A stretch of 64,000 nt of DNA. Source: Planctomycetota bacterium (GTDB taxonomy: Bacteria > Planctomycetota > UBA8108 > UBA1146 > JAJFFE01). The notes beneath the pieces are model-generated. The model was not told where the DNA came from and did not search any database. It saw only the letters and a program-made list of their open reading frames with translations. The stretch covers positions 98,521-162,520 of the forward strand of contig JBFWWP010000004.1 of NCBI GenBank assembly GCA_050246115.1. The letters are read 5' to 3'. Both the position numbers and the translations under genes were made by a program. This document shows, piece by piece, positions 1-64,000 of the stretch. The number at the start of each line of letters is the position of its first letter. Position 1 is the stretch's first letter.

Positions 1-95
1 TCCTGGCGCCGTTCGAAGGAGTAGTCCAACGGCCCGCCGACCTCTGGTGTCAGATCTCCATCGCCCATGGCGATTGTCGCGCGTTCGCTCCCGCG

Positions 96-2582
96 GTGCG
101 GGCGGCGGAGCGCGCCCTCGAGCTGGACCCGCGAAGTTCGTGGGCGTGGCGACTCCTGGGACTCCGGCGTCTCGATCTCGCGGAGATCGAGCCGGCGATC
201 GCGGCCTTGACTCAGAGCAGCGACGTGAATCCCAGCGACTTCTGGTCATGGCGTGCGCTCGCCGAGCTCCACCGCGACCGCGGCGAGTACGAGAAGTCGT
301 TGGCCTGGATTCGGCACCGACATGCGTGGCGGCCCACGGACGACCGCATCTACGTCGAGCTGTTCGAGACGTGTCGCGCAGGTGGGCTTTGGGCGGAAGG
401 GGAACGTTGGTTCACCGAACTCGGGGCGGGGCGCTTCGACGAACCCGAGCGCCAGCTGTACCTGGGCCGTCTGCGCGAGGCGGCAGGCGACGCGACGGGT
501 GCGCTGGCCGCCTACGACACGGCGCTCGAGCTGGCACCGACGATGCGGGAGGCGCTCCTCCAGCGCTCCAAGTTCATGCGCAGGCTCGGTCGCAGGCAGG
601 AGTGCCGGCGAGACTTGGAGACGCTGCTCGCACTCGAGCCCGCACACACCGACGCGCTCGAGGTGTACATCTCAGATCTCGATAGCGGCGACGCGGAGCA
701 AGTCGCAGGTGCGACCGCTTTGCTCGAGCGAGCGCTGTCCAGCTCCCCGGACACACACGAGATCTACGGTCAGATCAACCGCCTCTCGCAACGAACGGGG
801 GATCCGGCACGGCTCGTCTACCTGTTCGAAGCCATGCGAGGTCGAACGGCGAGCCCCGCTACGCTCGAGGGGTACATCGGTACGGCGTTCCTCGATGCGG
901 GCCGGCTCGACGAAGCGGAGGTCGCCTTCCGCCAAGCGACCGCGATCAATCCCCACATGGCGTGGGGCTGGTCGCGGCTCGGCGATCTCGAGCGCGCACG
1001 CGGGAGGATCGACGAAGCGATCCGCCTTTGGGAACAGGCGATCGCGCGCAATCCGAGAGGCAGCTATCCCTACACGGCGCTCGCCGAAGTGGCATGCGAG
1101 CGCGGAGATCCGGAGGCGCGTTGGTCTGCCCTGTCGCGCCGGCTCGCAACAGACCCCGACAACCCAGACTTCCAAAGCGACCTCGAGGACCTGGCGGCGG
1201 AGCTCAGCTGCGTCGACCGTTTCGAGGAGTTCGTACGTTCCTTGCTCCCCGCCTCGCGAGCCCCCAACGAACTCATGACCCGCCTGGCGTACGTCCTCCA
1301 GGAGACCGGCCAGACGGCGCGCGCGATCGAAGCCTGCGATGAGGCGATCCGCTGGAATCCGCGCGACAGCTGGGCCCACGCCAAGCGCGCGACCTTTCTC
1401 CGGTTGCTCGACCGACACGACGAGGCGCTGACCGCCGCGGAGGCTTCGCTCGCCATCCTCCCGAGCAGCGCCGAAGCAGCGATCCAGCGGTACCTCTCGC
1501 TCTGCGCTACCGGGCGATCCGCCGCTGCCGATGCCGGCTTCTTCGATGCGATCCCGCGGGCTCCCCGGGCACGGCGGTTGTTCGACGTCTACGTGAATGA
1601 GCACGAGAAGCGGCGCCCGGCGGAGGCCGCGGCCCGCCTCTTGGAACACGCGAACGCGGTCATGCCAACGCTCGATCTGCTTCTCGCGGCGTCGCGGCTG
1701 TTGATTGCCGGCCGCAAGATCGAGCGCGCCTTCGCCATCATCGACCGCGTGTGCCACGAGTACCCCCAGGAAGCCGCCGGGTACTTTCGCGGGGTGACAC
1801 TCGCGAACGAGAAGAATCGCCGCGGTCGGCTCGAGACGTTCGCCATGCTCGGACTCACCACGCTGTCGGTACCTCGGCTCGAACTCGTCGAGTGGTTGGT
1901 CCACGACACCAACCGAGAGTGGTTTGCCCGTGCCGTGAGAGCGCGGCGGTTTCGGCGCGGCCTCGCCTCCTGTCGCTCCGAGGAAGAACTGCATCCGCTC
2001 GTCGAGCGCTGCCGTTCCCAGAGGTCAGCGTACGCCCGGTTGGCGCAGGTCAGACCCAGCGTCCTTGCGGTTCGGGTCGCGATCAGCGACCTGCACCAGG
2101 GCAAGTTCCGACGAGCCCGGCAGACTCTCGAGGCGGTCCTTCGCCTGCGTGCCGGCGACGTGCCGGCGCTCACGGTCCTGGCGAACGTCGCGATCCAATT
2201 GGGCGACGGCAAGGCGGCGCTCGAGTGCCTCCAGCGGACGCGCCGCGCCATGGTCGACGGCGAAGCCAACCGCTGGCACGACCTCGCCGTCGCAGCGCAT
2301 CTCCTCGTGGGCAACTTCGAGCGCGCGCAAGAAGCCGCTCGCGCCTCGTGGAGGCGGTATGAAGTCGAAGGGTCGTACTGGCCGCGATCCCTCGAGGGAA
2401 CCTGCCGCTCAATGGCCCTCGCGCACGCGCGCCGGGGACAACTCGCGGAGAGTCGCGAATGGGCCAAGCGGCATCAACTCGTTGCGTCTGACCGGAACCG
2501 GCGACGCTTGCGCTGGCGACTGCTCCTGGCACGCTGCCAACGGTGGCTGCGCTGGCGGCGGACGCCGCCCCGGCACGCGTAA
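96..2582 (+). CDS. TPR-repeat protein (large, all-alpha tetratricopeptide repeats); may be 5'-partial because the window starts just upstream
   Basis: 828-aa ORF with many degenerate 34-residue TPR-like units (W-LG-Y-A---A-P patterns, e.g. 'AWRLLGL', 'AAYDTALELAP', 'ARAIEACDEAIRWNP'). Coding-like composition throughout. The stop TAA at 2580-2582 lies inside the MITE-like element 2579-2661. Confidence 0.65.
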   Translation: MRAAERALELDPRSSWAWRLLGLRRLDLAEIEPAIAALTQSSDVNPSDFWSWRALAELHRDRGEYEKSLAWIRHRHAWRPTDDRIYVELFETCRAGGLWAEGERWFTELGAGRFDEPERQLYLGRLREAAGDATGALAAYDTALELAPTMREALLQRSKFMRRLGRRQECRRDLETLLALEPAHTDALEVYISDLDSGDAEQVAGATALLERALSSSPDTHEIYGQINRLSQRTGDPARLVYLFEAMRGRTASPATLEGYIGTAFLDAGRLDEAEVAFRQATAINPHMAWGWSRLGDLERARGRIDEAIRLWEQAIARNPRGSYPYTALAEVACERGDPEARWSALSRRLATDPDNPDFQSDLEDLAAELSCVDRFEEFVRSLLPASRAPNELMTRLAYVLQETGQTARAIEACDEAIRWNPRDSWAHAKRATFLRLLDRHDEALTAAEASLAILPSSAEAAIQRYLSLCATGRSAAADAGFFDAIPRAPRARRLFDVYVNEHEKRRPAEAAARLLEHANAVMPTLDLLLAASRLLIAGRKIERAFAIIDRVCHEYPQEAAGYFRGVTLANEKNRRGRLETFAMLGLTTLSVPRLELVEWLVHDTNREWFARAVRARRFRRGLASCRSEEELHPLVERCRSQRSAYARLAQVRPSVLAVRVAISDLHQGKFRRARQTLEAVLRLRAGDVPALTVLANVAIQLGDGKAALECLQRTRRAMVDGEANRWHDLAVAAHLLVGNFERAQEAARASWRRYEVEGSYWPRSLEGTCRSMALAHARRGQLAESREWAKRHQLVASDRNRRRLRWRLLLARCQRWLRWRRTPPRHA

Positions 2583-2661
2583 GGGGTCGCCCAAGGACCG
2601 GTCGAAGATGGCCCGAAGCAACGAGCAAGAGGGTGAAGTCATTCTTGGGCGACTCCTAAGG
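2579..2661. mobile_element. MITE-like element, short (internally deleted) copy: two ~20-bp inverted ends directly abutting. Overlaps the stop codon of the TPR gene.
   Basis: Sequence 'taaggggtcgcccaagg...gaagtcattcttgggcgactcctaagg' carries the same terminal inverted repeats as the full-length copies at 9184-9371 and 57411-57597. The internal 'accggtcgaagatggcccgaagcaacgagcaagagggtgaag' matches the right half of those copies. Confidence 0.55.
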
Positions 2662-2799
2662 GGCCGATCGGCGAGTGCGACGCAGCACGCGACCGCCCCC
2701 GTGGCCGACGACGAACCTCCTCGTGACCGCACTTCGTTGGCAGCGGATGCACTTGGCCCCGAGCCAAGAGAGGTGGCGCGAGGATCGCGGGTGACTGAA

Positions 2800-5700
2800 T
2801 CAGGGGCATGCAGACTGCGCACACCCCAGAGCATCGGCTGTCGGGTCCGACCCGCAGGACGATGGTGGTGGTAGCGGGCCCGAGCTGAACAGGAAGCCGA
2901 GGATCGTGATCACGTCGGCGATGTTGCTCGCACCGTCGTCGTTGCCATCGCACGCATCCATGCACGGTGGCGTGGAGCCCGCCGCGAAAGTCGCGTTGAG
3001 CAGGAAGATCGCGTCGGAGATGTCGCGCCCGCCATCCGCGTTGCAGTCGCCCCGTAAGAAGTCGGCGTTGCCCACGATCGTGCCGAGGGCCCAATCGACG
3101 GCGCGATCGATCAGATCCCGAGCGACGGGCGTCACCTGCAGCCAGGTCGAGTCCTCGAGGAACAAGAAAACACGCCGCGCGGGAGCCGCATGCCCCCCGA
3201 ACAACGGAGCGCCGGAGTCGGCGACGAGCACCGCGGCTTCGGCGGGCACGCCAGCGCGCGACGCGAGGACCGTCGCGCCGATGGGAAACGGCGAGACACC
3301 GACACTCATGTTGGCGGCGGTCGTGAAGACGGCTTGTGGAATCCCGGTCACCAGCCCCTGCGTGATGGGATGCGGCGCCACGGTCACTTCGATCGCGTTG
3401 GCTCCGAACGCCACGGCCCCGGCGTTCGCGAGCGGCTCACGATCGGGACGTAGCAGCGCGCTCTCCCAGAACAGCAGCGGCACGGCCTCGTCGCGAAACT
3501 CCGCACCGACGTTGGCCGAGGTCACGGTCGAGGACACGATGACCAAGTCATGCGTGGCGGCCAGTGCAGCTGCAGATGGGCGGTTGGCGGGCTCGTCGTC
3601 GTACGCGAGCACTTCGAGGCCACGGGCCCGCAAGTGATCGGCGAACGCTTCGTCCGCTGGGGTCGGTGGGAGCGAGCCACCGATCATGCCGACCAGCGGA
3701 AAGTCGCCGACACGCACGAACGCGACCTTCTGGGTGGCGACGAGTCCGTTCGCGCCGCTCACCCGCAAGGTGACATCGTAGATGCCGTCCTGGGCATACA
3801 CATGGCTGGGATTCTGGAGCGCACTCATCGATCCGTCACCAAAGCTCCACTCCCAAGCGGTCGCAACCGGAACGGTCGACAGATCGGTGAACTGCACGTT
3901 CAAGGGCGCGAGGCCACTCGTGACGCTGGCCGCGAAGTCGACTGCGCCGACGTATTTGATGCGCAGGATGTGGGAGCCGACGGCGGTGGGTGAAGCAAAG
4001 TCCTGGTCTGCGTAGAAGTCACTGAAATACAGCCCGTCCGGGCCGGCGGCCAGCGCGACCGCCGTGGCCTTGCCGTTGCCGACATAGCTCACGAACGGTG
4101 TGGGACCACTGATCAACGTGCCAGTCGGACTCAGAACGTACTCGCGGATCTGCTTGCCGTTCGACTGAGCACCCGTGGCCCAAGTCGGCCCCGAGTCAGC
4201 GATGAAGGCGTGACCCTGCTTGTCCGCGGGGAACAGGCTGCCGCCGAAAGTTGCGCCTTGGATGAACGCGATGTTCGTGGGCCCCACCGCGGGCGCCCAG
4301 TTGAGGATCGCGAAGTTGGTCATGCTGTTGTCGGAGCCGTTCCAGAGGTAGTTCTGGCCGGGGCTGATCTTCGCGAAGCGATCGATGCTGGGCCCGTTTT
4401 CGACCTCGTAGAGCGCTCCATCGGCTGCGCGCCAAGCACCGCCGAACGGATTGCGCAACCCATAGGCATACACGTAGTCGGCGGCGTTGATGCCGTTGCC
4501 CGCGTCGTAGAACGGATTGTCCACCGGCGCGGTGCCGTCGAGTTCGAGTCGCAGGATCTTGCCGCGGAACGAGTTCAGGTTCTGGGCCGTGCCCGCGTCG
4601 AAGCCGTCGCCCATGTGAACGTACAGTTTGCCATCCGGTCCGAGGCTCAAATTCGAGATCTGGTGGGACTGCCCCTGCGACTCACCCACCATGTTCAGGA
4701 TCACGTTCTGTTGACTCGCGGTCAGGCCTCCGTCGGTGCTCGAGAAGCGCACGACCCGCGGGTAGTGCGGCCCGCCGGCGTCGGCGAGGAAGGCTGCGAA
4801 CACATCCCCCGAACTCGGTTCGACGACGATGCCGGTGAGTCCCTGCTCTCCGGATCCGGGGAAGAGACCGGTGGGCGAGAAGTTGAGGAGGTTCGTGGCA
4901 TAGTCGGTGACGGTCCCCGACTGGGTCACCACCTTGATCGTGCCATAGAGTTCGGTCACGTAGTAGAGCGGAGCATCGGGACCGATGCCCGGGTTGGGCA
5001 CGAACGCGATGTTGACCGGCAGTCGGAATCCGCTCGCCACGATCTCCACTCGGTACCCCGGCTGGTGCATCTGCCAAGGCACCGGAATCCCGCGCGCGAG
5101 AGTGGAGAAGTCCGGTTGCGTCTGAGTACTGGACCCAACGTACGTGGCACCGACGGCGGACACCCAAAAGTAGGCATCGCTACCGAGACCGACACTCACC
5201 GACGGCAGATAGACGGTGTGCATGGCACCATCGTGGTCGGTGAAGGAGAGATCGCTCTCGGGCAGCACCAGGCCAGGGCTCAATCCCCCCGCCGAGATCC
5301 GGATCCGTGTCGGCGTGTGGAACGGGAGTGCCGGCGGATTGGTCACGGCGTTCGTCGTCCCGTCGAACCCCTGGAGCGCGAGCAGCAAGCCGCCCGTCGC
5401 GGACTCGACGAAGACTCCAGGAGCCACGGTCGCACCGGCAAGCACGACAGGTTGCCCCGAAATGTCGATCCAGGTGGGTGCGGGGGCAACCGCGAGGTCG
5501 TCGAGCTCGAGCGGGAAGATCTCGGTGGGAGGGCCGGTCACGAAAGTACGCTCCGACCACGCACTCCACTCCCCGCCGCCCGGCGCGCTGTCGTCTCGGT
5601 GACGCACCTGGAGTCGATAATCGTTGTCGTAGAAGAGCTCGGTGCGACCGGCGTGAGAACCGCTGAAGACGCCGTCGCCGAGGTGAGTGTGCACCGCTTC

Positions 5701-5961
5701 GAGCCCGGTGATGCACAGCGTGCTCCACACCCGCTCGACTGGCGTCACGGACCAAATCTCCCAGTCGGTGCAGAAGTGCGCGTCCCCCGGGTCCGGATCT
5801 GCAAACGGAGCGGTCTCCATGTGAACGTCGGCGGGATTCACGACCTGGCCATTGGCGACGGGCTCATTGATCGTGGGGGCGTTGGGCGGAAGTGCCGAGA
5901 CGAGAGTCGTGGCGAACCAACCGATTGCCAAGACCGCTCGGCCGCAGAGCATCTTCGACAT
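2800..5961 (-). CDS. Secreted multidomain protein: signal peptide, PQQ-type glucose/sorbosone dehydrogenase-like beta-propeller, PKD domain, unassigned alpha/beta domain, C-terminal dockerin module + Cys-rich tail
   Basis: Start trimmed to the ATG at 5961 ('MSKMLCGRAVLAIGWFATTLVSALP' signal-like). The 'YAYGLRNPFG' and 'GQNYLWNG' motifs are typical of the soluble glucose/sorbosone dehydrogenase (GSDH) fold. The PKD-like stretch is 'LNVQFTDLS...WEWSFGDGS...HVYAQDGIYDVTLRVSGANG'. C-terminus: 'RGDCNADGGRDISDAIFLLNATFAAGSTPPCMDACDGNDDGASNIADVITILGFLFSSGPLPPPSSCGSDPTADALGCAQSACP', with two Ca-binding-loop-like DxNxDG repeats characteristic of dockerin. Confidence 0.75.
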   Translation of the reverse strand: MSKMLCGRAVLAIGWFATTLVSALPPNAPTINEPVANGQVVNPADVHMETAPFADPDPGDAHFCTDWEIWSVTPVERVWSTLCITGLEAVHTHLGDGVFSGSHAGRTELFYDNDYRLQVRHRDDSAPGGGEWSAWSERTFVTGPPTEIFPLELDDLAVAPAPTWIDISGQPVVLAGATVAPGVFVESATGGLLLALQGFDGTTNAVTNPPALPFHTPTRIRISAGGLSPGLVLPESDLSFTDHDGAMHTVYLPSVSVGLGSDAYFWVSAVGATYVGSSTQTQPDFSTLARGIPVPWQMHQPGYRVEIVASGFRLPVNIAFVPNPGIGPDAPLYYVTELYGTIKVVTQSGTVTDYATNLLNFSPTGLFPGSGEQGLTGIVVEPSSGDVFAAFLADAGGPHYPRVVRFSSTDGGLTASQQNVILNMVGESQGQSHQISNLSLGPDGKLYVHMGDGFDAGTAQNLNSFRGKILRLELDGTAPVDNPFYDAGNGINAADYVYAYGLRNPFGGAWRAADGALYEVENGPSIDRFAKISPGQNYLWNGSDNSMTNFAILNWAPAVGPTNIAFIQGATFGGSLFPADKQGHAFIADSGPTWATGAQSNGKQIREYVLSPTGTLISGPTPFVSYVGNGKATAVALAAGPDGLYFSDFYADQDFASPTAVGSHILRIKYVGAVDFAASVTSGLAPLNVQFTDLSTVPVATAWEWSFGDGSMSALQNPSHVYAQDGIYDVTLRVSGANGLVATQKVAFVRVGDFPLVGMIGGSLPPTPADEAFADHLRARGLEVLAYDDEPANRPSAAALAATHDLVIVSSTVTSANVGAEFRDEAVPLLFWESALLRPDREPLANAGAVAFGANAIEVTVAPHPITQGLVTGIPQAVFTTAANMSVGVSPFPIGATVLASRAGVPAEAAVLVADSGAPLFGGHAAPARRVFLFLEDSTWLQVTPVARDLIDRAVDWALGTIVGNADFLRGDCNADGGRDISDAIFLLNATFAAGSTPPCMDACDGNDDGASNIADVITILGFLFSSGPLPPPSSCGSDPTADALGCAQSACP

Positions 5962-6210
5962 GGGAACCTCTCGTGTTGCGTGACCCGTCGCTCCAACCCG
6001 CAAGTACGAAGCCGCTGCTCTCGCGGTAGGCGGCTATCATGAGCACTGCCGCCCACGGCAACCACAGGCTCGTCGGCGGAGCGGCTCGATCCCGGCGGGC
6101 GTGGATCGAAATGGCCGCCCGCGTACCCCGAAATCCGCGATCCTTCGTGGCCGCGCGGTGCTACAACAGTACTCCCGGAGACGACCCTGACTCAACTACG
6201 GAGTTTACCC

Positions 6211-7416
6211 ATGCACCGAGATGTCCGCCTGGTCCTGATGAATGTCGTCGTGACTTGCATCCTTCTCTGGCTCGGCTCGACCTTCTTCGGCGGGACCGGG
6301 GTGGCTCTGCCGACCGCCCCCGCCCCCGGAATCTTCGTGTGGGGGGATGCCAACTGTGACGGTTCGCTCAACATCTCCGATCCAGTGACGATTCTGGGCT
6401 ATCTGTTCAGCTCGGCGCCGCTGCCTCCGGCATGCGCGCAATCCTTCTTCGCGCCGGACCAACTCGCTACCTTGCAGGAGATCCTCCCACACCTGAGCCG
6501 CGTGGAACTCGACGACGGCCTTGGCGGGACGGTCCCGACGATCCGCCTGACCGGAGTCAACCTGCAGATCGTGAACGGCTCGGGCGCGACCAACGGCAAT
6601 CCGGCAAGTCCAAACAGCGTAAACGGCATGACGAACGGGACCGGCAACTTGATCGTTGGCTACAACGAGTTCGGCACCGGCGGCAACAACCGCACGGGAT
6701 CTCACAACCTGGTCGTGGGCTCGGCGCTGCAGTACGAGCGTTGGGGCGGAGCGGTCTTGGGGCAGGGGAACGTCATCCGCGGCGCGTGGTCGAGCGTGAC
6801 CGGCGGGAACGCCAACACCGCCATCGGGGACTACGCCGCGATCACCGGCGGTCTCAACAACGAAGCTGCCGGCGACTACTCGTCGATTTCGGGTGGGCAG
6901 TTCAATGCCTCGAGCGGAGACATCGGTTGGGTCGGCGGCGGCAATGCCAACGAGGCCGCAGGAGTCGAGTCGTGCGTGTCGGGGGGAGCCAGCAACACGG
7001 CCCTCGGCGCCGCCTCCGCGGTGAGCGGCGGCGAGTTCAACAGTGCGGACGGTGACCGAGCCAGCGTGGCGGGTGGCAGAGCGAACAGCGCGGTTGGGCT
7101 CGGTGCCGTGGTCGTCGGCGGCCAAGACAACTTCGCGGGTGGCGTGCGAGCGGCGGTGTTCGGCGGGCAACGCAACGAGGCCGACGGAACCGCCGCGGTC
7201 GTGGTGGGTGGCGGCGGACCGGATCCGTTCCTGGACGGCAACCGCGCGCTCGGCGACTGGTCGGTGATCACGGGCGGACGCCAAAATGACGCGACTGGCA
7301 ACGGCTCGACCGTCGGCGGTGGACGTCAGAACGTCACCGCTCCCACCGCCGAGTACTCGGTGGTGGCAGGCGGCTGTTTGGAAACGACGTTCAGCCCGTG
7401 CGAGCTTGCCCCGTAG
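6211..7416 (+). CDS. Secreted repeat protein: N-terminal signal/TM, a single dockerin-like half-repeat, then ~14-residue 'GG-x-N-x-A-x-G' tandem repeats (YadA-head / tail-fibre-like)
   Basis: ATG at 6211 with GGAG 7 nt upstream. N-terminus: 'GDANCDGSLNISDPVTILGYLFSSAPLPPAC'. Then 'SVTGGNANTAIGDYAAITGGLNNEAAGDYSSISGGQFNASSGDIGWVGGGNANEAAGVESCVSGGASNTALGAASAVSGGEFNSADGDRASVAGGRANSAVG...'. Ends 'GGCLETTFSPCELAP'. Confidence 0.6.
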   Translation: MHRDVRLVLMNVVVTCILLWLGSTFFGGTGVALPTAPAPGIFVWGDANCDGSLNISDPVTILGYLFSSAPLPPACAQSFFAPDQLATLQEILPHLSRVELDDGLGGTVPTIRLTGVNLQIVNGSGATNGNPASPNSVNGMTNGTGNLIVGYNEFGTGGNNRTGSHNLVVGSALQYERWGGAVLGQGNVIRGAWSSVTGGNANTAIGDYAAITGGLNNEAAGDYSSISGGQFNASSGDIGWVGGGNANEAAGVESCVSGGASNTALGAASAVSGGEFNSADGDRASVAGGRANSAVGLGAVVVGGQDNFAGGVRAAVFGGQRNEADGTAAVVVGGGGPDPFLDGNRALGDWSVITGGRQNDATGNGSTVGGGRQNVTAPTAEYSVVAGGCLETTFSPCELAP

Positions 7417-7508
7417 CCGAGAAGGCGCAGCCACCCGTTCCATGCGAAGGCGCGTGCGCCACTGGGCGGCGGGCATCGGGTCTTGGGGGCTGCAGAGCGG
7501 CGAAGCCG

Positions 7509-7845
7509 GATGCGGACAGGCTGTCCGCGCTCCCAGGGCGCGCCGGGGCGTGTGGAGAGCGTGGGACTTGCGTATGCGTCGCGCTGGTACGATGGGCGGG
7601 GAGAAGACGGGAACGGGATCGTCGGGCGTGGGACTTGCGTATGCGTCGCGTTGGTGCGTTGGGCGGGGAGAAGACGGGAACGGGATCGTCGGGCGTGGGC
7701 TCGTGCGTATGCGTCGCGTTGGTGCGTTGGGCGGGGGGAGAGGAGCAAGACCCTCGGGAATGCCGCCGGAACTCGAAAGGGGAGCAGGTTCGTCGATGAC
7801 GTGCAGGGCACGCTATGCAGGGCGCTGGAGTCACCATCGCTGTGC
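7509..7845. repeat. Dispersed intergenic repeat family B, copy 1, containing a 67-bp unit tandemly repeated ~2.8 times (7561-7750)
   Basis: 'gatgcggacaggctgtccgcgctcccagggcgcgccggggc.tgtg.agagcg.gggacttgcgtatgcgtcgcg.tggt.cg.tgggcgggg.agaagacggg.acgggatcgtcg' is shared with 25648-25760. The distal 'gggcacgctatgcagggcg...gagtcaccatcgc.gtg' is shared with 25783-25815. Contains the perfect palindrome 'ggacaggctgtcc'. Confidence 0.6.
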
Positions 7846-7992
7846 TGATCAGGAGCCCATGCGGCTTGCTTCGGGTCTAGAGGACAGCGGTCGAATCGAG
7901 TACTCTTCTGCCTTCCAAACCGCACGCGCGGTAACGACATGCAGACTGGGGACGCGTTCCCCTGAAGTTCTTGCCCGCTGGGAGAGGCAAAC

Positions 7993-9120
7993 ATGAAGCA
8001 CAAGACGGGCCGGGTCGCCATCGTCGCGGGTTGTCGAACCCCATTCGTCAAGGCGCGAACGGCGTTCGAACCGCTCGGGCCGCTTGCGCTCGGAGCCCGC
8101 GCTGTGTCCGGGCTGTTGCAGCAGTCGGAGATCCCGTCCGCCGAGATCGAAGCGGTGGCTTTCGGGGTGGTGGTACCTGAGCCGGGTCGACCCAATCTCG
8201 CGCGCGAAATCGTCTTCGAGACCGGACTCCCGATGTCCGTCGAGGCGCAGACCGTGTCTTCGTACTGCATCACCGGACTACGTTCGCTGACGATCATCGC
8301 GGACGCGATTGCCCGCGGACGCATCGACGTCGGGATCGCGGGCGGCGCTGAGTCGCTCTCCCGGGCAGACCCCAACACCTTCCGCGAACCGACCACTGGC
8401 CTCTCCATGGGGGAGCACATGGAGCTCACCGCCAAGGAGTGGAAGCTGCCCCGAGCGCGGATCGATGAGATCGCGCTCGCTAGTCACCAGCGGGCCGTGG
8501 CCGCGCAAACGCACCTCGATGCAGAGATCGTGGAGGTCGAAGGCGTGCGGCGCGACTCGGGACCGCGGGCGACGTCGTCGCTCGAGGCACTCGCGGGTCT
8601 CAAGCCCGTCTTCGGCGAGACTGGAGTCATCACGGCCGGCAACGCCTCGCCAGTGACGGACGGAGCGGCGGCGGTGCTGTTGATGAGCGAGGAGCGCGCG
8701 CGCGCCGACGGCCGCGAACCGCTCGCGTTCATCCATGCCATGGAGTACGGTGCCATCGACCCCAAACAAGGGCTCTTGATGGCGCCCGCCTCGGTCGTCC
8801 CGCGCCTCCTCGAACGGTCGGGCATCGCGCTGGGCGACATCGATCTGATCGAGATCCACGAGGCGTTCGCCGCGCAAGTGCTCGCCAACGTCATGGCCTG
8901 GGAGCAGGGTTGGGGCGGCAAGCCGACCGGCACCGTGGATTGGGATCGTGTGAACGTGAACGGCAGCTCGCTGGCCATCGGGCATCCATGGTCGGCAACC
9001 GGCGGCCGCATCGTCACCACACTCGCCCACGAGATGGCCCGCCGCGACAGTAGTTGGGGACTGGTCAGCATCTGTGCCGCCGGCGCAATGGCCGGCGCCT
9101 TCTTGCTCGAACGGAGCTGA
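7993..9120 (+). CDS. Acetyl-CoA C-acyltransferase / thiolase family protein
   Basis: 375 aa. N-terminus 'VAIVAGCRTPFVKA', active-site-like 'SSYCITGLRS', C-terminal 'HPWSATGGRIVTTLAHEMARRD...SICAAGAMAGAFLLE' typical of thiolases. RBS GAGAGG upstream of the ATG. Confidence 0.85.
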   Translation: MKHKTGRVAIVAGCRTPFVKARTAFEPLGPLALGARAVSGLLQQSEIPSAEIEAVAFGVVVPEPGRPNLAREIVFETGLPMSVEAQTVSSYCITGLRSLTIIADAIARGRIDVGIAGGAESLSRADPNTFREPTTGLSMGEHMELTAKEWKLPRARIDEIALASHQRAVAAQTHLDAEIVEVEGVRRDSGPRATSSLEALAGLKPVFGETGVITAGNASPVTDGAAAVLLMSEERARADGREPLAFIHAMEYGAIDPKQGLLMAPASVVPRLLERSGIALGDIDLIEIHEAFAAQVLANVMAWEQGWGGKPTGTVDWDRVNVNGSSLAIGHPWSATGGRIVTTLAHEMARRDSSWGLVSICAAGAMAGAFLLERS

Positions 9121-9183
9121 ACGCGCCCCCGCGACCGGGACGACGCGGCCAGCTAGAGGCCAAAACCACCGAAGGACCGGCTG

Positions 9184-9371
9184 CTGAGGAGTCGCCCAAG
9201 AATGACTTCGACATCTTGCCGTCGATCGGGGTCAGATTCGGCCGATCCGGAAAGCTCGGAACCGGAGGCGTAGCCTTGGTTCCGGTGAGGATTTCGAGGT
9301 TCTCGGATCGGTCGAAGATGGCCCGAAGCGACGAGCAAGAGGGTGAAGTTATTCTTAGGCAACTCCTTAGG
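9184..9371. mobile_element. MITE-like element, full-length copy (~190 bp) with ~22-25-bp terminal inverted repeats, ~40 bp upstream of the usp gene
   Basis: Left end 'ggagtcgcccaagaatgacttc', right end 'gaagttattcttaggcaactcc' (reverse complement 19/22 identical). The interior is near-identical to 57411-57597 and includes the hairpin 'ggaacc...ggttcc'. No ORF. Confidence 0.6.
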
Positions 9372-9412
9372 GCCGGGTCCTCTCACCGCAGTTCGAAAGG
9401 CAACGACGGTCC

Positions 9413-10543
9413 ATGAAGTATCGGCGAATCCTGGTTCCCACGGATTTCTCAACCGGATCCGAGAGCGCCCTGCGCTACGCCTGCCGTTTTGCGCGGTGCA
9501 CCGCGAGCGAACTCGTGCTGCTCCATGTGCTGGATCTGCCGCTCTACTACTACCGCACACTCGAGACCCAGAGCGACAGCCCGCGTGAACTCCGACAACA
9601 CGCCTTCGAGCAAGCGCGTGCCAAGGCCCAAGAGATCCTGACTCGGCTTCCTGAGGCCGTGGACATTCCCGCGCACATCAGGGTCCGTACCGGGAGCGCG
9701 AGCCGCGAGATCATCGCCGAGGTCCAAGAGGAGAAGAACATCGATCTCGTGATCATCGCGACCTCGGGCCGTAGCGGGATTTCGCACGCACTCCTCGGCA
9801 GCGTGGCTGAGAAAGTGATCCGCACTTGCTCCTGCCCGGTGATCACGCTGCGCGAAGGCACGACCGGCTTTGCGCCAGACCAACGCTCTCTGCGTGGAGT
9901 CCTGTGCCCGTCCGACGCTTCGAAGTTGTCGGAAGGTGCATTCCCGACGGCGGTCGATCTGTGCCAGAGATTCCATGCACCGTTGCACGTACTCCACGTA
10001 CTCGAGGACCTCTCGGCGTATCCCATGGTCGAGTGGGCGTTCCTGCCAGACCAACAGATCAACGCGGTGTACGAGAAGGCGGAAGCGGACGCGCGCGCGA
10101 GCATCCAACAGGCGGTCGAGCAACGGTGCTCGTCGGCCGCCATCGTGTTCGACGTGAACGTTCGGCGAGGACACGCTGCCGACGGCATCGTCGAGGAAGC
10201 GAAGCGCACCGGATCGGACCTGATCGTCATGATGACGCACGGTCGCACCGGGTTCGAGCACTCGATTCTGGGCAGCGTCGCAGAGCGGGTGGCACGAACC
10301 GCAACGTGTCCAGTGTTGACCCTGCGCGTTACCAAGAAGAAAGAAAAGTCCAAGGACAAGAAGAAGGACAAGGTCGCGGAGCGGGAGCAGGCCGTTGCCA
10401 AGAAGCAGAAGGCGGCAGCAGCGAAGAGTCGCGAAGCAGCCGCCAAAGTAGAAGCCAAGAAGGCCAAGCAGGCGGCGAAGGCCGCCAAACAGAACGCGAA
10501 GAAGACCAAGGAGAAATCCAAAACGAAGCGCGCGGCAAAGTAG
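9413..10543 (+). CDS. Tandem-domain universal stress protein (UspA family) with a C-terminal Lys/Ala-rich (histone H1-like) tail
   Basis: Two Usp domains ('ILVPTDFSTGSESAL...LVLLHVLD...IATSGRSGISHALLGSVAEKVIRTCSCPVITLR', then a second '...HVLHVLED...LIVMMTHGRTGFEHSILGSVAERVARTATCPVLTLR'). Then 'VTKKKEKSKDKKKDKVAEREQAVAKKQKAAAAKSREAAAKVEAKKAKQAAKAAKQNAKKTKEKSKTKRAAK'. Confidence 0.85.
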   Translation: MKYRRILVPTDFSTGSESALRYACRFARCTASELVLLHVLDLPLYYYRTLETQSDSPRELRQHAFEQARAKAQEILTRLPEAVDIPAHIRVRTGSASREIIAEVQEEKNIDLVIIATSGRSGISHALLGSVAEKVIRTCSCPVITLREGTTGFAPDQRSLRGVLCPSDASKLSEGAFPTAVDLCQRFHAPLHVLHVLEDLSAYPMVEWAFLPDQQINAVYEKAEADARASIQQAVEQRCSSAAIVFDVNVRRGHAADGIVEEAKRTGSDLIVMMTHGRTGFEHSILGSVAERVARTATCPVLTLRVTKKKEKSKDKKKDKVAEREQAVAKKQKAAAAKSREAAAKVEAKKAKQAAKAAKQNAKKTKEKSKTKRAAK

Positions 10544-10703
10544 CACCGAGACCAACGCGTGCTGTCGTTCGCTTCGATCCGGAAGCGAAGCACGGTTGCG
10601 GTCGCCGCAGAGTCCAAAAGGCGCGGCTCGTGAAGCTCGAGCGTTCGACGGCGAGTTCATCCAAGCATCGGTCTCGAACGCCGCAGGCGAATGAAGGTAC
10701 GGC

Positions 10704-12380
10704 ATGAGGTCTTGGAGCATGTGGGCAGTTCTCATCGCAGGCTTCGGCTGGGGCACCCCCCTCCTCGGCCAGCCCGGTACCACGATCATCACCCATGGCT
10801 TCCAGTTGGACGGCGTGCTCCCGGCGTGGCCCGCGGTCATGGGTGCCGCGATGGCGCAGCTTCCCCAAGCCGCCGCGCCCACGGGCACCGTCCTCGTGTA
10901 CGACCCGAGCACCGGCGCGTGGTCTCCCGTGTTCGGTTCCGGAGACCCTACCGGGGAGATCGTCTTGATCTTCGACTGGGCCGACGACTCGTCGTGGTTT
11001 CCCGGCGACGACGATCGGCAGGGAACCGCTCATGGGGCGGCCGCCGCCCTCTACGGCGCGCTCCGTGCCCCGCACATTAGCGGCGCCCCGGCAATGACGA
11101 GCTTTCTCGCATGGCCGGGAGGTGCACCTCGACGACTCCACTTCCTGGGCCACAGTCGTGGGACCTGCGTGAACAGCGAGGTAGTTCGTCGACTGGTGGT
11201 CGCGGGCTACACGGTAGACCACGTCACGACGCTGGATCCTCACCCCGTTGGACCGGTGGCCGATCTCCTTGACCCGCAGCCGACCACTTGGGTTGGTGTG
11301 AACTGGGCCGACAACTACTTTCGTCAGGATGACTGTGACCTCGACTACGGTTGTTTCGGGTTCGACTTCGATGGTCAGCAGATCATCGGTGCCGCGAACC
11401 ACGACCTCGGGCTCGACGCCTTCGGACTGATCGACAACCGCCTGAACAGTTGCAGCTTGGAGCACTCCTTGGTGCACACCTGGTATCACGGCACGATCGA
11501 TACCGCGACGGCGTCGGACGGCGACTGTCCGGTCGAGCGTGCCAACTGGTACTTCGCGGGGGGGGTCGGCGAAGGTTACGCCTTCTCGCAGGTCGCGGGT
11601 GGAGCCTCGCAACGTCCCTGTGGTCCGAGCGGCGGGTGCGCGGACGCGGGACGCACCGTCGCGACGCCAGCGTCCCCGATCATCAACGGCGACTTCGAGT
11701 TCGGGGCATTCCAGGACGCGGGATGGCGCTGGCACGGTGGCGGCGGCCCAGGGCGGATCATCGAGGAATCCGGGAACTCCTTCCTGACCCTCGACTCCAC
11801 GGGGCCGTCGCGGACTCACAGTCGTTTCTACCTGGACGTCTTCGCAACGAACCTGCAGTACGACCTACGGGTGTTCGCGCCGGGGGCCGCAGCTTCCTTG
11901 GTGATCACGTTGAGAGAAGCCGGATCGCTCGTCGACCTGCTCATCGACAGCGTCCCGCTCTCGTCTTCGACGTCCTGGAGCGCTCGCAGCGTTGACCTGA
12001 CCAGCATCCCCAAGGGGCGGCTCTACTCGCTGACGGTAGCGCTCACGCCCGCCAACACCTTGGCCATTGCCGACCTGGACGAGTTCGGCCTCGAGTTCGC
12101 GGCCGGACCGCAGTTCTGGCGCGGCGACTGCAACGGCGACGGCGCCATCGATCTCGCCGACGCCGTGGCGGCGCTCAGCGCCTTGTTTGGAGCCGGTGGC
12201 CCGCCGCCTTGTGGCGTCGCTTGCGACGCGAACGACGACGGCACGTTCGACGTGGCCGATGCGGTCTCGACCCTGCTCGCGCTCTTCGGATCGGCGGGTC
12301 CGCTACCGCCCCCCAGTGTCGGCTGCGGACCCGACCCGACCGCAGATGCGCTGGATTGCGCAAACCCGACCTGCCCATGA
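10704..12380 (+). CDS. Secreted alpha/beta-hydrolase (lipase-like, GHSRG nucleophile elbow) with beta-sandwich region and C-terminal dockerin module + Cys-rich tail
   Basis: ATG 10704 with AAGG upstream. Signal-like N-terminus. 'LHFLGHSRGTCV' matches GxSxG. C-terminus: 'FWRGDCNGDGAIDLADAVAALSALFGAGGPPPCGVACDANDDGTFDVADAVSTLLALFGSAGPLPPPSVGCGPDPTADALDCANPTCP'. Confidence 0.75.
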   Translation: MRSWSMWAVLIAGFGWGTPLLGQPGTTIITHGFQLDGVLPAWPAVMGAAMAQLPQAAAPTGTVLVYDPSTGAWSPVFGSGDPTGEIVLIFDWADDSSWFPGDDDRQGTAHGAAAALYGALRAPHISGAPAMTSFLAWPGGAPRRLHFLGHSRGTCVNSEVVRRLVVAGYTVDHVTTLDPHPVGPVADLLDPQPTTWVGVNWADNYFRQDDCDLDYGCFGFDFDGQQIIGAANHDLGLDAFGLIDNRLNSCSLEHSLVHTWYHGTIDTATASDGDCPVERANWYFAGGVGEGYAFSQVAGGASQRPCGPSGGCADAGRTVATPASPIINGDFEFGAFQDAGWRWHGGGGPGRIIEESGNSFLTLDSTGPSRTHSRFYLDVFATNLQYDLRVFAPGAAASLVITLREAGSLVDLLIDSVPLSSSTSWSARSVDLTSIPKGRLYSLTVALTPANTLAIADLDEFGLEFAAGPQFWRGDCNGDGAIDLADAVAALSALFGAGGPPPCGVACDANDDGTFDVADAVSTLLALFGSAGPLPPPSVGCGPDPTADALDCANPTCP

Positions 12381-13603
12381 CTTCGAGCCCCCAAGAGCCG
12401 GGGTGGCGGCGCAGCGTCGGCGTCATTCATTCCGTAGGATCGTGGATCCTCGTGTTGGGGCTGGGCGTCGCAGCGCTACTGGTCGTCACCCCCGCTCCCA
12501 GCCTCGCGCTGTTTCGACTCGGCTTGATCGTGACGGAGTACGGGCACTGGCTCGCGCCAGCCCTCGTCGCAGTGGTGCTCACCACCCGCGCGCGCGACAC
12601 GACCGGGCGCGTTCGTCGCCTGCGGATCGGTCGCTCGGCGCTCGCTCTGGTTGCGGCCTCGCTGCTGATCAGCCCAGCAGTGCGCGCGTCGAACGCTGCG
12701 CCTGGCATCGCGGCCACGCTGACCGAAGCTGGCCTCACGCCCAGGGACCCCGTTGCCGGACGGCTTCGCGGGACACCGTTGCACGCCCTCGAACTGTGGC
12801 TCGGCGTCCCCGTGGATCGCCGCCCGATCGTCGAACGGACCTACTCACGATCCACGGGGGTAGACCTGAGACTCGACTTCCTGGCTGCAAGCGGCGCTGG
12901 AGAAGCCGGCAAGCCGTGCGTCGTCGTGGTCCACGGTGGTGGTTGGGACAGTGGTTCGCGCAAGGAGTTCCCCGAGCTATCGCACTATCTCGCGAACCGC
13001 GGGGTGAGTGTCGCCAGCATCGATTACCGGCTCGCACCCCGGCACCCCTGGCCCGCAGCGCGCGACGACGTCGTCACCGCGCTCGAGTACCTGCGCACGA
13101 ACGCCGTCGAACTCGACATCGACCCGAACCGATTCGTGTTGCTCGGCCGTTCCGCAGGTGCCCAAGTTGCGGCCGCGGCGGCGTACTCCCGTGCGGATCT
13201 CGGCGTCTGCGGACTGGTGGCGTTGTACGGCCCCATGGACATGCACTTCGCTTGGCGTCACGCCCGTGCCGATGACATTCTGGATTCGCCGCGCCTGATC
13301 GCGAGTTACCTCGGAGGCTCCCCTACTGCGGTGCCCACGGCATTCGACGAGGCCTCCCCCATCGGCTTCGTGAACGCGAGTACACCACCGACCCTCCTCC
13401 TCCATGGACTACGGGATGACCTGGTCTGGTACCGTCAGAGCGAGCGCCTCGCGGAACGGCTCGCATCCATGGGGGTTGCGCACGCGCTGATCCAGCTCCC
13501 CTGGGCAAACCACGGGTTCGACTATAACCTGAGCGGGCCGGGTGGGCAGGCCACGGTCTATGCCGTGGAACACTTCGTGGCTGCGGTCACCGACAGCGGT
13601 TGA
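12377..13603 (+). CDS. Membrane-anchored alpha/beta-hydrolase, esterase/lipase fold-3 (HGGG oxyanion motif, GRSAG nucleophile)
   Basis: Start trimmed to the ATG at 12377, which overlaps the upstream stop as ATGA (12377-12380). N-terminal hydrophobic helices. 'VVVHGGGWDSGS', 'LLGRSAGAQVA', 'LLLHGLRDDLV...WANHGFD'. The upstream 168 nt of the track ORF overlap the lipase gene in another frame and are R-rich. Confidence 0.75.
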   Translation: MTSSPQEPGWRRSVGVIHSVGSWILVLGLGVAALLVVTPAPSLALFRLGLIVTEYGHWLAPALVAVVLTTRARDTTGRVRRLRIGRSALALVAASLLISPAVRASNAAPGIAATLTEAGLTPRDPVAGRLRGTPLHALELWLGVPVDRRPIVERTYSRSTGVDLRLDFLAASGAGEAGKPCVVVVHGGGWDSGSRKEFPELSHYLANRGVSVASIDYRLAPRHPWPAARDDVVTALEYLRTNAVELDIDPNRFVLLGRSAGAQVAAAAAYSRADLGVCGLVALYGPMDMHFAWRHARADDILDSPRLIASYLGGSPTAVPTAFDEASPIGFVNASTPPTLLLHGLRDDLVWYRQSERLAERLASMGVAHALIQLPWANHGFDYNLSGPGGQATVYAVEHFVAAVTDSG

Positions 13604-13705
13604 ACGACGCGATGGGAGCTGCGGCTTCGCGACACGGGGTCGCTGCTCGCCCGGGCTGCGAATTCGCCGACGCGCGCCAGTCGCGAGGTTGCGCCAGTTG
13701 CGAGG

Positions 13706-15697
13706 TTGCACCGCGCGCGACTCCGGAGAACGACCACGAGGGGATCGTCCATGACGCACTCGGCATCGTCACCCGAACCGTCGCCACCGCGCGCGTGGTG
13801 GCTCGACGTGGGAATCGTCGTGCTGCTGTGCGGCGTATGCGCCGGCGTGTTTGCGAATGGAGTGCACGGCGACTTCGTCTACGATGACGTGCGGCAGATC
13901 CAGCAGAACCGCCTGATCGCGGATCCCGCGCTCCTGTGGAGGGCGCTCGTCTCCGACGTTTGGGCCTTCAAAGGCGATCGCGGTTCGAGTTGGAGCAATT
14001 ACTGGCGCCCCACCTTCGTGTTGTACCTCGTGTTGAACCAGCGCTTGTTCGGCACCGAGGATCCCTTGGGTTGGCACGTGATGAACGTGTCGCTCCACGC
14101 CGTCGTCGTGACCTTGGGCTATGGGCTACTCCGTTCACTCGGCGCGAGCCGCGCGCTCGCCGCTGCGGTGGCGCTGCTGTTTGCGGTCCACCCGGTGCAT
14201 GTGGAGTCGGTAACGTGGATCTCCGGCAGTCCTGACCTCCTGGTCGCGATCGGCACCCTCGGCGCCCTCGGGTGCGTCATGAGCGACTACCGACGACCTC
14301 GGCGTCGGACGAAGTTCGGCGGTTTGGCCCTTTATGCCTTCGCGCAGCTCGCGAAGGAAAGCGCTGTGCTGTTCCCGGCGCTCGTGTTCGCAACCGTGTT
14401 TCTGCTCGACCCAGGGTTCACCCAGCGACGGCTGAAGCGGGCCGCGAAAGCAACCGTGCCGTTCGCAGCCCTGACCCTCCTCTACCTCATCGCTCACCAC
14501 CGGATCGCCCCACCCATTGACGTTGCCTGGGATCCGGGGCTCGGCGGGATCCTGCGTACGGCGCCCCTGGTTTTGAGTTTCTATCTGCGGCAGGCACTGT
14601 TGCCGGTGTGGATCGGCCCCGCGTACCCGCTGCGGGCGCTCGGACCCGACGACCTGGATTGGCTCAACTTCACCGTCCCGCTGGCGGTGGCGATCGCGGG
14701 CGGAGCTGGACTGCTCTATGCCGCACGTCGCGACCCGGTGCGCCAGGTAGGCCTGCTCTTGTTTGCGTTGCTGCTCGCTCCGGCCTTCTACCTTCGTGCG
14801 TTTCGGCATGAGGAGATCGTGCACGACCGCTACCTGTACCTTCCGCTCCTCGGTCTCCTCGCTGCTCTCCTTCCCACGTTGGCGACCGCCGTGACGCACT
14901 GGCTGCCGCGCTCGGGCCCGCGTGTGCTCACAGCGTCTGTGTGCATCGTCGCGGCGCTCCTCGCCGTACAGACCGTGCGGTGCAATCGCACGTGGAGTTC
15001 GGCCGAGACACTTTGGACGCGAGCGGTCGAATCCGCACCGAACGCAGCCCACGCCTGGTCCGAGCTTGCGAATGTTCACTACCGGCGCCCAGCCTCGACG
15101 CCGGCGGAGCGGCAAGCGCGCGCGAACGACGCCAAGCGCTGTGTCGACCGAGCGCTCGAGTTGTATCCGGCAACCCAGGCATTCTTGTTGCGCGGTGTGA
15201 TCGCGCGGGACGAGCGACGCTTCGATGACGCCGTGGCCGATTTCGAGCGCATCCTGGCGCACCATCCGGAGCACGTGCTGGCGTACGAGAACCTCGCGGT
15301 TTGCCACGATGCCGCCGGCCATACCGAGGCGGCCATCGCGGCGCTCGAACGCGCTCGCGCCAAGGTGCCGTACCGCTATGCGACCTGGACCGAGAAGATC
15401 GCGGTTTGTTACTATCGCCTCGGTCGGCAAGACGACGTCGTGCGCGAGCTCGAAGAAGCCCGACCCCGGGTCGCCCAAGAGTACCGACTCGTCCCCGAGG
15501 CCAGTCTCGTGCTCTACCGGCTCGCTTCGATCCGCGCCGCTCGCGGCGAGACGCAGCTCGCGCGCGACGCTGCCACCGAGTTCCTTCGGCTCACTGCCGA
15601 CACGTCGCACCCGGGAATCCAGCGACGGCGCGCAGAGACCGAGACCTTGCTCGAGACCGTCCCCGCATTCGACGCAACGGCCCCATCGCAGAAGTGA
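13706..15697 (+). CDS. Polytopic membrane protein with DUF1736/TMTC-like N-terminal domain and C-terminal TPR repeats (putative protein O-glycosyl(mannosyl)transferase-like)
   Basis: N-terminal multi-TM region with the 'FVYDD...IQQN' motif that I recognise from TMTC/DUF1736 proteins. C-terminal TPR-like units ('AHAWSELANVHYRR', 'LELYPATQAFLLRGVIARDERRFDDAVADFERILAHHPEH', 'AYENLAVCHDAAGHTEAAIAALERA'). True start may be the downstream Met (13751). Confidence 0.6.
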   Translation: MHRARLRRTTTRGSSMTHSASSPEPSPPRAWWLDVGIVVLLCGVCAGVFANGVHGDFVYDDVRQIQQNRLIADPALLWRALVSDVWAFKGDRGSSWSNYWRPTFVLYLVLNQRLFGTEDPLGWHVMNVSLHAVVVTLGYGLLRSLGASRALAAAVALLFAVHPVHVESVTWISGSPDLLVAIGTLGALGCVMSDYRRPRRRTKFGGLALYAFAQLAKESAVLFPALVFATVFLLDPGFTQRRLKRAAKATVPFAALTLLYLIAHHRIAPPIDVAWDPGLGGILRTAPLVLSFYLRQALLPVWIGPAYPLRALGPDDLDWLNFTVPLAVAIAGGAGLLYAARRDPVRQVGLLLFALLLAPAFYLRAFRHEEIVHDRYLYLPLLGLLAALLPTLATAVTHWLPRSGPRVLTASVCIVAALLAVQTVRCNRTWSSAETLWTRAVESAPNAAHAWSELANVHYRRPASTPAERQARANDAKRCVDRALELYPATQAFLLRGVIARDERRFDDAVADFERILAHHPEHVLAYENLAVCHDAAGHTEAAIAALERARAKVPYRYATWTEKIAVCYYRLGRQDDVVRELEEARPRVAQEYRLVPEASLVLYRLASIRAARGETQLARDAATEFLRLTADTSHPGIQRRRAETETLLETVPAFDATAPSQK

Positions 15698-16085
15698 CCC
15701 GACGTCGCTCCGATGCCTCCGCATTGCGGGAGCCGTGCTCGGGACCGGCCGCGCGATCCGGCGGCCCAGAACACGCCGAAGACGCGACGGCGGAGCCTTG
15801 CCCCGTCGGACCACACGCTTCGCGCCCGCGACTCAGGCGCGAGCCGCTGGGGTCGCCTTGCGCGCCGTTCCCCGAGACGAGGTGGTGAGTCCTCGAACGT
15901 CCTCGCCGACACCCGGGAAGATCCGCCGTTTTCCGTGGCTTTTTGGGGAGCCCATGCGAAAGAATCCTCCGGTGTGCGCGTGGCGGCGTCCGCGAACCCG
16001 GCGACGAGACGAGCGTGCACAACGAACCCGCACGATCCAGAACGCACTCGTACAACTTCGCGACACGGGAAGGTCGACGACTTCG

Positions 16086-17348
16086 ATGGCAGAGCCCACC
16101 GGCGTGTCCAGGTTTCTCCCTCCCCGACCATCGGGCGTCGTTCCACGGGACACCTCGACAGAGCACGACCGACGCGCGGCCGTGGCCGACCCCGACTCGG
16201 GTCCGGTGCAGGAGGTCGGAGTCCTGATCGTCGGTGCGGGGCCTTACGGTATCGCGCTGGCGCTCGAACTACACCGCCTCGGCGTTCCCTTCGCCGTTTG
16301 CGGCGAGCCCTTCAAGCTGTGGCTGCATCACACCCTACCGAGTGCGGCCCTACGTTCGGATGCACGCACGAGCGAGGTCTACTCGCACGACGATCGTTTC
16401 GCCATGGAAGCGATCCTTGCCGAACGTTACGGAACCGTGGAGGCCCGCCGCATCTGCCGTGAGCGGATCCCGGTCTCGCTCTACCGCGAGTACCTCCAGC
16501 GGGTGTGCGAGCGCCTCCCGTTTGCAGTCCAGCGCGAGCTGATCGAGCAGCTCACCCGTACCGACAGCGGTTTCGCGGCCCGAACGAGCCGTGGCTCCGT
16601 GATCCATTCCACGCAGGTCGTACTTGCGTGTGGGCCAGAGCCACACCAAAGACTCCCGCGGGCACTCGCAAGCATCACTCCCGACCGTGTCATCCACGGC
16701 TGGGACACGGAGCGCTACCAAGCGCTGAGCCAGAAGCGGGTGTTGGTGGTGGGGTCTGGTCAGTCCGCGGCGGAGGCGATCGCGCATCTGCTGCCGCACA
16801 ACGAAGTGACGTGGGTGTACCGCACCGCGCCGATCTTCTGGGCCGATCCGATTCACCTGCCGGCACCGATCTTTCGGCTGTTGCTGCACGCGTCGACGTG
16901 CTTTCGTTGGCTCCCTTCTGCGCCGCGACGGTGGCTGGCCCGCTTGTTCACGGGTAGCACGATCACGCCGGATTTGGAAGCGGCCGTGTTCTCTACCCAG
17001 GTGGATCGCATCGAGTGCGACATCGATGGACTTGCTCTCGTCGACGTCGGCTCCGAGATCCAGAGCCGCAAGCTCGAGCGTTCCTTCGATCGCGTGGTCG
17101 CCTGCACGGGTTACCGGACGAGCTTCGCCAACCTGCGCTTCCTCGCTCCCGAACTCGCCGCAGCGACGTGCTGCCAACAGGGCTTCCCGGAACTCGATCG
17201 CAACTACGAAACCAGCGCGCGCGGTGTGTTCGCGATTGGCAGCCTGGCCGAGCCGCGCCACGGACCCGCACAACGCTTCGTCATGGGAAGCCAGAACGCC
17301 GCGATCGCCGTCTCGCGAGTGCTCGCGCGTCGCCACGAAGCTTCCTGA
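16086..17348 (+). CDS. FAD-dependent N-hydroxylating monooxygenase-like protein (lysine/ornithine N-monooxygenase 'K_oxygenase' family)
   Basis: Track ORF 15225-17348 trimmed to the first in-frame ATG (16086). The upstream part is R/P-rich and overlaps the preceding gene. 'VLIVGAGPYGIALALE' (FAD motif), second dinucleotide motif 'VLVVGSGQSAAE' (closely resembles the GGGQSAAE motif of PvdA/IucD-type enzymes), 'ACTGYR'. Confidence 0.6.
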   Translation: MAEPTGVSRFLPPRPSGVVPRDTSTEHDRRAAVADPDSGPVQEVGVLIVGAGPYGIALALELHRLGVPFAVCGEPFKLWLHHTLPSAALRSDARTSEVYSHDDRFAMEAILAERYGTVEARRICRERIPVSLYREYLQRVCERLPFAVQRELIEQLTRTDSGFAARTSRGSVIHSTQVVLACGPEPHQRLPRALASITPDRVIHGWDTERYQALSQKRVLVVGSGQSAAEAIAHLLPHNEVTWVYRTAPIFWADPIHLPAPIFRLLLHASTCFRWLPSAPRRWLARLFTGSTITPDLEAAVFSTQVDRIECDIDGLALVDVGSEIQSRKLERSFDRVVACTGYRTSFANLRFLAPELAAATCCQQGFPELDRNYETSARGVFAIGSLAEPRHGPAQRFVMGSQNAAIAVSRVLARRHEAS

Positions 17349-17789
17349 CTGGGCTCTGCCATCGACGGCGAACGAAGCGCTGCCGAGGCTCGCCTCTCGT
17401 TCGTGAGCCGATGGGGCCAGTCCCGGTGCTGCTCGTGATGCACGACTTCTCGCGAGAAACTCGATCCCAGGGGTGACCTCGGTGGGCCCATCGTGTAGAG
17501 TCCCCGGGTAACACCTTACTGAGTCCGGACTGAGTCCGGTCGACGCGAGGCCCACTGCGCGCCCTGCGGGTGGGGCTCGTTCGTTCGAGTGCGCGTCAAG
17601 ACTCGTTTCGACGGTCGTGAGCACAATGGCCAGAGCCTCCTCGATCGAGGAGCCAGTCTCGGCCCGCGTCCGCGCCTCGCCCAACCCACACCCAGAGAGC
17701 GACGCGTTGCCGTTCTCGTCGACGGTCTCGATGCGCACTCTCGTCGAGCGAGCCTCCCCTGGCTCTCGCAGCGGCTGCAAAGGAGTGAA

Positions 17790-18575
17790 ATGAAGCACCC
17801 ACAGCACCACGTCAGGTTCCCGGTCACGGAACCCCACCAGCTGGACCAGGACGAGTCCTATTTCCTCTTGGTCGAGGATGGCACCGAACGCCGACTGCGC
17901 TTCCACGACTACCGACAAATCTATCAACGACCCGGTCTGTACGAGCAGCTCTTCTACCAACGACTGAAGTGCGGCTCTCCGAAGCGAGTCGCAGACATCC
18001 TCAGCAAGGTCCTGCGCGACAACCGCGAGGAAATGTCAGAGTTGCGTGTCCTCGATCTCGGCGCCGGCAACGGGATGTTTGGGGAACAGCTCCAGTCGAT
18101 GGGGGTCGCCCGCGTCATTGGGGTCGACATCTGCCGAGAAGCGGGCATGGCTTGTGACCGAGATCGACCCGGAGTCTATGACGCGTACTTCGTACGCGAT
18201 CTCTGCGAGTTGGACGCCGAGACCCAGCGGGAGCTCGCGGAGTGGCAGATCGACTGCCTCTCTTGTGTGGCCGCGCTCGGATTTGGGGACATTCCTGCGC
18301 GAGCCTTTGCCAATGCATTCAATCTGGTTGCCGCATCCGGCTGGATCGCCTTCAACATCAAGGAGTCGTTCCTCCTCGAGAGTGACACTTCCGGCTTCTC
18401 GCGGTTGATCAAGTCGTTGCTCGTCAACGACGCGCTCGAGGTGCACCATCTCGAACGCTATCGCCACCGGATCTCGATCGACGGACGTCCGTTGTTCTAC
18501 TACGCACTGGTGGGACGGAAGGAGTCGGATATCCCGAACCGAATCATGGACTCCCTCGGGGACACCGTCGCTTGA
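17790..18575 (+). CDS. Class I SAM-dependent methyltransferase
   Basis: Trimmed to the ATG at 17790, preceded by AGGAG 8 nt upstream. 'VLDLGAGNGMFG' motif I, 'VIGVDI', acidic motif II region. Confidence 0.65.
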   Translation: MKHPQHHVRFPVTEPHQLDQDESYFLLVEDGTERRLRFHDYRQIYQRPGLYEQLFYQRLKCGSPKRVADILSKVLRDNREEMSELRVLDLGAGNGMFGEQLQSMGVARVIGVDICREAGMACDRDRPGVYDAYFVRDLCELDAETQRELAEWQIDCLSCVAALGFGDIPARAFANAFNLVAASGWIAFNIKESFLLESDTSGFSRLIKSLLVNDALEVHHLERYRHRISIDGRPLFYYALVGRKESDIPNRIMDSLGDTVA

Positions 18576-18700
18576 TCGTCCGACCGTCGCCGTGCGAGCC
18601 AGATCTCGGCCGCGCGCTGGGGCGGCTCGCCAAGGCCTGCCGTGCGGACTTGCCGCATAAGCACCGTTGATTGTGATCTGAATTTTGATAGCCTGTGGTT

Positions 18701-19621
18701 ATGGAAGTGACCATCCGGCACTTAGAGTACGTGGTCGCCTTGTCGGAAGCTCAGAGCTTCAGCCGAGCGGCGGAGCGTTGCCATGTGACGCAACCGGCTC
18801 TCAGCACGCAGATCCAACGGCTCGAAACCCACCTCGGGGTGAAGCTGTTCGAACGGGGCAATCGCCAGGTCCTGCTGACCCACGCCGGCACCCAGGTGAC
18901 GCAGATCGCGCAACGGGTGCTCGGGGACGTGCGCGCGCTGGCTGGGGCCGCGGCTACCTTCGCCAACCCGCTCGCTGGAACCCTGCGACTGGGCGTGATT
19001 CCGACCGTGGCGCCGTACTTCCTGCCGCGCGCGATGGTTGCCATCCGAAAGCACTTGCCCGAGCTGCGGTTCCTCGTCCGGGAGGAACGTACGCAAGAGC
19101 TCGTGGCGCGGGTGCAGCGTGGGGACACCGATCTGCTGCTCTTGGCACTCGAAGCCGAACTCGAGAATCTCGAGACGTTCCCTCTGTTCGAGGATCCCTT
19201 CGTCGTGGCCATGCCGCCGCAGCATCCCCTCGCTCGACGCCGGCAAATCCGACAGCGCGACTTGGCTGGGGCGCCGGTGCTGCTCCTCGAAGACGGCCAC
19301 TGCCTGCGGGATCAAGCGCTACCCCTCTGTGAGTCGGCAGGGGCTTGCGAGATTGCCGACATTCGAGCAACCAGCCTCGTCACGCTCCTGCAGATGGTCT
19401 CTGCGGGCCTGGGTCTCACGCTGATCCCGCGGCTCGCCGTCGACGTCGAGACGCGACGCGACCGCGGCCTCGTGCTGCGCCCGCTCTCCAGCCCCCGTCC
19501 GTTTCGCACCATCGGACTGGCGTGGCGACCGTCCTCCCCGCACGTCGAGCACTACAGGCGCTTGGCGCAGCTGTTTTGCAAGGCCGCTCCGGTGCTCACC
19601 CGAATCGATGAGCGCACGTGA
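18701..19621 (+). CDS. oxyR: LysR-family redox regulator OxyR
   Basis: HTH 'LEYVVALSEAQSFSRAAERCHVTQPALSTQIQRLE'. The redox-cysteine region 'LLLEDGHCLRDQALPLCESAGA...IRATSLVTLLQMV' is strongly reminiscent of E. coli OxyR 'LLLEDGHCLRDQAMGFC...RATSLETLRNMV'. AT-rich upstream region. Confidence 0.8.
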   Translation: MEVTIRHLEYVVALSEAQSFSRAAERCHVTQPALSTQIQRLETHLGVKLFERGNRQVLLTHAGTQVTQIAQRVLGDVRALAGAAATFANPLAGTLRLGVIPTVAPYFLPRAMVAIRKHLPELRFLVREERTQELVARVQRGDTDLLLLALEAELENLETFPLFEDPFVVAMPPQHPLARRRQIRQRDLAGAPVLLLEDGHCLRDQALPLCESAGACEIADIRATSLVTLLQMVSAGLGLTLIPRLAVDVETRRDRGLVLRPLSSPRPFRTIGLAWRPSSPHVEHYRRLAQLFCKAAPVLTRIDERT

Positions 19622-19678
19622 GCATTCGGCAAGTCGGGCAAAACCACCGCCCGCTCGCACGGGGTCGATCGACCTCGG

Positions 19679-21811
19679 TCACAACCCTCGCATCTCGCCG
19701 GTGAGCGCCTGGTGAATGAGCACCCAGTCGAAAGCGAACTGGCTGCTCTGGAGAATCGCCTCGACTCGCGGCACTGCCCATGGGCCGAGAGCCACGATCT
19801 CGGCTCGCAGCCGTGCACGCTCGTCCGTTTCGGTCGCGCGCTCGAGCGCCTCTCGCAACCGCTCCCAGTTCCGCTCTGCGAGTCGATTCGCTCCCACGCG
19901 CCGCCAGTAGTCCCGCCAGAGCTCGACTCCCCGCGCTCGCTCGGCGGGCGATCCCGAAGCGGAAAACGGGAGGCGCTCGTGGGTGAGGTTCTCGAGGGCC
20001 CGATGAGCGCTGAGTCGAAGCTGCGGATCCGGGTCTTCCAGCTGGTCGGTCACGGCCGGCACGGCCTCCACGGCTCCCCATCGCTGGAGAGTCGCGAGCG
20101 CGAGCATACGAAGTACGCTACCGCGTGAGCGATCGCGGAGCAGCTGGATCGCCTCCTCGAGGTGCGATCGATCCCCTTCGTCACCCCAGCGACGCAGGGA
20201 CGCACGCTGCGCAAGCCAGACCTCGAGATCCTCGACCGAGACGTCGCCGTCGAGGCCGCTGATGCGCTGCACCTGGACCCGCGCGAAACGATCGACCGCG
20301 TCACGTTTCTCATTGCGCAGCGATGCGAGGTACGGCAGGAGATCGGGCATCTGGTCGGGCGGGACGGTGTCCACGATCTCGGCGGCCACAGCCTGAAGCT
20401 CAGCGGAGCGCAGTCGATTCAGAGCGCCGAACACCTCGGACAAGCTGACCATGCCATCGCGACTCGGCAAGTAGACGCGTCCCGTGGAGACCCCGTGGTC
20501 GACCTTCTCCGCGACACTGCCGGCTCCGGTCGGAACCGGGCCGGCCGGAGTGATGCGAAGGGAACGCGTGGCCCGATTCAGAAACAGCAATGCGAACGAG
20601 GTGCTGACCAACTCGTACTCCGGATCCGTGTCTCCTCGGGAGTTGGGCCCCCGACCCCATGCGCCGTTCTGCTTCTGCTGCCCCAACAGCACGCGAGCAT
20701 GCTTCAGGTACCAATCGACCCCGCCCAAGGTGTGAATCCCACCGAGATCCATGGCCTTCTCGAAGGAGTACAGCGTGTAGTAGTAGTTGCGCCACAGATT
20801 GCCCTGATCGAGAGGGTGTAGCTCGAGTAGCTCGCGCAACGAGAGCAGACCGCCGACGATCAAGGTGTCGATCGCGTCGCGCCTCTCGGGGGTCAGGGCC
20901 GCGGCGGCGACGAACCCCGACCGCACGACCATGAGTGACGAAGTGGCGGCGGCAATCATACTGTGAGTCGAGTTGGCACCCTCGCTCGGCGACAGGTTCC
21001 ACCGCGGTCGGTAGGGCCATCCCTTGGCAACGCCCTGCAACAGGTACGTGTGACCGTCGACGCTGACCAAAGGGTCCGACTCCGGATCGCGGGGTCCGTG
21101 GAGCGACGCCGGCGCCGAGGCCGTGTCATCCCACCAACCACTGCCCTCGAACTGGAGCCAAGAGGGTCCGAGTTGGTCGCTCCCCGCCTCTTCGTACGCT
21201 GCCAGCATTTCGTTCAGCACACGCTCCGGAATCTCGATCTTCCAACGCAGCGCAACCTGCAGAGCGAGGGCCGCGAACTGAGAGTTGGAGAAGTCGACCC
21301 AAGTCGCGGAACGCTTGACGGCGGACGTTCCCGACGGCATGCGTTGATAACCCCAGATTCCCTTGCCGCGCAGTCGTGCATCCACCAGCCAAGTGACACA
21401 GCGAGCGATCTGACGCTCCACCTTGGCGTCGCTTCCCGGTTCGATGCCCAGCGCCCGCGCTCGGGAGTCGAGAGCAATTGCCAGGAGTGCCACCCCATAG
21501 ACGTTGGTCAGCGGCAGACGTTCGATCTCCCCGAAGAGACGCTCGATGCCCGCGGACCCGGCGGGGACCCCAGACTCGATCAACGCGTAGGCGATCAAGG
21601 CCCGCATCCCGATGGGATAGCTCTGCGCGGTAGCCCCGAAGCTCGACAGAGCTTCCTTCTGGAGAAAGTTGACCCCGAGTTCGATGGCTTGGTTGACATG
21701 CTGCTCGAACGGCTGCGGATCGCCAGCTCTGGCGCGACTCGGCGCAACGAGGCCGACGACGAGTCCGAAGCACATCCCGAGAATCGCGCAGCGGCAAACT
21801 CCGGCGATCAT
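19679..21811 (-). CDS. Secreted protein with prenyltransferase/terpene-cyclase-like alpha-alpha repeats (QxxxGxW) and C-terminal HEAT (PBS-lyase-type) repeats
   Basis: Trimmed to the ATG at 21811 ('MIAGVCRCAILGMCFGLVVGLVAPSRARA' signal peptide). 'QQKQNGAWG' QW-type motif. C-terminal 'PDLLPYLASLRNEKRDAVDRFA...SVLRMLALATLQRWGAVEAVPAVTDQLEDPDPQLRLSAHRALENL'. The start codon overlaps the stop of the upstream FHA gene (ATGA). Confidence 0.55.
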   Translation of the reverse strand: MIAGVCRCAILGMCFGLVVGLVAPSRARAGDPQPFEQHVNQAIELGVNFLQKEALSSFGATAQSYPIGMRALIAYALIESGVPAGSAGIERLFGEIERLPLTNVYGVALLAIALDSRARALGIEPGSDAKVERQIARCVTWLVDARLRGKGIWGYQRMPSGTSAVKRSATWVDFSNSQFAALALQVALRWKIEIPERVLNEMLAAYEEAGSDQLGPSWLQFEGSGWWDDTASAPASLHGPRDPESDPLVSVDGHTYLLQGVAKGWPYRPRWNLSPSEGANSTHSMIAAATSSLMVVRSGFVAAAALTPERRDAIDTLIVGGLLSLRELLELHPLDQGNLWRNYYYTLYSFEKAMDLGGIHTLGGVDWYLKHARVLLGQQKQNGAWGRGPNSRGDTDPEYELVSTSFALLFLNRATRSLRITPAGPVPTGAGSVAEKVDHGVSTGRVYLPSRDGMVSLSEVFGALNRLRSAELQAVAAEIVDTVPPDQMPDLLPYLASLRNEKRDAVDRFARVQVQRISGLDGDVSVEDLEVWLAQRASLRRWGDEGDRSHLEEAIQLLRDRSRGSVLRMLALATLQRWGAVEAVPAVTDQLEDPDPQLRLSAHRALENLTHERLPFSASGSPAERARGVELWRDYWRRVGANRLAERNWERLREALERATETDERARLRAEIVALGPWAVPRVEAILQSSQFAFDWVLIHQALTGEMRGL

Positions 21812-24498
21812 TGCTTGCCCTCGTTGGTCAGTGGCGGAGACTCGTCCTCGGCTCCACCCGGGCCCGGCAACGACGCGCTGCGAAGTGCCGGGTGAAAACG
21901 ACGCGCGATCTCGGACTCGTGAAGCACGCGACCACGCCCGTGCCCGGCCCCCCAATGGACGCGTACGGTTTCCGTGCCGGCGCCGGCACGAGCCGGCCCC
22001 CACAGCCAAAGATCGACGGACAGGTTCGGAAGGCGCAGAGAGAGGAGATCGAGCGCGGAAGCGAAGTCTTCCCAGTGTTGGTCGTTGCCACCAGCGACAC
22101 GTCGATCGACGGGGGGCGGCTCCGGCATCGGCACCCACACGACAGTGGGTCGCTCGGGGATTGCCCCCTCAGCCTGGCGTGTGAGCTCTCCCATCGCGAG
22201 CAGCAGCGTGCGCGCGGCTGGGCGATAGACGCTGCCGTGCGAACCACCCGCCCGCAACCGGTAGGCACCCGTCTCCCAGCGCGACTCGTCGATCGCGTCC
22301 GCGGGCGGCGTCGAAGCAGCGGTCGCATCACCGGGCTCGCCCGCGCTCTGCGCCGATCGCAGCAGGCCGCGAACCCAGTCATCGAGCCCCGGCGCCGTGG
22401 CGGGCACCCGGGGTTCGCCGAGCCGGTCCGTCAGGCGGCGTAGGCCGGGGGTCAGCATACCGTCGGCGAGCCAGATCGCGTGGCGAAGGTCCGGCGGGGA
22501 TTCCGCTGCGCGGCGGAGCGGATCGCGGTGCGAAAGCACCCAGCGCGTCGACGCGGAACTCGGCGCGGCGTGGGCTTGGATCTGGGCCAAGGAAACGCTC
22601 GGGTCGGAGGGGAACGTGAAGAGCGTGGCGTGCTCGAGTCGGGCCCACAGCCGCGGGATGCGCGCCGGCTCTCGCAGCAGCTCCCGGACCGGAAACGAAC
22701 ACCACACTTCGACTCGAACCGCGAGCGGTTGGCCGCCTGCGACCGGCCCGCCGCGCGCGTCGTGCGGCAACACCGGCGGTCGCGCGACGAAGCTGCCGAA
22801 GCACTCTTCTTCAATGAATAGCCGAGGATCGGCACTGCCGTCGAAGAGTCGCTTCGTCAGGGCATCGATGGCGTCCTCGGGGAGATCCCGTTCGCCGATC
22901 CAACGCGAGAAGCGCTTCACCCAGATCGCGTCTTGCCCAGGCTCCGGAGGCGGCACGCCGAGCGCGGGACCGTAGGCCAACGTCCGAATCAGGAGCCGTG
23001 CTGCATCCGCGGGCTCCAGTTCCGTGCCCGCGAGTTCGATGAGGCCAAGTTCCTCGTCCGCATCGAGGCGACGACCCAGTAGGGCCACCGCGAGACTGCG
23101 CAGCACCACGTCATAACGGACCGGGCGGGGTTGTGTACGACCCGCCGCAAGCCAATCCTCGAACTCGGCGTCCGCATCGTCATGCGGGATCGGCGCGTTG
23201 GATCTCGCGGACGCTGGCGGTGCCGACTCGCGCGCCGGGTGGGCGCCGACAATGCGCCGGATGGTGCTGCCCCACTCGGCAGGCGAGTCCGGCACGACCC
23301 CGATCCGCAGCGCCTCCGGCAGTCGAAACGCGCCGGATCGCGGCAACGATGATCGCTCGGCGAGCACCCGGCGCGATCGCTCCATCCACAGGTCGGGATC
23401 TCCGCGCAACTCGGCGACGATCTGATCACAGGACGCAGACCGCCACCGCGCCAGTTCGGCGAGCGTGGGCCGGCGACCGAGCAACAGCTCCGTCGTCCGG
23501 CGCAGCTCGCGCAGGCGCTCAACGGGGTACTCGTCCAGCCAGTCCGGAAGAGGCGACGCGATCGAGTGCGGAGTGATCAGTCGCCCGCGGGCCGCGAGCG
23601 CCGCCTCGATTCCCGCGGAGAGCGTGGCGTCGACGGTGAGCGGTAGCGCGCGGGAATGGGCCGCGACGCCGGGGATCTCGGCCAGCCACCAATCCGATCC
23701 GCGTCGCTCGATCCGAGCCCGACTGCGCACGGCCAGAATGTTGCGCTCCCAACGCCCCACTTCGGCGGGGCTACCGGGCAGTAGATCGAGCTGTGCCGTC
23801 GCGAGGTGACAGCCGCCGCCCTCGCAGGTGCGATCCAGTTCGGCGCCGAGCGCGTGCCAGGGAACTCCCACGGCGGTCGACGCCGCCGCCACGGGAGCGG
23901 GCGTCGGCGTTGACGCTGCAGGGCCGACAACTTCGCCGACGGCGTCCGATGTTCCCGTGGGTTCCGCGGGCGTCGGCGTGTAGAGCGCGGGAGTCGGCGC
24001 GGCCTCGCGACGTGGGAAAGCTCCGGCCCACCACAGCGCCACGCCACCGAGCCCACCGCCCAACAGGAAGATGCCGAGCAGGACGTTGCGCTCGGCGCGA
24101 TTCCACAGGGACGTCGCCGAAGCCAGATCTTCAGCGACGCCCGATGCGCGGGGTCCGTCGCTTGCCTCGGCGTTCGCATCGAGAGTCCCCGCGGGCTCCG
24201 GCCCATCGCCACAGACGGTGACCGTCACGTTGCCGAGCGTGAACTCGTCGCCGACCGTGACCTCGAGCGACTTGCACCGGGTCCCTGCGTAACGGATGCC
24301 GTTACGCGACCCGAGATCCTCGAGCCGAAACCTGTCGGTCCCCGCGATGGGTTCGATCGAAGCATGGAGCTTGGAGACGGACGGATCCACGATGCGGATC
24401 GCCGCGCGACGCGAACGACCCAGAATCGCTGGACGGTCGGGAATCGGCACCCGGGCGGGTGACGCATCGTGCGCGGCCCGAGTCAGCAGGTACGGCAT
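21808..24498 (-). CDS. FHA-domain protein with single TM segment and large C-terminal domain of unknown function
   Basis: Trimmed to the ATG at 24498. FHA: 'AILGRSRRAAIRIVDPSVSKLHASIEPIAGTDRFRLEDLGSRNGIRYAG'. TM: 'VLLGIFLLGGGLGGVALWWAGAF'. The remaining ~650 aa have no motif I recognise. Confidence 0.6.
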   Translation of the reverse strand: MPYLLTRAAHDASPARVPIPDRPAILGRSRRAAIRIVDPSVSKLHASIEPIAGTDRFRLEDLGSRNGIRYAGTRCKSLEVTVGDEFTLGNVTVTVCGDGPEPAGTLDANAEASDGPRASGVAEDLASATSLWNRAERNVLLGIFLLGGGLGGVALWWAGAFPRREAAPTPALYTPTPAEPTGTSDAVGEVVGPAASTPTPAPVAAASTAVGVPWHALGAELDRTCEGGGCHLATAQLDLLPGSPAEVGRWERNILAVRSRARIERRGSDWWLAEIPGVAAHSRALPLTVDATLSAGIEAALAARGRLITPHSIASPLPDWLDEYPVERLRELRRTTELLLGRRPTLAELARWRSASCDQIVAELRGDPDLWMERSRRVLAERSSLPRSGAFRLPEALRIGVVPDSPAEWGSTIRRIVGAHPARESAPPASARSNAPIPHDDADAEFEDWLAAGRTQPRPVRYDVVLRSLAVALLGRRLDADEELGLIELAGTELEPADAARLLIRTLAYGPALGVPPPEPGQDAIWVKRFSRWIGERDLPEDAIDALTKRLFDGSADPRLFIEEECFGSFVARPPVLPHDARGGPVAGGQPLAVRVEVWCSFPVRELLREPARIPRLWARLEHATLFTFPSDPSVSLAQIQAHAAPSSASTRWVLSHRDPLRRAAESPPDLRHAIWLADGMLTPGLRRLTDRLGEPRVPATAPGLDDWVRGLLRSAQSAGEPGDATAASTPPADAIDESRWETGAYRLRAGGSHGSVYRPAARTLLLAMGELTRQAEGAIPERPTVVWVPMPEPPPVDRRVAGGNDQHWEDFASALDLLSLRLPNLSVDLWLWGPARAGAGTETVRVHWGAGHGRGRVLHESEIARRFHPALRSASLPGPGGAEDESPPLTNEGKQ

Positions 24499-24826
24499 TC
24501 GAAGAACTCCGCAACCGGCCGGAGGGTGGAACGGCCACCCCATTAGAGAGGTCCGCGACCCCCAATGCAACAGGCAGCACCTCCAGCCGTCCAGCCGGCC
24601 AGCGACCGGGGAGCGCCCGAGGCCACTCGTGGCGTCTTTGCGTCCAGGTGTGTTCCAGCGAGACCGAGGCCGGCGCGAGGGACTCGGAGATGGAGTGCGC
24701 ACTCGTGACGTGGACCCTCAACGCGCGGGAAACATGCACCCCGGGCGATTGACACCGGCGCGGTCCATCGCGGGCCAGAGAGACGCAGCGAGCCCCGTAG
24801 CAAGATCCACCAACGAAAGGGCGACC

Positions 24827-25159
24827 GTGACATCGACACTGGGTCTGTTCGGGCTCCTCGACGCGCTACGCCGGGACCTGGCGCTCGAGGCAGTCCTGGA
24901 GGCTTACACGAGCAACTCCACCTTCGCGACGCTGCGCCGCAAGATCGGCGAACCGATCCGCGACATCGGTTCCGGCCGCCACATCTATGTCTACCGCCTC
25001 GGCGATCGTCGCGCGGTCACGTTCGTCGTGACTTCGGAGGACGAGCCGATCGCGAGCGCCGCCCTCCACGACGGCTACGACCTCGACGCGGGACTCGGCA
25101 AGTTCATCGAAGAGCTAACGCCGCGCGACACTCGTGCCAGAAAGCCGCGCGAACCGTAA
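24827..25159 (+). CDS. Small hypothetical protein (~110 aa); GTG start
   Basis: Compositionally protein-like ('LGLFGLLDALRRDLALEAVLEAYTSNSTFATLRRKIGEPIRDIGSGRHIYVYRLGDRRAVTFVVTSEDEPIASAALHDGYDLDAGLGKFIEEL'). GAAAGG upstream of GTG 24827. No family assigned. Confidence 0.3.
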   Translation: MTSTLGLFGLLDALRRDLALEAVLEAYTSNSTFATLRRKIGEPIRDIGSGRHIYVYRLGDRRAVTFVVTSEDEPIASAALHDGYDLDAGLGKFIEELTPRDTRARKPREP

Positions 25160-25382
25160 CGTCACCCGCCCGCCACCGCCGCGTGGGTTCTCGAGCCCGT
25201 CGACGAGTCTCACGATCCAGAGCCGCGCTTCATCACATCACCACCACGAGCCGAGCGGGGTCGCCATCGCCGGATTGTCGACCCTTCATTCTGACCGCTG
25301 GTGAACGGAAGCTACCATCTCGAGGCGGCACCTCGAGTGGGCTCTGCAGGCAACCTCGACCGAACGGAGGGTGTCGACGAAC

Positions 25383-25862
25383 AGGCTCCCAGGGCGCGCC
25401 AGAGCGGCCGATCGAGCATGGGCTCCTGACATGCGTAACGATGGTGGCTCCATCGCCGTGTGTGGCGTGCCCAGCCCGGCGCCACTCGGGACGCCGAGCA
25501 CGAACTGGCTTTCTCCGGATCGCGCTCGGTGCCCCGAGCCGAAGGCGAGTGCTTGTGGGTGAAGTGGATGCGGCTGTGCCGGCGCCACGATGGTGGTAGG
25601 CGTGGGGCCCAGGCGGTAAGCGGAGGGTGCCGTGGCGCGAGGCCAAGATGCGGACAGGCTGTCCGCGCTCCCAGGGCGCGCCGGGGCATGTGAAGAGCGC
25701 GGGACTTGCGTATGCGTCGCGTTGGTGCGTTGGGCGGGGGAGAAGACGGGGACGGGATCGTCGACGCGGTGCTGGGCACGCTATGCAGGGCGATCGAGTC
25801 ACCATCGCCGTGTGTGGCGTGCCCAGCCCGGCGCCACTCGGGACGCCGAGCGCGAACTGGCG
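25383..25862. repeat. Dispersed intergenic repeat family B, locus 2 (one partial and one fuller copy; 60-bp subunit 'ccatcgccgtgtgtggcgtgcccagcccggcgccactcgggacgccgagc.cgaactggc' present twice)
   Basis: 25648-25815 matches 7509-7845 (see that feature). 25452-25511 and 25808-25862 are near-identical to each other. 'gctcccagggcgcgcc' occurs at both 25385 and 25660. Confidence 0.55.
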
Positions 25863-26212
25863 TTCTCGGGGTTGCGGCGTGGCGTGCCCAGCCGGGCGTC
25901 GACGATCCGGTTCCCTCTTCTTCCCCGCCCGACGCGCTGGCGCGGGCAGCGCTGCCGACTGGCGGCAAGCCGGCCTGGGCATTGTTGCCGGGCAGTCAAC
26001 GGTTGGCGCCACTTCGCGTCGCCGAGAGCCTGGGGCAGCACAGCCGTTCCACCACACGGCAAACGACTTGGGGCGTTCCCGCTCGATTCGCGGGCGCGGC
26101 GCATGGTTGTTGCCCCTCGGAGGTCGATCCTACGGGCTCCTGCGTGCCGCGCTCGGGTCACGCCAGGTCGGGATCATCCAAAGACAAGTTTCGCGAAGGG
26201 AGTCATGCGCCT

Positions 26213-27271
26213 GTGTATCAACTGGCAGGGATCGTTCTCCTCTTGTTGTGTCCGACGGTAGCATTTTTCACGCCTCTGTGGTTGCGTCACCCCAAGGTGC
26301 GCGCCGCCTTCCAACGACTCGCGGCCCGACTTCCACGGATCCCCATGCGGGAGGGCTACCAGCCCGCGAACCGAGATCGGCTGCCTCCGAGCAGCCCAGC
26401 GCAGTGCCGCACTCGCGCCTTCGTTCGCGGTGGGATCCTCGCGGCTTCGATCATTTGCGGCGTCGTGGTGTTCGGGGCGTTTCCTGACGCCAAGGGTACG
26501 GACTTCGCCCACCTGCGAAACGCGCTCTTGAGTGGTGGGCTTTTGGGGGCTGTGATCATTGGCGTATCGGCCGCGGCCCACTCGGCGTCGCTGAGCCTGC
26601 GTTGTGCGAGTTCCTTGGGTCGCTTCGGACTGCGCGGGGTGTGGCGCAACACTACGGTCCAGCGCGCGCCGTCGTTTCGGGCCGAGCTGCTGAAGCAGAT
26701 CGACGAGACCGGAACCCTGGATGCTCTGAGCGAGAATGGGCTCGACGTACTCACCGCACTCTCGCACCCAGCTCACGTGGCGCTAGCGGTCCCTCATGCT
26801 GCGCTCGCAGGCGCCACGATTCGTCTCGTGCTGCTTCCTCCGCGCAGTGCGATCGTCGATCCGGAGCGCAAACGCAGCTCGTGCGCGGAGGAAGCTCTCG
26901 TGCGACGGCGCGTCAGCCCAGAGCAACACTGGCGCGATCTCCAGCGGACCCTCGAGGCGGTTGCGCAGTGGCAGACCTGCTCCGATGTGAAGATCCAGGT
27001 ACGGTTCTTGGAGGCGCGCCCAGCAATGCACGCCATGGTCACCGGCTCGAGGGCGTGGTTCCGGCCGTGGCTGTCGGACGGGACGCTGTGGGTCGACGCA
27101 AGTGCGACCGCTGACAATGGTGGTCTATTCGACCTGGCACGCGACGGTTTCCTGAGCGCTTGGGCCACGGCCGCCGAGGAACTCAGCTACTCCCTGGCCG
27201 CTGGTCCGACGAGCTCGACCGTGATTCGCAAGGGACTCGAGCCCACGCAACTGCGTCTCATCGAAACTTGA
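26213..27271 (+). CDS. Hypothetical membrane-anchored protein
   Basis: Track ORF 25706-27271 runs through the repeat region. Trimmed to the GTG at 26213 (GAAGGGAG upstream), just before the TM helix 'LAGIVLLLLCPTVAFFTPLWL'. The remainder is soluble with no recognisable motif. Confidence 0.4.
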   Translation: MYQLAGIVLLLLCPTVAFFTPLWLRHPKVRAAFQRLAARLPRIPMREGYQPANRDRLPPSSPAQCRTRAFVRGGILAASIICGVVVFGAFPDAKGTDFAHLRNALLSGGLLGAVIIGVSAAAHSASLSLRCASSLGRFGLRGVWRNTTVQRAPSFRAELLKQIDETGTLDALSENGLDVLTALSHPAHVALAVPHAALAGATIRLVLLPPRSAIVDPERKRSSCAEEALVRRRVSPEQHWRDLQRTLEAVAQWQTCSDVKIQVRFLEARPAMHAMVTGSRAWFRPWLSDGTLWVDASATADNGGLFDLARDGFLSAWATAAEELSYSLAAGPTSSTVIRKGLEPTQLRLIET

Positions 27272-27281
27272 TCCGCACGAG

Positions 27282-28031
27282 TCAGACGTCACGCTCGTAG
27301 ACCTGGATGAACTTGTTGTGGCGCACGGATTCCGGCAGCAGTTGCTGCGCCGCATGAACCCACTGCCTGAGGCCGCGTCGCTTCGTCGTCGAAGCGACCG
27401 TGAGGTAGTGAGCCTCCGTGAGGCGGAAACCGCTGTCGAGCAGGATCCGCTGCACACGGCTCGGGCTCACCGCTCGCTGGTTTGGCGTCAGGAAGGCCGG
27501 ACGCAGCAGCGGATTGATGACGTTGAGCAGCGCGTACGACTGCGGGTTGCGGGCATTCGGTTCGAAGACGAAGACGCGACTCGCAGCCACTCGCGCCGCT
27601 TCGCGGAGCACGAGCTCGAAGTCTCGAAAGTGGTGGAGGATCAGACTCAGGAACGCGGCATCGAAGTGGCGGTCGGCAAACGGCAAGTGCCGTACGTCTC
27701 CGCAGCGGATGTCGCCTCGAAGGCCCAGTCGTTCGAAGGCTGCGTGTGCAGTGTCGACGGCGGTCTGAGCCAGCTCCACGCCGGTGACCTCGTAGCCGTA
27801 CTGGGCGAAACGGCGGGCGTGCTGTCCGGTGCCGCAGCCGACATCGATCACCGTCGCGCCCGGCGGGAGACGCTTCACGGTGAGTTCGTGCACGCGCTCA
27901 TAGCCCGAAGCGATGAAGTGGTGGTCCCCGTCGCGCTCATAGAGTCGCTCGTAGTGGGAACGCTCTCGCGTGACGTCCTGGGTCCCGTGCGGGATCGAAC
28001 TTCGACTCAGCGTGCTCACGGTCGGCTCCAT
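27282..28031 (-). CDS. Class I SAM-dependent methyltransferase (Methyltransf_11/25-like)
   Basis: 'VIDVGCGTGQHARRFAQYGYEVTGVEL', 'DAAFLSLILHH', 'RVFVFEPN'. Confidence 0.8.
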   Translation of the reverse strand: MEPTVSTLSRSSIPHGTQDVTRERSHYERLYERDGDHHFIASGYERVHELTVKRLPPGATVIDVGCGTGQHARRFAQYGYEVTGVELAQTAVDTAHAAFERLGLRGDIRCGDVRHLPFADRHFDAAFLSLILHHFRDFELVLREAARVAASRVFVFEPNARNPQSYALLNVINPLLRPAFLTPNQRAVSPSRVQRILLDSGFRLTEAHYLTVASTTKRRGLRQWVHAAQQLLPESVRHNKFIQVYERDV

Positions 28032-28298
28032 CTCTCTCGAAGCGGTTGGCGAGCGCGACTCGGCCCAGCACGGGCCTCACGCTCCGTCGATCTCGACCCT
28101 GTCTTCTTCGGATCGACGGACACCCCACATGAACCCCTGAGACCGCTCGCGCCGCCCGACGGGTCCGCACCCCAGTCCCGGAATCGAGCGTATCCGCGCT
28201 TGCTTCGGGCCCAGATGCCCTCCAAGGGGGCCTTCGCACGCCCGTTCGCGGCGCCAAGCGCTCGTTGGCGGTATTCCGATTCGCTGACGCGCACCTCC

Positions 28299-30041
28299 CT
28301 ATCGTCCGACCTCGACCCGGCGAGCCGTCACGAAGATGAGCAGGTCGCGCTGCTCGCGGACGCGGGTCTCCCGTCGGAACAAGAAGCCGATGAGCGGCGC
28401 CCGCATCAGCCACGGGATGCCCACGACGCGTGTGCGCATGACATTGCTGCGCAAGCCGCCGAGGACCACCGTCGCGCCTTCGGTGACGACGAGCTGCGTG
28501 TCGAGGTAGCGGGTCTCGATGACGGGCCTGGTGATGGCAGGAGCTTCGACGCCCTGCACGACCGCGCCGCTCGGGATCGTGATCGTGTCCACTTGGTCAC
28601 GAATCACCGGTTGGATGCGCAGTTGCACTTCGTTCGGTCGGGCCCCGGCCGACGGCGTGACGTTCAGCACGATGCCGGTGAAGTTGCGATCGTTCACGAC
28701 CGCAACCAATGCCACGTTGGCGTCCGAAGTACTCAGACCGTCGCGCGACACCACCGTCGTGTCGAACACCGGGCGGTAATCCTCGACATAAGGAAGGTTG
28801 GTGGTGATCGCGATCGTTGCACGCGAGTTATTGACCGATGCGATCGTGGGCGCGGACAAGACCTCCGCCTCGTCCTCGGACTCGAGCGCGCGGAGCAGGG
28901 CCTCGAACCGTGGCTCGCTCAAGATGCCGAGCACCTCCAAGTTGAGTCCAGTGGCAGCACCTGGGATCAAGGGCGCGATACCCACGCGCTGTCCGGTGGC
29001 CGGCGACAGGGACACCATCTCACGATCGTCACCGAGCTGCGCAAACTCGGTCAGGCCGAACTCCACTCCAAGTTCGCGGGCTGCTTCCGCGGACAGCTCC
29101 AGGAAGCGTGCCTCGATCTCGATGAGATCGGGACTGCGCGCGAGGGTATCGAGGCAGCGCTCGATCTGGTCGAGGGACGACGCTTCCGAGCGCACGAAGA
29201 GCAGGTTGTGTCGTCGATCGAGGAACCACGTGGATCCGTCGGGCCAGGGTACGAGCTCCGGCATCCGGGCCAGGAACTTCTCGAGATGAGACACGGGCTC
29301 GACCGCGGAAGGTCCTTCCGCGGGAACTAGCGCTGCACCGCCATCCCCTTCGCTCTCTTGCCGTTGCACGCGGGAGATGAACGACAGCTGACGCAGAGAA
29401 TCGAAGTCATTCGGAAGACTGGCCTGGATCAGCCCGCCCGGCAGGGGATACACGAGCAACGCCAAACGCGCTCCGGGTCGGGGGTGGACGACCAGGAGCC
29501 GACCTTCGAGTTCGAACTCGATCGGAAACAGCTGGCCCAAACGCGTGAGGAGTTCGCCCAGGGGAAGCTGGCTAACGCGGAGGGAGAGCTCGAGGTCGCC
29601 CACCAATCCCTGGTCGACCAGCAGTTCGAAGCCGAGACTATCGGCAAGGTGCACGAGCGCTTCGCCGAGGGGAACGCGGTCGAGACTGAGACTCACCGGT
29701 GTGGTGGCCAACCGCGGGTCCGCGTTCGGCGCGCGCGGGCTCAGGCGGTAGGGCCGCGCGGACTCGGCGGCGGGGCCTGGCGACAGCGACCGGCGCGTCG
29801 GCGCCGGCGCCGGACCGACCGTGACGCCCGGGCGGCGTGGGTCGTCGATCGCCTCTTTCACGGCGCACCCCGCGCTCAGCGTGAGGACGGCGAGCACGCC
29901 CGCCACGAAGGTCGACGCCGTGCGACGATCCACTTCGACGCCGCCGGGCGGAGGGGGCGCCGTGGGCCCACGCACGGAGGCCGCGAGTGGCGCGGCACCG
30001 GCGCGCAGGAAGTCCGGCGTGCGCGCGCTCCATAGCTGCAT
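28299..30041 (-). CDS. Secretin-family outer-membrane channel (GspD/PilQ-type), lipoprotein
   Basis: Trimmed to the ATG at 30041 ('MQLWS...'); the upstream track sequence is R-rich. Lipobox 'LTLSAGC'. Secretin C-domain: 'VQLRIQPVIRDQV...IETRYLDTQLVVTEGATVVLGGLRSNVMRTRVVGIPWLMRAPLIGFLFRRETRVREQRDLLIFVTARRV'. N3-like: 'PDLIEIEARFLEL'. Confidence 0.75.
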   Translation of the reverse strand: MQLWSARTPDFLRAGAAPLAASVRGPTAPPPPGGVEVDRRTASTFVAGVLAVLTLSAGCAVKEAIDDPRRPGVTVGPAPAPTRRSLSPGPAAESARPYRLSPRAPNADPRLATTPVSLSLDRVPLGEALVHLADSLGFELLVDQGLVGDLELSLRVSQLPLGELLTRLGQLFPIEFELEGRLLVVHPRPGARLALLVYPLPGGLIQASLPNDFDSLRQLSFISRVQRQESEGDGGAALVPAEGPSAVEPVSHLEKFLARMPELVPWPDGSTWFLDRRHNLLFVRSEASSLDQIERCLDTLARSPDLIEIEARFLELSAEAARELGVEFGLTEFAQLGDDREMVSLSPATGQRVGIAPLIPGAATGLNLEVLGILSEPRFEALLRALESEDEAEVLSAPTIASVNNSRATIAITTNLPYVEDYRPVFDTTVVSRDGLSTSDANVALVAVVNDRNFTGIVLNVTPSAGARPNEVQLRIQPVIRDQVDTITIPSGAVVQGVEAPAITRPVIETRYLDTQLVVTEGATVVLGGLRSNVMRTRVVGIPWLMRAPLIGFLFRRETRVREQRDLLIFVTARRVEVGR

Positions 30042-30046
30042 GCCTC

Positions 30047-31123
30047 TCACGGTTGCCCCGAGGGTTGGCCGGTGCCGTTCCAGAGCGCGTCGTCCGACAC
30101 GAACACCTCGAGCGGCAACCACTCCACTCGACCGTCCCCGAACAACGCACAGCAACCGCCGCGGTGGCGCGCGTGCGGGCGGCTCGGCAGCGTGGGCTCG
30201 CCCAATCCCGGGACCGGTGAGTCGCTCGCCCAAACGGGCGCGAACCCGCTGCCGCTCGACCCCAACGCCGGGATCCGTGGCGGGTCGACGGTGAAGGAGT
30301 GATTCCCGAGAGCGCCCGCATCGAGGTGACTCGGGGGCTGATACGGCGCGACACCCGTGCCGGCCGAGTCCATCAGCACGACCGTGTGAGCTGGATCCGC
30401 GATCTCGGACGAGCGCACGGGGTAGCGGCGTCGACGGGGCTCTCCGGCCGGACCGTGATCCACGACGCGGGCATCGCCCAGGTACTGGTGGTTGTAGCCG
30501 TAGGCGCCATTGCGTCCAACCGGCCAATGGGCCACCGTCGGACAGCGAAAGACATCGGGAAACACGCGCTGCTCGGCGTCATCCTCCGAAGGCAAGACGC
30601 TGCGTGATGCCACGCCGCTCGCGGGGTCTATCATGGCGCGACCTTGGCCCGAGGAGGAGGCTCCCGGCGGCGCTCCGAGGTACGGCGCCAGACTATGGTA
30701 CCAACGGCGCCGCTCGACCACCCGCCCGGTGGTGTCGGTGACCTCGATCTCGGCCGCCGGATAGTGCCCATGGTCGGCGACGTACTCGGTTACGGCCTGC
30801 CCGATCTGTCGGAGATTCGACAAACAGACAGTACGGTCCGCACGCTCCAACGCCCCACGCAGCGCCGGGACTGCCATCGCACCGAGGACCGCTAGGATCG
30901 TGATCACCACCAACAACTCGGTCAGCGTGAATCCGTGTTCTTGGCCGGTCGGTAACGGGACGGTTCGCCAAGTGCTCGCTGCGCTCGGGATCGACGTCGG
31001 TCCATTCGCGGCGGTTGGGAACGCGGACGATTCAGTCAACTCAGTGGCTCCTTCCCGAGGTCTCTCGGGAGAGGAAGCACGCGGAGGGCCAGCGCGCCGA
31101 GAAGTCACAAGACTCGCGTTCAC
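30047..31123 (-). CDS. Prepilin-type N-terminal cleavage/methylation domain protein with DUF1559 C-terminal domain (PVC-type pseudopilin-like)
   Basis: 'GFTLTELLVVITILAVLGAMAVPAL' class III signal. C-terminal 'GGCCALFGDGRVEWL' resembles the DUF1559 signature. The track start (GTG 31123) gives a 63-aa leader, so the real start is probably further downstream. Immediately upstream of, and co-oriented with, the secretin. Confidence 0.7.
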   Translation of the reverse strand: MNASLVTSRRAGPPRASSPERPREGATELTESSAFPTAANGPTSIPSAASTWRTVPLPTGQEHGFTLTELLVVITILAVLGAMAVPALRGALERADRTVCLSNLRQIGQAVTEYVADHGHYPAAEIEVTDTTGRVVERRRWYHSLAPYLGAPPGASSSGQGRAMIDPASGVASRSVLPSEDDAEQRVFPDVFRCPTVAHWPVGRNGAYGYNHQYLGDARVVDHGPAGEPRRRRYPVRSSEIADPAHTVVLMDSAGTGVAPYQPPSHLDAGALGNHSFTVDPPRIPALGSSGSGFAPVWASDSPVPGLGEPTLPSRPHARHRGGCCALFGDGRVEWLPLEVFVSDDALWNGTGQPSGQP

Positions 31124-31301
31124 GGCTCCCTGAGCGTTGGCTCCCGCTTCAGGTCGTGCGGCCGTGGTCGTCCGGGTGTGGACAACCGTACGGATGCGGC
31201 CGATCGTCGAGGGCGGTTCGCGGCGCGGTTGAACTCGGGCAGCTCACTGCATCTCGGGTGCGGGCGAAACTCAGGACGGGGAGACTCTCCGGGGCGACTC
31301 C

Positions 31302-31952
31302 TCAGCTCTTTGCCTTTTTTGCGCGACCGCGTGCCGCCCACTTCTTGCCGACGAACGGCACGGCCTCTTTGGCGCGGGTCCAGTCGAGCCACAGGTGGTT
31401 CGCGATGCCCCAAGCCTCGGCCAGCCCCCACGCTGCGATCAGAATCAAAAAGCCAGCGACGATCAGCATCGGGTGGATACGGAGCCCCTGATCGTCGATT
31501 GCCGTGAGGGTCGCCCCATCCTGCGGTACGGGCTTCCCCTTCGAAGCGCGCCACATGCTGATCGCCCACTGCGCGCCGACGAAGCAAATCACGGCGTAGG
31601 CCACCGAGATGAAGAACTTGCGAGTGAGGCGACCCTCTTCCTCGATGCGGGCAGCGACTTCCTCGCGAAGATCGTCGTCGGACTTGCGGCGCTCGGCGTA
31701 GGGTCCTTCTTCGAAGACGACTAGCTTGCACTCGGGACACTTACTGACGTGCCGGACCAGCTTGACCAGTTCGTCCGGCGACAACGCATGCGACTCGTGA
31801 GGAGGGCGGCGGAAACGATCGGCCTTGGTGCGATCGAGGACACCGGTCAGTTCGGAGTCGATCGTCAACCCCGCGATGGGGGCCGCACCCTGACGATGCT
31901 GGAAGAGCCTGTGGTACAAGGCATAGAGATCTTGGGGATCGACGTGGGCCAT
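31302..31952 (-). CDS. Hypothetical membrane protein with N-terminal CxxC-x..-CPEC zinc-ribbon-like segment and C-terminal TM helices / Lys-rich tail
   Basis: Track ORF 31302-32954 trimmed to the ATG at 31952; the upstream part is antisense to the esterase gene at 32148-32879. 'KCPECK', TM helices 'FFISVAYAVICFVGAQWAI' and 'MLIVAGFLILIAAWGLA'. Confidence 0.45.
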   Translation of the reverse strand: MAHVDPQDLYALYHRLFQHRQGAAPIAGLTIDSELTGVLDRTKADRFRRPPHESHALSPDELVKLVRHVSKCPECKLVVFEEGPYAERRKSDDDLREEVAARIEEEGRLTRKFFISVAYAVICFVGAQWAISMWRASKGKPVPQDGATLTAIDDQGLRIHPMLIVAGFLILIAAWGLAEAWGIANHLWLDWTRAKEAVPFVGKKWAARGRAKKAKS

Positions 31953-32147
31953 GGGTTCGACTCGCTGCTTGGCTGGTGAATTGCCGGACACCTGGAAATC
32001 GACCCGGCGCCCCGACGAGGAACAAACCACCCGGATCGCACACAGAACGCGCGCAGCGTTGGCGGCCGAGCGCAGAAACCGGCAGTATAGGAGCCGCGCG
32101 CCGGCCTCGGTAAGGTTTTTCTGGCGCCTGGCCCGAGGAGGTAGCCT

Positions 32148-32879
32148 TTGGATCCCAGCACGCCGGCCCCGATGCTCCAACGCGGCGAGCATCCGTTCAC
32201 GCAGCCCTGTGGGTACCTCTGGCGCAGCGGCGGCCCGACCCCGAGCGGAGCGGCCCTCCTGGTTGCCCTCCACGGCATGGGGATGACCGCCGAGAAGTTC
32301 GCGCGGGTCCTGCGTCACCTGCCGCCCACCGACCGCGGGCTGCTGATACCCGACGGACCTTACCCCTACGAAATGCGGTCCGCGGATGGTATTCAGGTGG
32401 GTCGGGCGTGGTACATCTACCGCGGCGACCAAGACGAGTTCCGTGAGCATCTGCTGCGCAGCGAGGCGTATCTGCTCGCGTTGCTCGACACCCTCGCCCT
32501 GCGCGAGCCGATCGCGGCCCGGCGAACGGTCCTCGTGGGCTTCAGCCAAGGCGGGTACCTCGCGGGCTTCGTCGCGTGTCGGCACCCGGAGCGATTCGCC
32601 GGCTTGGTCATCGCGTCGGCGCGGCTCAAACACGAGTTCTTGAGGCCGGAGCTCGAGACTCCGGGGCGGCGGTTGCCACGCGCACTGTTCCTGCACTCGG
32701 CAAGCGACGCTCAGATCGACGCTCGACACGCCCACGACGGGGTCGAGCGCCTCCGCGCCGCCGGCGGCGATGCCGAGTTGTTCCTCCATGGCGGAGGACA
32801 TCGGCTGCCGACCGAGGCCTTGAACGAACTCCATCACTGGCTCGAGAGAAAGGGGCTCGATGCTCCAACCGATCAATGA
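32148..32879 (+). CDS. Phospholipase/carboxylesterase-family alpha/beta hydrolase
   Basis: 'LLVALHGMG', 'VLVGFSQGGYLAG' (GxSxG), 'FLHSASDAQID', 'HGGGHRL'. TTG start with GGAGG 7 nt upstream (ATG alternative at 32172). Confidence 0.75.
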   Translation: MDPSTPAPMLQRGEHPFTQPCGYLWRSGGPTPSGAALLVALHGMGMTAEKFARVLRHLPPTDRGLLIPDGPYPYEMRSADGIQVGRAWYIYRGDQDEFREHLLRSEAYLLALLDTLALREPIAARRTVLVGFSQGGYLAGFVACRHPERFAGLVIASARLKHEFLRPELETPGRRLPRALFLHSASDAQIDARHAHDGVERLRAAGGDAELFLHGGGHRLPTEALNELHHWLERKGLDAPTDQ

Positions 32880-33675
32880 CCGTGTCGAGCAGATTTGGGA
32901 AGCCCTCGAGGCCGGCAACGTCGAGGAGGCCTTCGAGCTGGCAGGGCGTCTCAATCCCGCGCCCGACGAGTACGAAGCACGGCTCGCCGTGGCGGTGACC
33001 CTGCTCGAGGCCGGCAGCGCGCGCGAGGCCTACAGCCGCTTGACCGAGCTCGGCACGGATCCACTCGATGACGACATGGAGTTCGCCCGCCGCGTACACC
33101 TCGGCGAAGCGGCGTACGCCCTCGGCGAAATGGAAGAGGCGTTCGGGCTGTTCGAGAGTCTCGAGCCGAGCGACCCGAGCGAGCAAGCACAACTCTCGTG
33201 GTGGCTGGGTCTGTGTCACGACCACCAAGGGGATAGCGAGCAAGCCGATCGCTGCTTTCGCGACGCACGCGCCGCTGACCCGGAGAGTGTCCCGTTACTG
33301 GTGTCGATCACTCCGGACGAAGTGCGGTCCGTGGTGGAGCGGGTCGCCAAGACGCTGCCGGCGCCGATTGCCAAGTCCTTCGAAGAGGTGCCCGTGGTCA
33401 TCGAGGATCTCCCGGCCCGCGAGATCATCCGCAGTAGCGATGGCGAGGTGCATCCCGACACGCTGGGGCTCTACGTAGGCACGAACCTGCTCGAGCGCTC
33501 GCACATGGCGCCGGACGGACTGCCGCCGACGATCTACATCTACCGCCGCAATCTCGAGCGCTTCGTCGATGATCGAGAAGAACTCGAGCAAGAGATCCGC
33601 ACGACCTTGCTGCATGAGCTGGGCCACCACCTGGGGTACGAGGAAGAGGATCTCGACCGGCTGGGCCTGGCGTAG
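32860..33675 (+). CDS. TPR-like N-domain + zincin-like metallopeptidase domain (HExxH)
   Basis: C-terminal 'IYIYRRNLERF...LLHELGHHLGYEEEDL' resembles the 'possible zinc metallopeptidase' (zincin) family. Overlaps the preceding gene by 20 bp. Confidence 0.55.
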   Translation: MLQPINDRVEQIWEALEAGNVEEAFELAGRLNPAPDEYEARLAVAVTLLEAGSAREAYSRLTELGTDPLDDDMEFARRVHLGEAAYALGEMEEAFGLFESLEPSDPSEQAQLSWWLGLCHDHQGDSEQADRCFRDARAADPESVPLLVSITPDEVRSVVERVAKTLPAPIAKSFEEVPVVIEDLPAREIIRSSDGEVHPDTLGLYVGTNLLERSHMAPDGLPPTIYIYRRNLERFVDDREELEQEIRTTLLHELGHHLGYEEEDLDRLGLA

Positions 33676-33835
33676 GGACGGTGGGAGAAACGTCGAGCGG
33701 AGCATCGTTCGAGCGGGCGCATTCACCGGCGATTCGCGTCGGCATGGGTTCTCCGACAGCCTCCCGGCCTTGACGTTGAATGCACGGCCCGATCGGTGGG
33801 GCACGCGTTGGCGGCGGCTCGCTACACCGGTGCGT

Positions 33836-35713
33836 TCAATAGTCGGTCAAGGTTTTGGGGCGCAGCGCGACCCGGAGAGCGTTGGTGACCGCGAGCACAT
33901 CGATGATCTCTTGCACCACCGCGCCGGCGACCGGGGGTAGGTATCCGGCAGCCGCGACGAGCATACCCACGATGCTGAGAACCATACCCCCCACGGCACT
34001 CTGCAACAGGATGCGGCGCATCCGTTGGCTGATGTGGAGAAACTCGTCGACCTTGGCGAGCGAGCTGTCGAGGATGACGACGTCGGCCGCCTGGGTGGTC
34101 ACGTCGCTGCGCTCTCCGAACGCAATACCGACCGTGGCCGAGATCAACGCCGGCGCGTCGTTGATCCCGTCGCCCACGAAGATCGTCTCCGCGCGGCTCA
34201 TCTCCTCGCGAACGATCTCCACCTTCCGTTCTGGACTGGAGCTGAAGTAGACGTCGTGGATACCGACCTCCTCGGCCAGGTATCTCACCTCCGATTCACG
34301 ATCCCCCGACACCAGGAGCACTCGGTCGACGCCGTGCCGTGGCCGTAGGTGATTGACGAACAAGGCGCCATCGGAGCGCGGCGTGTCCCGGAATTGAAAC
34401 GTCGCGGCATAACGACCGTCGACGACGACCACGCACTCGAGGCCACCCCGATGCGGGGGCAGGAGCGCGGCCGACTCCGGAAACTCCTCGATGAGCCGCT
34501 GGCGACTCAGGATCCGAACGTGGCGCCCTCCGACCACGCCAGTGAGGCCTTCACCCGGACGTTCTGAGATCTGGCTCGCCTCACGGAGCACGACTCGTGC
34601 CCCGCGCCCGGCCTCGATCATGGCTTGGGCAAGCGGGTGCCGCGAGTACTGCTCGAGGCTGGTCGCCAGCGATAGCGCCTCGTTCGGGTCGAACTCGGGC
34701 GCGGTGCTCTGCCCGATGAGCCGCGGCTTGCCGTACGTGAGGGTTCCGGTCTTGTCGAAGATGATCGTCCGGCAACGATCGACACGCTCGAGCGCCACCG
34801 GATTGCGGACGATGATCGCGCGCTTCGCTGCGAGCGAGATGGAGCCGATGATCGCGACCGGGATGGCGATCAGCAGGGGGCAGGGAGTGGCGACGACGAG
34901 GACCGCGAGGAAGCGCACGGGGTCACCGCAAAGCGCCCACGCGCACAACGCGACCAGGACCGCGAGCGGGGTGTAGAAGGCTCCGAGTCGATCGCCGATG
35001 CGCCGGAGGCGCGGCCGGTGCTGCTCGGATGACTGCATGACCCGCATGATCTTCGCGTAACGGGAGTCCACGGCGAGTCGATCCGCACGAATCGTCAGTA
35101 CCGACTCGCCGTTGATCGCCCCCGAGATCACCGCCGAGCCGGGAGTCTTCGACAGCAAGTACGGCTCGCCGGTGAGATAGGACTCATCCATGACGCTATG
35201 GCCCGCGAGCACGGTGCCGTCGATGGGGCAAGTCTCGTGCGGCATGACCAGCACGACGTCACCGACGGCAACCTCGGACAGCGCGACTTCCTCGACGCGG
35301 GATCCGACCTGGCGATGGGCGATCGATGGCATCCGATCGGCCAGCGCTCTGAGCACCGACGATGCGCTACGAACCGCGTACGCCTCGAGGGTCGCCCCGC
35401 CGGCGAGCATCAAAACGACGAAGGCGCCGGCGAGGTACTCACCGAGCACGATCGAGGTCACGATGGAGAGACCCGCGAGCAAGTCCGAACCGAACTCGCG
35501 GCGCAGGAGCTTTCGGGACAGATCCCATACGAGAGGGACGCCGCCAAGCACCAAGACCGCGAGCAGGGGGACCGCTTGGGCGGTGGTCGAGCTCTCGAGC
35601 CCAAACCGCAAGACCAGGTGCGCGACGATCCCGAGCAGCGCAAGTCCGGCGATCACGGCTTCGCGGAGCGCGCCGGCGACTGGAGCCACGGCGACCGGCG
35701 AGTCGGGACTCAT
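33836..35713 (-). CDS. Heavy-metal-translocating P1B-type ATPase, 'PCP' subgroup (P1B-5-like), no N-terminal metal-binding domain
   Basis: Trimmed to the ATG at 35713 (GGAGGAG upstream). 'DKTGTLTYGKP', 'VGDGINDAPALISATVGIAFG', TM6 'VVATPCPLLIAIP'. No CxxC/HMA domain before TM1. Confidence 0.85.
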   Translation of the reverse strand: MSPDSPVAVAPVAGALREAVIAGLALLGIVAHLVLRFGLESSTTAQAVPLLAVLVLGGVPLVWDLSRKLLRREFGSDLLAGLSIVTSIVLGEYLAGAFVVLMLAGGATLEAYAVRSASSVLRALADRMPSIAHRQVGSRVEEVALSEVAVGDVVLVMPHETCPIDGTVLAGHSVMDESYLTGEPYLLSKTPGSAVISGAINGESVLTIRADRLAVDSRYAKIMRVMQSSEQHRPRLRRIGDRLGAFYTPLAVLVALCAWALCGDPVRFLAVLVVATPCPLLIAIPVAIIGSISLAAKRAIIVRNPVALERVDRCRTIIFDKTGTLTYGKPRLIGQSTAPEFDPNEALSLATSLEQYSRHPLAQAMIEAGRGARVVLREASQISERPGEGLTGVVGGRHVRILSRQRLIEEFPESAALLPPHRGGLECVVVVDGRYAATFQFRDTPRSDGALFVNHLRPRHGVDRVLLVSGDRESEVRYLAEEVGIHDVYFSSSPERKVEIVREEMSRAETIFVGDGINDAPALISATVGIAFGERSDVTTQAADVVILDSSLAKVDEFLHISQRMRRILLQSAVGGMVLSIVGMLVAAAGYLPPVAGAVVQEIIDVLAVTNALRVALRPKTLTDY

Positions 35714-35883
35714 GGTCGAACTCCTCCGGCCCCGACTCCGCTGACCCCCAAGCCGTACCTTCGGGAGCACGCGGCGCTGCGGGCGCGAGCACACCTACGA
35801 ACGCGGACGATCCGGACGACCCGAACCTCGCGGCTCCGGCTCGGCGCCGCCCGCGTGGCTACGGGTCGAACTCCTGGAAACGC

Positions 35884-37026
35884 CTAGCGCAGCTTGGCCG
35901 CTGCGGCAGTGTTCTCCCAAGTGAACTGCGGAAGCTCGCGGCCGAAGTGCCCGTGCCGTGCGGTCTCGTAGTAGATCGGACGCATCAGGTCGAGGTACTC
36001 GATCAGGGCGGCCGGCTTCAGCGGGAAGTTGCGCCGTACGATCTGCTCGATCTCCGGGTCGGGAAGGGTCCCGGTTCCGAAGGTATCGACGTAGACCGAA
36101 GTCGGTTCGGCCACGCCAATGGCGTACGAGATCTGCACCTCGCAACGCTTCGCCAGGCCGGCCTTCACGACGTTCTTGGCCACGTGTCGCGCCATGTAGG
36201 CCGCGGAACGATCCACTTTCGACGGGTCTTTGCCGCTGAAGGCACCGCCGCCGTGGCGGCCCGCGCCGCCGTACGTGTCGACGATGATCTTACGGCCGGT
36301 CAATCCACAGTCGCCGTGAGGGCCACCGATCACGAAACGCCCGGTGGGATTGATGAGGAACTTGGTCTCGCCCGTCAGGTACTGCGCGGGTACCACCTTG
36401 CGAATGAGCCTGCTCTCGATCGCTTCCTTGAGCTCTGCCTGCGTGACGTCCTCATTGTGCTGCGAAGAGAGGACGACGGTACTCACGGACACCGGAGTCG
36501 CCCCGTCGTAGTCCACGGTCACCTGCGACTTGGCGTCAGGGCGCAGAAACGGCAGTTCGCCGCTGCGGCGCAGTCGGGCGTGTTCTTCGACCAATCGATG
36601 GGCGAGCTGGATCGGCAGCGGCATCAGCTCCGGGGTCTCGTCGCAGGCGTACCCGAACATGAGTCCTTGATCGCCGGCGCCCTGCTCTTTGTTCACCGAA
36701 GAGTCGACGCCCATGGCGATGTCCGGGGATTGGCGATCGAGCGACACGAGTACCGCGCACGAGTCGCACCCGATGCCGAAGGCCTCGTTGGTGTAACCGA
36801 TCTCGCGCAGGGTACGGCGGACGATGTCGGCGGTCGGGATCACGGCTTTACTGGTGATCTCGCCGGCGATCACCGCCATGCCGGTGCTGACCATGGTTTC
36901 GCAGGCAACGCGACTGCGCGGATCCTGTTCGAGGTAGGCGTCGAGGACTGCATCGGAGATCTGGTCCGCGACCTTGTCGGGATGCCCCATCGATACCGAC
37001 TCGGAGGTGAACTGCTTTCTTCGCAT
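35884..37026 (-). CDS. metK: S-adenosylmethionine synthetase
   Basis: Trimmed to '[29 protein letters not shown]'. '[12 protein letters not shown]', '[18 protein letters not shown]'. Confidence 0.95.
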
Positions 37027-37347
37027 CACGCGACAGTCCTTTCTTCTGTGCGACGGGAACCGAGAACGATCGGCTGGACGGGACGACTCGTCGGCCGTCG
37101 CCGCGGGCAATGCCGGTCCATGGGTTCTTCGGCTTTCCGGACGAGGGTTCTACGGAGCCGCTCTCGGCGGGGCCCCGTCCCCAAGCTCGTAGAGTGTCGT
37201 TCTGGCCACTCCGCCTCCCGCGGGGCGGGCGCGTGGCCGTCCACGGGTTGCTGGGAAAGCGCGGGATCGTAACCTCATGCAGTGCGCAAGGCAAAGGGGC
37301 TCGGCGGCCTATTCTCGGCCGCGCCTGCCTGGGGACCGGATTCCTCG

Positions 37348-38667
37348 TCAATGGGGCTCTCGCAAGGCCCCCTCGGAGCCGCGACCAAGGAGTCGAGCGA
37401 GGATCGCGCCGGCGGTGACGTTCGCTGCGCCGCGGTGGCGCGCCAGGGTCTCCCGGCCACGGCGAACCCGATCGGCGCGCTCCGCGGGGCTCGCGAGGAG
37501 CTGCGCCACGGTATGCGCGAGTCCAGCCGCGTCGACCACTTCTTCGACCGCCCCGCTTGCGCGCAAGCGGTCGACGATCTCCTGGAAGTTGGCCATCGCC
37601 GGGCCATGCAGGGTCGCCGTGCCCGCGAGAAATGGCTCGAGTACGTTGTGACCACCCCGCGGAACCAGGCTGCCGCCCACGAAGGCGACGTCGGCGCACG
37701 CGTAGTGTTGGAGCAGGACTCCGGTCTGGTCGACGACGACCACCTGCGGTGCACGGGGAGACGCCGGCGGCGCGATCGATGAACGACCGACCGTGAAGCC
37801 GCGGGTCTCGGCGAGGGCGGCGACCTCCGCGGCGCGCTCGACATGGCGCGGCGCCAGAATCAGCGTCAGTTCGGGGTGCGCGCCGAGCAGTTCGCGGTGG
37901 ACGCCGAGCACCAGATCCTCTTCGCCGGGATGCGTGCAGCCCGCGATCCAGCGCAGGGCCGCCGGGTAGCTCCACGTGCGCTCGAACTCCCGCCGGCAGG
38001 CCGCGGGCTCCGGAAGTTCGTCGCGGTCGTACTTCAGGTTGCCGACCTCCTGAATGCGCGTCGGCTCGACCCCCAAGTCGCGCAGCCGCTCCCCGTACTC
38101 GGCGTTCTGCACCAACCACCGGTCCACTCGCCGCAGGAACGGCGCGAACGCAAACCGGACCCGCCGCATGCGGCGGTGGCCGCGAGACGAAACCCGACCA
38201 TTCACGACCAAGATGGGTACGCCGCGCTGCTCGCAGAGCAGCACCAGGTTCGGCCACAACTCCAACTCGACCAGCACCAGCAGCGTCGGTGACAGACGCT
38301 GCAGCGCACGTCGTACGCAGAAGCCCAGATCGATCGGCAGCAAGAACACGGTGAGGTCGGGACGGCGCGACCGGGCCAGACGTTGGGCCGTCATGGTGGT
38401 GGTCGACAACACCATGTCGAATGCCGGGCGTGCGGCCTCGAGGCGAGCGATCAAAGACAGCGCTACCTCGAGCTCGCCGACGCTGACGGCGTGCAACCAC
38501 AACCGTGGCCGATCCGGGGCCAGTCGTGGACTCGCCCCCAGGCGCTCCCGCCACGAACCCAGACCACGCCGCTTGGCGAGCACCAGGAACAACAACCAGG
38601 GACCGAGAACGAGCAGGGCGAGGCAGTAGCCCAGGTCGAGCGCTGCGCTGATGAGTCGGTTACGCAT
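37348..38667 (-). CDS. waaA: 3-deoxy-D-manno-octulosonic acid (Kdo) transferase
   Basis: 'LWLHAVSVGELEVA' N-terminal signature of KdtA/WaaA. Glycosyltransferase GT-B C-terminal half. Trimmed to Met12 (38667). Confidence 0.8.
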   Translation of the reverse strand: MRNRLISAALDLGYCLALLVLGPWLLFLVLAKRRGLGSWRERLGASPRLAPDRPRLWLHAVSVGELEVALSLIARLEAARPAFDMVLSTTTMTAQRLARSRRPDLTVFLLPIDLGFCVRRALQRLSPTLLVLVELELWPNLVLLCEQRGVPILVVNGRVSSRGHRRMRRVRFAFAPFLRRVDRWLVQNAEYGERLRDLGVEPTRIQEVGNLKYDRDELPEPAACRREFERTWSYPAALRWIAGCTHPGEEDLVLGVHRELLGAHPELTLILAPRHVERAAEVAALAETRGFTVGRSSIAPPASPRAPQVVVVDQTGVLLQHYACADVAFVGGSLVPRGGHNVLEPFLAGTATLHGPAMANFQEIVDRLRASGAVEEVVDAAGLAHTVAQLLASPAERADRVRRGRETLARHRGAANVTAGAILARLLGRGSEGALREPH

Positions 38668-38766
38668 CGGAACGCCGGCACGGGCAGGGCCCGCGAGCAA
38701 CCCTCCCCGGGCCGGCGTCGGGTGGCGGCCACGGATCCCGGCGCCTCGCCGAGCGAGGCGCGACCG

Positions 38767-41388
<2,622 letters not shown>

Positions 41389-41621
41389 GGCGGGTCCTGG
41401 ATTCCTGTCGTACTTCGTGAGGTCGCGGTCCGGCTGGCAAGAAGGCCATCGAACCGCACTGGGGGCGCAAGACGGCCCTCGATCTCGCGCGACTCACCGC
41501 GCTGGCAAACTGACCTGGATCGACGCCACCGCCGTCGTTCCGGCGTGGCCGCCGAAAAAAGGACAAGCGGCCAAGGTAACGGGGAGGGCCGAGCGTTGCC
41601 AGTCGGAGTGTCGGAGCCGGC

Positions 41622-42701
41622 TCACCCGTCGGGCTGGAATGTCCCGACCAGATCGGCGACCCGGAAAATGCCCTCCTCGGCCAGCCAAGTCCGAATCTGC
41701 TCCAGCCATTGCGGCAGACAGGCTGGCTCGCGGTACAAATGCGTTCCCACCTGAACGGCGTGCGCGCCCGCAACCATGAACTCGAGCACGTGCTCCGGGG
41801 CGGTGACGCCGCCGATGCCACAGACGGGGATCTTCACGGCCGTGCTCGCCTCCCACACCATGCGCAGCGCAATGGGGCGGATCGCCGGCCCGGACAGCCC
41901 CCCGGTTGCACGCCCGATGCGCGAGCGGCGGGTCCGCCAGTCGAGCGCCATGGCGCGCAGCGTGTTGATGAGGGACAGCGCGTCGGCGCCACCGTCCTCG
42001 GCTGCGCGCGCCTGCTCCGCGATGTCGGTGACGTTCGGCGTAAGCTTGGCGATCAGCGGCAACCCGGTGCACGGTCGCACCGCCTCGAGGAGCTGGCGCG
42101 TCGCGCGCGGGTCGAGCCCAAAGCGCAGCCCCGCCGTGACGTTTGGACAAGAAACGTTCAACTCCAGGGCGTGGACGGCGGGCTCGGCATCGAGGCGCTC
42201 GGCGAGGTAGCTATAGTCCTCGATCCGGTTGCCGACGATGTTGACGACCACCGGAGCCCCGTAGGCGGCGAGCCGCGGGAGGTACTCGGCGAGGAAGCGC
42301 TCGAGGCCGGGGTTCTGGAGACCAATGGAGTTGAGCAGCCCGGCTGGGGTCTCCACGGTGCGCTGCGGCGGGTTGCCCGGCCGCGGCTCGCGCGAAATGC
42401 TCTTCCCGACGACCGCAGCGAAAGTGCCCGGCGGCACGAACGGCTCGAACTCACGCCCGTATCCAAAAGTTCCGCTCGCCGGCAGGATCGGGTGCGCCAG
42501 CTGGAGCGAACGGTTCGGCCCGTCGATCCGGATCGACAAGTCGACGGTTGGGCCCGCGCTCCCTGGCGCCTCGGCGCGGCCGAGCTCGGACCGCTCACCG
42601 GTCAGAACGACTCTTCCTTCCGCTGGCAATCCACGCAGAACGGAGCCCACGGAATCGCCTTCAGCCGCGCCTTGGGAATGGGCTTCTCGCACATGTCGCA
42701 C
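41622..42701 (-). CDS. pyrD: Dihydroorotate dehydrogenase, class 1 catalytic subunit
   Basis: 'ILPASGTFGYGREF', 'NSIGLQNPGLE', 'LELNVSCPNV', 'GGLSGPAIRPIAL', 'VCGIGGV'. Homology begins around residue ~55 of the track ORF, so the annotated GTG 42701 start is probably too far upstream; it would overlap the dksA-like gene by 100 bp. Confidence 0.85.
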   Translation of the reverse strand: MRHVREAHSQGAAEGDSVGSVLRGLPAEGRVVLTGERSELGRAEAPGSAGPTVDLSIRIDGPNRSLQLAHPILPASGTFGYGREFEPFVPPGTFAAVVGKSISREPRPGNPPQRTVETPAGLLNSIGLQNPGLERFLAEYLPRLAAYGAPVVVNIVGNRIEDYSYLAERLDAEPAVHALELNVSCPNVTAGLRFGLDPRATRQLLEAVRPCTGLPLIAKLTPNVTDIAEQARAAEDGGADALSLINTLRAMALDWRTRRSRIGRATGGLSGPAIRPIALRMVWEASTAVKIPVCGIGGVTAPEHVLEFMVAGAHAVQVGTHLYREPACLPQWLEQIRTWLAEEGIFRVADLVGTFQPDG

Positions 42702-42961
42702 ACCCCGAACGACCCCTCTTGGAGCCGACCCAGGGCGGCGTCGATCTTCTGGATGACATTCCCTTCGCTCTCGAGCAAGCTGAGCGAGAGATCGGCCTCG
42801 TAGGTCTCGGCGCCGAGGTCGGCGCTATCCCCGCCGGAGCCGCTGCCGCCGATGTCACCGACCCCCTGCTCGAGGTCCTGCATGTTGCCGGTGAGGAAGT
42901 GCCGCTTCTGCAAGAGGAGGGAGCTGAACTCGTCGATTTCCTTCTTGGTCATTTTCTTCAT
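42602..42961 (-). CDS. DksA/TraR-family C4 zinc-finger protein
   Basis: Trimmed to 'MKKMTKKEIDEF'. C-terminal 'CDMCEKPIPKARLKAIPWAPFCVDCQ'. Confidence 0.7.
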   Translation of the reverse strand: MKKMTKKEIDEFSSLLLQKRHFLTGNMQDLEQGVGDIGGSGSGGDSADLGAETYEADLSLSLLESEGNVIQKIDAALGRLQEGSFGVCDMCEKPIPKARLKAIPWAPFCVDCQRKEESF

Positions 42962-43255
42962 AGCGAATTCTCGGAGCTTTCTCTGCGGGGGGATCAAAAG
43001 GCCTGCGAAATGCCGCACCTCGAGGCACGCAAGCCAGGGCGAAGACGCCCGGGAGACGACTCACCGGACGAATCTCGCGGGTTGGCGCCAGTCGAGCCGA
43101 TCCGGGATTGCGCATCTGCGCGTCCGCCCTGCACTATATCTTCCAGCAAGGGCTAGAGTTAAGATAACCGCTATCGACTCTTACGACTTCAGGGGAGGAA
43201 TTCTAGGGACCATGTTGGGGCAGATCAACAACGATTTCCCGTTCGTGAGCACGCC

Positions 43256-44167
43256 ATGACGGCCGAGCGTCCCGGCTCCTCGACCCAACCCGAGTCCCGC
43301 TGGATCGTCGAGTTCCTGGACTATGCCACCGTCGAGGCCGGGCTCTCGGACCTCACTCTGGAGGCCTATCGCCGCGATTTGCGCGCGCTGAACGCTTTCC
43401 TCGGCAGCCGGGGCGTCGACCTCGGCGCTGCCGATCGCCACGCCTTGCGAGACTTCGTCGAGAGCCACTCGGCCGACCTCAGCGTGGCGACGCTCCGACG
43501 CCGAATCTCGTCCGTTCGCACCTTCTACCGGTTCTTGTCGAGTGAGGGTCGAGTCGCCCGGAACCCGGCGGAGGACCTGATGTTGCCCAAGACGTGGGCA
43601 CGTCTGCCGATCGTGCTGTCGACGAAACAAGTGTTTGCGCTACTCGAAGCTCCGTCCCCGGCCACCACCAAGACCCCGCTGCGCGACCGGGCCATCCTCG
43701 AACTGTTGTACGGTTGCGGCCTGCGGGTGTCGGAACTCTGCGACCTGGAGCTGCGAGACGTACGTTCCGTAGACGGCTTCTTGAGGTGCCGCGGCAAGGG
43801 CCGCAAGCAGCGCCTCGTGCCCATCGGGGCCAAAGCCGTCGCGGCCTTGGGCGCCTACTTGGAGCGGGAGCGCCCGCGAAACCCCGGGCAGGATTTCGCG
43901 CTCCTGTCGATCCGCGGGCGCCGGCTGGGGCGCGAGCTGATCTTTCGCCTGTTGCGGAAGTACGCCGGACTGGCGGGTCTCGCGGGGTCAGTCTCGCCTC
44001 ACACGCTGCGGCACAGTTACGCAACCCACCTCCTCGAAGGAGGCGCCGGCCTGCGGGAAGTCCAGGAGCTGCTCGGCCACGCCGACATTCGCACGACCGA
44101 GATCTACACGCACGTGGATCGTCACGAACTCAAGAGCCTGCACCGGAAGTACCACCCACGGGGGTAA
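43256..44167 (+). CDS. xerD: Site-specific tyrosine recombinase XerD/XerC
   Basis: 'LRDRAILELLYGCGLRVSEL', 'HTLRHSYATHLLEGGAGLREVQELLGHADIRTTEIYTHV'. Confidence 0.9.
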   Translation: MTAERPGSSTQPESRWIVEFLDYATVEAGLSDLTLEAYRRDLRALNAFLGSRGVDLGAADRHALRDFVESHSADLSVATLRRRISSVRTFYRFLSSEGRVARNPAEDLMLPKTWARLPIVLSTKQVFALLEAPSPATTKTPLRDRAILELLYGCGLRVSELCDLELRDVRSVDGFLRCRGKGRKQRLVPIGAKAVAALGAYLERERPRNPGQDFALLSIRGRRLGRELIFRLLRKYAGLAGLAGSVSPHTLRHSYATHLLEGGAGLREVQELLGHADIRTTEIYTHVDRHELKSLHRKYHPRG

Positions 44168-44244
44168 ACGGTACACCTGGAGTCACGCGGTCGTCCGCGC
44201 ACCTCGCCCTCGGCGAAACGGGATCGGGATCGGTGTTCGCCGGT

Positions 44245-45171
44245 TCAGTACATGCGCTGAGCGTCGGGAACCAGCTCGTAGGCGAGGACCGTGAACCCGA
44301 GCCGAACGTAATCGCCCGAGCGCAAGAGTGCTCGGCTCACCTTCTGGCCGTTCACGACCGTGCCGTTGGCCGAGTTGAGGTCGAGGATCACGTGGCCACC
44401 CTCCACGGCTTCGATTCGCGTGTGGTGGCGCGAGACTTTGCCGTCGTTGAGGACCAGCCCACAGTCGAGCGCGCGCCCAATGAGGAGGGTGGGGCAACCC
44501 GCGAGATCGACGCTTCTGCCCACGTCGCGCGGGTCGCCGTCGATGATGATCAAGCCACAACGCTGGCCGGCCGCGGCCGGGACGGGTTGGGGGGGCGTTG
44601 CGCGCGGGCGCGCCTCGACGTGTGCAGGACTCGTCGCGACGGCGCCCGGCGTCCCTCGGTGCACGGCTGGGTGGTGCGCTCCGGGAGGAGCGGCGTAGCC
44701 GAAGGCCGGCGCCGCCGCGCCGCCGACGGGCGCCATGGGTGGCGGATCGGCCGGCGTCAGCTCGTGCACCTCGGCGTCGGGCACCATCAGGCAGGCCGGG
44801 GTGACGACCGACGATGGAGCGTCCATCCGCACGGGTGCCGGCGCGGGCTTGGCCCCCTTCGGAGTCGGCGGCGAGAACGTGAACTGGAACTCGGTGGTTC
44901 CGAGCCGAATGATCTCGCCCCCCGCGAGCTCACGCTTCTCGACCGGGATGTCGTTGATCGAGCTTCCCTGCTCGGTGTTCAAGTCGAAGAAGGTCCAGAC
45001 CTCGCCCTTGCGATAGATCCGAGCGTGGTGTGACGCGACCCCGGTGTCCTCCAGCACGATCTGACAACCGCTTCCGCGTCCCAGATCGAACACCGAAAGA
45101 TCCTTGAGGACGTAGACCCTGCCCGATTGGGGACCTGACATGAATCTGAGGTAGGCCTTGTCTCTCGACAC
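44245..45171 (-). CDS. Protein with two FHA domains separated by a Pro/Ala-rich linker
   Basis: FHA1 'FDLGRGSGCQIVLEDTGVASHHARIYRKGEVWTFFDLNTEQGSSIND'. FHA2 'LLIGRALDCGLVLNDGKVSRHHTRIEAVEGGHVILDLNSANGTVVNG'. Confidence 0.8.
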   Translation of the reverse strand: MSRDKAYLRFMSGPQSGRVYVLKDLSVFDLGRGSGCQIVLEDTGVASHHARIYRKGEVWTFFDLNTEQGSSINDIPVEKRELAGGEIIRLGTTEFQFTFSPPTPKGAKPAPAPVRMDAPSSVVTPACLMVPDAEVHELTPADPPPMAPVGGAAAPAFGYAAPPGAHHPAVHRGTPGAVATSPAHVEARPRATPPQPVPAAAGQRCGLIIIDGDPRDVGRSVDLAGCPTLLIGRALDCGLVLNDGKVSRHHTRIEAVEGGHVILDLNSANGTVVNGQKVSRALLRSGDYVRLGFTVLAYELVPDAQRMY

Positions 45172-45434
45172 CTTCGCCGCGCGCCCTTTCCTGGGGCAAC
45201 GAGATCCGAGTCACGCTGCGGATCTCTGCCTCCAGAAGATTAGCCCGGCGGCCCGAACGCTTCAAATCGACGCCCCCGGAACGTCTTCACAAGTCCAGGG
45301 GAAAGAAAGGACTTAGATGCGTTCGCGGCAGGCGTCTCGAACCCCTGACCCGGCTCTCCGGAGGCCGCTCCGGGCGAGGTGCCAGGAGGACCCGCCGTAT
45401 CCCCGAGGGGGACGACCGGCGTCGGATCGATTGC

Positions 45435-46691
45435 CTACGGACAGGCGAGGTACGGCGCGGTCGGGTCGGTTCCCGGGGAAGGAAATGGTGCGGCCGGCGG
45501 CACTCCCTCGAGAAACAGGTAGGTGCCGAGGCTCACCGCGTCCGAGATCTGGACCTTGGCGTTGTCATCGACATCGAGCGCGGCGACACAGGGAGGTGAC
45601 GGCATGGCTCCGGTCGCGACGAGCGCTAGCACGACGAGGTCGGAGAGGTCGAGGTGGAGATCGTCGTTCGCGTCCCCCCGCAAGAAGGGGCGCTGGGGAA
45701 TGATCTCGATCACACCGTTCATGAGGAGCGGGCTCACCGACTGCAGATCGATCACGAAGACGTTCTGCACCGGCGGAGTCCCGAAGCCGTCCTCGAGAGT
45801 CACCGCGACCTCGCTCACGGCGATCGCTTCCGGTCGAACCGCGACGACCAGTTGGGCGATGGTCTGAGCCTGTCCGATCGGCGGGATCGACTGGGAATCG
45901 AACGGCGGTAGCAGGTCGAGCAGGATCCCCACCACGAAAGTGCCGAGGGCGTTGTCGATGTTGGCTTCGAAGAACTCCGCGCCCACCGCTTCGGTGATGG
46001 TGCCGTCGATGGTCACGTCTTGACCGATCACGTACGCGGTGTCGAACGCTCCCGAAATCGAGAGTCCTTGAAGATCGTCGGTGTTCACGGCCATGAGCGG
46101 CACCCGGTGACCCTCGACGCCGATTCCGGCCACGGAGTCTCCAACGAAGAGGATGTTTTCATCCGTAACTTCGATCGATCCGTTCGCCACGGCCGCGGGG
46201 ATCTCGACTCCCGCAGCGAGAGCCATGTTGGGCAGGTCACCGGGCGTCGTGCGAAAGTCGACGAACACCAGCGTGCCTGGACTGAGGCCGTTCTCGATCT
46301 CCAGCCTGAGGGTGGCAACCCCCTGGTCCACGCCAACCGGGATCAGGTCGTCGAACGGCGCCAGACTGTCGAGCAGGGAGGTCACGTCGACATGCCCGGC
46401 GCTCGGGTCCACCATGATCCACTGAATCTCCGGGTCGACGCCTGCCAGAACGTCCGCGAGTTCGAAGCCAACGTAGTTCGCCTTGAACGCGTCGTAAGCC
46501 ATCGCGACCTGAAACCCATGGAGCGGGGTCACCGTCGTTACGGTGAGGGGAACCGCGGCGATCGCACCCGGGTAGGTCGTGACTTCCCCGAGTCGAAACT
46601 CGAGGTCTTGTGCACCCACGAAAGCGGGCAGCACACAAGAAACCACGAAGACGGTGCGTGGAACGAGCAGACGCAGTCCTTGGGTGGGCAT
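45435..46691 (-). CDS. Scaffoldin-like secreted protein: signal peptide + two cohesin-like domains + C-terminal dockerin module
   Basis: Trimmed to the ATG at 46691 ('MPTQGLRLLVPRTVFVVSCVLPAFVGAQ'). Domain 1: '...GAIAAVPLTVTTVTPLHGFQVAMAYDAFKANYVGFEL...LVFVDFRTTPGDLPNMALAAGVEIPAAVANGSIEVT'. Domain 2: '...GHRVPLMAVNTDDLQGLSISGAFDTAYVIG...VFVIDLQSVSPLLMNGVIEI'. Then 'RGDANDDLHLDLSDLVVLALVATGAMPSPPCVAALDVDDNAKVQISDAVSLGTYLFLEGVPPAAPFPSPGTDPTAPYLACP'. Confidence 0.65.
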   Translation of the reverse strand: MPTQGLRLLVPRTVFVVSCVLPAFVGAQDLEFRLGEVTTYPGAIAAVPLTVTTVTPLHGFQVAMAYDAFKANYVGFELADVLAGVDPEIQWIMVDPSAGHVDVTSLLDSLAPFDDLIPVGVDQGVATLRLEIENGLSPGTLVFVDFRTTPGDLPNMALAAGVEIPAAVANGSIEVTDENILFVGDSVAGIGVEGHRVPLMAVNTDDLQGLSISGAFDTAYVIGQDVTIDGTITEAVGAEFFEANIDNALGTFVVGILLDLLPPFDSQSIPPIGQAQTIAQLVVAVRPEAIAVSEVAVTLEDGFGTPPVQNVFVIDLQSVSPLLMNGVIEIIPQRPFLRGDANDDLHLDLSDLVVLALVATGAMPSPPCVAALDVDDNAKVQISDAVSLGTYLFLEGVPPAAPFPSPGTDPTAPYLACP

Positions 46692-47440
46692 TGATTGGAG
46701 TCTCCGCTGGGCACTTGGATCCTCCGGGGAAAGCAGTCTCGGTTCAACCGGAGGGGTGGTGCGAGGTCGTTGGGACCGAAGGTCGCGCAAGCGCCCGATC
46801 ATACTGCCGATGCGGGGCCGCGCCAACGTCCTGGACGAATTGACGGTCGGAGGCTCCCGAAGCCGAAGCAGTACGTCGGTCTCGCGCGGCAGCGATGGGG
46901 TGGGTAAGGGACGGAAGCAGAGTGACCGAGGCAGGCGGACCGGAACCAAAAATGGGGGAAGCCCACGAACTCCGGAAGCCCAATCAATGCCCGCCGATGT
47001 GGACCTCTTCGTGACTTCCCCCCCAAGAAAACAGTGCTCCGTTAGCAAGCCAACATCCACATCGGAAGACTATTCATAAGCCAAACTTTGAACTTCTCTT
47101 AGGAACACATCCCGAAATCATCAGAGTCCCCGACGACTCAAATCCGAGCACACGGACCCAGGGATCTCCCTGATGTCGCCGGTGAGGCGCGGACAGGAAA
47201 TCTCCAAGACCTGAAATATTCAGTGCTTAATCGTCGCATACTCAATGCGACGAGACGCGTCGAAACACGACAAGCGACGCCGTTTGGCCCCGGGAAACGA
47301 AGTGAACGGTGCGCTGATTCGTGGCACCGGGTCCCGGACGGGTACGAAATGGACGCGGGTAAGCCACCGTCGGTAGGCGGCCCTTCGGAGGCCCCTGCGG
47401 GAGAATCGGGCTCGACGCCGATGGGGTAAGCGTCGGCCGG

Positions 47441-48832
47441 TCAGGCTTGGATCCGGTACTTGTGCATCAGCCGGTAGAGCCGATTCCGGTCGATCCCGAG
47501 GAGGTCGGCAGCCCGCGTCTTCACCCCGCCAGCAACCTGGAGCGCTCGCATCAGATGGCTTCTGACAATGCTGTCGAGCCGCGGGAACGCTCGCCCGCTG
47601 TCCGAATCCGGAGTTTGAGCCCGAGCCAGGAGATCCGCGGGCAGATCGTCGCGCAGGATCTCGGTCGCGCTCTTGCCGAGGGCGAACGCGCGTTCGATGG
47701 CGTTCTGCAGCTCCCGCACGTTTCCCGGCCAATCGTAGCTCTGAAAAACATCCATCGCCTCGGGGCTGACTCGCTTCGGCGGCACGCGATAAGACTTGGC
47801 GGTGCGGGCCACGAAGTGCTCCACCAGCGCTGGGACATCGTCCACGCGATCCCGCAGCGGCGGGACCTGGATGTTGACGACGTTGATCCGATAGTAGAGG
47901 TCCGCCCTGAACTTGCCCTCCTGGACCAGCTTCGCGATCGGTTGGTTGGTCGCGGTGATGACCCGGGCGCGAATCGGCACGGGCTGGGTCGCCCCCAGCG
48001 GAGTGACCTCTTGCTCCTGGATCGCACGGAGCAACTTGACCTGCAGGTCGAGGTCCAGCTCGGTGATCTCGTCCAGGAACAGGGTCCCCGCTTTGGCCGC
48101 AACGAACACTCCTTCGTGGTCACTGAACGCCCCGGTGAACGTGCCGCGCTTGAAACCGAACAGCTGGCTCTCGAGCAAGCTGCGAGCGAAGGCACCACAG
48201 TTCACGGCCATGTAGGGTCGATCGGCAGCAGCGCTACCGTTGAGACCTTCGGCCTTCAACCCCGCCGTGTGAATCGCACGAGCGATGAGTTCCTTGCCCG
48301 TGCCGGGTTCGCCTTGGATCAGGATGCGTGAGGGCGTCACCGCGACGCGTGCGATCATCTGGAAGATCTCGCGCATCCCGGGGTTGGTTCCGATGATCTC
48401 GCCGTAGCGCCCGTCTTTGACGACCGCAGAGGCGAATTCGGAGTTCTCCGTCCGGAGACCAGCGACCCGGAGCCCCTTGGCGACGCCAACGAGTAGCTCC
48501 GACGGGTGCAGCGGCTTGAGCAAGTAGTCGGAAGCGCCCGCCGCCATCGCCTTCACGGCCGAGCGGACATCCGCATCTGCGGTGAGCACGATGATCGGCA
48601 CGTTCGGCCACGACCGACTCACCTGTTCGATCAGACCGCTGCCACTCGCGGATACGTTCAGGTCGGCGATGACGAGGTCGACGCGTCGCAATTCGAGGCG
48701 TTCGAGCGCTTCCGTTCCGGTGCGGACGGTATCGACGAGATACCCTTCGCGCTCGAGCAGGTCCCGGAAGGTCTCGAGGATGACGGGATCGTCGTCGACG
48801 ATCAGAATGCGGCCCGCTTCGGCTCGGATCAT
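47441..48832 (-). CDS. Sigma-54-dependent response regulator (NtrC family: REC + AAA+ sigma-54 activator + HTH)
   Basis: 'ILIVDDDPVI...DLVIADLNV' REC domain. 'GEPGTGKELIARAIH', 'GAFTGA', 'LYYRINVVNIQVPPLRDR'. C-terminal HTH 'AADLLGIDRNRLYRLMHKY'. Confidence 0.93.
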   Translation of the reverse strand: MIRAEAGRILIVDDDPVILETFRDLLEREGYLVDTVRTGTEALERLELRRVDLVIADLNVSASGSGLIEQVSRSWPNVPIIVLTADADVRSAVKAMAAGASDYLLKPLHPSELLVGVAKGLRVAGLRTENSEFASAVVKDGRYGEIIGTNPGMREIFQMIARVAVTPSRILIQGEPGTGKELIARAIHTAGLKAEGLNGSAAADRPYMAVNCGAFARSLLESQLFGFKRGTFTGAFSDHEGVFVAAKAGTLFLDEITELDLDLQVKLLRAIQEQEVTPLGATQPVPIRARVITATNQPIAKLVQEGKFRADLYYRINVVNIQVPPLRDRVDDVPALVEHFVARTAKSYRVPPKRVSPEAMDVFQSYDWPGNVRELQNAIERAFALGKSATEILRDDLPADLLARAQTPDSDSGRAFPRLDSIVRSHLMRALQVAGGVKTRAADLLGIDRNRLYRLMHKYRIQA

Positions 48833-49861
48833 CGAGTCGCCCCCTCACCACGGGGACGTCTGCGGTCCGTCGCCAACGTACCGTCGAGTGGCGCGACGAA
48901 GGTCTGCCGTTCGCTACGAACGCGCACTTCGTTGCGGGCGCGATGGTCAAGCCCCCTGCACCCACCCCCGAACTCGGAATCACCCGAGCTGGAGGCGTGA
49001 CTTCCCCTAAGCATGACAGAGTCCTCCCGGTGCCCGTGGATCTCGCCTGGCTACCGAACGTGACGCCTGCTGTGCCGCTGCTTCTCGGAGGGGGGATGTG
49101 GAGAATAACACAACCCAAGCCGGTGATAAGGCCTAGATCCAAAAAAGTCGGGCCGAGGAGGGGTGGTGGCGAGGGCGACTCGCTCCCGACCGAGCAACGG
49201 GAGCGAACACACGGGCGGCCAGGACGATCCACACCACGCGCAAGGCCCGGCCGCCCGTTTTCACATGACTCGGTCAGAGGCCGGACCCGACTCCGGGGCG
49301 AGTCGACGCTGCGTCCGGCGGGAGAGCGCCCCGCTTCTTGCGAACGAGGGGGCGCTCGGGCTGCAGAAATGGCAGGGGCGGACGGCCGGTGCTCATCGAA
49401 GCGGGTCGTACCGATTGGCCGTTCGTAGCCCCTATAGGTTCAGTGAAAACAGGCAGCCGGCCTTTTCCTCTTCCAGCACACCAAAACAACAAACCGAGAT
49501 TCCGGCTGCCTGTAGTTCGAAAGTTCTGCTGTTCGAAGCGTCGCGGCGCTCGTCTCGCGCCGCACACCCCTAGCCTCGCACGACGCCGAGTCGTTGGCGA
49601 ACGGCAAACTTTGTCGAGCCGGGAGTCCGGGAATCCCGCCCAAGACAGCCGACTCCGGGCACCCGTGAGCCAACGCTGCCGATCGGAGTCGACGGGCCTT
49701 GAAATCACCGGGCCCGCGCGACACTCTTGACCCACGCGCTCGTGCCGCTTCCGCCCGACACGGTCGACCGGGGGCCGGTCGCCCGCCGCGTCCAGGCCCC
49801 CCGTCTTGGGCCGCCAGACTCGAGAGTCTCGCGCATCGCCGTGCGAGTCGAAGGAAACAGC

Positions 49862-51340
<1,479 letters not shown>

Positions 51341-51389
51341 CGGCGCCCCGACCCAGACCGAAGAACGTTCGCCGCAGATCGCTCGATGG

Positions 51390-52493
51390 TTACCACGAGA
51401 GCTTGATCAACCACAGCAGCGAGAACGTCTTTCGCTCCGGAGTGCGTTTGTAGCCAATGAGGTTGAGCAATGCGCCCCAAGAACGGGTCTGACGATGCTC
51501 CGTGCCGAACACGTCGGAGTTGCGGTCGTAGTCGAACAGGATTCCCCAGATCAAATCCAAGTCCGTGTACTCGGCATTGCTCTTGTAATCGCACAGGAAC
51601 GGCAGCTTGAACGAGACGTGGGTGGGCAGGCTCCGCAGCGGTCGGAAGCTGTCCTGCACGATCTTGGGACCGCGACGAATGGCGACTGCGAAGGAATCGC
51701 CCGCGAGGGCGGTCGCCTCCAAACGGCTGACAAAGGCCTCGGCGTCGCTCGTCGCCTCTGCGCCGGTCGCAACCAGTACATCCCCAACGCGCACTCGCGA
51801 GTAGAACGCCGGGGTCCCGCCCCGAATCGACATGACGATGACGCCGGACTCGTCGGGTTCGACCAGGTACTGCCGGAGGCGACCATCTAGGCTACCAAAA
51901 GTGAAACCGGCGTGCGGATCCACCACCGTGCCGAGGCGGATGGGCTCGTAGTCGTCGGTGCTCACGGATTCCGTCGTCAGCTGGACCTCGAGCGGGAAGG
52001 TGCGAGGCCCCCGTTGGATGTTGAGGAGCACTGGCTGATCGAGGGCATGATTGCGAACCAGGTGGCTCAGGCGTCCGGGGTGACCGAGTGGCTCCCCGTC
52101 GAGCTCGAGGATCACGTCTTCGGCCACGAGGCCGGCGCGAGCCGCAGGGCTCTCCGCCTCGACCGCGGTGACGCGTAGCCCGACGAACGGTTCGGCGCCG
52201 GCCGCGGGACGCTCTTCGACAGCCGTCGTGCGGACCCCCAAGAACGGAACCGCACTCACGAGGGTTCGACGCAGGGTGATCTCATGATCGCCCGTCACTT
52301 GGTAGTAGAGCGCGGTCAACTGTTTCCCCTCGGGGACCGGAACTCCGGGTCGAACCGGAATCTGGATCTGCCGGTCACTCGGCCCCCGCGGGAAGCGGAG
52401 CCCACCCGTCCCTTCGCACAAGGACGACTGAAACAGGCCGCATAACATCACCAGTACCGCGATAGCCGTGGATCTCGGGAGCAAGTTCTTCAT
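51390..52493 (-). CDS. Secreted protein with two PDZ domains (no protease domain)
   Basis: Trimmed to 'MKNLLPRSTAIAVLVMLCGLF' (signal peptide). PDZ-like 'GLRVTAVEAESPAARAGLVAEDVILELDGEPL' and 'GVIVMSIRGGTPAFYSRVRVGDVLVATGAE'. No GDSGG-type serine-protease motif. Confidence 0.65.
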   Translation of the reverse strand: MKNLLPRSTAIAVLVMLCGLFQSSLCEGTGGLRFPRGPSDRQIQIPVRPGVPVPEGKQLTALYYQVTGDHEITLRRTLVSAVPFLGVRTTAVEERPAAGAEPFVGLRVTAVEAESPAARAGLVAEDVILELDGEPLGHPGRLSHLVRNHALDQPVLLNIQRGPRTFPLEVQLTTESVSTDDYEPIRLGTVVDPHAGFTFGSLDGRLRQYLVEPDESGVIVMSIRGGTPAFYSRVRVGDVLVATGAEATSDAEAFVSRLEATALAGDSFAVAIRRGPKIVQDSFRPLRSLPTHVSFKLPFLCDYKSNAEYTDLDLIWGILFDYDRNSDVFGTEHRQTRSWGALLNLIGYKRTPERKTFSLLWLIKLSW

Positions 52494-52506
52494 GGCGTCA
52501 CTTTCA

Positions 52507-53685
52507 TTAGGAGCGGCCGCGCCGCACTTTGTTCGCTGGCTGTTCGTCCCACACGCGGCGATATGCCGCCACTCGTCGCTGATCGGCATCGAGTTCCGCC
52601 GGTGGCTCCTCGCGTCCGAACCAGTTGCCCATCACGCCGAGCAGGCCCGCACCCGCAGGTGTCGCGGGAACGGACACGTCCCACGGGGCAAAGAACGCAT
52701 CGAGTTCGGCGAGCGCGAGACGACGCACTTCGGGTTGACCATCGTCGAAGAGTTCGAACAGGGTAGTCACCGCCCGCGGGTGCCCCCAATCGACCTCGAG
52801 GCGATAGCGCCCCTTCTCGCGATGCACGGCGCACGCCTTGCCCGCCGCCAAGTCGGTCACGGGCGTCGTCCCCGGCGGCGACGCTACGGTCGGCGCAGAC
52901 ACCGCGAGCGCCCGGTCATCACGACCTGAATCCGCCGGCCGGTCGGGACCTTCTCGGGTCGGTCGCTCCGGCTCGGGGGGGCGCGCCGCGAGGGTGAACT
53001 CGAGGGCGGCGAAGCCTCGCTCGAGATCGAGCAAACGAGCTTCAAGGGGACTCAGGTCCACCGTCGCCGGGCTCCCCCCTCGGGCCGCGACCTCGGCGCG
53101 GACGGCGAGAAGTTCACGCCGAACATCCAACAGCCGACGCTCTTGGTCCTCCGATTCGCGCGCCAGCTCGTCGGCGAGCGCACCCGTGCGTGCACGAATC
53201 GACTCCACGGCGGTCCGGAGTTCAGCCAGCCGGTCGCGGCCGTCCCGCGTGGCCACGGAGACGCCGTTCAGCTGCTCGTCGGCCTGCTCGATCCACCGTT
53301 CGATCCGAGTCGTTTCCTGGCTCCGGGCGACGGTGAGCGCGCGGAGCTGCTCCTCGAGACCCCACCGGCGCCATTCCGAATGAAGCAGCAACAGGGCCAG
53401 GGCGATCCCGGCGGCAGCCGCGGCGCGCCGGGGCCAAGCGGGGCCAACCGACACGGCACCGGAGCTCACCGATCGCGCGATCACCTGCTCGGTGAACGCG
53501 GCGGGCACCGGCGCCCGCGGCAAGGCGCGCAACTCGCTCAAGGCCGACTGGAAGTCGAGCCAGCGCGTGCGGCACGGCTCACACGCCGCCAAGTGTTTGC
53601 GGACGTCTTCGGCTTCGACCACGTCGAGGTCTTCGTCGTGAAGAGCCGACAATCGCTCGATCACCGCTTGGCAAGTACTGCTCAT
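52507..53685 (-). CDS. Putative anti-sigma factor (zf-HC2-like N-terminus, TM segment, extended coiled-coil periplasmic region)
   Basis: 'HLAACEPCRTRW' HC2-type motif. TM 'AAAGIALALLLL'. Immediately downstream of, and overlapping by 4 bp with, the ECF sigma gene. Confidence 0.6.
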   Translation of the reverse strand: MSSTCQAVIERLSALHDEDLDVVEAEDVRKHLAACEPCRTRWLDFQSALSELRALPRAPVPAAFTEQVIARSVSSGAVSVGPAWPRRAAAAAGIALALLLLHSEWRRWGLEEQLRALTVARSQETTRIERWIEQADEQLNGVSVATRDGRDRLAELRTAVESIRARTGALADELARESEDQERRLLDVRRELLAVRAEVAARGGSPATVDLSPLEARLLDLERGFAALEFTLAARPPEPERPTREGPDRPADSGRDDRALAVSAPTVASPPGTTPVTDLAAGKACAVHREKGRYRLEVDWGHPRAVTTLFELFDDGQPEVRRLALAELDAFFAPWDVSVPATPAGAGLLGVMGNWFGREEPPAELDADQRRVAAYRRVWDEQPANKVRRGRS

Positions 53686-54302
53686 GCTTCCTCCCGTCGC
53701 TCGTTACCGCCGCGCAGCGCGCGGTGGTAAAGCTCCTCGAACTGCTTGCGCGCTCGATGGAGTCGACTTTTCACCGTTCCGACTTCGCAGCTCAGAACCT
53801 CGGCCATTTCCTCGTAGGACAGTCCTTCGTAGTCCCGCAGCAGCATTAGAGTCCGGGGTTGGTCGCCCAACTGGGCAAGCACTGCCTCGACCAATGCCCG
53901 CACCTCCTCGCGCTCGATCGACTCCGCCGGCGCCTCCGGGGTCCAGCTCGCCGGACCGCTCGGATCTTGGCGGTAGCGGTCCAGGTGGACGATCCGACTC
54001 TTGTGGGCGCGGAGATGGTCGCGGGCAGCGTTCACGGCGACCGCCAAGATCCAGGCGGTCGCGCTCCCGTCGGGGCGGAAACTCGTGGCCCGTTGGAGCA
54101 CTCGCAGGAAGGTATCCTGCGCTAGGTCCAAGGCCGCCTCTCCATCGCGGACGATCCGGAGGATGAGATTCACGACGCGATGCTGATACCGAGCGACGAG
54201 TTCCTCGAAGCACGCGGGGGTGCCCGTGGCGACCCCGACGAGGCACCGCTCGTCGCTCCAGGTCGCGGCCGCCGTGGGTCTCGATCGCTCGACACGTCCG
54301 GG
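53682..54302 (-). CDS. ECF-family RNA polymerase sigma factor (sigma-70 regions 2 and 4)
   Basis: 'FEELVARYQHRVVNLILRIVRDGEAALDLAQDTFLRV', 'LSYEEMAEVLSCEVGTVKSRLHRARK'. Track ORF trimmed to the GTG at 54302, which has GGAGGAG 9 nt upstream. No ATG/GTG/TTG lies closer to the region-2 onset. Confidence 0.8.
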   Translation of the reverse strand, partial: PGRVERSRPTAAATWSDERCLVGVATGTPACFEELVARYQHRVVNLILRIVRDGEAALDLAQDTFLRVLQRATSFRPDGSATAWILAVAVNAARDHLRAHKSRIVHLDRYRQDPSGPASWTPEAPAESIEREEVRALVEAVLAQLGDQPRTLMLLRDYEGLSYEEMAEVLSCEVGTVKSRLHRARKQFEELYHRALRGGNERREEA

Positions 54303-54336
54303 CACCAACACCTTCTCCTCCCCCCGCACCCCGCCT

Positions 54337-54407
54337 CGATCTACGGCCGCCGCACGCCGTTGTTCCCGAGTTTCCGGCCAAAAGTGACCGCCCAAAAGTG
54401 ACCGCCC
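54337..54407 (-). promoter_or_regulatory. Candidate autoregulated ECF-type promoter (GGGAAC-N16-CGTA) with a tandem 15-bp direct repeat 'CCAAAAGTGACCGCC' x2 just upstream of the -35
   Basis: On the minus strand: 'GGGAACaacggcgtgcggcggcCGTAg' (plus coordinates 54342-54367), ~40 nt upstream of the GTG 54302. Direct repeats at 54378-54392 and 54393-54407. Confidence 0.3.
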
Positions 54408-54621
54408 CGAAGAAACGTTCGCCCGGATCCCGGGGGCGACCTGGCTCCGCCGCCGATCGGCAGACCGCGGCGCCGCCCCCGCTCCAGCCCGGGTAGCGTG
54501 CGCGGAGCAATCGGCTAGAATACCCATCCCGCGGTCGCCGTGTTCGCTCGGCGCGCCGCGACGGGAGTCGCCTCGCGAGCAACCCTAGGCAACGGCCGCA
54601 GCGCAGTAGAGAGGAGAGCCG

Positions 54622-55335
54622 ATGTTGGACACGCCCGAGCTCACCTTCTCGCTACTGCTTTGGCCCACGTTCTTGGTTTTCCTCAACGGCGCACTGATGA
54701 CCTTCGCCTACATCTGCTTCGAAACGCTGCGCGAAGACCCATGGTGGAAGCTCATCACGGTCGTCTACCTGTTGATGTGTCTCGGCGCGTACCTCCAACA
54801 GCTGCCCGACGGCGCGGTAAACAACCCCGTCACCTACTGGGCGTACATGGTCGCGTTCTCGGGGTCGCTCCCGGTGTTCCTCTACGTGAGCGTCGGTGCG
54901 ATCTCGGCTGCCTTGGCGCAGTTGTCGCTGGGTTATCCTGCGAAGGACCCACTCTACTCCCAACGTGCCCGTTGGCACCGCAAGCTCCGGCGCGCCTTGA
55001 GGCGTGGCGACCTACGACTCCTCGAGGCCAGGCTTGCCGACCTCGGCGACCGGCCGACGGACCCGGTACTCCGCAGCCAGTTGATCGACCTGTACCTGGG
55101 TCTCGGCGATGTCGATGGCGCCCTCTACCACGCCTACGCGTTGGTGGAACTGCTCCCGCGCGGCCACGCCCATGGCTATGCGCTCTATCGGTTGGCGCAG
55201 ATCTTGGTCGAGCAGCGCAAGCGCTTGGACGCCGCGCAGCCCTACCTGCGCCGCATCATCCGGTTGTATCCGCGTTCCTTCTTCGCGAGCTACGCCCGGC
55301 GTCTCGTGAATCAGTTCGAGGCCTACGCGGAGTAG
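54622..55335 (+). CDS. Hypothetical membrane protein (N-terminal TM helices, C-terminal TPR-like helical domain)
   Basis: 'LLLWPTFLVFLNGALMTFAYICF', 'LITVVYLLMCLGAYL'. C-terminal 'LGDVDGALYHAYALVELLPRGHAHGYALYRLAQIL'. Confidence 0.5.
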   Translation: MLDTPELTFSLLLWPTFLVFLNGALMTFAYICFETLREDPWWKLITVVYLLMCLGAYLQQLPDGAVNNPVTYWAYMVAFSGSLPVFLYVSVGAISAALAQLSLGYPAKDPLYSQRARWHRKLRRALRRGDLRLLEARLADLGDRPTDPVLRSQLIDLYLGLGDVDGALYHAYALVELLPRGHAHGYALYRLAQILVEQRKRLDAAQPYLRRIIRLYPRSFFASYARRLVNQFEAYAE

Positions 55336-55344
55336 CCGCTGACC

Positions 55345-57399
55345 ATGGAAGCGGTGATCTCGGTCGCGTCGACCTGCGTCCTGCACCTGCCGCTGCTGCT
55401 CGCCTCGCGTCGATTCAACCGTTGCTTCTTCCCCGCCGAGTGTCGCGCTCAGGAATGGCTGCAGATCTTCTTCGTGGCCTGCGTCATCTGGCGCCTCGAG
55501 ACATTGCTCCTGCACGCGTGCGGGGCGGTCCATTGGCCGGCGGTGGTCGGCGCCCATGTCTTGATCTGCGCCGCGTGCAGGATCGCTACTTCGCGAACCG
55601 TCACTGCCCCTCCGGGCGCGGCCACACCGGCACCCCAGAGCGGTGGACCGACGACGTTCGTGGCTGCGGGCTGGATCGTGCTGCTGGCGGCTCTCGCCCT
55701 CCACCGCGTCGTCTTTCTCCCGGATCCTTACGACGCACTCACCTACCACCTCATGCTCCCGGTGCACTGGCTGCAGACGGGAAGCCTTCAACTCCTTGCG
55801 ACACCGTTCGGCGACGCCTCGCCTGGCTACACCCCGGAAGCGGTCGAGGGGTTCTTCCTCGCGCTGATGCTCCCCAGCGGACACGACTCCTTGGCACGCG
55901 TCGGTCAGTTGCCGCTGGTGCTCGCCGCCGCCTACTTGGTGTTCGACCTGACGCGACGTGAGCGTCGAGAGTCGCCGACTTGGGTGGCGGCAGTCGCCGC
56001 GAGCGCGTTCCTGCTGCTGCCGGATCTGCTGACTCAAGGAACGAACTCCATGGCCGACGTCGGTGCCGCGGCGTTCTTCCTCGGTGCTTGCCAACAGCTC
56101 ACACGTTACCGTGACGAAGGAAGCGCGGCGCGCGCAGTCCTCGGCGGCGCACTCGCAGGTCTCTTCGTCGCGAGTCGCTTCCCGGCCTTGCTCGCGTTCC
56201 CCCTCCTCGTAGCGCCATGGGTCGTGACGCTGCGCCGCAACAAGCGCCACGCGGCGCTGTTCCTCGCGTCGACCCTGGCGACCGGCGCATTTCCATACCT
56301 TCGCAACTGGATGCTCACCGGCAATCCGGTCTATCCGCTCGCCGTCGACTTCGTGGCCGGACTCGGGTTTCCTGGGCTCTTCACCCGCGACGCCATGACC
56401 CAGTCGATCTTCCACCTCGAAGGTCAAAAGCTGCTCGACTACTACCTCTACTACTTGCGCGCGGGCCTCGGATGGTGCGCCGCCGGAGTGATTGCGCCGC
56501 TCCTGTTGTACCGACGCCCAACGACGTTGGGGTACGCACTCGGCGGGGCAGTGCTCCTCTGCTTGCAGCTCTTCGTCATGCCCTTCAATGCCAATGGTCG
56601 GTTCATCTTCCCCGCCTGGGCCTGGCTGGTCATCGCGGCCGCGAGCGCGCTCGGCGCCTCCCGGGGTGGCCGCGTGATTTTGGCCATCGGCTGCGGTGCG
56701 CTCGCGTGCGACACCCTGTGGGTGTTCCCGCTCTGGGCCATGAGTCGCGGGCACACCCTCTCGTTGGTCGCCGCAGGAGTCTTCCTTCTGGGGCTCAACA
56801 CCGCCTGGCTCCTTGCGCGGCTGTCGCCCCGGGCCCGCGTCACGAGTTGGGCGACTGCCGCGACGCTCTGGCTCGTCGCCCTAGGGGTCGCCGGGGTGAA
56901 GCGTGAAGCACGACTCGATCGCATCTGGGCGCGAGATCATCGCTACGCCCCCTTTCGCGACGGCTGGCGCACGGTACGCATGGATCTCCCGGCATTGCTA
57001 GCAGCCGACGGCTCGGCTCGACCGCTGCGAATCGCCTATACCGGACTCAACCTGCCCTACCCGCTGACGGGCAGCGCTCTCGCGAACCACGTCACTACCG
57101 TTCCCCTCGACGGCGGCCCGTCCGGTCAGCTCCCCCACGAGCAACGGCTGCGCCTACCCGACTACGACCTCAACCGACACACCGTGGTACTGGCACTCGA
57201 CCGCATGCGACCGAACCGCGCTGCATGGCGTCAGGCCCTCACACGCGACGCGATCGACGTCCTCGCCGTCTACGTGCAACCGGGCCACGACGTTCCCATC
57301 GAGTATCGTTGGGCAACGGCGGACCCCGCGAGCTTCGAACCCATCGACACCGGCGCCGCCGAAGGACAGTTGCTGCTGTTTCGCGTGCGGGAGCCGTAG
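55345..57399 (+). CDS. Polytopic membrane protein, GT-C-fold glycosyltransferase-like (mannosyl/arabinosyl-transferase-type topology)
   Basis: 684 aa, >10 predicted TM helices with large loops ('FLPDPYDALTYHLMLPVHW', 'LAFPLLVAPWVVTL'). Architecture resembles the PMT/ArnT/DUF2029 classes. No precise family assignable by eye. Confidence 0.45.
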   Translation: MEAVISVASTCVLHLPLLLASRRFNRCFFPAECRAQEWLQIFFVACVIWRLETLLLHACGAVHWPAVVGAHVLICAACRIATSRTVTAPPGAATPAPQSGGPTTFVAAGWIVLLAALALHRVVFLPDPYDALTYHLMLPVHWLQTGSLQLLATPFGDASPGYTPEAVEGFFLALMLPSGHDSLARVGQLPLVLAAAYLVFDLTRRERRESPTWVAAVAASAFLLLPDLLTQGTNSMADVGAAAFFLGACQQLTRYRDEGSAARAVLGGALAGLFVASRFPALLAFPLLVAPWVVTLRRNKRHAALFLASTLATGAFPYLRNWMLTGNPVYPLAVDFVAGLGFPGLFTRDAMTQSIFHLEGQKLLDYYLYYLRAGLGWCAAGVIAPLLLYRRPTTLGYALGGAVLLCLQLFVMPFNANGRFIFPAWAWLVIAAASALGASRGGRVILAIGCGALACDTLWVFPLWAMSRGHTLSLVAAGVFLLGLNTAWLLARLSPRARVTSWATAATLWLVALGVAGVKREARLDRIWARDHRYAPFRDGWRTVRMDLPALLAADGSARPLRIAYTGLNLPYPLTGSALANHVTTVPLDGGPSGQLPHEQRLRLPDYDLNRHTVVLALDRMRPNRAAWRQALTRDAIDVLAVYVQPGHDVPIEYRWATADPASFEPIDTGAAEGQLLLFRVREP

Positions 57400-57410
57400 T
57401 CCGCGTCGTG

Positions 57411-57597
57411 CTAAGGAGTCGCCCAAGAGTAACTTCGACATCTTGCCGTCGATTTGGGTCAGATTCGGCCGATCCGGAAAGCTCGGAACCGGAGGCGTAG
57501 CCTTAGTTCCGGTGAGGATTTCGAGGTCTTCGGATCGGTCGAAGATGGCCCGGAGCGACGAGCAAGAGGGTGAAGTTATTCTTGGGCGACTCCTAAC
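57411..57597. mobile_element. MITE-like element, full-length copy, between convergent genes
   Basis: 'ctaaggagtcgcccaagagtaacttc...gaagttattcttgggcgactcctaacc' with near-perfect ~25-bp terminal inverted repeats. Interior ~95% identical to 9184-9371. Confidence 0.6.
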
Positions 57598-57751
57598 CCA
57601 CTCGCGACCTCCCGCAGTCGTGTCCCGAACTCGGGCCCCGCTTGCTCGACGACTCAACAGAAAAAGGGTCGGACCCCTCGTGGGATCCGACCCTTCGAAC
57701 ACTCGTACGCACTAGGGACTCATCGGTCCGAGCCCCTCACGCGCACACCCA

Positions 57752-60589
57752 CTACGGACACGGCGGGAAGCTGTTGCAACCCAGACCATCGTTGGTCGGA
57801 TCCGGTCCGCAGATCGGGAACGGCGCCGGCGGCGGAGCTCCGCCACTGAACAGGAACGCGAGGTTCCAGATCGCATCGGCGATGTTCAGATTGCCGTCGT
57901 CGTTCGAGTCGCACGCATCGTCGCACACCGGCGGAGCGGGCACGGTGCCACCGGGGAACAGGAACCCGAGCAATCGGATCCCGTCGGCGATGTCGACCAC
58001 GCCGTCCGCGTTGCAGTCGCCACGAATCAGAGCCTGCACGCCAACAACGGCTTGCGCGGCGGACAACGTGGGATCGTGCTGCGCGGACATGCCTGGATCG
58101 TGGAAACCCGACTGGACCGGGGTATGCACCGCGGAGTGGATCGGGTTGTGGGCCGCGGAGGCCATCGGATCGTGAACCACGGAGAACGACGGATCATGGA
58201 TCGCAGAGTCACCAGCGCTGTGCATGCTGGTCCAGAACGGATCGTGGATCGTCGAAGTCAGCGGCCCGTGCAGCGCACTCTCACCGGGGATGTGAACGCT
58301 CGAGACGCCCGGATTGTGGGTCGCGGACAAGCCCGGATCATGCTGCGCCGAGTTGAACGGCGAGTGTACCGACGACGTGAGCGGATCGTGGTTCGCGGAC
58401 AGCGCCGCGTCGTGGACCACCGACTGCGCGGGGTCGTGCTGCGCCGAAGCCGCCGGATCGTGCATGCCGGACCAGTGAGGATCGTGCACGGTCGAGGTCA
58501 GCGGATTGTGCAACACGCTGTTGGCTGCGTCGTGAACCGACGAGATCGCCGGGTCGTGCGTACCCGAGACCGTCGGGTCGTGCTGATTCGAATTGAACGG
58601 CGAGTGCACGACGCTGATGGACGGATCGTGCTGCGTCGACGTGGTCGCGTCGTGAACGTTGGAGCGGGCCGGGTCGTGAACGACCGACTGCGTGGGATCG
58701 TGCTGCATCGACCAGAACGGGTCGTGCGTGTTCGATCCCAGTGGGTCGTGCTGACCCGACAAGGTCGGCACGTGCACCGTCGAGACCGCCGGGTCGTGGA
58801 TGTCGGACGCCAACGGCCGGTGGACTCCGGACATCAGCGGCGCGTGCACACCGGACACCAACGGATCGTGGTGGTTCGAGTTGAACGGCGAGTGCACCGC
58901 ACTCACCACGGGTACGTGGACTTGCGACAGTCCCGGCTCGTGGATGTTGGTGGTCACCGGGTTGTGGAACTGCGACAACGAGGGGTCGTGTTGCGACGAC
59001 CAGAACGGGTCGTGCACCGCCGAGTTGAACGGGTTGTGGTTGCTGCTGATCCCCGGCTCGTGGATCGGCGAGATCGTCGGGTTGTGGAACGACGACACGC
59101 TCGGACTATGCGTCACCGACTGATCCGGAGCATGGAAGATCGAGTTCAGCACCGGGTGCGAGCCCGACACGAGCGGATCGTGCTGCGACGACAGGGTCGG
59201 AGCATGGAACGGCGACAGCGCCGGGTCGTGTTGGCTCGAGACGAACGGATCGTGTTGAGCCGACATGACCGGAGAGTGCACGGTCGACACTACGGGGTCG
59301 TGCTGCGCGGTCAGGGCCGGGTCGTGCACCGCCGACAAGTTGGGATTGTGCGTCGACGAATCCGCGGCGGTGTGCATGCCGGTCCAGTGAGGATCGTGGA
59401 CGAGCGAGGTCGATGCAATGTGCTGAGAGCTCGGCCCCGGCAAGTGGACGCCGGACACGAACGGGTCGTGGCCGGACCCCGACAAGTTGGGGTTGTGGGC
59501 CGAGAAGGTCGGGTCGTGGCCCGTGGCCGTCAGCATGGGATCGTGCAAGGGCGACAGCGTCGCGTCGTGCTGGCTGGTCACCACTGGGTCGTGGATCGGC
59601 GAGATCGACGGATCGTGCATCGAGGTCCACAACGGATCATGCAGCTGCGAGAACTCCGGCGGGTGAGCTTGGCTCATGCCGGGATCATGCAACGGCGACA
59701 AGCCCGGCACGTGCACCTGCGACACGAACGGCTCGTGCTGGTCGGAGCGAATCGGCGCGTGCATGACCGAAGTCAGCGGCTGGTGCGTGTTGGTCATGGT
59801 CGGATCGTGGACGATCGACTGAGCGGGGTCGTGGGTGCTGGAGATCGCCGTGTCGTGCATGGACGACCAGAACGGGTCGTGGATGTCCGACGTCAGCGGG
59901 TTGTGCAGGCTGCTGCTGGCCGGATCGTGGATCGAGGAGGTCACGGGATCGTGAGTGCCGGACGTCGCGGCGTCGTGCTGCGCCGAGACCATCGGTGCGT
60001 GTACCGATGAGTCGAACGGCTGGTGCACCATCGACTGGTTCGGGTTGTGCAGGATCGACGCCGCGGGTTCGTGGATCGCGGACTGGGCTGCCGTGTGCAT
60101 GCCGGTCCAGTGGGGATCGTGCACATCCGAGGTCAACGGGTTGTGGAGCGTGCTGCTGCCGGGGTCGTGCACGGCGGAGATCGCCGGATCGTGGCCGGTC
60201 GACACGCTCGGGTCGTGCTGCTGGGAGGTCAGCGGTGAGTGGACCGCAGAGTCCAGCGGCGCGTGAATCGGCGACAGGTCTGGATCGTGCAGAATCGACA
60301 CCGCCGGGTCGTGCAACGCCGAGTTCGTGGCCGTGTGCATGCCCGACCAAACCACGTCATGGATGGTCGACGTCAGGGGGTTGTGCAGGGCGCTCTCGCC
60401 CGGGATGTGGACGACCGAAAGCGCTGGGTCGTGCTGAACCGACATCGCCGGATCGTGCTGCGCCGAAGCGCCGGGGTCGTGCAACACCGACGCCACTGGG
60501 TCGTGCGTGGTTTGTGCAAACGAATGCGAGGGCACGCATGCGGCAAACGCGCATACGACTCCCGCGATCACGAGACACTTGCGAAGCAT
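57752..60589 (-). CDS. Secreted protein consisting of ~100 tandem octapeptide repeats (consensus H-D-P-x-x-S-x-x) followed by a C-terminal dockerin module + Cys-rich tail
   Basis: Trimmed to 'MLRKCLVIAGVVCAFAACVPSHSFAQ' (signal peptide) at 60589. Residues ~29-850: 'HDPVASVL HDPGASAQ HDPAMSVQ HDPALSVV ...'. C-terminus: 'LIRGDCNADGVVDIADGIRLLGFLFPGGTVPAPPVCDDACDSNDDGNLNIADAIWNLAFLFSGGAPPPAPFPICGPDPTNDGLGCNSFPPCP'. Confidence 0.8.
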   Translation of the reverse strand: MLRKCLVIAGVVCAFAACVPSHSFAQTTHDPVASVLHDPGASAQHDPAMSVQHDPALSVVHIPGESALHNPLTSTIHDVVWSGMHTATNSALHDPAVSILHDPDLSPIHAPLDSAVHSPLTSQQHDPSVSTGHDPAISAVHDPGSSTLHNPLTSDVHDPHWTGMHTAAQSAIHEPAASILHNPNQSMVHQPFDSSVHAPMVSAQHDAATSGTHDPVTSSIHDPASSSLHNPLTSDIHDPFWSSMHDTAISSTHDPAQSIVHDPTMTNTHQPLTSVMHAPIRSDQHEPFVSQVHVPGLSPLHDPGMSQAHPPEFSQLHDPLWTSMHDPSISPIHDPVVTSQHDATLSPLHDPMLTATGHDPTFSAHNPNLSGSGHDPFVSGVHLPGPSSQHIASTSLVHDPHWTGMHTAADSSTHNPNLSAVHDPALTAQHDPVVSTVHSPVMSAQHDPFVSSQHDPALSPFHAPTLSSQHDPLVSGSHPVLNSIFHAPDQSVTHSPSVSSFHNPTISPIHEPGISSNHNPFNSAVHDPFWSSQHDPSLSQFHNPVTTNIHEPGLSQVHVPVVSAVHSPFNSNHHDPLVSGVHAPLMSGVHRPLASDIHDPAVSTVHVPTLSGQHDPLGSNTHDPFWSMQHDPTQSVVHDPARSNVHDATTSTQHDPSISVVHSPFNSNQHDPTVSGTHDPAISSVHDAANSVLHNPLTSTVHDPHWSGMHDPAASAQHDPAQSVVHDAALSANHDPLTSSVHSPFNSAQHDPGLSATHNPGVSSVHIPGESALHGPLTSTIHDPFWTSMHSAGDSAIHDPSFSVVHDPMASAAHNPIHSAVHTPVQSGFHDPGMSAQHDPTLSAAQAVVGVQALIRGDCNADGVVDIADGIRLLGFLFPGGTVPAPPVCDDACDSNDDGNLNIADAIWNLAFLFSGGAPPPAPFPICGPDPTNDGLGCNSFPPCP
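58045..60505. repeat. 24-bp in-frame tandem repeat array (coding for the HDPxxSxx octads), ~100 units, with a 240-bp super-period
   Basis: On the plus strand 'ggatcgtg' (reverse complement of CAC-GAT-CC = His-Asp-Pro) recurs every 24 nt. The Trp-containing octads (HDPxW[ST][GS]M) recur about every 10 units. Confidence 0.85.
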
Positions 60590-60664
60590 GGAATACCTCC
60601 TCCTCTTTCCTCGTGAACCGCGGCGACGTCCGACAAGGACGAGCGCGCGAGGTCCACGCATCGG

Positions 60665-61936
60665 TTACTGTTCGCCATCCGCTCCGGGTGAAACCGGAGC
60701 ACTGTCTTCGGCGTCCGGCCGCGTTTCCGGGGCCTGACTCTTGGCCTCGTAGCGCGGAATCCCGCGACGCGAGACGTACTCGTAGAAGTCTTCGGCGGCC
60801 TGGGCACGGTCCAAGAAGGTCACGAGGTCGGACCGGGCCAAGTAGCTGTAGTAGCACGCGAGCGCCACACGCATCGGTCGCACTTGATCGGTGTAGTAAC
60901 CGAAGCGGTCGATTCGCCCGCGGAGCGATGGGGCGGCCCGCTGCATGTACTCGCTGATCTTCACCTCATCCGCGTAGTTGTCGGCCAGCTGATCGAACGG
61001 ACCATCATAGTAGTCGTTGCGGTTGGAATTCAGGCGGCGGATCGCCAGCAGCACCTTACGGTTGCCGTGAGCCGCGTCGAGCCAGAAGGCGAAACCGCTG
61101 CGCTGACCGATCAGCAGCTCCGGCCGCTCGGCATCGGGAACGAGGACGTCAGGAACCCCGGGCTCCTCGTTCAACACCCAGAAGAAGTACTCCTTCTTGT
61201 CGTGGAACAAGAGGAAGAACTGGTACCCGGATTCGTCGAAGGTGCGCTCGATGAAGACTTCGTCGGGGCCGAGTTCGAAGCGCTTCGGCGGCACTTGCGG
61301 CAGCGGGTACAAGTGAAAGATGACCTGCTTCCCCCGGTACTTGACGACCCAGTCCAACGGGGTGAGCGACTCGAGGGAGAGCCCTTCTTTCTGCGTGAAG
61401 AACTTCGAGTTGCTGAGGCCCGTCTTCGGTCCCCGCAGTTGCGGAAACTCCACGTACTCGAAGTAGCCGAACGAGACCTCGCCCTCGTCGCGCTTGCCGG
61501 CGGGAATACGAATGTTGCCCCAGATCTGACGGCCGCGAACGTTGAGGATGAAGTAGTAGTAGTTCTCGGACGGGTAGACGACGACCTCGTCGGGCAGGCG
61601 CGAGAAAACATGCCAGAACATCGCGTCCGCGTCGTAGAGGTTGAGCCCCTGGGTGTACAGCCCCTCGATGAAGCGTTGGTTGAGTAGCATGTAGGAGGTT
61701 GGCGATTCGGTGGGCGGCGTCGCGGATGGCGGCGCAGGAGCGGCCGCACCGGCATTCGGTGGAGGATCGGCCGAGAGGATGGCGGCTGGCGGAAGCACGC
61801 CACTCGGGGGCGCCATCGAAGTGCCCGGGCCCGCGCACCCCGATGCAACGGCAGCGGACGCGAGTACCGCGCACATCGCTGCCCGAAGTCCGGCGTGGGA
61901 AGTCGGGCGAGGCAGAAGCCAGGCTGGGAGTCGCAT
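60665..61936 (-). CDS. Hypothetical lipoprotein with Ala/Pro-rich linker and conserved-looking globular domain
   Basis: Trimmed to 'MRLPAWLLPRPTSHAGLRAAMCAVLASAAVASGC' (lipobox-like ASGC) at 61936. Tyr/Phe/Trp-rich globular region ('YPSENYYYFILNVRGRQIWGNIRIP', 'YQFFLLFHDKKEYFFWVLNEEPG'). Confidence 0.5.
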   Translation of the reverse strand: MRLPAWLLPRPTSHAGLRAAMCAVLASAAVASGCAGPGTSMAPPSGVLPPAAILSADPPPNAGAAAPAPPSATPPTESPTSYMLLNQRFIEGLYTQGLNLYDADAMFWHVFSRLPDEVVVYPSENYYYFILNVRGRQIWGNIRIPAGKRDEGEVSFGYFEYVEFPQLRGPKTGLSNSKFFTQKEGLSLESLTPLDWVVKYRGKQVIFHLYPLPQVPPKRFELGPDEVFIERTFDESGYQFFLLFHDKKEYFFWVLNEEPGVPDVLVPDAERPELLIGQRSGFAFWLDAAHGNRKVLLAIRRLNSNRNDYYDGPFDQLADNYADEVKISEYMQRAAPSLRGRIDRFGYYTDQVRPMRVALACYYSYLARSDLVTFLDRAQAAEDFYEYVSRRGIPRYEAKSQAPETRPDAEDSAPVSPGADGEQ

Positions 61937-62361
61937 CGTAGGCACGAAGACACCGATCATGGATGGCCACCTCCCGCAAGCGTGAGTGAGCACGCCAACG
62001 GAGATGGGCGCCACACTCCCGTGTGTTCGAAACTCAACGTGGACTCGCATCGCCCAAATGCGAGAACTCAACTTCTAACTCGTCAAACAGTCGGGCGCAA
62101 CCGAAAAGTTTGTCGTCGCTGCCGCAGGGCGTAGCCCGTGTCGAGCAAGAAGCTGGCCGCTCGGACGGGCGAGTCTGTGCGGGGAAAGGGGGAGGCGGTT
62201 CTCGGAAACGCGAAGGTGTGCCGCGCAGCGCCGTTCCTCGGGGCACCGTGAACGGAGCAGAGCTCGGACCTTGGAGACCCGACTGCACGAGGCCAAAATC
62301 AACAGCGAATTCGCAAGCAACTCTAGTTCGCGCTTGGCGCTACGAGCGCAGCCTTGGCGAC

Positions 62362-63948
62362 TCAGGACGGCGGACTTGGCACCGCTCGCGCCCACGTCAC
62401 GCCCTCTTCTTGCTGAATCCGCTGCAGAGCGGCGGCGGAGGGCGCATCGTCGAGTTGGAAGACCGACAGGGCACTCCCCCCAGCGCGATCGCGGCCGAGG
62501 GAGAGATTCGCAATGTTGAGACCGAGTCCACCCAACACGCCGCCGACTCGGCCCATCATGCCCGGGCGGTCGTCGCTCCGCGTCAGGAGCAGGGGCCCTT
62601 CCAAGGAAGCGTCGAGCAGATACTCGTCCAAACGAACGAGTCGCAGCGAGTTGCGTCCGACGACCGCACCCTCCAAGCGGCGACTGCCGGAAGCGCCCTG
62701 AACCTCGAGGCCAACCCACCGAATCCAGTCGGTCTGTCGCGTCCGACAGCGGAACACGATGTCGAGACCGCGCTCGCGCGCAATCAAGCGCGCGTTCACC
62801 GTGTTCACCAGGACCTCTGCGGAAGGTTGCAGGAAGCCGGCAAGCGCGTGATCGGTCACCAACCGCTGAAGCAAGGCGATGTTGTCTTGGTCTTCGAGCT
62901 CGACCGTCAACGACCGCGGCGCCTCATCCAACGTATGCGCCAAGAGCCAGCCGAGCTGGCGTGCGAGCTGCGCGATCGGGCTGTACCGGGTCGCGTCGTC
63001 GCCCGCGAGGCTCGCCGCATTCACGGCGTTCTCGACGGTCCCGTGCAGGAGATATGCTGCCACCTGCCGTGCACTCGCCGTGGCAACTTGCTCTTGCGCC
63101 TCGACCGTCGAGGCCCCGAGGTGAGGAGTGACGATGATCCGCGGGTGCCCCAGGTAAGGCGAACTGGCCGGTAGCGGCTCTTGGGCGAACACGTCGAGCG
63201 CCGCCCCCCCCACCTGACCACTCGCGAGGGCCGCCAACAACCCGGACTCGTCGACGACCTCCCCGCGACTGCAGTTGACGATCCGGACACCGCGTTTGCA
63301 ACGTGCCAGATTCGCTTCCCCCATGAGCCCACGCGTACCGTCGGTCAGCGGCGTGTGCAGGGTGATGAAGTCGGCGTCCGGCAGCATGTCCTCGAAGGTG
63401 CGAGGCTCGGCTCCCAGCTGCTTGGCGGCGTCCGGCGACAGGAAGGGATCTACGGCGATGACGTTCATGTCGAGCCCCCGCGCCATTCGGGCCACGTGAG
63501 CTCCGACCCGCCCCATGCCGACGATGCCGACGGTCTTGCCCTTGACCTCGGTGCCCGTGAAGTCTTTGCGGTTCCACTTCCCATTGGACAACTGCGCGTG
63601 CGCGAACGGAATGTGGCGCGCCAGACTCATCATGAGCGCCACGGTCAGCTCGGCCGCCGCGCGTGCGTTCGACCCGGGCGTATTCATGACGACGACACCG
63701 TGCTTGGTGGCGGCTTGGAGGTCGACGTTGTCGACGCCGGCACCGGCACGGCAAACGCACCGCAGCTTCGTCGCGCGCTCCAGCAGATCGGCCGTCACTT
63801 GAGTACCGGACCGGACGATCCAACCGTGGATCGAAGGTACGACCTCCTCCAGTCGCTCACTCTGTTCGACGACTTCGAGGCCCGGTTCGGCCAGGAGGAT
63901 CTGACGGGCGTCCGGCGGCAACGGATCCGAAATGAGTACGCGATACAT
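62362..63948 (-). CDS. serA: D-3-phosphoglycerate dehydrogenase (with C-terminal ACT domain)
   Basis: 'GKTVGIVGMGRVGAHVARMARGLDMNVIAVD' NAD Rossmann. 'CSRGEVVDE', 'IVTPHLGASTVEAQE'. C-terminal ASB+ACT region 'LLLTRSDDRPGMMGRVGGVLGGLGLNIANLSLGR'. Confidence 0.93.
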   Translation of the reverse strand: MYRVLISDPLPPDARQILLAEPGLEVVEQSERLEEVVPSIHGWIVRSGTQVTADLLERATKLRCVCRAGAGVDNVDLQAATKHGVVVMNTPGSNARAAAELTVALMMSLARHIPFAHAQLSNGKWNRKDFTGTEVKGKTVGIVGMGRVGAHVARMARGLDMNVIAVDPFLSPDAAKQLGAEPRTFEDMLPDADFITLHTPLTDGTRGLMGEANLARCKRGVRIVNCSRGEVVDESGLLAALASGQVGGAALDVFAQEPLPASSPYLGHPRIIVTPHLGASTVEAQEQVATASARQVAAYLLHGTVENAVNAASLAGDDATRYSPIAQLARQLGWLLAHTLDEAPRSLTVELEDQDNIALLQRLVTDHALAGFLQPSAEVLVNTVNARLIARERGLDIVFRCRTRQTDWIRWVGLEVQGASGSRRLEGAVVGRNSLRLVRLDEYLLDASLEGPLLLTRSDDRPGMMGRVGGVLGGLGLNIANLSLGRDRAGGSALSVFQLDDAPSAAALQRIQQEEGVTWARAVPSPPS

Positions 63949-64000
63949 GCAGGCTGACTCCTCGTTAGACGCACTCCCGTTAGGCGCACTCCTCGTTAGA

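Follow-up and report, generated by a model that had tools for sequence, protein, structure and literature searches.

What does a secreted protein with two cohesin-like domains and a dockerin of its own do in a planctomycete? Cohesin-dockerin pairing is the textbook route to large bacterial extracellular enzyme machines and has been much re-used in protein engineering; to our knowledge, nearly all work on it has been done in cellulose-degrading Firmicutes. The stretch of DNA analyzed here, a 64-kb (64,000-nucleotide) piece of a Planctomycetota metagenome-assembled genome (MAG) that we call the window, encodes such a protein of 418 aa at 45435..46691 on the minus strand, stop codon included; unless marked otherwise, features given below lie on that strand. 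The initial annotation, reasoning by cellulosome logic, called it an adaptor scaffoldin, one that docks the dockerins of other proteins and is itself docked onto a further scaffoldin. We find the domains to be much as described and favor another reading of what they are for: with a probability of roughly 0.6, the protein is a secreted, scaffoldin-like connector in a cohesin-dockerin system that is not a cellulosome and is typical of uncultured Planctomycetota.

The gene starts at the ATG at 46691, a Met position that is equivalent in all orthologues when these are aligned. A longer ORF of 541 aa opens at a GTG at 47060, which is an unlikely start because the orthologues share the Met start, the signal peptide, and a Gln directly after the predicted cleavage site that is invariant in 6 of 6; the extra stretch would also read through a site resembling a promoter and through a conserved RNA hairpin. 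Residues 1-27 (46611..46691; MPTQGLRLLVPRTVFVVSCVLPAFVGA, followed by QD) read by eye as a signal peptide with a basic n-region, a hydrophobic core, and a small-x-small site, and they have pLDDT below 50 in the AF2 model. The 'VVSC' in this peptide was considered as a lipoprotein signal and rejected, because too short a hydrophobic stretch precedes it and orthologues do not keep the Cys. In NCBI the identical protein (100%) is 'MAG: hypothetical protein AB7O52_04605 [Planctomycetota bacterium]', and the 418-aa version has no Pfam or NCBIfam match even at E ≤ 1; the 541-aa version has none either.

The two domains after the signal peptide are module 1 (residues 28-177, 46161..46610) and module 2 (residues 178-333, 45693..46160). 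They are homologous to each other, and both match the HMM of their own family, module 1 with E = 3 × 10−43. The AF2 model makes module 1 an all-beta domain and gives both modules the nine-stranded flattened beta-sandwich (jelly-roll) of cohesins. Identity to solved cohesins in the structure matches of the model is 14-21%, the nearest neighbors are dockerin-binding type I cohesins crystallized in complex, and the top matches include the ScaA cohesin dyad 3l8q and the ScaC cohesin 4uyp_A. The 418-aa protein does not reach the gathering score of Pfam Cohesin (PF00963) or match any other Pfam family at E ≤ 1; relatives pass the cut-off of 24.1 over the same stretch (P0094 with 28.6 bits and P0025 with 26.3 bits). 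A profile of the whole family, searched against the PDB, finds the Clostridium cellulolyticum cohesin as 2vn5_A and 1g1k_A at E = 4 × 10−4, in an alignment that uses the additional N-terminal module present in three-cohesin relatives. For profiles of module 1 or module 2 singly, the best three or more PDB matches are all cohesins, yet only at E = 0.03-0.4. On the modeled fold, both N-terminal domains are type-I-like cohesins. That the protein has two cohesin-like domains and its own dockerin, as first proposed, is upheld by the predicted folds, and the structure model shows a cohesin fold where a non-cohesin fold would have spoken against the proposal. The better conserved of the two is module 2, the one adjoining the dockerin, which carries the best-conserved motifs of the family (GTITEAVGAEF and LLDxLPPFxxQxIPP, invariant among orthologues) and is joined to the dockerin by a very short linker, IIPQRPF.

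The dockerin with its C-terminal extension occupies residues 334-418 (45438..45692). It is built as type I dockerins are, of two tandem segments, each a 12-residue EF-hand-like calcium loop followed by a helix, with the helices of the AF2 model at 349-359 and 382-394. Loop 1 (D340-D351, DANDDLHLDLSD, 45639..45674) has D/N/D/D/D at positions 1, 3, 5, 9, and 12, and loop 2 (D373-D384, DVDDNAKVQISD, 45540..45575) has D/D/N/Q/D. The Gly that is usual at position 6 is missing from both, being Leu in loop 1 and Ala in loop 2. D340 and D351 do not vary across the family, and D373, D376, and D384 hardly do. In comparison of predicted structures the domain has the dockerin fold, and the family profile matches PDB dockerins at E = 3 × 10−5. 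Pfam Dockerin_1 (PF00404) does not match the 418-aa protein at its gathering score of 22.9; a neighboring dockerin in the window scores 18.2 bits, and the dockerins of relatives pass with 25-33 bits. NCBIfam, in which a 'GC-type dockerin' model had been expected, has no match for any of the dockerin proteins. As read from its residues, this is a type-I-like dockerin with both calcium-binding loops intact.

The dockerin ends in a 21-residue extension (PPAAPFPSPGTDPTAPYLACP, 45438..45500) in which PFPxPGxDPT is conserved and pLDDT is 80-90 in the domain model. The extension contains Cys417, which with Cys368 (in 'PPC') makes the only Cys pair of the dockerin; both are invariant, and a disulfide between them probably clasps the extension onto the domain. 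Such a pair and such an extension (PFPxPGxDPTxxxLxC) set this dockerin apart from cellulosomal ones. The nearest likeness is the dockerin of Ruminococcus flavefaciens ScaA, in which contacts between the N- and C-terminal ends are reported to form an intramolecular clasp that stabilizes the module (PMC3821032). The clasp proposed here, for which conservation is the evidence, would differ in being covalent and in using an added piece of chain.

By its cysteines the dockerin is a subtype distinct from the other three full dockerins of the window, having 2 Cys and lacking the two Cys pairs found there. The initial annotation had seen this in 'RGDAN' replacing 'RGDCN' and in a C-terminal tail without the first Cys, and both observations are correct; its count of four 'RGDCN' dockerins elsewhere comes down to three full ones, the fourth being a single-loop 'GDANCDG' fragment. 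The 'RGDC' and 'ACD' cysteines co-vary (67 dockerins with both, 46 with neither, 12 mixed), and the four-to-six-Cys dockerins of the neighboring proteins would have one or two extra disulfides.

Because cohesins followed by a C-terminal dockerin turn out to be the family default, this build does not mark the 418-aa protein as an adaptor. The module family comprises 1966 clusters at 50% identity (E ≤ 10−3), almost all from Planctomycetota MAGs. In a scan of 170 proteins, made up of 150 listed representatives and earlier homologues, 141 have cohesins and a C-terminal dockerin, and in related loci 83 of 91 cohesin ORFs do. Two to three cohesins and then a dockerin is the standard arrangement: CCCD accounts for 68 of the 170, CCD for 34, and xCCD for 23, and the few members with no dockerin may be on truncated contigs. 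Other genomes have tandem arrays of 4-5 family genes. The family is large, unannotated, and largely missed by current domain libraries.

Besides the half-dockerin, the window has three other dockerin proteins, of GSDH/PKD, alpha/beta-hydrolase-like, and His-rich repeat type; all three are secreted and end in a dockerin closely related to that of the 418-aa protein. The dockerin-bearing C-termini other than its own belong to proteins at 2803-6033 (minus), 10695-12377 (plus), 57755-60664 (minus), and 6043-7413 (plus). Dockerins in the window outnumber cohesins by four and a half to two. There is no CBM, and the dockerin proteins of the window are not cellulases; the context is not cellulosomal. 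In related genomes, dockerins are found on LTD+CotH proteins, PQQ propellers, trypsin+PPC proteins, a dihaem oxidoreductase, and TIG repeats, and in one such genome a three-cohesin family member adjoins two dockerin proteins.

If the 418-aa protein is the connector that we propose, then after export each of its two cohesins would bind, in a calcium-dependent manner, a dockerin carried by some other secreted protein, and its own dockerin would be received by a cohesin on yet another member of the family. The result at the cell surface would be extracellular proteins joined in chains or networks, and not a cellulase complex. The assignments of partners to cohesins and dockerins are predictions throughout. 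Should the modules bind as predicted, part of the planctomycete secreted proteome would be organized into surface networks unrelated to cellulose, and the family would be a source of new, possibly orthogonal, disulfide-stabilized cohesin-dockerin pairs.

Of the other explanations, the strict form of the adaptor hypothesis fares best and is still unlikely. It would have the cohesins bind only the 'RGDCN' dockerins of cargo and the 'RGDAN' dockerin dock onto a separate anchoring scaffoldin. What stands from the initial annotation is that one protein, here a secreted one, has both cohesins and a dockerin, and several observations suit a hierarchy: within the window only the 418-aa protein has the 2-Cys dockerin, the three cargo-like proteins having the 6-Cys type; all syntenic orthologues retain the 2-Cys type; the isolated dockerin is matched best in Foldseek by that of ScaB (4uyq_B), an adaptor scaffoldin; and related genomes have 2-7 further cohesin proteins, among which both dockerin types are found, so a hierarchy would be possible. 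The organism may have two cohesin-dockerin specificities. What does not stand is the 2-Cys dockerin as a tag of adaptors, since in related genomes it is often found on proteins that look like cargo (LTD+CotH, trypsin-like, PQQ propellers, dihaem oxidoreductase). Residues at the usual recognition positions 10-11 of each repeat are also similar in the two types, LS and IS in the dockerin of the 418-aa protein versus IA, IS, LA, and VA in the others of the window. Finally, the 64-kb window has no second cohesin ORF and no anchoring protein, whether a cohesin without dockerin or one with a membrane or cell-wall anchor.

Among the closest known systems are cellulosome adaptor scaffoldins such as Acetivibrio cellulolyticus ScaB and Ruminococcus flavefaciens ScaA/ScaC. 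Like the 418-aa protein, they are single secreted chains in which cohesins stand in tandem and a dockerin is C-terminal, and both module types have type-I-like folds. They differ in that their hosts are Bacillota and this one is a Planctomycetota MAG, in that the 418-aa protein has no CBM, X-module, or SLH domain, and in that the dockerin-bearing proteins here are not glycoside hydrolases.

It is quite improbable that the cohesin-like modules do not bind dockerins at all, and instead form a rigid beta-sandwich stalk or bind a glycan or other envelope component, with the dockerin anchoring in a calcium-dependent manner to something other than a cohesin. Archaea and the glycoside hydrolases of Clostridium perfringens (2xdh_A, 2vo8_A, 2w1n_A) show that cohesin folds are not confined to cellulosomes, and the conserved GTITEAVGAEF and LLDALPPFDGQ of module 2 are not tied to a known dockerin-binding face. 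The surplus of dockerins over cohesins in the window also counts for this reading, except that dockerins normally exceed cohesins in cellulosomes too. Against a stalk, cohesins are tightly associated with this dockerin type in the lineage, usually within one protein, and it is the dockerin-binding type I cohesins that the model most resembles. The non-cellulosomal cohesins, Archaeoglobus fulgidus 2xdh and the C. perfringens toxin-complex cohesins 2vo8, 2w1n, and 2o4e, score below cellulosomal type I cohesins against the structure model, and each is a lone module in an enzyme or a small protein, as opposed to the lineage-wide family of multi-cohesin proteins with a dockerin seen here.

Very improbable is homotypic binding, in which the dockerin would occupy a cohesin of its own chain, leaving a self-capped and inactive or structural protein, or of another copy, giving homopolymer fibers: a pTM of 0.68 for the three-domain chain suggests defined packing of at least some domains, both module types are present in almost all members of the family, as a self-polymerizing unit needs, and the cohesin adjoining the dockerin is the best conserved, but the short linker makes docking in cis on that cohesin's binding face sterically doubtful, and the many dockerin-only proteins would be left without a receptor.

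The connector reading has a precedent in the 'planctosome' hypothesis for freshwater Planctomycetes, in which cohesins and dockerins with no cellulose link are proposed to build an extracellular multiprotein complex (Andrei et al., ISME J 2019, PMC6461901). The parts of that model, itself hypothetical, are an LTD protein of 2,210 aa that serves as the anchor and has one cohesin, an adaptor built as dockerin-HYR-cohesin that bears both module types, and M12B/M14 peptidases with dockerins (PMC6461901). The likeness lies in cohesin and dockerin proteins of Planctomycetes in a non-cellulolytic context (PMC6461901) and, in genomes related to the source of the window, in dockerin-bearing lamin-tail-domain proteins and peptidases. 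The differences are that the arrangement here is cohesin-cohesin-dockerin with no HYR domain, that the cargo in the window is another, and that the LTD proteins of the related genomes bear a dockerin and not a cohesin. None of the planctosome-specific architectures (LTD-cohesin anchor, dockerin-HYR-cohesin adaptor, M12B/M14 peptidases) is found in the window.

Upstream of the gene, Pfam and NCBIfam identify a sigma-54-dependent response regulator with REC, AAA+, and HTH_8 domains at 47441..48832, syntenic in at least 12 genomes. The initial annotation had described it as co-oriented and separated by a gap of about 750 bp with an AT-rich island; the gap is 749 bp, and GC within it dips to 0.46-0.47 at 47000-47150, the overall value being about 0.66. 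A functional link of the regulator to the cohesin gene has weak support because the synteny may be inherited, the gene has a predicted promoter of its own, and the sigma-54-like site of the gap fronts an RNA candidate. As to the first, the order purF / RR / gene / FHA / xerD / dksA / pyrD is kept in at least 12 genomes, and the linkage may be simple inheritance within a housekeeping block. As to the second, the gene would be transcribed from a sigma-70-like promoter, TTGGCG-17-TATGAT (46798..46826), which is a match to consensus only; similar promoters are present in orthologous loci (TTGGCA-17-TATCAT in L006, TTGTCG-16-TAGAAT in L003, and TTGTCG-16-TAAAAT in L016). As to the third, a weak -24/-12 element (TGGATGttggcTTGCT, 47044..47059) retains the GG/GC core and the spacing, with 3 mismatches to TGGCAC-N5-TTGCW, and a search of the gap with at most 2 mismatches finds no site; orthologous loci have far better sites, such as TTGGCAC-N5-TTGCC, before the same RNA.

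The RNA itself is a candidate structured small RNA of about 90 nt at 46939..47030, directly downstream of the sigma-54-like element. It is shaped as a long hairpin with interruptions, whose apex is an invariant GGCGGGC, and a U-run follows it. It scores 58.5 bits (E = 7 × 10−14) against a covariance model, shows compensatory changes in 12 of 15 pairs, and has an MFE z-score of -3.0. Across 86 sources (937 kb) it is found only at the same position in the gap, and 2 metagenome contigs that share the synteny have it as well. When metagenomes were scanned with a 17-mer from the apex, at least 120 stretches matched; 2 of 80 loci searched with the covariance model are real copies, and the remaining matches are chance, as the database size predicts. 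Rfam has chance-level matches only in the gap of the window and in that of L013, and comparing the gap with other loci shows no conserved ORF and no nucleotide similarity beyond the RNA element. If real, the RNA would be among very few regulatory RNAs proposed for Planctomycetota.

There is a hint that this RNA could pair with the start region of the cohesin gene. In this genome, 13 of the 14 bases around the start codon could base-pair with its apical loop (GGCGGGCAUUGAUU / AAUCAAUGCCCACC), and the predicted pairing has z = -3.2 in the window and fails in most of the orthologous loci. Taken at its widest, the locus might belong to a phylum-wide system in which nearly every scaffoldin is also cargo by virtue of a disulfide-clasped dockerin, the whole self-assembles into an extracellular network, and in this lineage the conserved two-cohesin member is in addition controlled by the small RNA, a previously undescribed one that the neighboring sigma-54 regulator would drive, a picture that we hold to be improbable. 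A network of that kind would display oxidoreductases, hydrolases, proteases, and metal-binding repeat proteins.

The gene lies on the minus strand with its ORF ending at 45435 and its ATG at 46691, giving 418 codons with a GC3 of 0.76, as is usual for genes of the window. A mechanical ORF list places the start farther upstream, at a GTG (47060), which is very improbable because the equivalent Met is the start in all 6 close orthologues, each of which begins with a basic-hydrophobic signal peptide with a small-x-small end and then an invariant Gln, and because the extension would cross both a site resembling a promoter and a conserved RNA hairpin. The product is identical to an entry from a Planctomycetota MAG whose sole annotation is "hypothetical protein", and a Pfam and NCBIfam scan of it gives no match, even at E ≤ 1.

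A database search yielded 24 relatives, and their alignment was the input for an AlphaFold2 model with a mean pLDDT of 87.5 and a pTM score of 0.68. In it, two all-beta domains (approximately residues 30-176 and 180-331) precede a C-terminal two-helix domain. Its best Foldseek match is the cohesin dyad of an adaptor scaffoldin, 3l8q (E = 8 × 10−13, 365 aligned columns). Hence the initial call of two cohesins plus a dockerin holds, the N-terminal domains having the cohesin fold rather than some non-cohesin fold. A comparison with hhalign shows the two cohesin modules to be homologous (probability 99.8, E = 3 × 10−28). Modeled alone, the dockerin (residues 333-418) reaches pLDDT 93 and its 32 best Foldseek matches are all dockerins, with type II X-dockerins matching poorly. 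Both Ca loops retain their ligands, D340/N342/D344/D348/D351 in the first and D373/D375/N377/Q381/D384 in the second, and neither has the Gly that is usual at position 6. Against the PDB, the family profile scores E = 3 × 10−5 to dockerins and E = 4 × 10−4 to a C. cellulolyticum cohesin; profiles of the single modules have only cohesins as top matches, at non-significant E-values. The protein itself is below the Pfam thresholds for Cohesin and Dockerin and has the fold and the motifs of both, and relatives of the same modules pass the thresholds for Cohesin and Dockerin_1. It is through these relatives that the protein is tied to both module families.

The reading best supported, to which we give a probability of about 60%, is that of a secreted connector in a non-cellulosomal cohesin-dockerin system; intact modules, a family that carries them, and dockerin-tagged neighbors are shown. 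The two cohesins would capture dockerins in a Ca-dependent manner, the protein's own dockerin, probably held by a disulfide clasp, would insert into a cohesin of another family member, and a network would form at the cell surface. Cellulosomal adaptor scaffoldins share this module logic, but host, cargo, and dockerin details differ here. The "planctosome", an untested proposal for freshwater Planctomycetes (PMC6461901), has the phylum and the non-cellulose context in common, with a different parts list. Cohesin-dockerin assembly proteins are already well known as a kind, and their presence in Planctomycetes has been noted before; what is new is the size and uniform build of an unannotated family, its apparently cysteine-clasped dockerin with a C-terminal extension, and its conserved genomic setting.

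An exhaustive search with a profile of module 1 gives 1966 representative clusters at E ≤ 10−3, 161 of them at E ≤ 10−30, and among GTDB species representatives the matches come nearly always from MAGs of uncultured Planctomycetota or Planctomycetia. HMMs of the three modules were run against 150 representatives among the matches listed which, with the earlier homologues, make 170 proteins. In this set, three cohesins plus a dockerin are found in 68, two cohesins plus a dockerin in 34, and N-terminal extra domains followed by two cohesins and a dockerin in 23, the remainder being mostly fragments or longer arrays. The extra domains are Big_5 and FG-GAP propellers, SdrD-B repeats, or choice-of-anchor I. 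Since cohesins with an own dockerin are the norm among the proteins scanned, that architecture does not mark a special adaptor, as the initial annotation had taken it to do. In related Planctomycetota MAGs (loci L032, L034, and L036), 4-5 family genes stand in tandem arrays with the dockerin Cys subtypes mixed. In loci L005 and L010 a three-cohesin subfamily has a second conserved location, where it comes after rpoA-rplQ and a gene for a peptidyl-prolyl isomerase, and in L005 dockerin proteins follow it.

The window has 4 full copies of the dockerin-plus-tail domain and 1 single-loop fragment. The dockerin alignment has one invariant Cys pair, formed by the PPC between the repeats and a Cys close to the C-terminus, which follows the conserved extension PFPxPGxDPTxxxLxC. 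A second pair, the Cys of RGDCN and that of ACDxNDDG, behaves as a unit in 113 of 125 dockerins from cohesin-bearing relatives, where either both residues occur or neither does, as would be expected of a disulfide. The disulfides in these dockerins are inferred. In the three other full dockerin proteins of the window, CGxDPT and the terminal CP supply a third pair, and the protein under study has the invariant pair only; its divergent tail and RGDAN motif had been described accurately. Every syntenic orthologue retains this 2-Cys subtype, as a strict adaptor with two separate specificities might be expected to do, yet in the genomes of these orthologues the 2-Cys dockerin is found on cargo-like proteins too, which weakens the idea of an adaptor-specific specificity and leaves that version of the adaptor unlikely.

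Within the window, cohesins occur in this protein only, and we find several candidate partners for it. The first (2800..6033, minus strand, ~1077 aa) joins a PQQ-type glucose/sorbosone-dehydrogenase beta-propeller and a PKD domain to a 6-Cys dockerin. The second (10695..12380, plus strand) is a secreted protein with a C-terminal beta region and a 6-Cys dockerin, whose only Pfam match is a sub-threshold one to Dockerin_1; its HFLGHSRGT motif, with a GxSxG nucleophile elbow (GHSRG), suggests an alpha/beta hydrolase. The third (57752..60664, minus strand) is a secreted His-rich protein of ~945 aa ending in a 6-Cys dockerin and made up nearly throughout of ~105 copies of an octapeptide H-[DNAS]-P-x-x-S-x-x with a 24-nt period, within which HDP[HF]W[TS][GS]MH recurs. 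Its His content suggests metal binding; its only Pfam match, Cornifin, is spurious. A protein at 6043..7416 (plus strand) has, close to its N-terminus, one dockerin-like Ca loop with a helix (GDANCDGSLNISDPVTILGYLF), then long Gly/Asn/Ala-rich repeats, and no full dockerin module. In related genomes this dockerin forms the C-terminus of lamin-tail plus CotH proteins, PQQ propellers, a trypsin-like peptidase, a dihaem oxidoreductase, and proteins with TIG repeats, and dockerin proteins adjoin three-cohesin relatives; no cellulase or CBM was seen among dockerin-bearing proteins of the window and the related genomes. Genomes with an orthologue of the gene have 2-7 more cohesin proteins, among which both dockerin subtypes occur. 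The cohesin-like modules might instead bind ligands other than dockerins, which we think rather improbable. Intramolecular or homotypic use of the modules is the least probable reading.

Returning to the genomic setting of the putative connector, the order purF (minus strand), sigma-54 response regulator, cohesin-dockerin gene, double-FHA protein, xerD (minus strand), dksA, and pyrD (window 41622..51340; related loci L003, L011-L025, and L146) is kept in at least 12 Planctomycetota species-level genomes. Because the whole housekeeping block is conserved, the adjacency of regulator and gene says little about functional coupling. Across these genomes the cohesin-dockerin protein has 32-40% identity versus 45-69% for its neighbors, and by this measure evolves much faster. 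A sigma-70-like promoter, TTGGCG-17-TATGAT, lies ~105-135 nt upstream of the ATG (46826..46798, minus strand), and the same arrangement recurs in several orthologous loci, including L006:56-84 and L003 at about 9753-9780.

Alignment of the gap among orthologous loci has a conserved element of ~90 nt, a long interrupted hairpin in which a G-run pairs with a C-run and inner stems close an invariant GGCGGGC apex, followed by a U-run. The window copy (47030..46939, minus strand) is inside the AT-rich island. Others are at L003:9451-9539, L016:5393-5482, L025:5215-5303, L018:2642-2725 and 2837-2920, L146:2402-2490, and L124:2607-2695, as well as in L012-L015 and L024 (3 copies), always between the regulator and the cohesin-dockerin gene and on their strand. 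A covariance model of 8 copies, run against 937 kb of window and loci, matches in that position only, including copies outside the model-building set, among them the 3 tandem copies in L024; 2 metagenome contigs have the same regulator-RNA-gene order, and Rfam gives no match. Compensatory changes are seen in 12 of 15 pairs, and pairing is 89.7% versus 75% in shuffles and 65-71% in slid controls, both flattered by an alignment fitted to the model. Single-sequence folding gives z from −2 to −3.2 in 5 of 6 copies. In the window, the apex GGCGGGCAUUGAUU (46982..46995, minus strand) is complementary to 13 of 14 bases of AAUCAAUGCCCACC (46682..46695, minus strand), a stretch that includes the start codon of the cohesin-dockerin gene (duplex energy −30.2 kcal/mol, z = −3.2); in most orthologous loci this pairing does not exceed chance, and we regard it as a hint that is so far unexplained rather than as a finding.

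A sigma-54-type site TTGGCAY-N5-YTGC stands 15-85 nt upstream of the element in 7 of 10 copies, with such −24/−12 sites in L003, L012-L016, L018, L024, and L146. The gap of the window has no sigma-54 consensus with ≤2 mismatches allowed, and a weaker site, TGGATG-N5-TTGCT, with 3 mismatches (47059..47044, minus strand). The simplest reading of this arrangement suggests a candidate small RNA driven by the adjacent orphan sigma-54 regulator, much as LuxO drives the Qrr RNAs and GlrR drives GlmY.

Follow-up and report, generated by a model that had tools for sequence, protein, structure and literature searches.

A 101-unit His/Ser octad-repeat protein and its linked partner gene in a Planctomycetota bacterium

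Described proteins with comparable repeats

SPRR proteins are mammalian cornified-envelope proteins with Cys/Lys/Gln-rich repeats that are cross-linked by transglutaminase. The protein described here shares with them a Pro-containing eight-residue tandem repeat but is bacterial, and its array has no Cys, no Lys, 4% Gln, and an invariant His and Ser/Thr. The Pfam Cornifin/SPRR model (PF02389) scores 77.3 bits against a cut-off of 34.8, over eight stretches of the protein (105.5 bits in the related locus L014), and is the only Pfam match above its cut-off; we consider it an artefact of proline recurring with period 8. The match of the repeat to REase_II in PADLOC is also a periodicity artefact. 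Proteins of this kind are at risk of being mislabeled as "Cornifin (SPRR) family" or, by PADLOC, as "type II nicking endonuclease." The first-pass annotation of this DNA did not recognize the repeat as a described family, no curated family fits it, and it has no NCBIfam match.

In the staphylococcal SD-repeat proteins, the dedicated modifiers SdgA and SdgB are cytoplasmic glycosyltransferases with known folds. Such serine-rich or Ser-Asp repeat adhesins resemble the present protein in having a long exported repeat, an invariant Ser in each unit, and a dedicated accessory gene adjacent, whereas the partner encoded here is predicted to be exported and has no recognizable fold. The prion octarepeat, (PHGGGWGQ)n, is similar in that a tandem unit of eight residues contains exactly one His and lies in a flexible exported region, and it shows that an octad, or a group of a few octads, can provide one Cu/Zn site. 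It is eukaryotic, has 4–5 copies, and uses the Gly amides after His to bind metal, whereas the array here has Pro at +2 after His, an invariant Ser/Thr, and 101 copies; the two are not homologous. When the literature was searched for bacterial octapeptide repeats that contain His, all papers retrieved dealt with prions or with unrelated subjects.

HxsA of the HXS anti-phage system (TIGR03979) is a periplasmic protein that has a peptidoglycan-binding domain as well as five His-Xaa-Ser tripeptides and whose cytoplasmic maturation is carried out by two radical-SAM enzymes (PMC13128918, Nat Commun 2026). The points of likeness are export, short His/Ser repeats, a peptidoglycan-binding domain in some members, and dependence on co-encoded proteins, whereas the system described here has about 100 H-x4-[ST] units, a predicted exported partner, and no radical-SAM genes. 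Finally, the non-cellulosomal dockerin proteins of Planctomycetota have the same Cys-flanked C-terminal dockerin-type module, but they carry an enzyme or binding domain, whereas the cargo here is a pure repeat polymer.

The octad-repeat protein

The window, meaning the whole stretch of DNA that was analyzed, comprises 64,000 nucleotides from a Planctomycetota bacterium. The repeat gene and its parts are as follows.

57752–60589, minus strand: coding sequence of the His/Ser octad-repeat protein; the start agrees with the ortholog in L006 and with the Logan gene call in L005
60515–60589, minus strand: predicted signal peptide, MLRKCLVIAGVVCAFAACVPSHSFA followed by QT; read by eye and kept in the ortholog
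58055–60505, minus strand: array of 101 octads H-[D]-[P]-x-phi-[ST]-x-phi, residues 53–869, from sequence reading and position counts
57755–58027, minus strand: Cys-flanked dockerin type I-like module with terminal CNSFPPCP and two D-x-N-x-D-G-x-x-D-I-A-D loops, from Pfam and PDB comparison
57663–57696, minus strand: intrinsic-terminator-like hairpin with a 15-bp stem (9 GC), then TTTTTCTGTT; 56 nt past the stop of the repeat gene

The mechanical open reading frame covers 57752–60661 on the minus strand (969 aa, with ATG 60661 as the upstream limit). We favor a start at Met25, position 60589, because the ortholog in L006 (946 aa, MLRKCL...) and an independent gene call both begin there; the resulting protein has 945 aa, and its limits match exactly those drawn in the first-pass annotation. 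That annotation also described an exported protein that is almost wholly repeat and ends in a dockerin-type module, and this description is borne out by the signal peptide, the 101 octads, and the module, all of which can be read. By reading, the signal peptide is of Sec type I, and a lipobox-like FAAC is also present.

The expectation of about 100 units with near-invariant His and Ser/Thr proved accurate. Position 1 is His in 101 of 101 octads, and position 6 is Ser (92) or Thr (9) in all of them. Asp is found at position 2 in 56 of 101 and Pro at position 3 in 88 of 101, and positions 5 and 8 are hydrophobic in most units. In addition, there is one extra Gly (381), and a single degenerate unit lacks His. 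The array has no Tyr and 3 Arg in addition to the compositional features given above. Its self-identity is 0.40 at a lag of 8 as compared with ~0.04 at other lags, and there is an 80-aa super-period marked by HDPxW[ST]xM units. In a six-frame scan of the 64-kb window, the repeat gene was the only open reading frame with at least five H-x4-[ST] motifs per 80 aa.

The 101-unit array is real and not an assembly artefact because an independent assembly (Logan contig L005) is 100% identical across positions 57567–62343 of the window, the ortholog retains exactly 101 units, and the longest repeats at the DNA level do not exceed 74% identity (the DNA units have a mean identity of 53%). Serine codons of both the TCN and AGY families are present. 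Collapse on re-assembly, which the earlier annotation had named as a test, is therefore not seen, and the copy-number variation in the array for which it proposed a check is countered by the equal unit count of the ortholog. Conservation of the His positions, another point that it raised, is complete: in the comparison with the ortholog, His is identical at 101 of 101 positions and Ser/Thr at 100 of 101. Array and partner have dN/dS ratios of 0.116 and 0.107, respectively, with dS of about 1.1–1.3. The codon has changed at about half of the array residues that are identical to the ortholog, yet all 101 His are kept, and purifying selection extends to the "variable" positions of the array.

Across relatives, the constant part of the unit is H-x4-[ST] only. 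Units are between 6 and 13 residues long (the classes seen are 6+7, 7+9, 8, 8+9, 9+11, 10, and 12), but the distance from His to Ser/Thr stays at +5. In nearly all arrays of at least 100 residues, 90–100% of the His have Ser/Thr at +5; the figures for L017 and L097 are 83% and 70%. The units carry net charges between −1.3 and +2.3, that is, from acidic to strongly basic, and Asp2 is exchanged for Arg or Lys in whole lineages, as in the HRPRGSIV units of P0121. On the sequences compared, Asp2 and Pro3 are lineage preferences and not part of the core motif, so the His-Asp-Pro motif originally proposed gives way to H-x4-[ST]. The variable length and charge of the units and the lineage-specific occurrence of Asp-Pro argue against the proposal that the polymer was designed to be labile at Asp-Pro bonds, and also against a fixed-pitch solenoid. 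Proteases and other enzymes also carry similar arrays, and P0005 and P0006 have PG_binding_1 together with H-x4-S units. This repeat rule is among the strictest in bacterial proteins (~100–280 units at a dN/dS of ~0.1), and retention of His and Ser/Thr to this extent suggests a chemical or recognition event at every unit.

The C-terminal module contains, by reading, a duplicated calcium-binding loop plus helix (D-x-[ND]-x-D-G-...-D), namely GDCNADGVVDIADGIRLLGFLF and CDSNDDGNLNIADAIWNLAFLF. Pfam Dockerin_1 (PF00404) falls below its 22.9-bit cut-off for the whole protein (14.2 bits) and for the module alone (16.3 bits), and homologous modules reach it in P0136 (68% identical, 22.9 bits), P0010 (148.8 bits), and P0028 (109.6 bits). 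The only PDB sequence matches of the repeat protein are the dockerins 2y3n_B (E = 0.013) and 3ul4_B. At E ≤ 1e-10, the query has matches in more than 11,000 representative proteins, mostly through the dockerin-type module in the best 150 that were examined. No cohesin was found among the scanned open reading frames of the window.

The partner gene and its linkage to the array

The gene upstream of the repeat gene was overlooked in the first-pass annotation and is the strongest clue to the function of the array.

60665–61936, minus strand: partner gene encoding a predicted exported protein of ~423 aa with the lipobox ASGC, from the list of open reading frames and comparison of homologs
60731–61693, minus strand: conserved domain of the partner, YPSENYYYF ... 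WGNIR ... FDESG ... NDYYDGPFDQLADNY ... RGRIDxxGYY

The start of the partner is ambiguous (ATG 61936 or 61960), and the open reading frame extends to TTG 62071. The family has 41 invariant residues, which include 10 Asp/Glu and 5 Tyr and no His or Cys. A strict lipobox is found in 28 of 49 homologs and a close variant in several others, in each case with a Pro/Ala/Thr linker behind it. None of 50 partner homologs could be assigned to a Pfam family, no NCBIfam or PDB relative was detected, and a confident predicted model matched no solved fold. The partner is thus a new family, predicted to be exported and mostly lipid-anchored, with no detectable relative of solved fold.

The partner stop is 75 nt upstream of the start of the repeat gene on the same strand. 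Of the four terminator-like sites in the scan, a number not above the shuffled expectation of 2.5, only the hairpin 3' of the repeat gene has a long GC-rich stem. The two genes are predicted to form one transcription unit. A search for riboswitches and other RNAs around the operon gave nothing relevant. Neighbors in the window are the partner, SerA, a membrane protein, and an ECF sigma factor. The 684-aa membrane protein was considered as a repeat-linked glycosyltransferase and rejected: it has no Pfam match and only a weak NCBIfam match (LIC_10190), it shows no similarity to the GT-C-like N terminus of P0046, and it is conserved only in a close relative.

Array and partner recur as a gene pair in at least four phyla. 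At the first loci compared, a partner homolog stood beside an H-x4-[ST] repeat gene in 10 of 10 cases, in Planctomycetota, Verrucomicrobiota, Chloroflexota, and Alphaproteobacteria. When the repeat was the starting point, a partner homolog of 36–58% identity adjoined it in L001, L002, and L003 (Limisphaerales) and in L017, which comes from the cultured Acidimangrovimonas pyrenivorans (GCA_042643245.1) and contains P0006 with its partner downstream. When the partner was the starting point, an H-x4-S gene lay within 0.1–5 kb in L006, L010 (Chloroflexi TSY), L012, L014, and L016. In L097 the two are fused, with a signal peptide, the partner domain, and 14 H-x-x-G-V-T-F-P-P units in one open reading frame. 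The Chloroflexota carriers include a sponge symbiont.

A scan of metagenomes with the partner profile gave at least 551 loci, of which 80 were kept. An open reading frame dense in H-x4-[ST] was present at 43 of these 80 by a scan for density of the core motif, which was used instead of a strict period-8 scan that undercounted (17 of 80). Among loci flanked on each side by at least 2 kb, the proportion was 11 of 18, and among those with at least 5 kb it was 6 of 8. The density scan is positive only once across the whole 64-kb window. Seven of the 18 well-flanked loci have no repeat gene nearby, so the linkage is facultative or the client gene lies at another locus. Partner clades follow the unit-length classes: 28 of 36 nearest neighbors belong to the same class, a value reached in none of 2000 permutations. 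This may reflect common descent and not co-adaptation. The gene pair looks like an undescribed system.

Proposed role of the array and alternatives

We propose, with a probability of about 0.5, that the array is the client or substrate of the partner in the cell envelope, on the basis of genomic linkage, the fusion, and conservation. The functional unit would be a hexapeptide that places an imidazole and a hydroxyl five residues apart, with a hydrophobic residue preceding the hydroxyl; a structural turn of period 8 would not be the functional unit. In the protein described here, two-residue spacers between the hexapeptides give the octads. After export, the partner domain would act unit by unit, by docking or by covalent processing, through its conserved site rich in carboxylates and tyrosines. 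As a result, the cell envelope would display a long multivalent array, with an anchor that differs by lineage: the dockerin-type module here, a peptidoglycan-binding domain in Rhodobacterales, and other C-terminal domains elsewhere. As the partner has no recognizable catalytic or binding fold, the evidence for its action on the units is the linkage, the fusion, and the conservation. The role of the partner on H-x4-[ST] could reveal a new mechanism of envelope-polymer formation or protein maturation. A bolder and doubtful version makes the partner the founder of a new class of extracytoplasmic enzyme, cofactor-free or metal-only. Each H-x4-[ST] unit would undergo covalent processing by it (a cross-link derived from His-Ser, an O-linked modification, or cleavage are examples), and in the modified polymer of the envelope that results, the ordered Ser-His(-Asp) sites would go on to bind metals or to template minerals. 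If true, this would be a system for maturing proteins after their export, with no relation to any known one.

Putative metal-ion binding by the ~100 imidazoles is a plausible downstream property of the array, and a programmable metal- or pH-responsive biomaterial is a possible spin-off. It is unlikely that the array is instead an autonomous high-capacity metal-binding or mineral-nucleating surface polymer, in which the imidazoles and neighboring Asp chelate Zn, Ni, Cu, or Co and the partner is at most a metallochaperone, or irrelevant. The invariance of His in each unit and in all relatives is consistent with this, as are the predicted export and surface docking and, in L001, a gene 3 kb away from the pair for a metal-sensing repressor of the CsoR type (Trns_repr_metal). 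The Cu/Zn-binding prion octarepeat is a precedent for one His per octad (PMC5722314). However, chelation does not explain why Ser/Thr at +5 is as invariant as His, the replacement of Asp2 by Arg/Lys in whole lineages and the range of unit charge do not suit it, and no metal transporter, regulator, or riboswitch is consistently near the examined loci. It also leaves unexplained a partner that has no invariant His or Cys and is about 50–60% identical across phyla.

The first-pass annotation placed one imidazole on each turn of a regular solenoid. More broadly, a regular fiber or β-solenoid with at least two octads per coil and ladders of His and Ser could be ice-binding, ice-nucleating, or mineral-templating. 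The strict periodicity and the selection on the "variable" positions fit such a structure, and Pfam LbR_Ice_bind (PF21300) is touched by P0002 (30.7 bits, cut-off 30) and P0003 (22.6 bits), but the window protein itself has no match to this model. AlphaFold2 applied to residues 53–292 gave a pLDDT of 31 and no strands, from an alignment of in-register blocks and homologs that is shallow (10 rows), so this value does not prove the array to be structureless. Pro in every eight residues is unfavorable, and a fixed pitch is incompatible with units of 6 to 13 residues at a constant His-to-Ser spacing. A Trp-bearing unit recurs each 5 or 10 octads across phyla, with spacings of 40, 80, 96, and 128 residues. 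Because the number of octads can be odd (5) as well as even (10), no even/odd rule and no consistent 16-residue coil emerge. We therefore regard the solenoid as improbable; the conserved 5- or 10-unit Trp super-period nevertheless hints at a higher-order arrangement that the client model leaves unexplained.

It is very improbable that the array acts as an anti-phage barrier in the periplasm in the manner of HxsA, the His-Xaa-Ser effector that has a peptidoglycan-binding domain. HxsA is the only named bacterial protein that we found to be defined by His/Ser repeats (PMC13128918), and PG_binding_1 is joined to H-x4-S units in P0005 and P0006. However, the radical-SAM genes HxsB, HxsC, and HxsD adjoin no examined locus, the motif here is H-x4-S in ~100 copies and not HxS in 5, and the NCBIfam HxsA model (TIGR03979) misses the window protein. 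Assignment to the HxsA family was rejected, the match of P0006 being confined to its peptidoglycan-binding part at 27 bits versus a cut-off of 121. PADLOC gave no defense-family match bar the one repeat artefact, and the context in the window is housekeeping (SerA, SecA, PurF), not a defense island. An inert low-complexity spacer or stalk between signal peptide and dockerin would agree with the lack of a fold from AlphaFold, and comparable arrays on proteases and other enzymes could be linkers, but this reading is very improbable because the protein has no other domain to be spaced, the array keeps its unit count, His, and Ser/Thr in the ortholog at a dN/dS of 0.12, and there is a dedicated, conserved partner gene, to which the array is fused in one case.

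Conservation and spacing of the octapeptide array

The repeat gene and the gene upstream of it, which encodes an exported lipoprotein referred to here as the partner, form a two-gene module that was previously undescribed, and neither protein fits any known family. The features are as follows.

57752–60661, − strand: repeat-protein ORF, 969 aa on translation
60665–61936, or up to 62071, − strand: partner ORF, immediately upstream of the repeat gene
56 nt past the repeat-gene stop: terminator-like hairpin with a 15-bp GC-rich stem, then a T-run

The independent gene call on Logan contig L005 and the orthologue in assembly L006 share a repeat-gene start at Met25 (60589, MLRKCL...), which places a classical signal peptide, by reading MLRKCLVIAGVVCAFAACVPSHSFA followed by QT, at the N terminus. 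The octad array described in the first-pass annotation was confirmed at the position given there: counted from residue 53, 101 in-register units extend to residue 869, with His at position 1 in all 101 and Ser (92) or Thr (9) at position 6; the irregularities are a single Gly insertion (residue 381) and a single unit without His. Pro occupies position 3 in 88 units and Asp position 2 in 56, hydrophobic residues predominate at positions 5 and 8, and the array lacks Lys, Cys, and Tyr altogether and has just 3 Arg and 7 Glu. At lag 8 its self-identity reaches 0.40, compared with ~0.04 at neighbouring lags, and across all six frames of the window no other ORF is dense in the core motif, H-x4-[ST] (His with Ser/Thr at +5). 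The final ~90 residues include two D-x-N-x-D-G-x-x-D-I-A-D loops; this module scores 14–16 bits against Pfam Dockerin_1, below the cut-off of 22.9, homologous modules in two relatives reach the cut-off (P0136, 68% identical, 22.9 bits; P0010, 148.8 bits), and the PDB sequences matched by the repeat protein are dockerins only.

L005 is 100% identical to the window across 4,777 bp that include the entire repeat gene, and three more assemblies (L006–L008) contain a syntenic 946-aa orthologue with 82% identity and one 1-aa gap, located outside the array. Between array and orthologue, His is identical in 101 of 101 units and Ser/Thr in 100 of 101, and the "variable" positions are 66–76% identical; the codons of identical residues differ in 41–51% of cases at positions 2–8 and in 12% at the His position. 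The array has a dN/dS ratio of 0.116 (dS 1.08), the partner gene one of 0.107, and SerA one of 0.045. Within the array, DNA units have a mean identity of only 53%, repeats of at least 60 nt never exceed 74% identity, and both TCN and AGY codons are used for Ser. Purifying selection acts on the array unit by unit, and the array is constrained like a folded domain. The array thus survives re-assembly, and its copy number is steady between these lineages; the copy-number variation that had been envisaged is not seen in L006–L008, where the orthologue is gap-free within the array.

Unit length in partner-linked arrays is 6+7, 7+9, 8, 8+9, 9+11, 10, or 12 residues, and in nearly all arrays of at least 100 residues 90–100% of the His are followed by Ser/Thr at +5, and no other offset shows this (H-x4-[ST] itself served to pick the regions, but all His inside them were counted); the exceptions are L017 (Acidimangrovimonas, 83%) and L097 (70%). 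Constant internal spacing with a variable period points to a recognition or reaction motif rather than the fixed-pitch solenoid that had been proposed, and AlphaFold, from a shallow alignment, gave residues 53–292 no regular structure (pLDDT 31). A Trp-bearing unit with characteristic neighbouring units reappears at intervals in Planctomycetota, Verrucomicrobiota, and Chloroflexota, and this conserved higher-order period speaks against a purely disordered array. In the window (58055–60505, −) the unit, HDPxW[ST]xM after HNPLTSD[IV], occurs every 10 octads; its spacing in other phyla is 5 or 10 octads, and it is also present in L014, L003, L010, and P0009. Across 21 repeat relatives, Ser/Thr is at position 6 in 96–100% of units where two His lie 8 apart, the net charge of a unit lies between −1.3 and +2.3, and Asp2 and Pro3 are replaceable (e.g. 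HRPRGSIV), which argues against Asp-Pro bonds that are labile by design.

Relatives and known families

Searching by word index and exhaustively with HMMER yielded 25,476 matches; the majority of the top-scoring ones match through the dockerin module alone, and ~20 of the best carry the repeat.

Architectures of repeat relatives
P0001–4, P0019, P0045, P0071: array + C-terminal domain of ~250 aa without annotation
L014: 1,411 aa; ~160 units + the same dockerin-type module as the window protein
L003: 2,414 aa, Limisphaerales MAG; ~270 units
P0008: metalloprotease-like (HEFGH) + vWA + two arrays of ~70 units
P0015: 2,719-aa subtilisin + array; cluster of 25 members
P0046: GT-C-like membrane protein + array
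P0005, P0006, P0011, P0037, P0121, P0126: large N-terminal domain + PG_binding_1 + array; Rhodobacterales and relatives

H-x4-S arrays are also appended to enzymes (P0008, P0015, P0046). In Chloroflexota-like members the ~250-aa region, also present at L012:6767–7480, replaces the dockerin and has two copies of "F.GxSG ... RF(D/N)xATQxWxSF" segments. L003:10900–11535 and the P0008 C terminus share an acidic D-x-D-x-D-G segment and a beta-rich domain (...FYYR[IV][IV][IV]E), unmatched in Pfam, which is another lineage-specific anchor. P0010 (874 aa), with seven or eight tandem Cys-flanked dockerin-type modules and bacterial TSP3 repeats, may be a scaffold-like counterpart where this module occurs.

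The view that the repeat belongs to no described family stands. In Pfam, Cornifin/SPRR, a mammalian family with repeats rich in Cys, Lys, and Gln, matches at 77 bits, a period-8 proline match to an array without Cys or Lys. The PADLOC model PDLC03396 (type II nicking endonuclease, REase_II) matches residues 532–620, within the repeat, spuriously (E = 1.8e-22), presumably because it contains a repeat-bearing seed sequence, and is a source of mis-annotation. An NCBIfam search returned nothing relevant. Gly/Ala-rich repeat variants in P0002 (residues 210–299, HDAALSGA...) and P0003 score 30.7 (cut-off 30) and 22.6 bits against LbR_Ice_bind, the grass antifreeze beta-roll (Pfam); these matches are probably compositional. 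Conceptually, HxsA comes closest among named proteins: it carries five His-Xaa-Ser repeats and a peptidoglycan-binding domain, is matured by radical-SAM enzymes, and has an anti-phage role (PMC13128918). The NCBIfam HxsA model matched only the PG-binding domain of P0006 and, unlike the HxsA system, all loci examined lack radical-SAM genes.

The partner and its proposed action

Partner homologues adjoin repeat genes at all loci first examined. Starting from the repeat, L001, L002, L003, and L017 carry a partner homologue (36–58% identity); starting from the partner, a repeat gene is found at L006, L010 (Chloroflexi TSY), L012, L014, and L016. A partner profile located at least 551 metagenome loci, of which 80 were retrieved; an H-x4-[ST]-dense ORF is present in 43 of these, in 11 of 18 with at least 2 kb on both sides (the other 7 lack one), and in 6 of 8 with at least 5 kb. 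At L097 a single ORF (3376–5031, +) comprises a signal peptide, the partner domain, and 14 H-x-x-G-V-T-F-P-P units, the module's two halves being naturally fused. The gene pair is conserved in at least four phyla. Partner clades follow unit-length classes (28 of 36 nearest neighbours; 0 of 2000 permutations), which could reflect joint vertical descent.

A word-indexed search gave 476 partner homologues of ~50–60% identity, all annotated "hypothetical." In most members a signal peptide and lipobox come first, and a Pro/Ala/Thr linker comes next. The alignment of 52 sequences has 41 invariant columns, including 10 Asp/Glu and 5 Tyr and no His or Cys. Pfam matched neither the window partner nor any of 50 members, a profile search of PDB sequences found nothing, and the predicted model matches no solved fold.

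Both proteins carry export signals and their genes are in an operon arrangement. We propose that the partner domain, held at the membrane through its flexible linker, would act after export on every H-x4-[ST] unit by docking or covalent processing, and that lineage-specific anchors would keep the resulting polymer in the envelope. That a single partner gene goes with 100–280 units, and that the partner is conserved in the way enzymes are, may hint at catalysis rather than docking. Metal binding by the imidazoles, as had been suggested, could plausibly follow downstream; it leaves unexplained the invariant Ser/Thr, the variable unit charge, and the lack of recurrent metal-related neighbours or riboswitches at the loci examined.

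Genomic surroundings

The genes around the pair are housekeeping (SerA, SecA, PurF), and the identity of SecA to an NCBI MAG protein assigns the window to a Planctomycetota MAG. Other envelope-related genes of the window, all on the − strand, have no evident tie to the pair: a secretin (28299–30527), a 964-aa FHA-domain protein (21808–24702), and a 1,067-aa GSDH + PKD protein (2800–6003). A 684-aa polytopic membrane protein (55345–57399, +), convergent with the repeat gene, has no Pfam match and a weak NCBIfam match only (LIC_10190 family, E = 3.7e-5); it is kept in L006–L008 (678 aa) and not at more distant loci. Genes for an ECF sigma factor (53682–54527), a zf-HC2 anti-sigma factor (52507–53685), and a PDZ protein (51390–52589), all on the − strand, lie 3–6 kb from the pair, with the same synteny in L006. 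In L014 the ECF sigma/anti-sigma genes directly adjoin the pair, and a regulatory link is possible.
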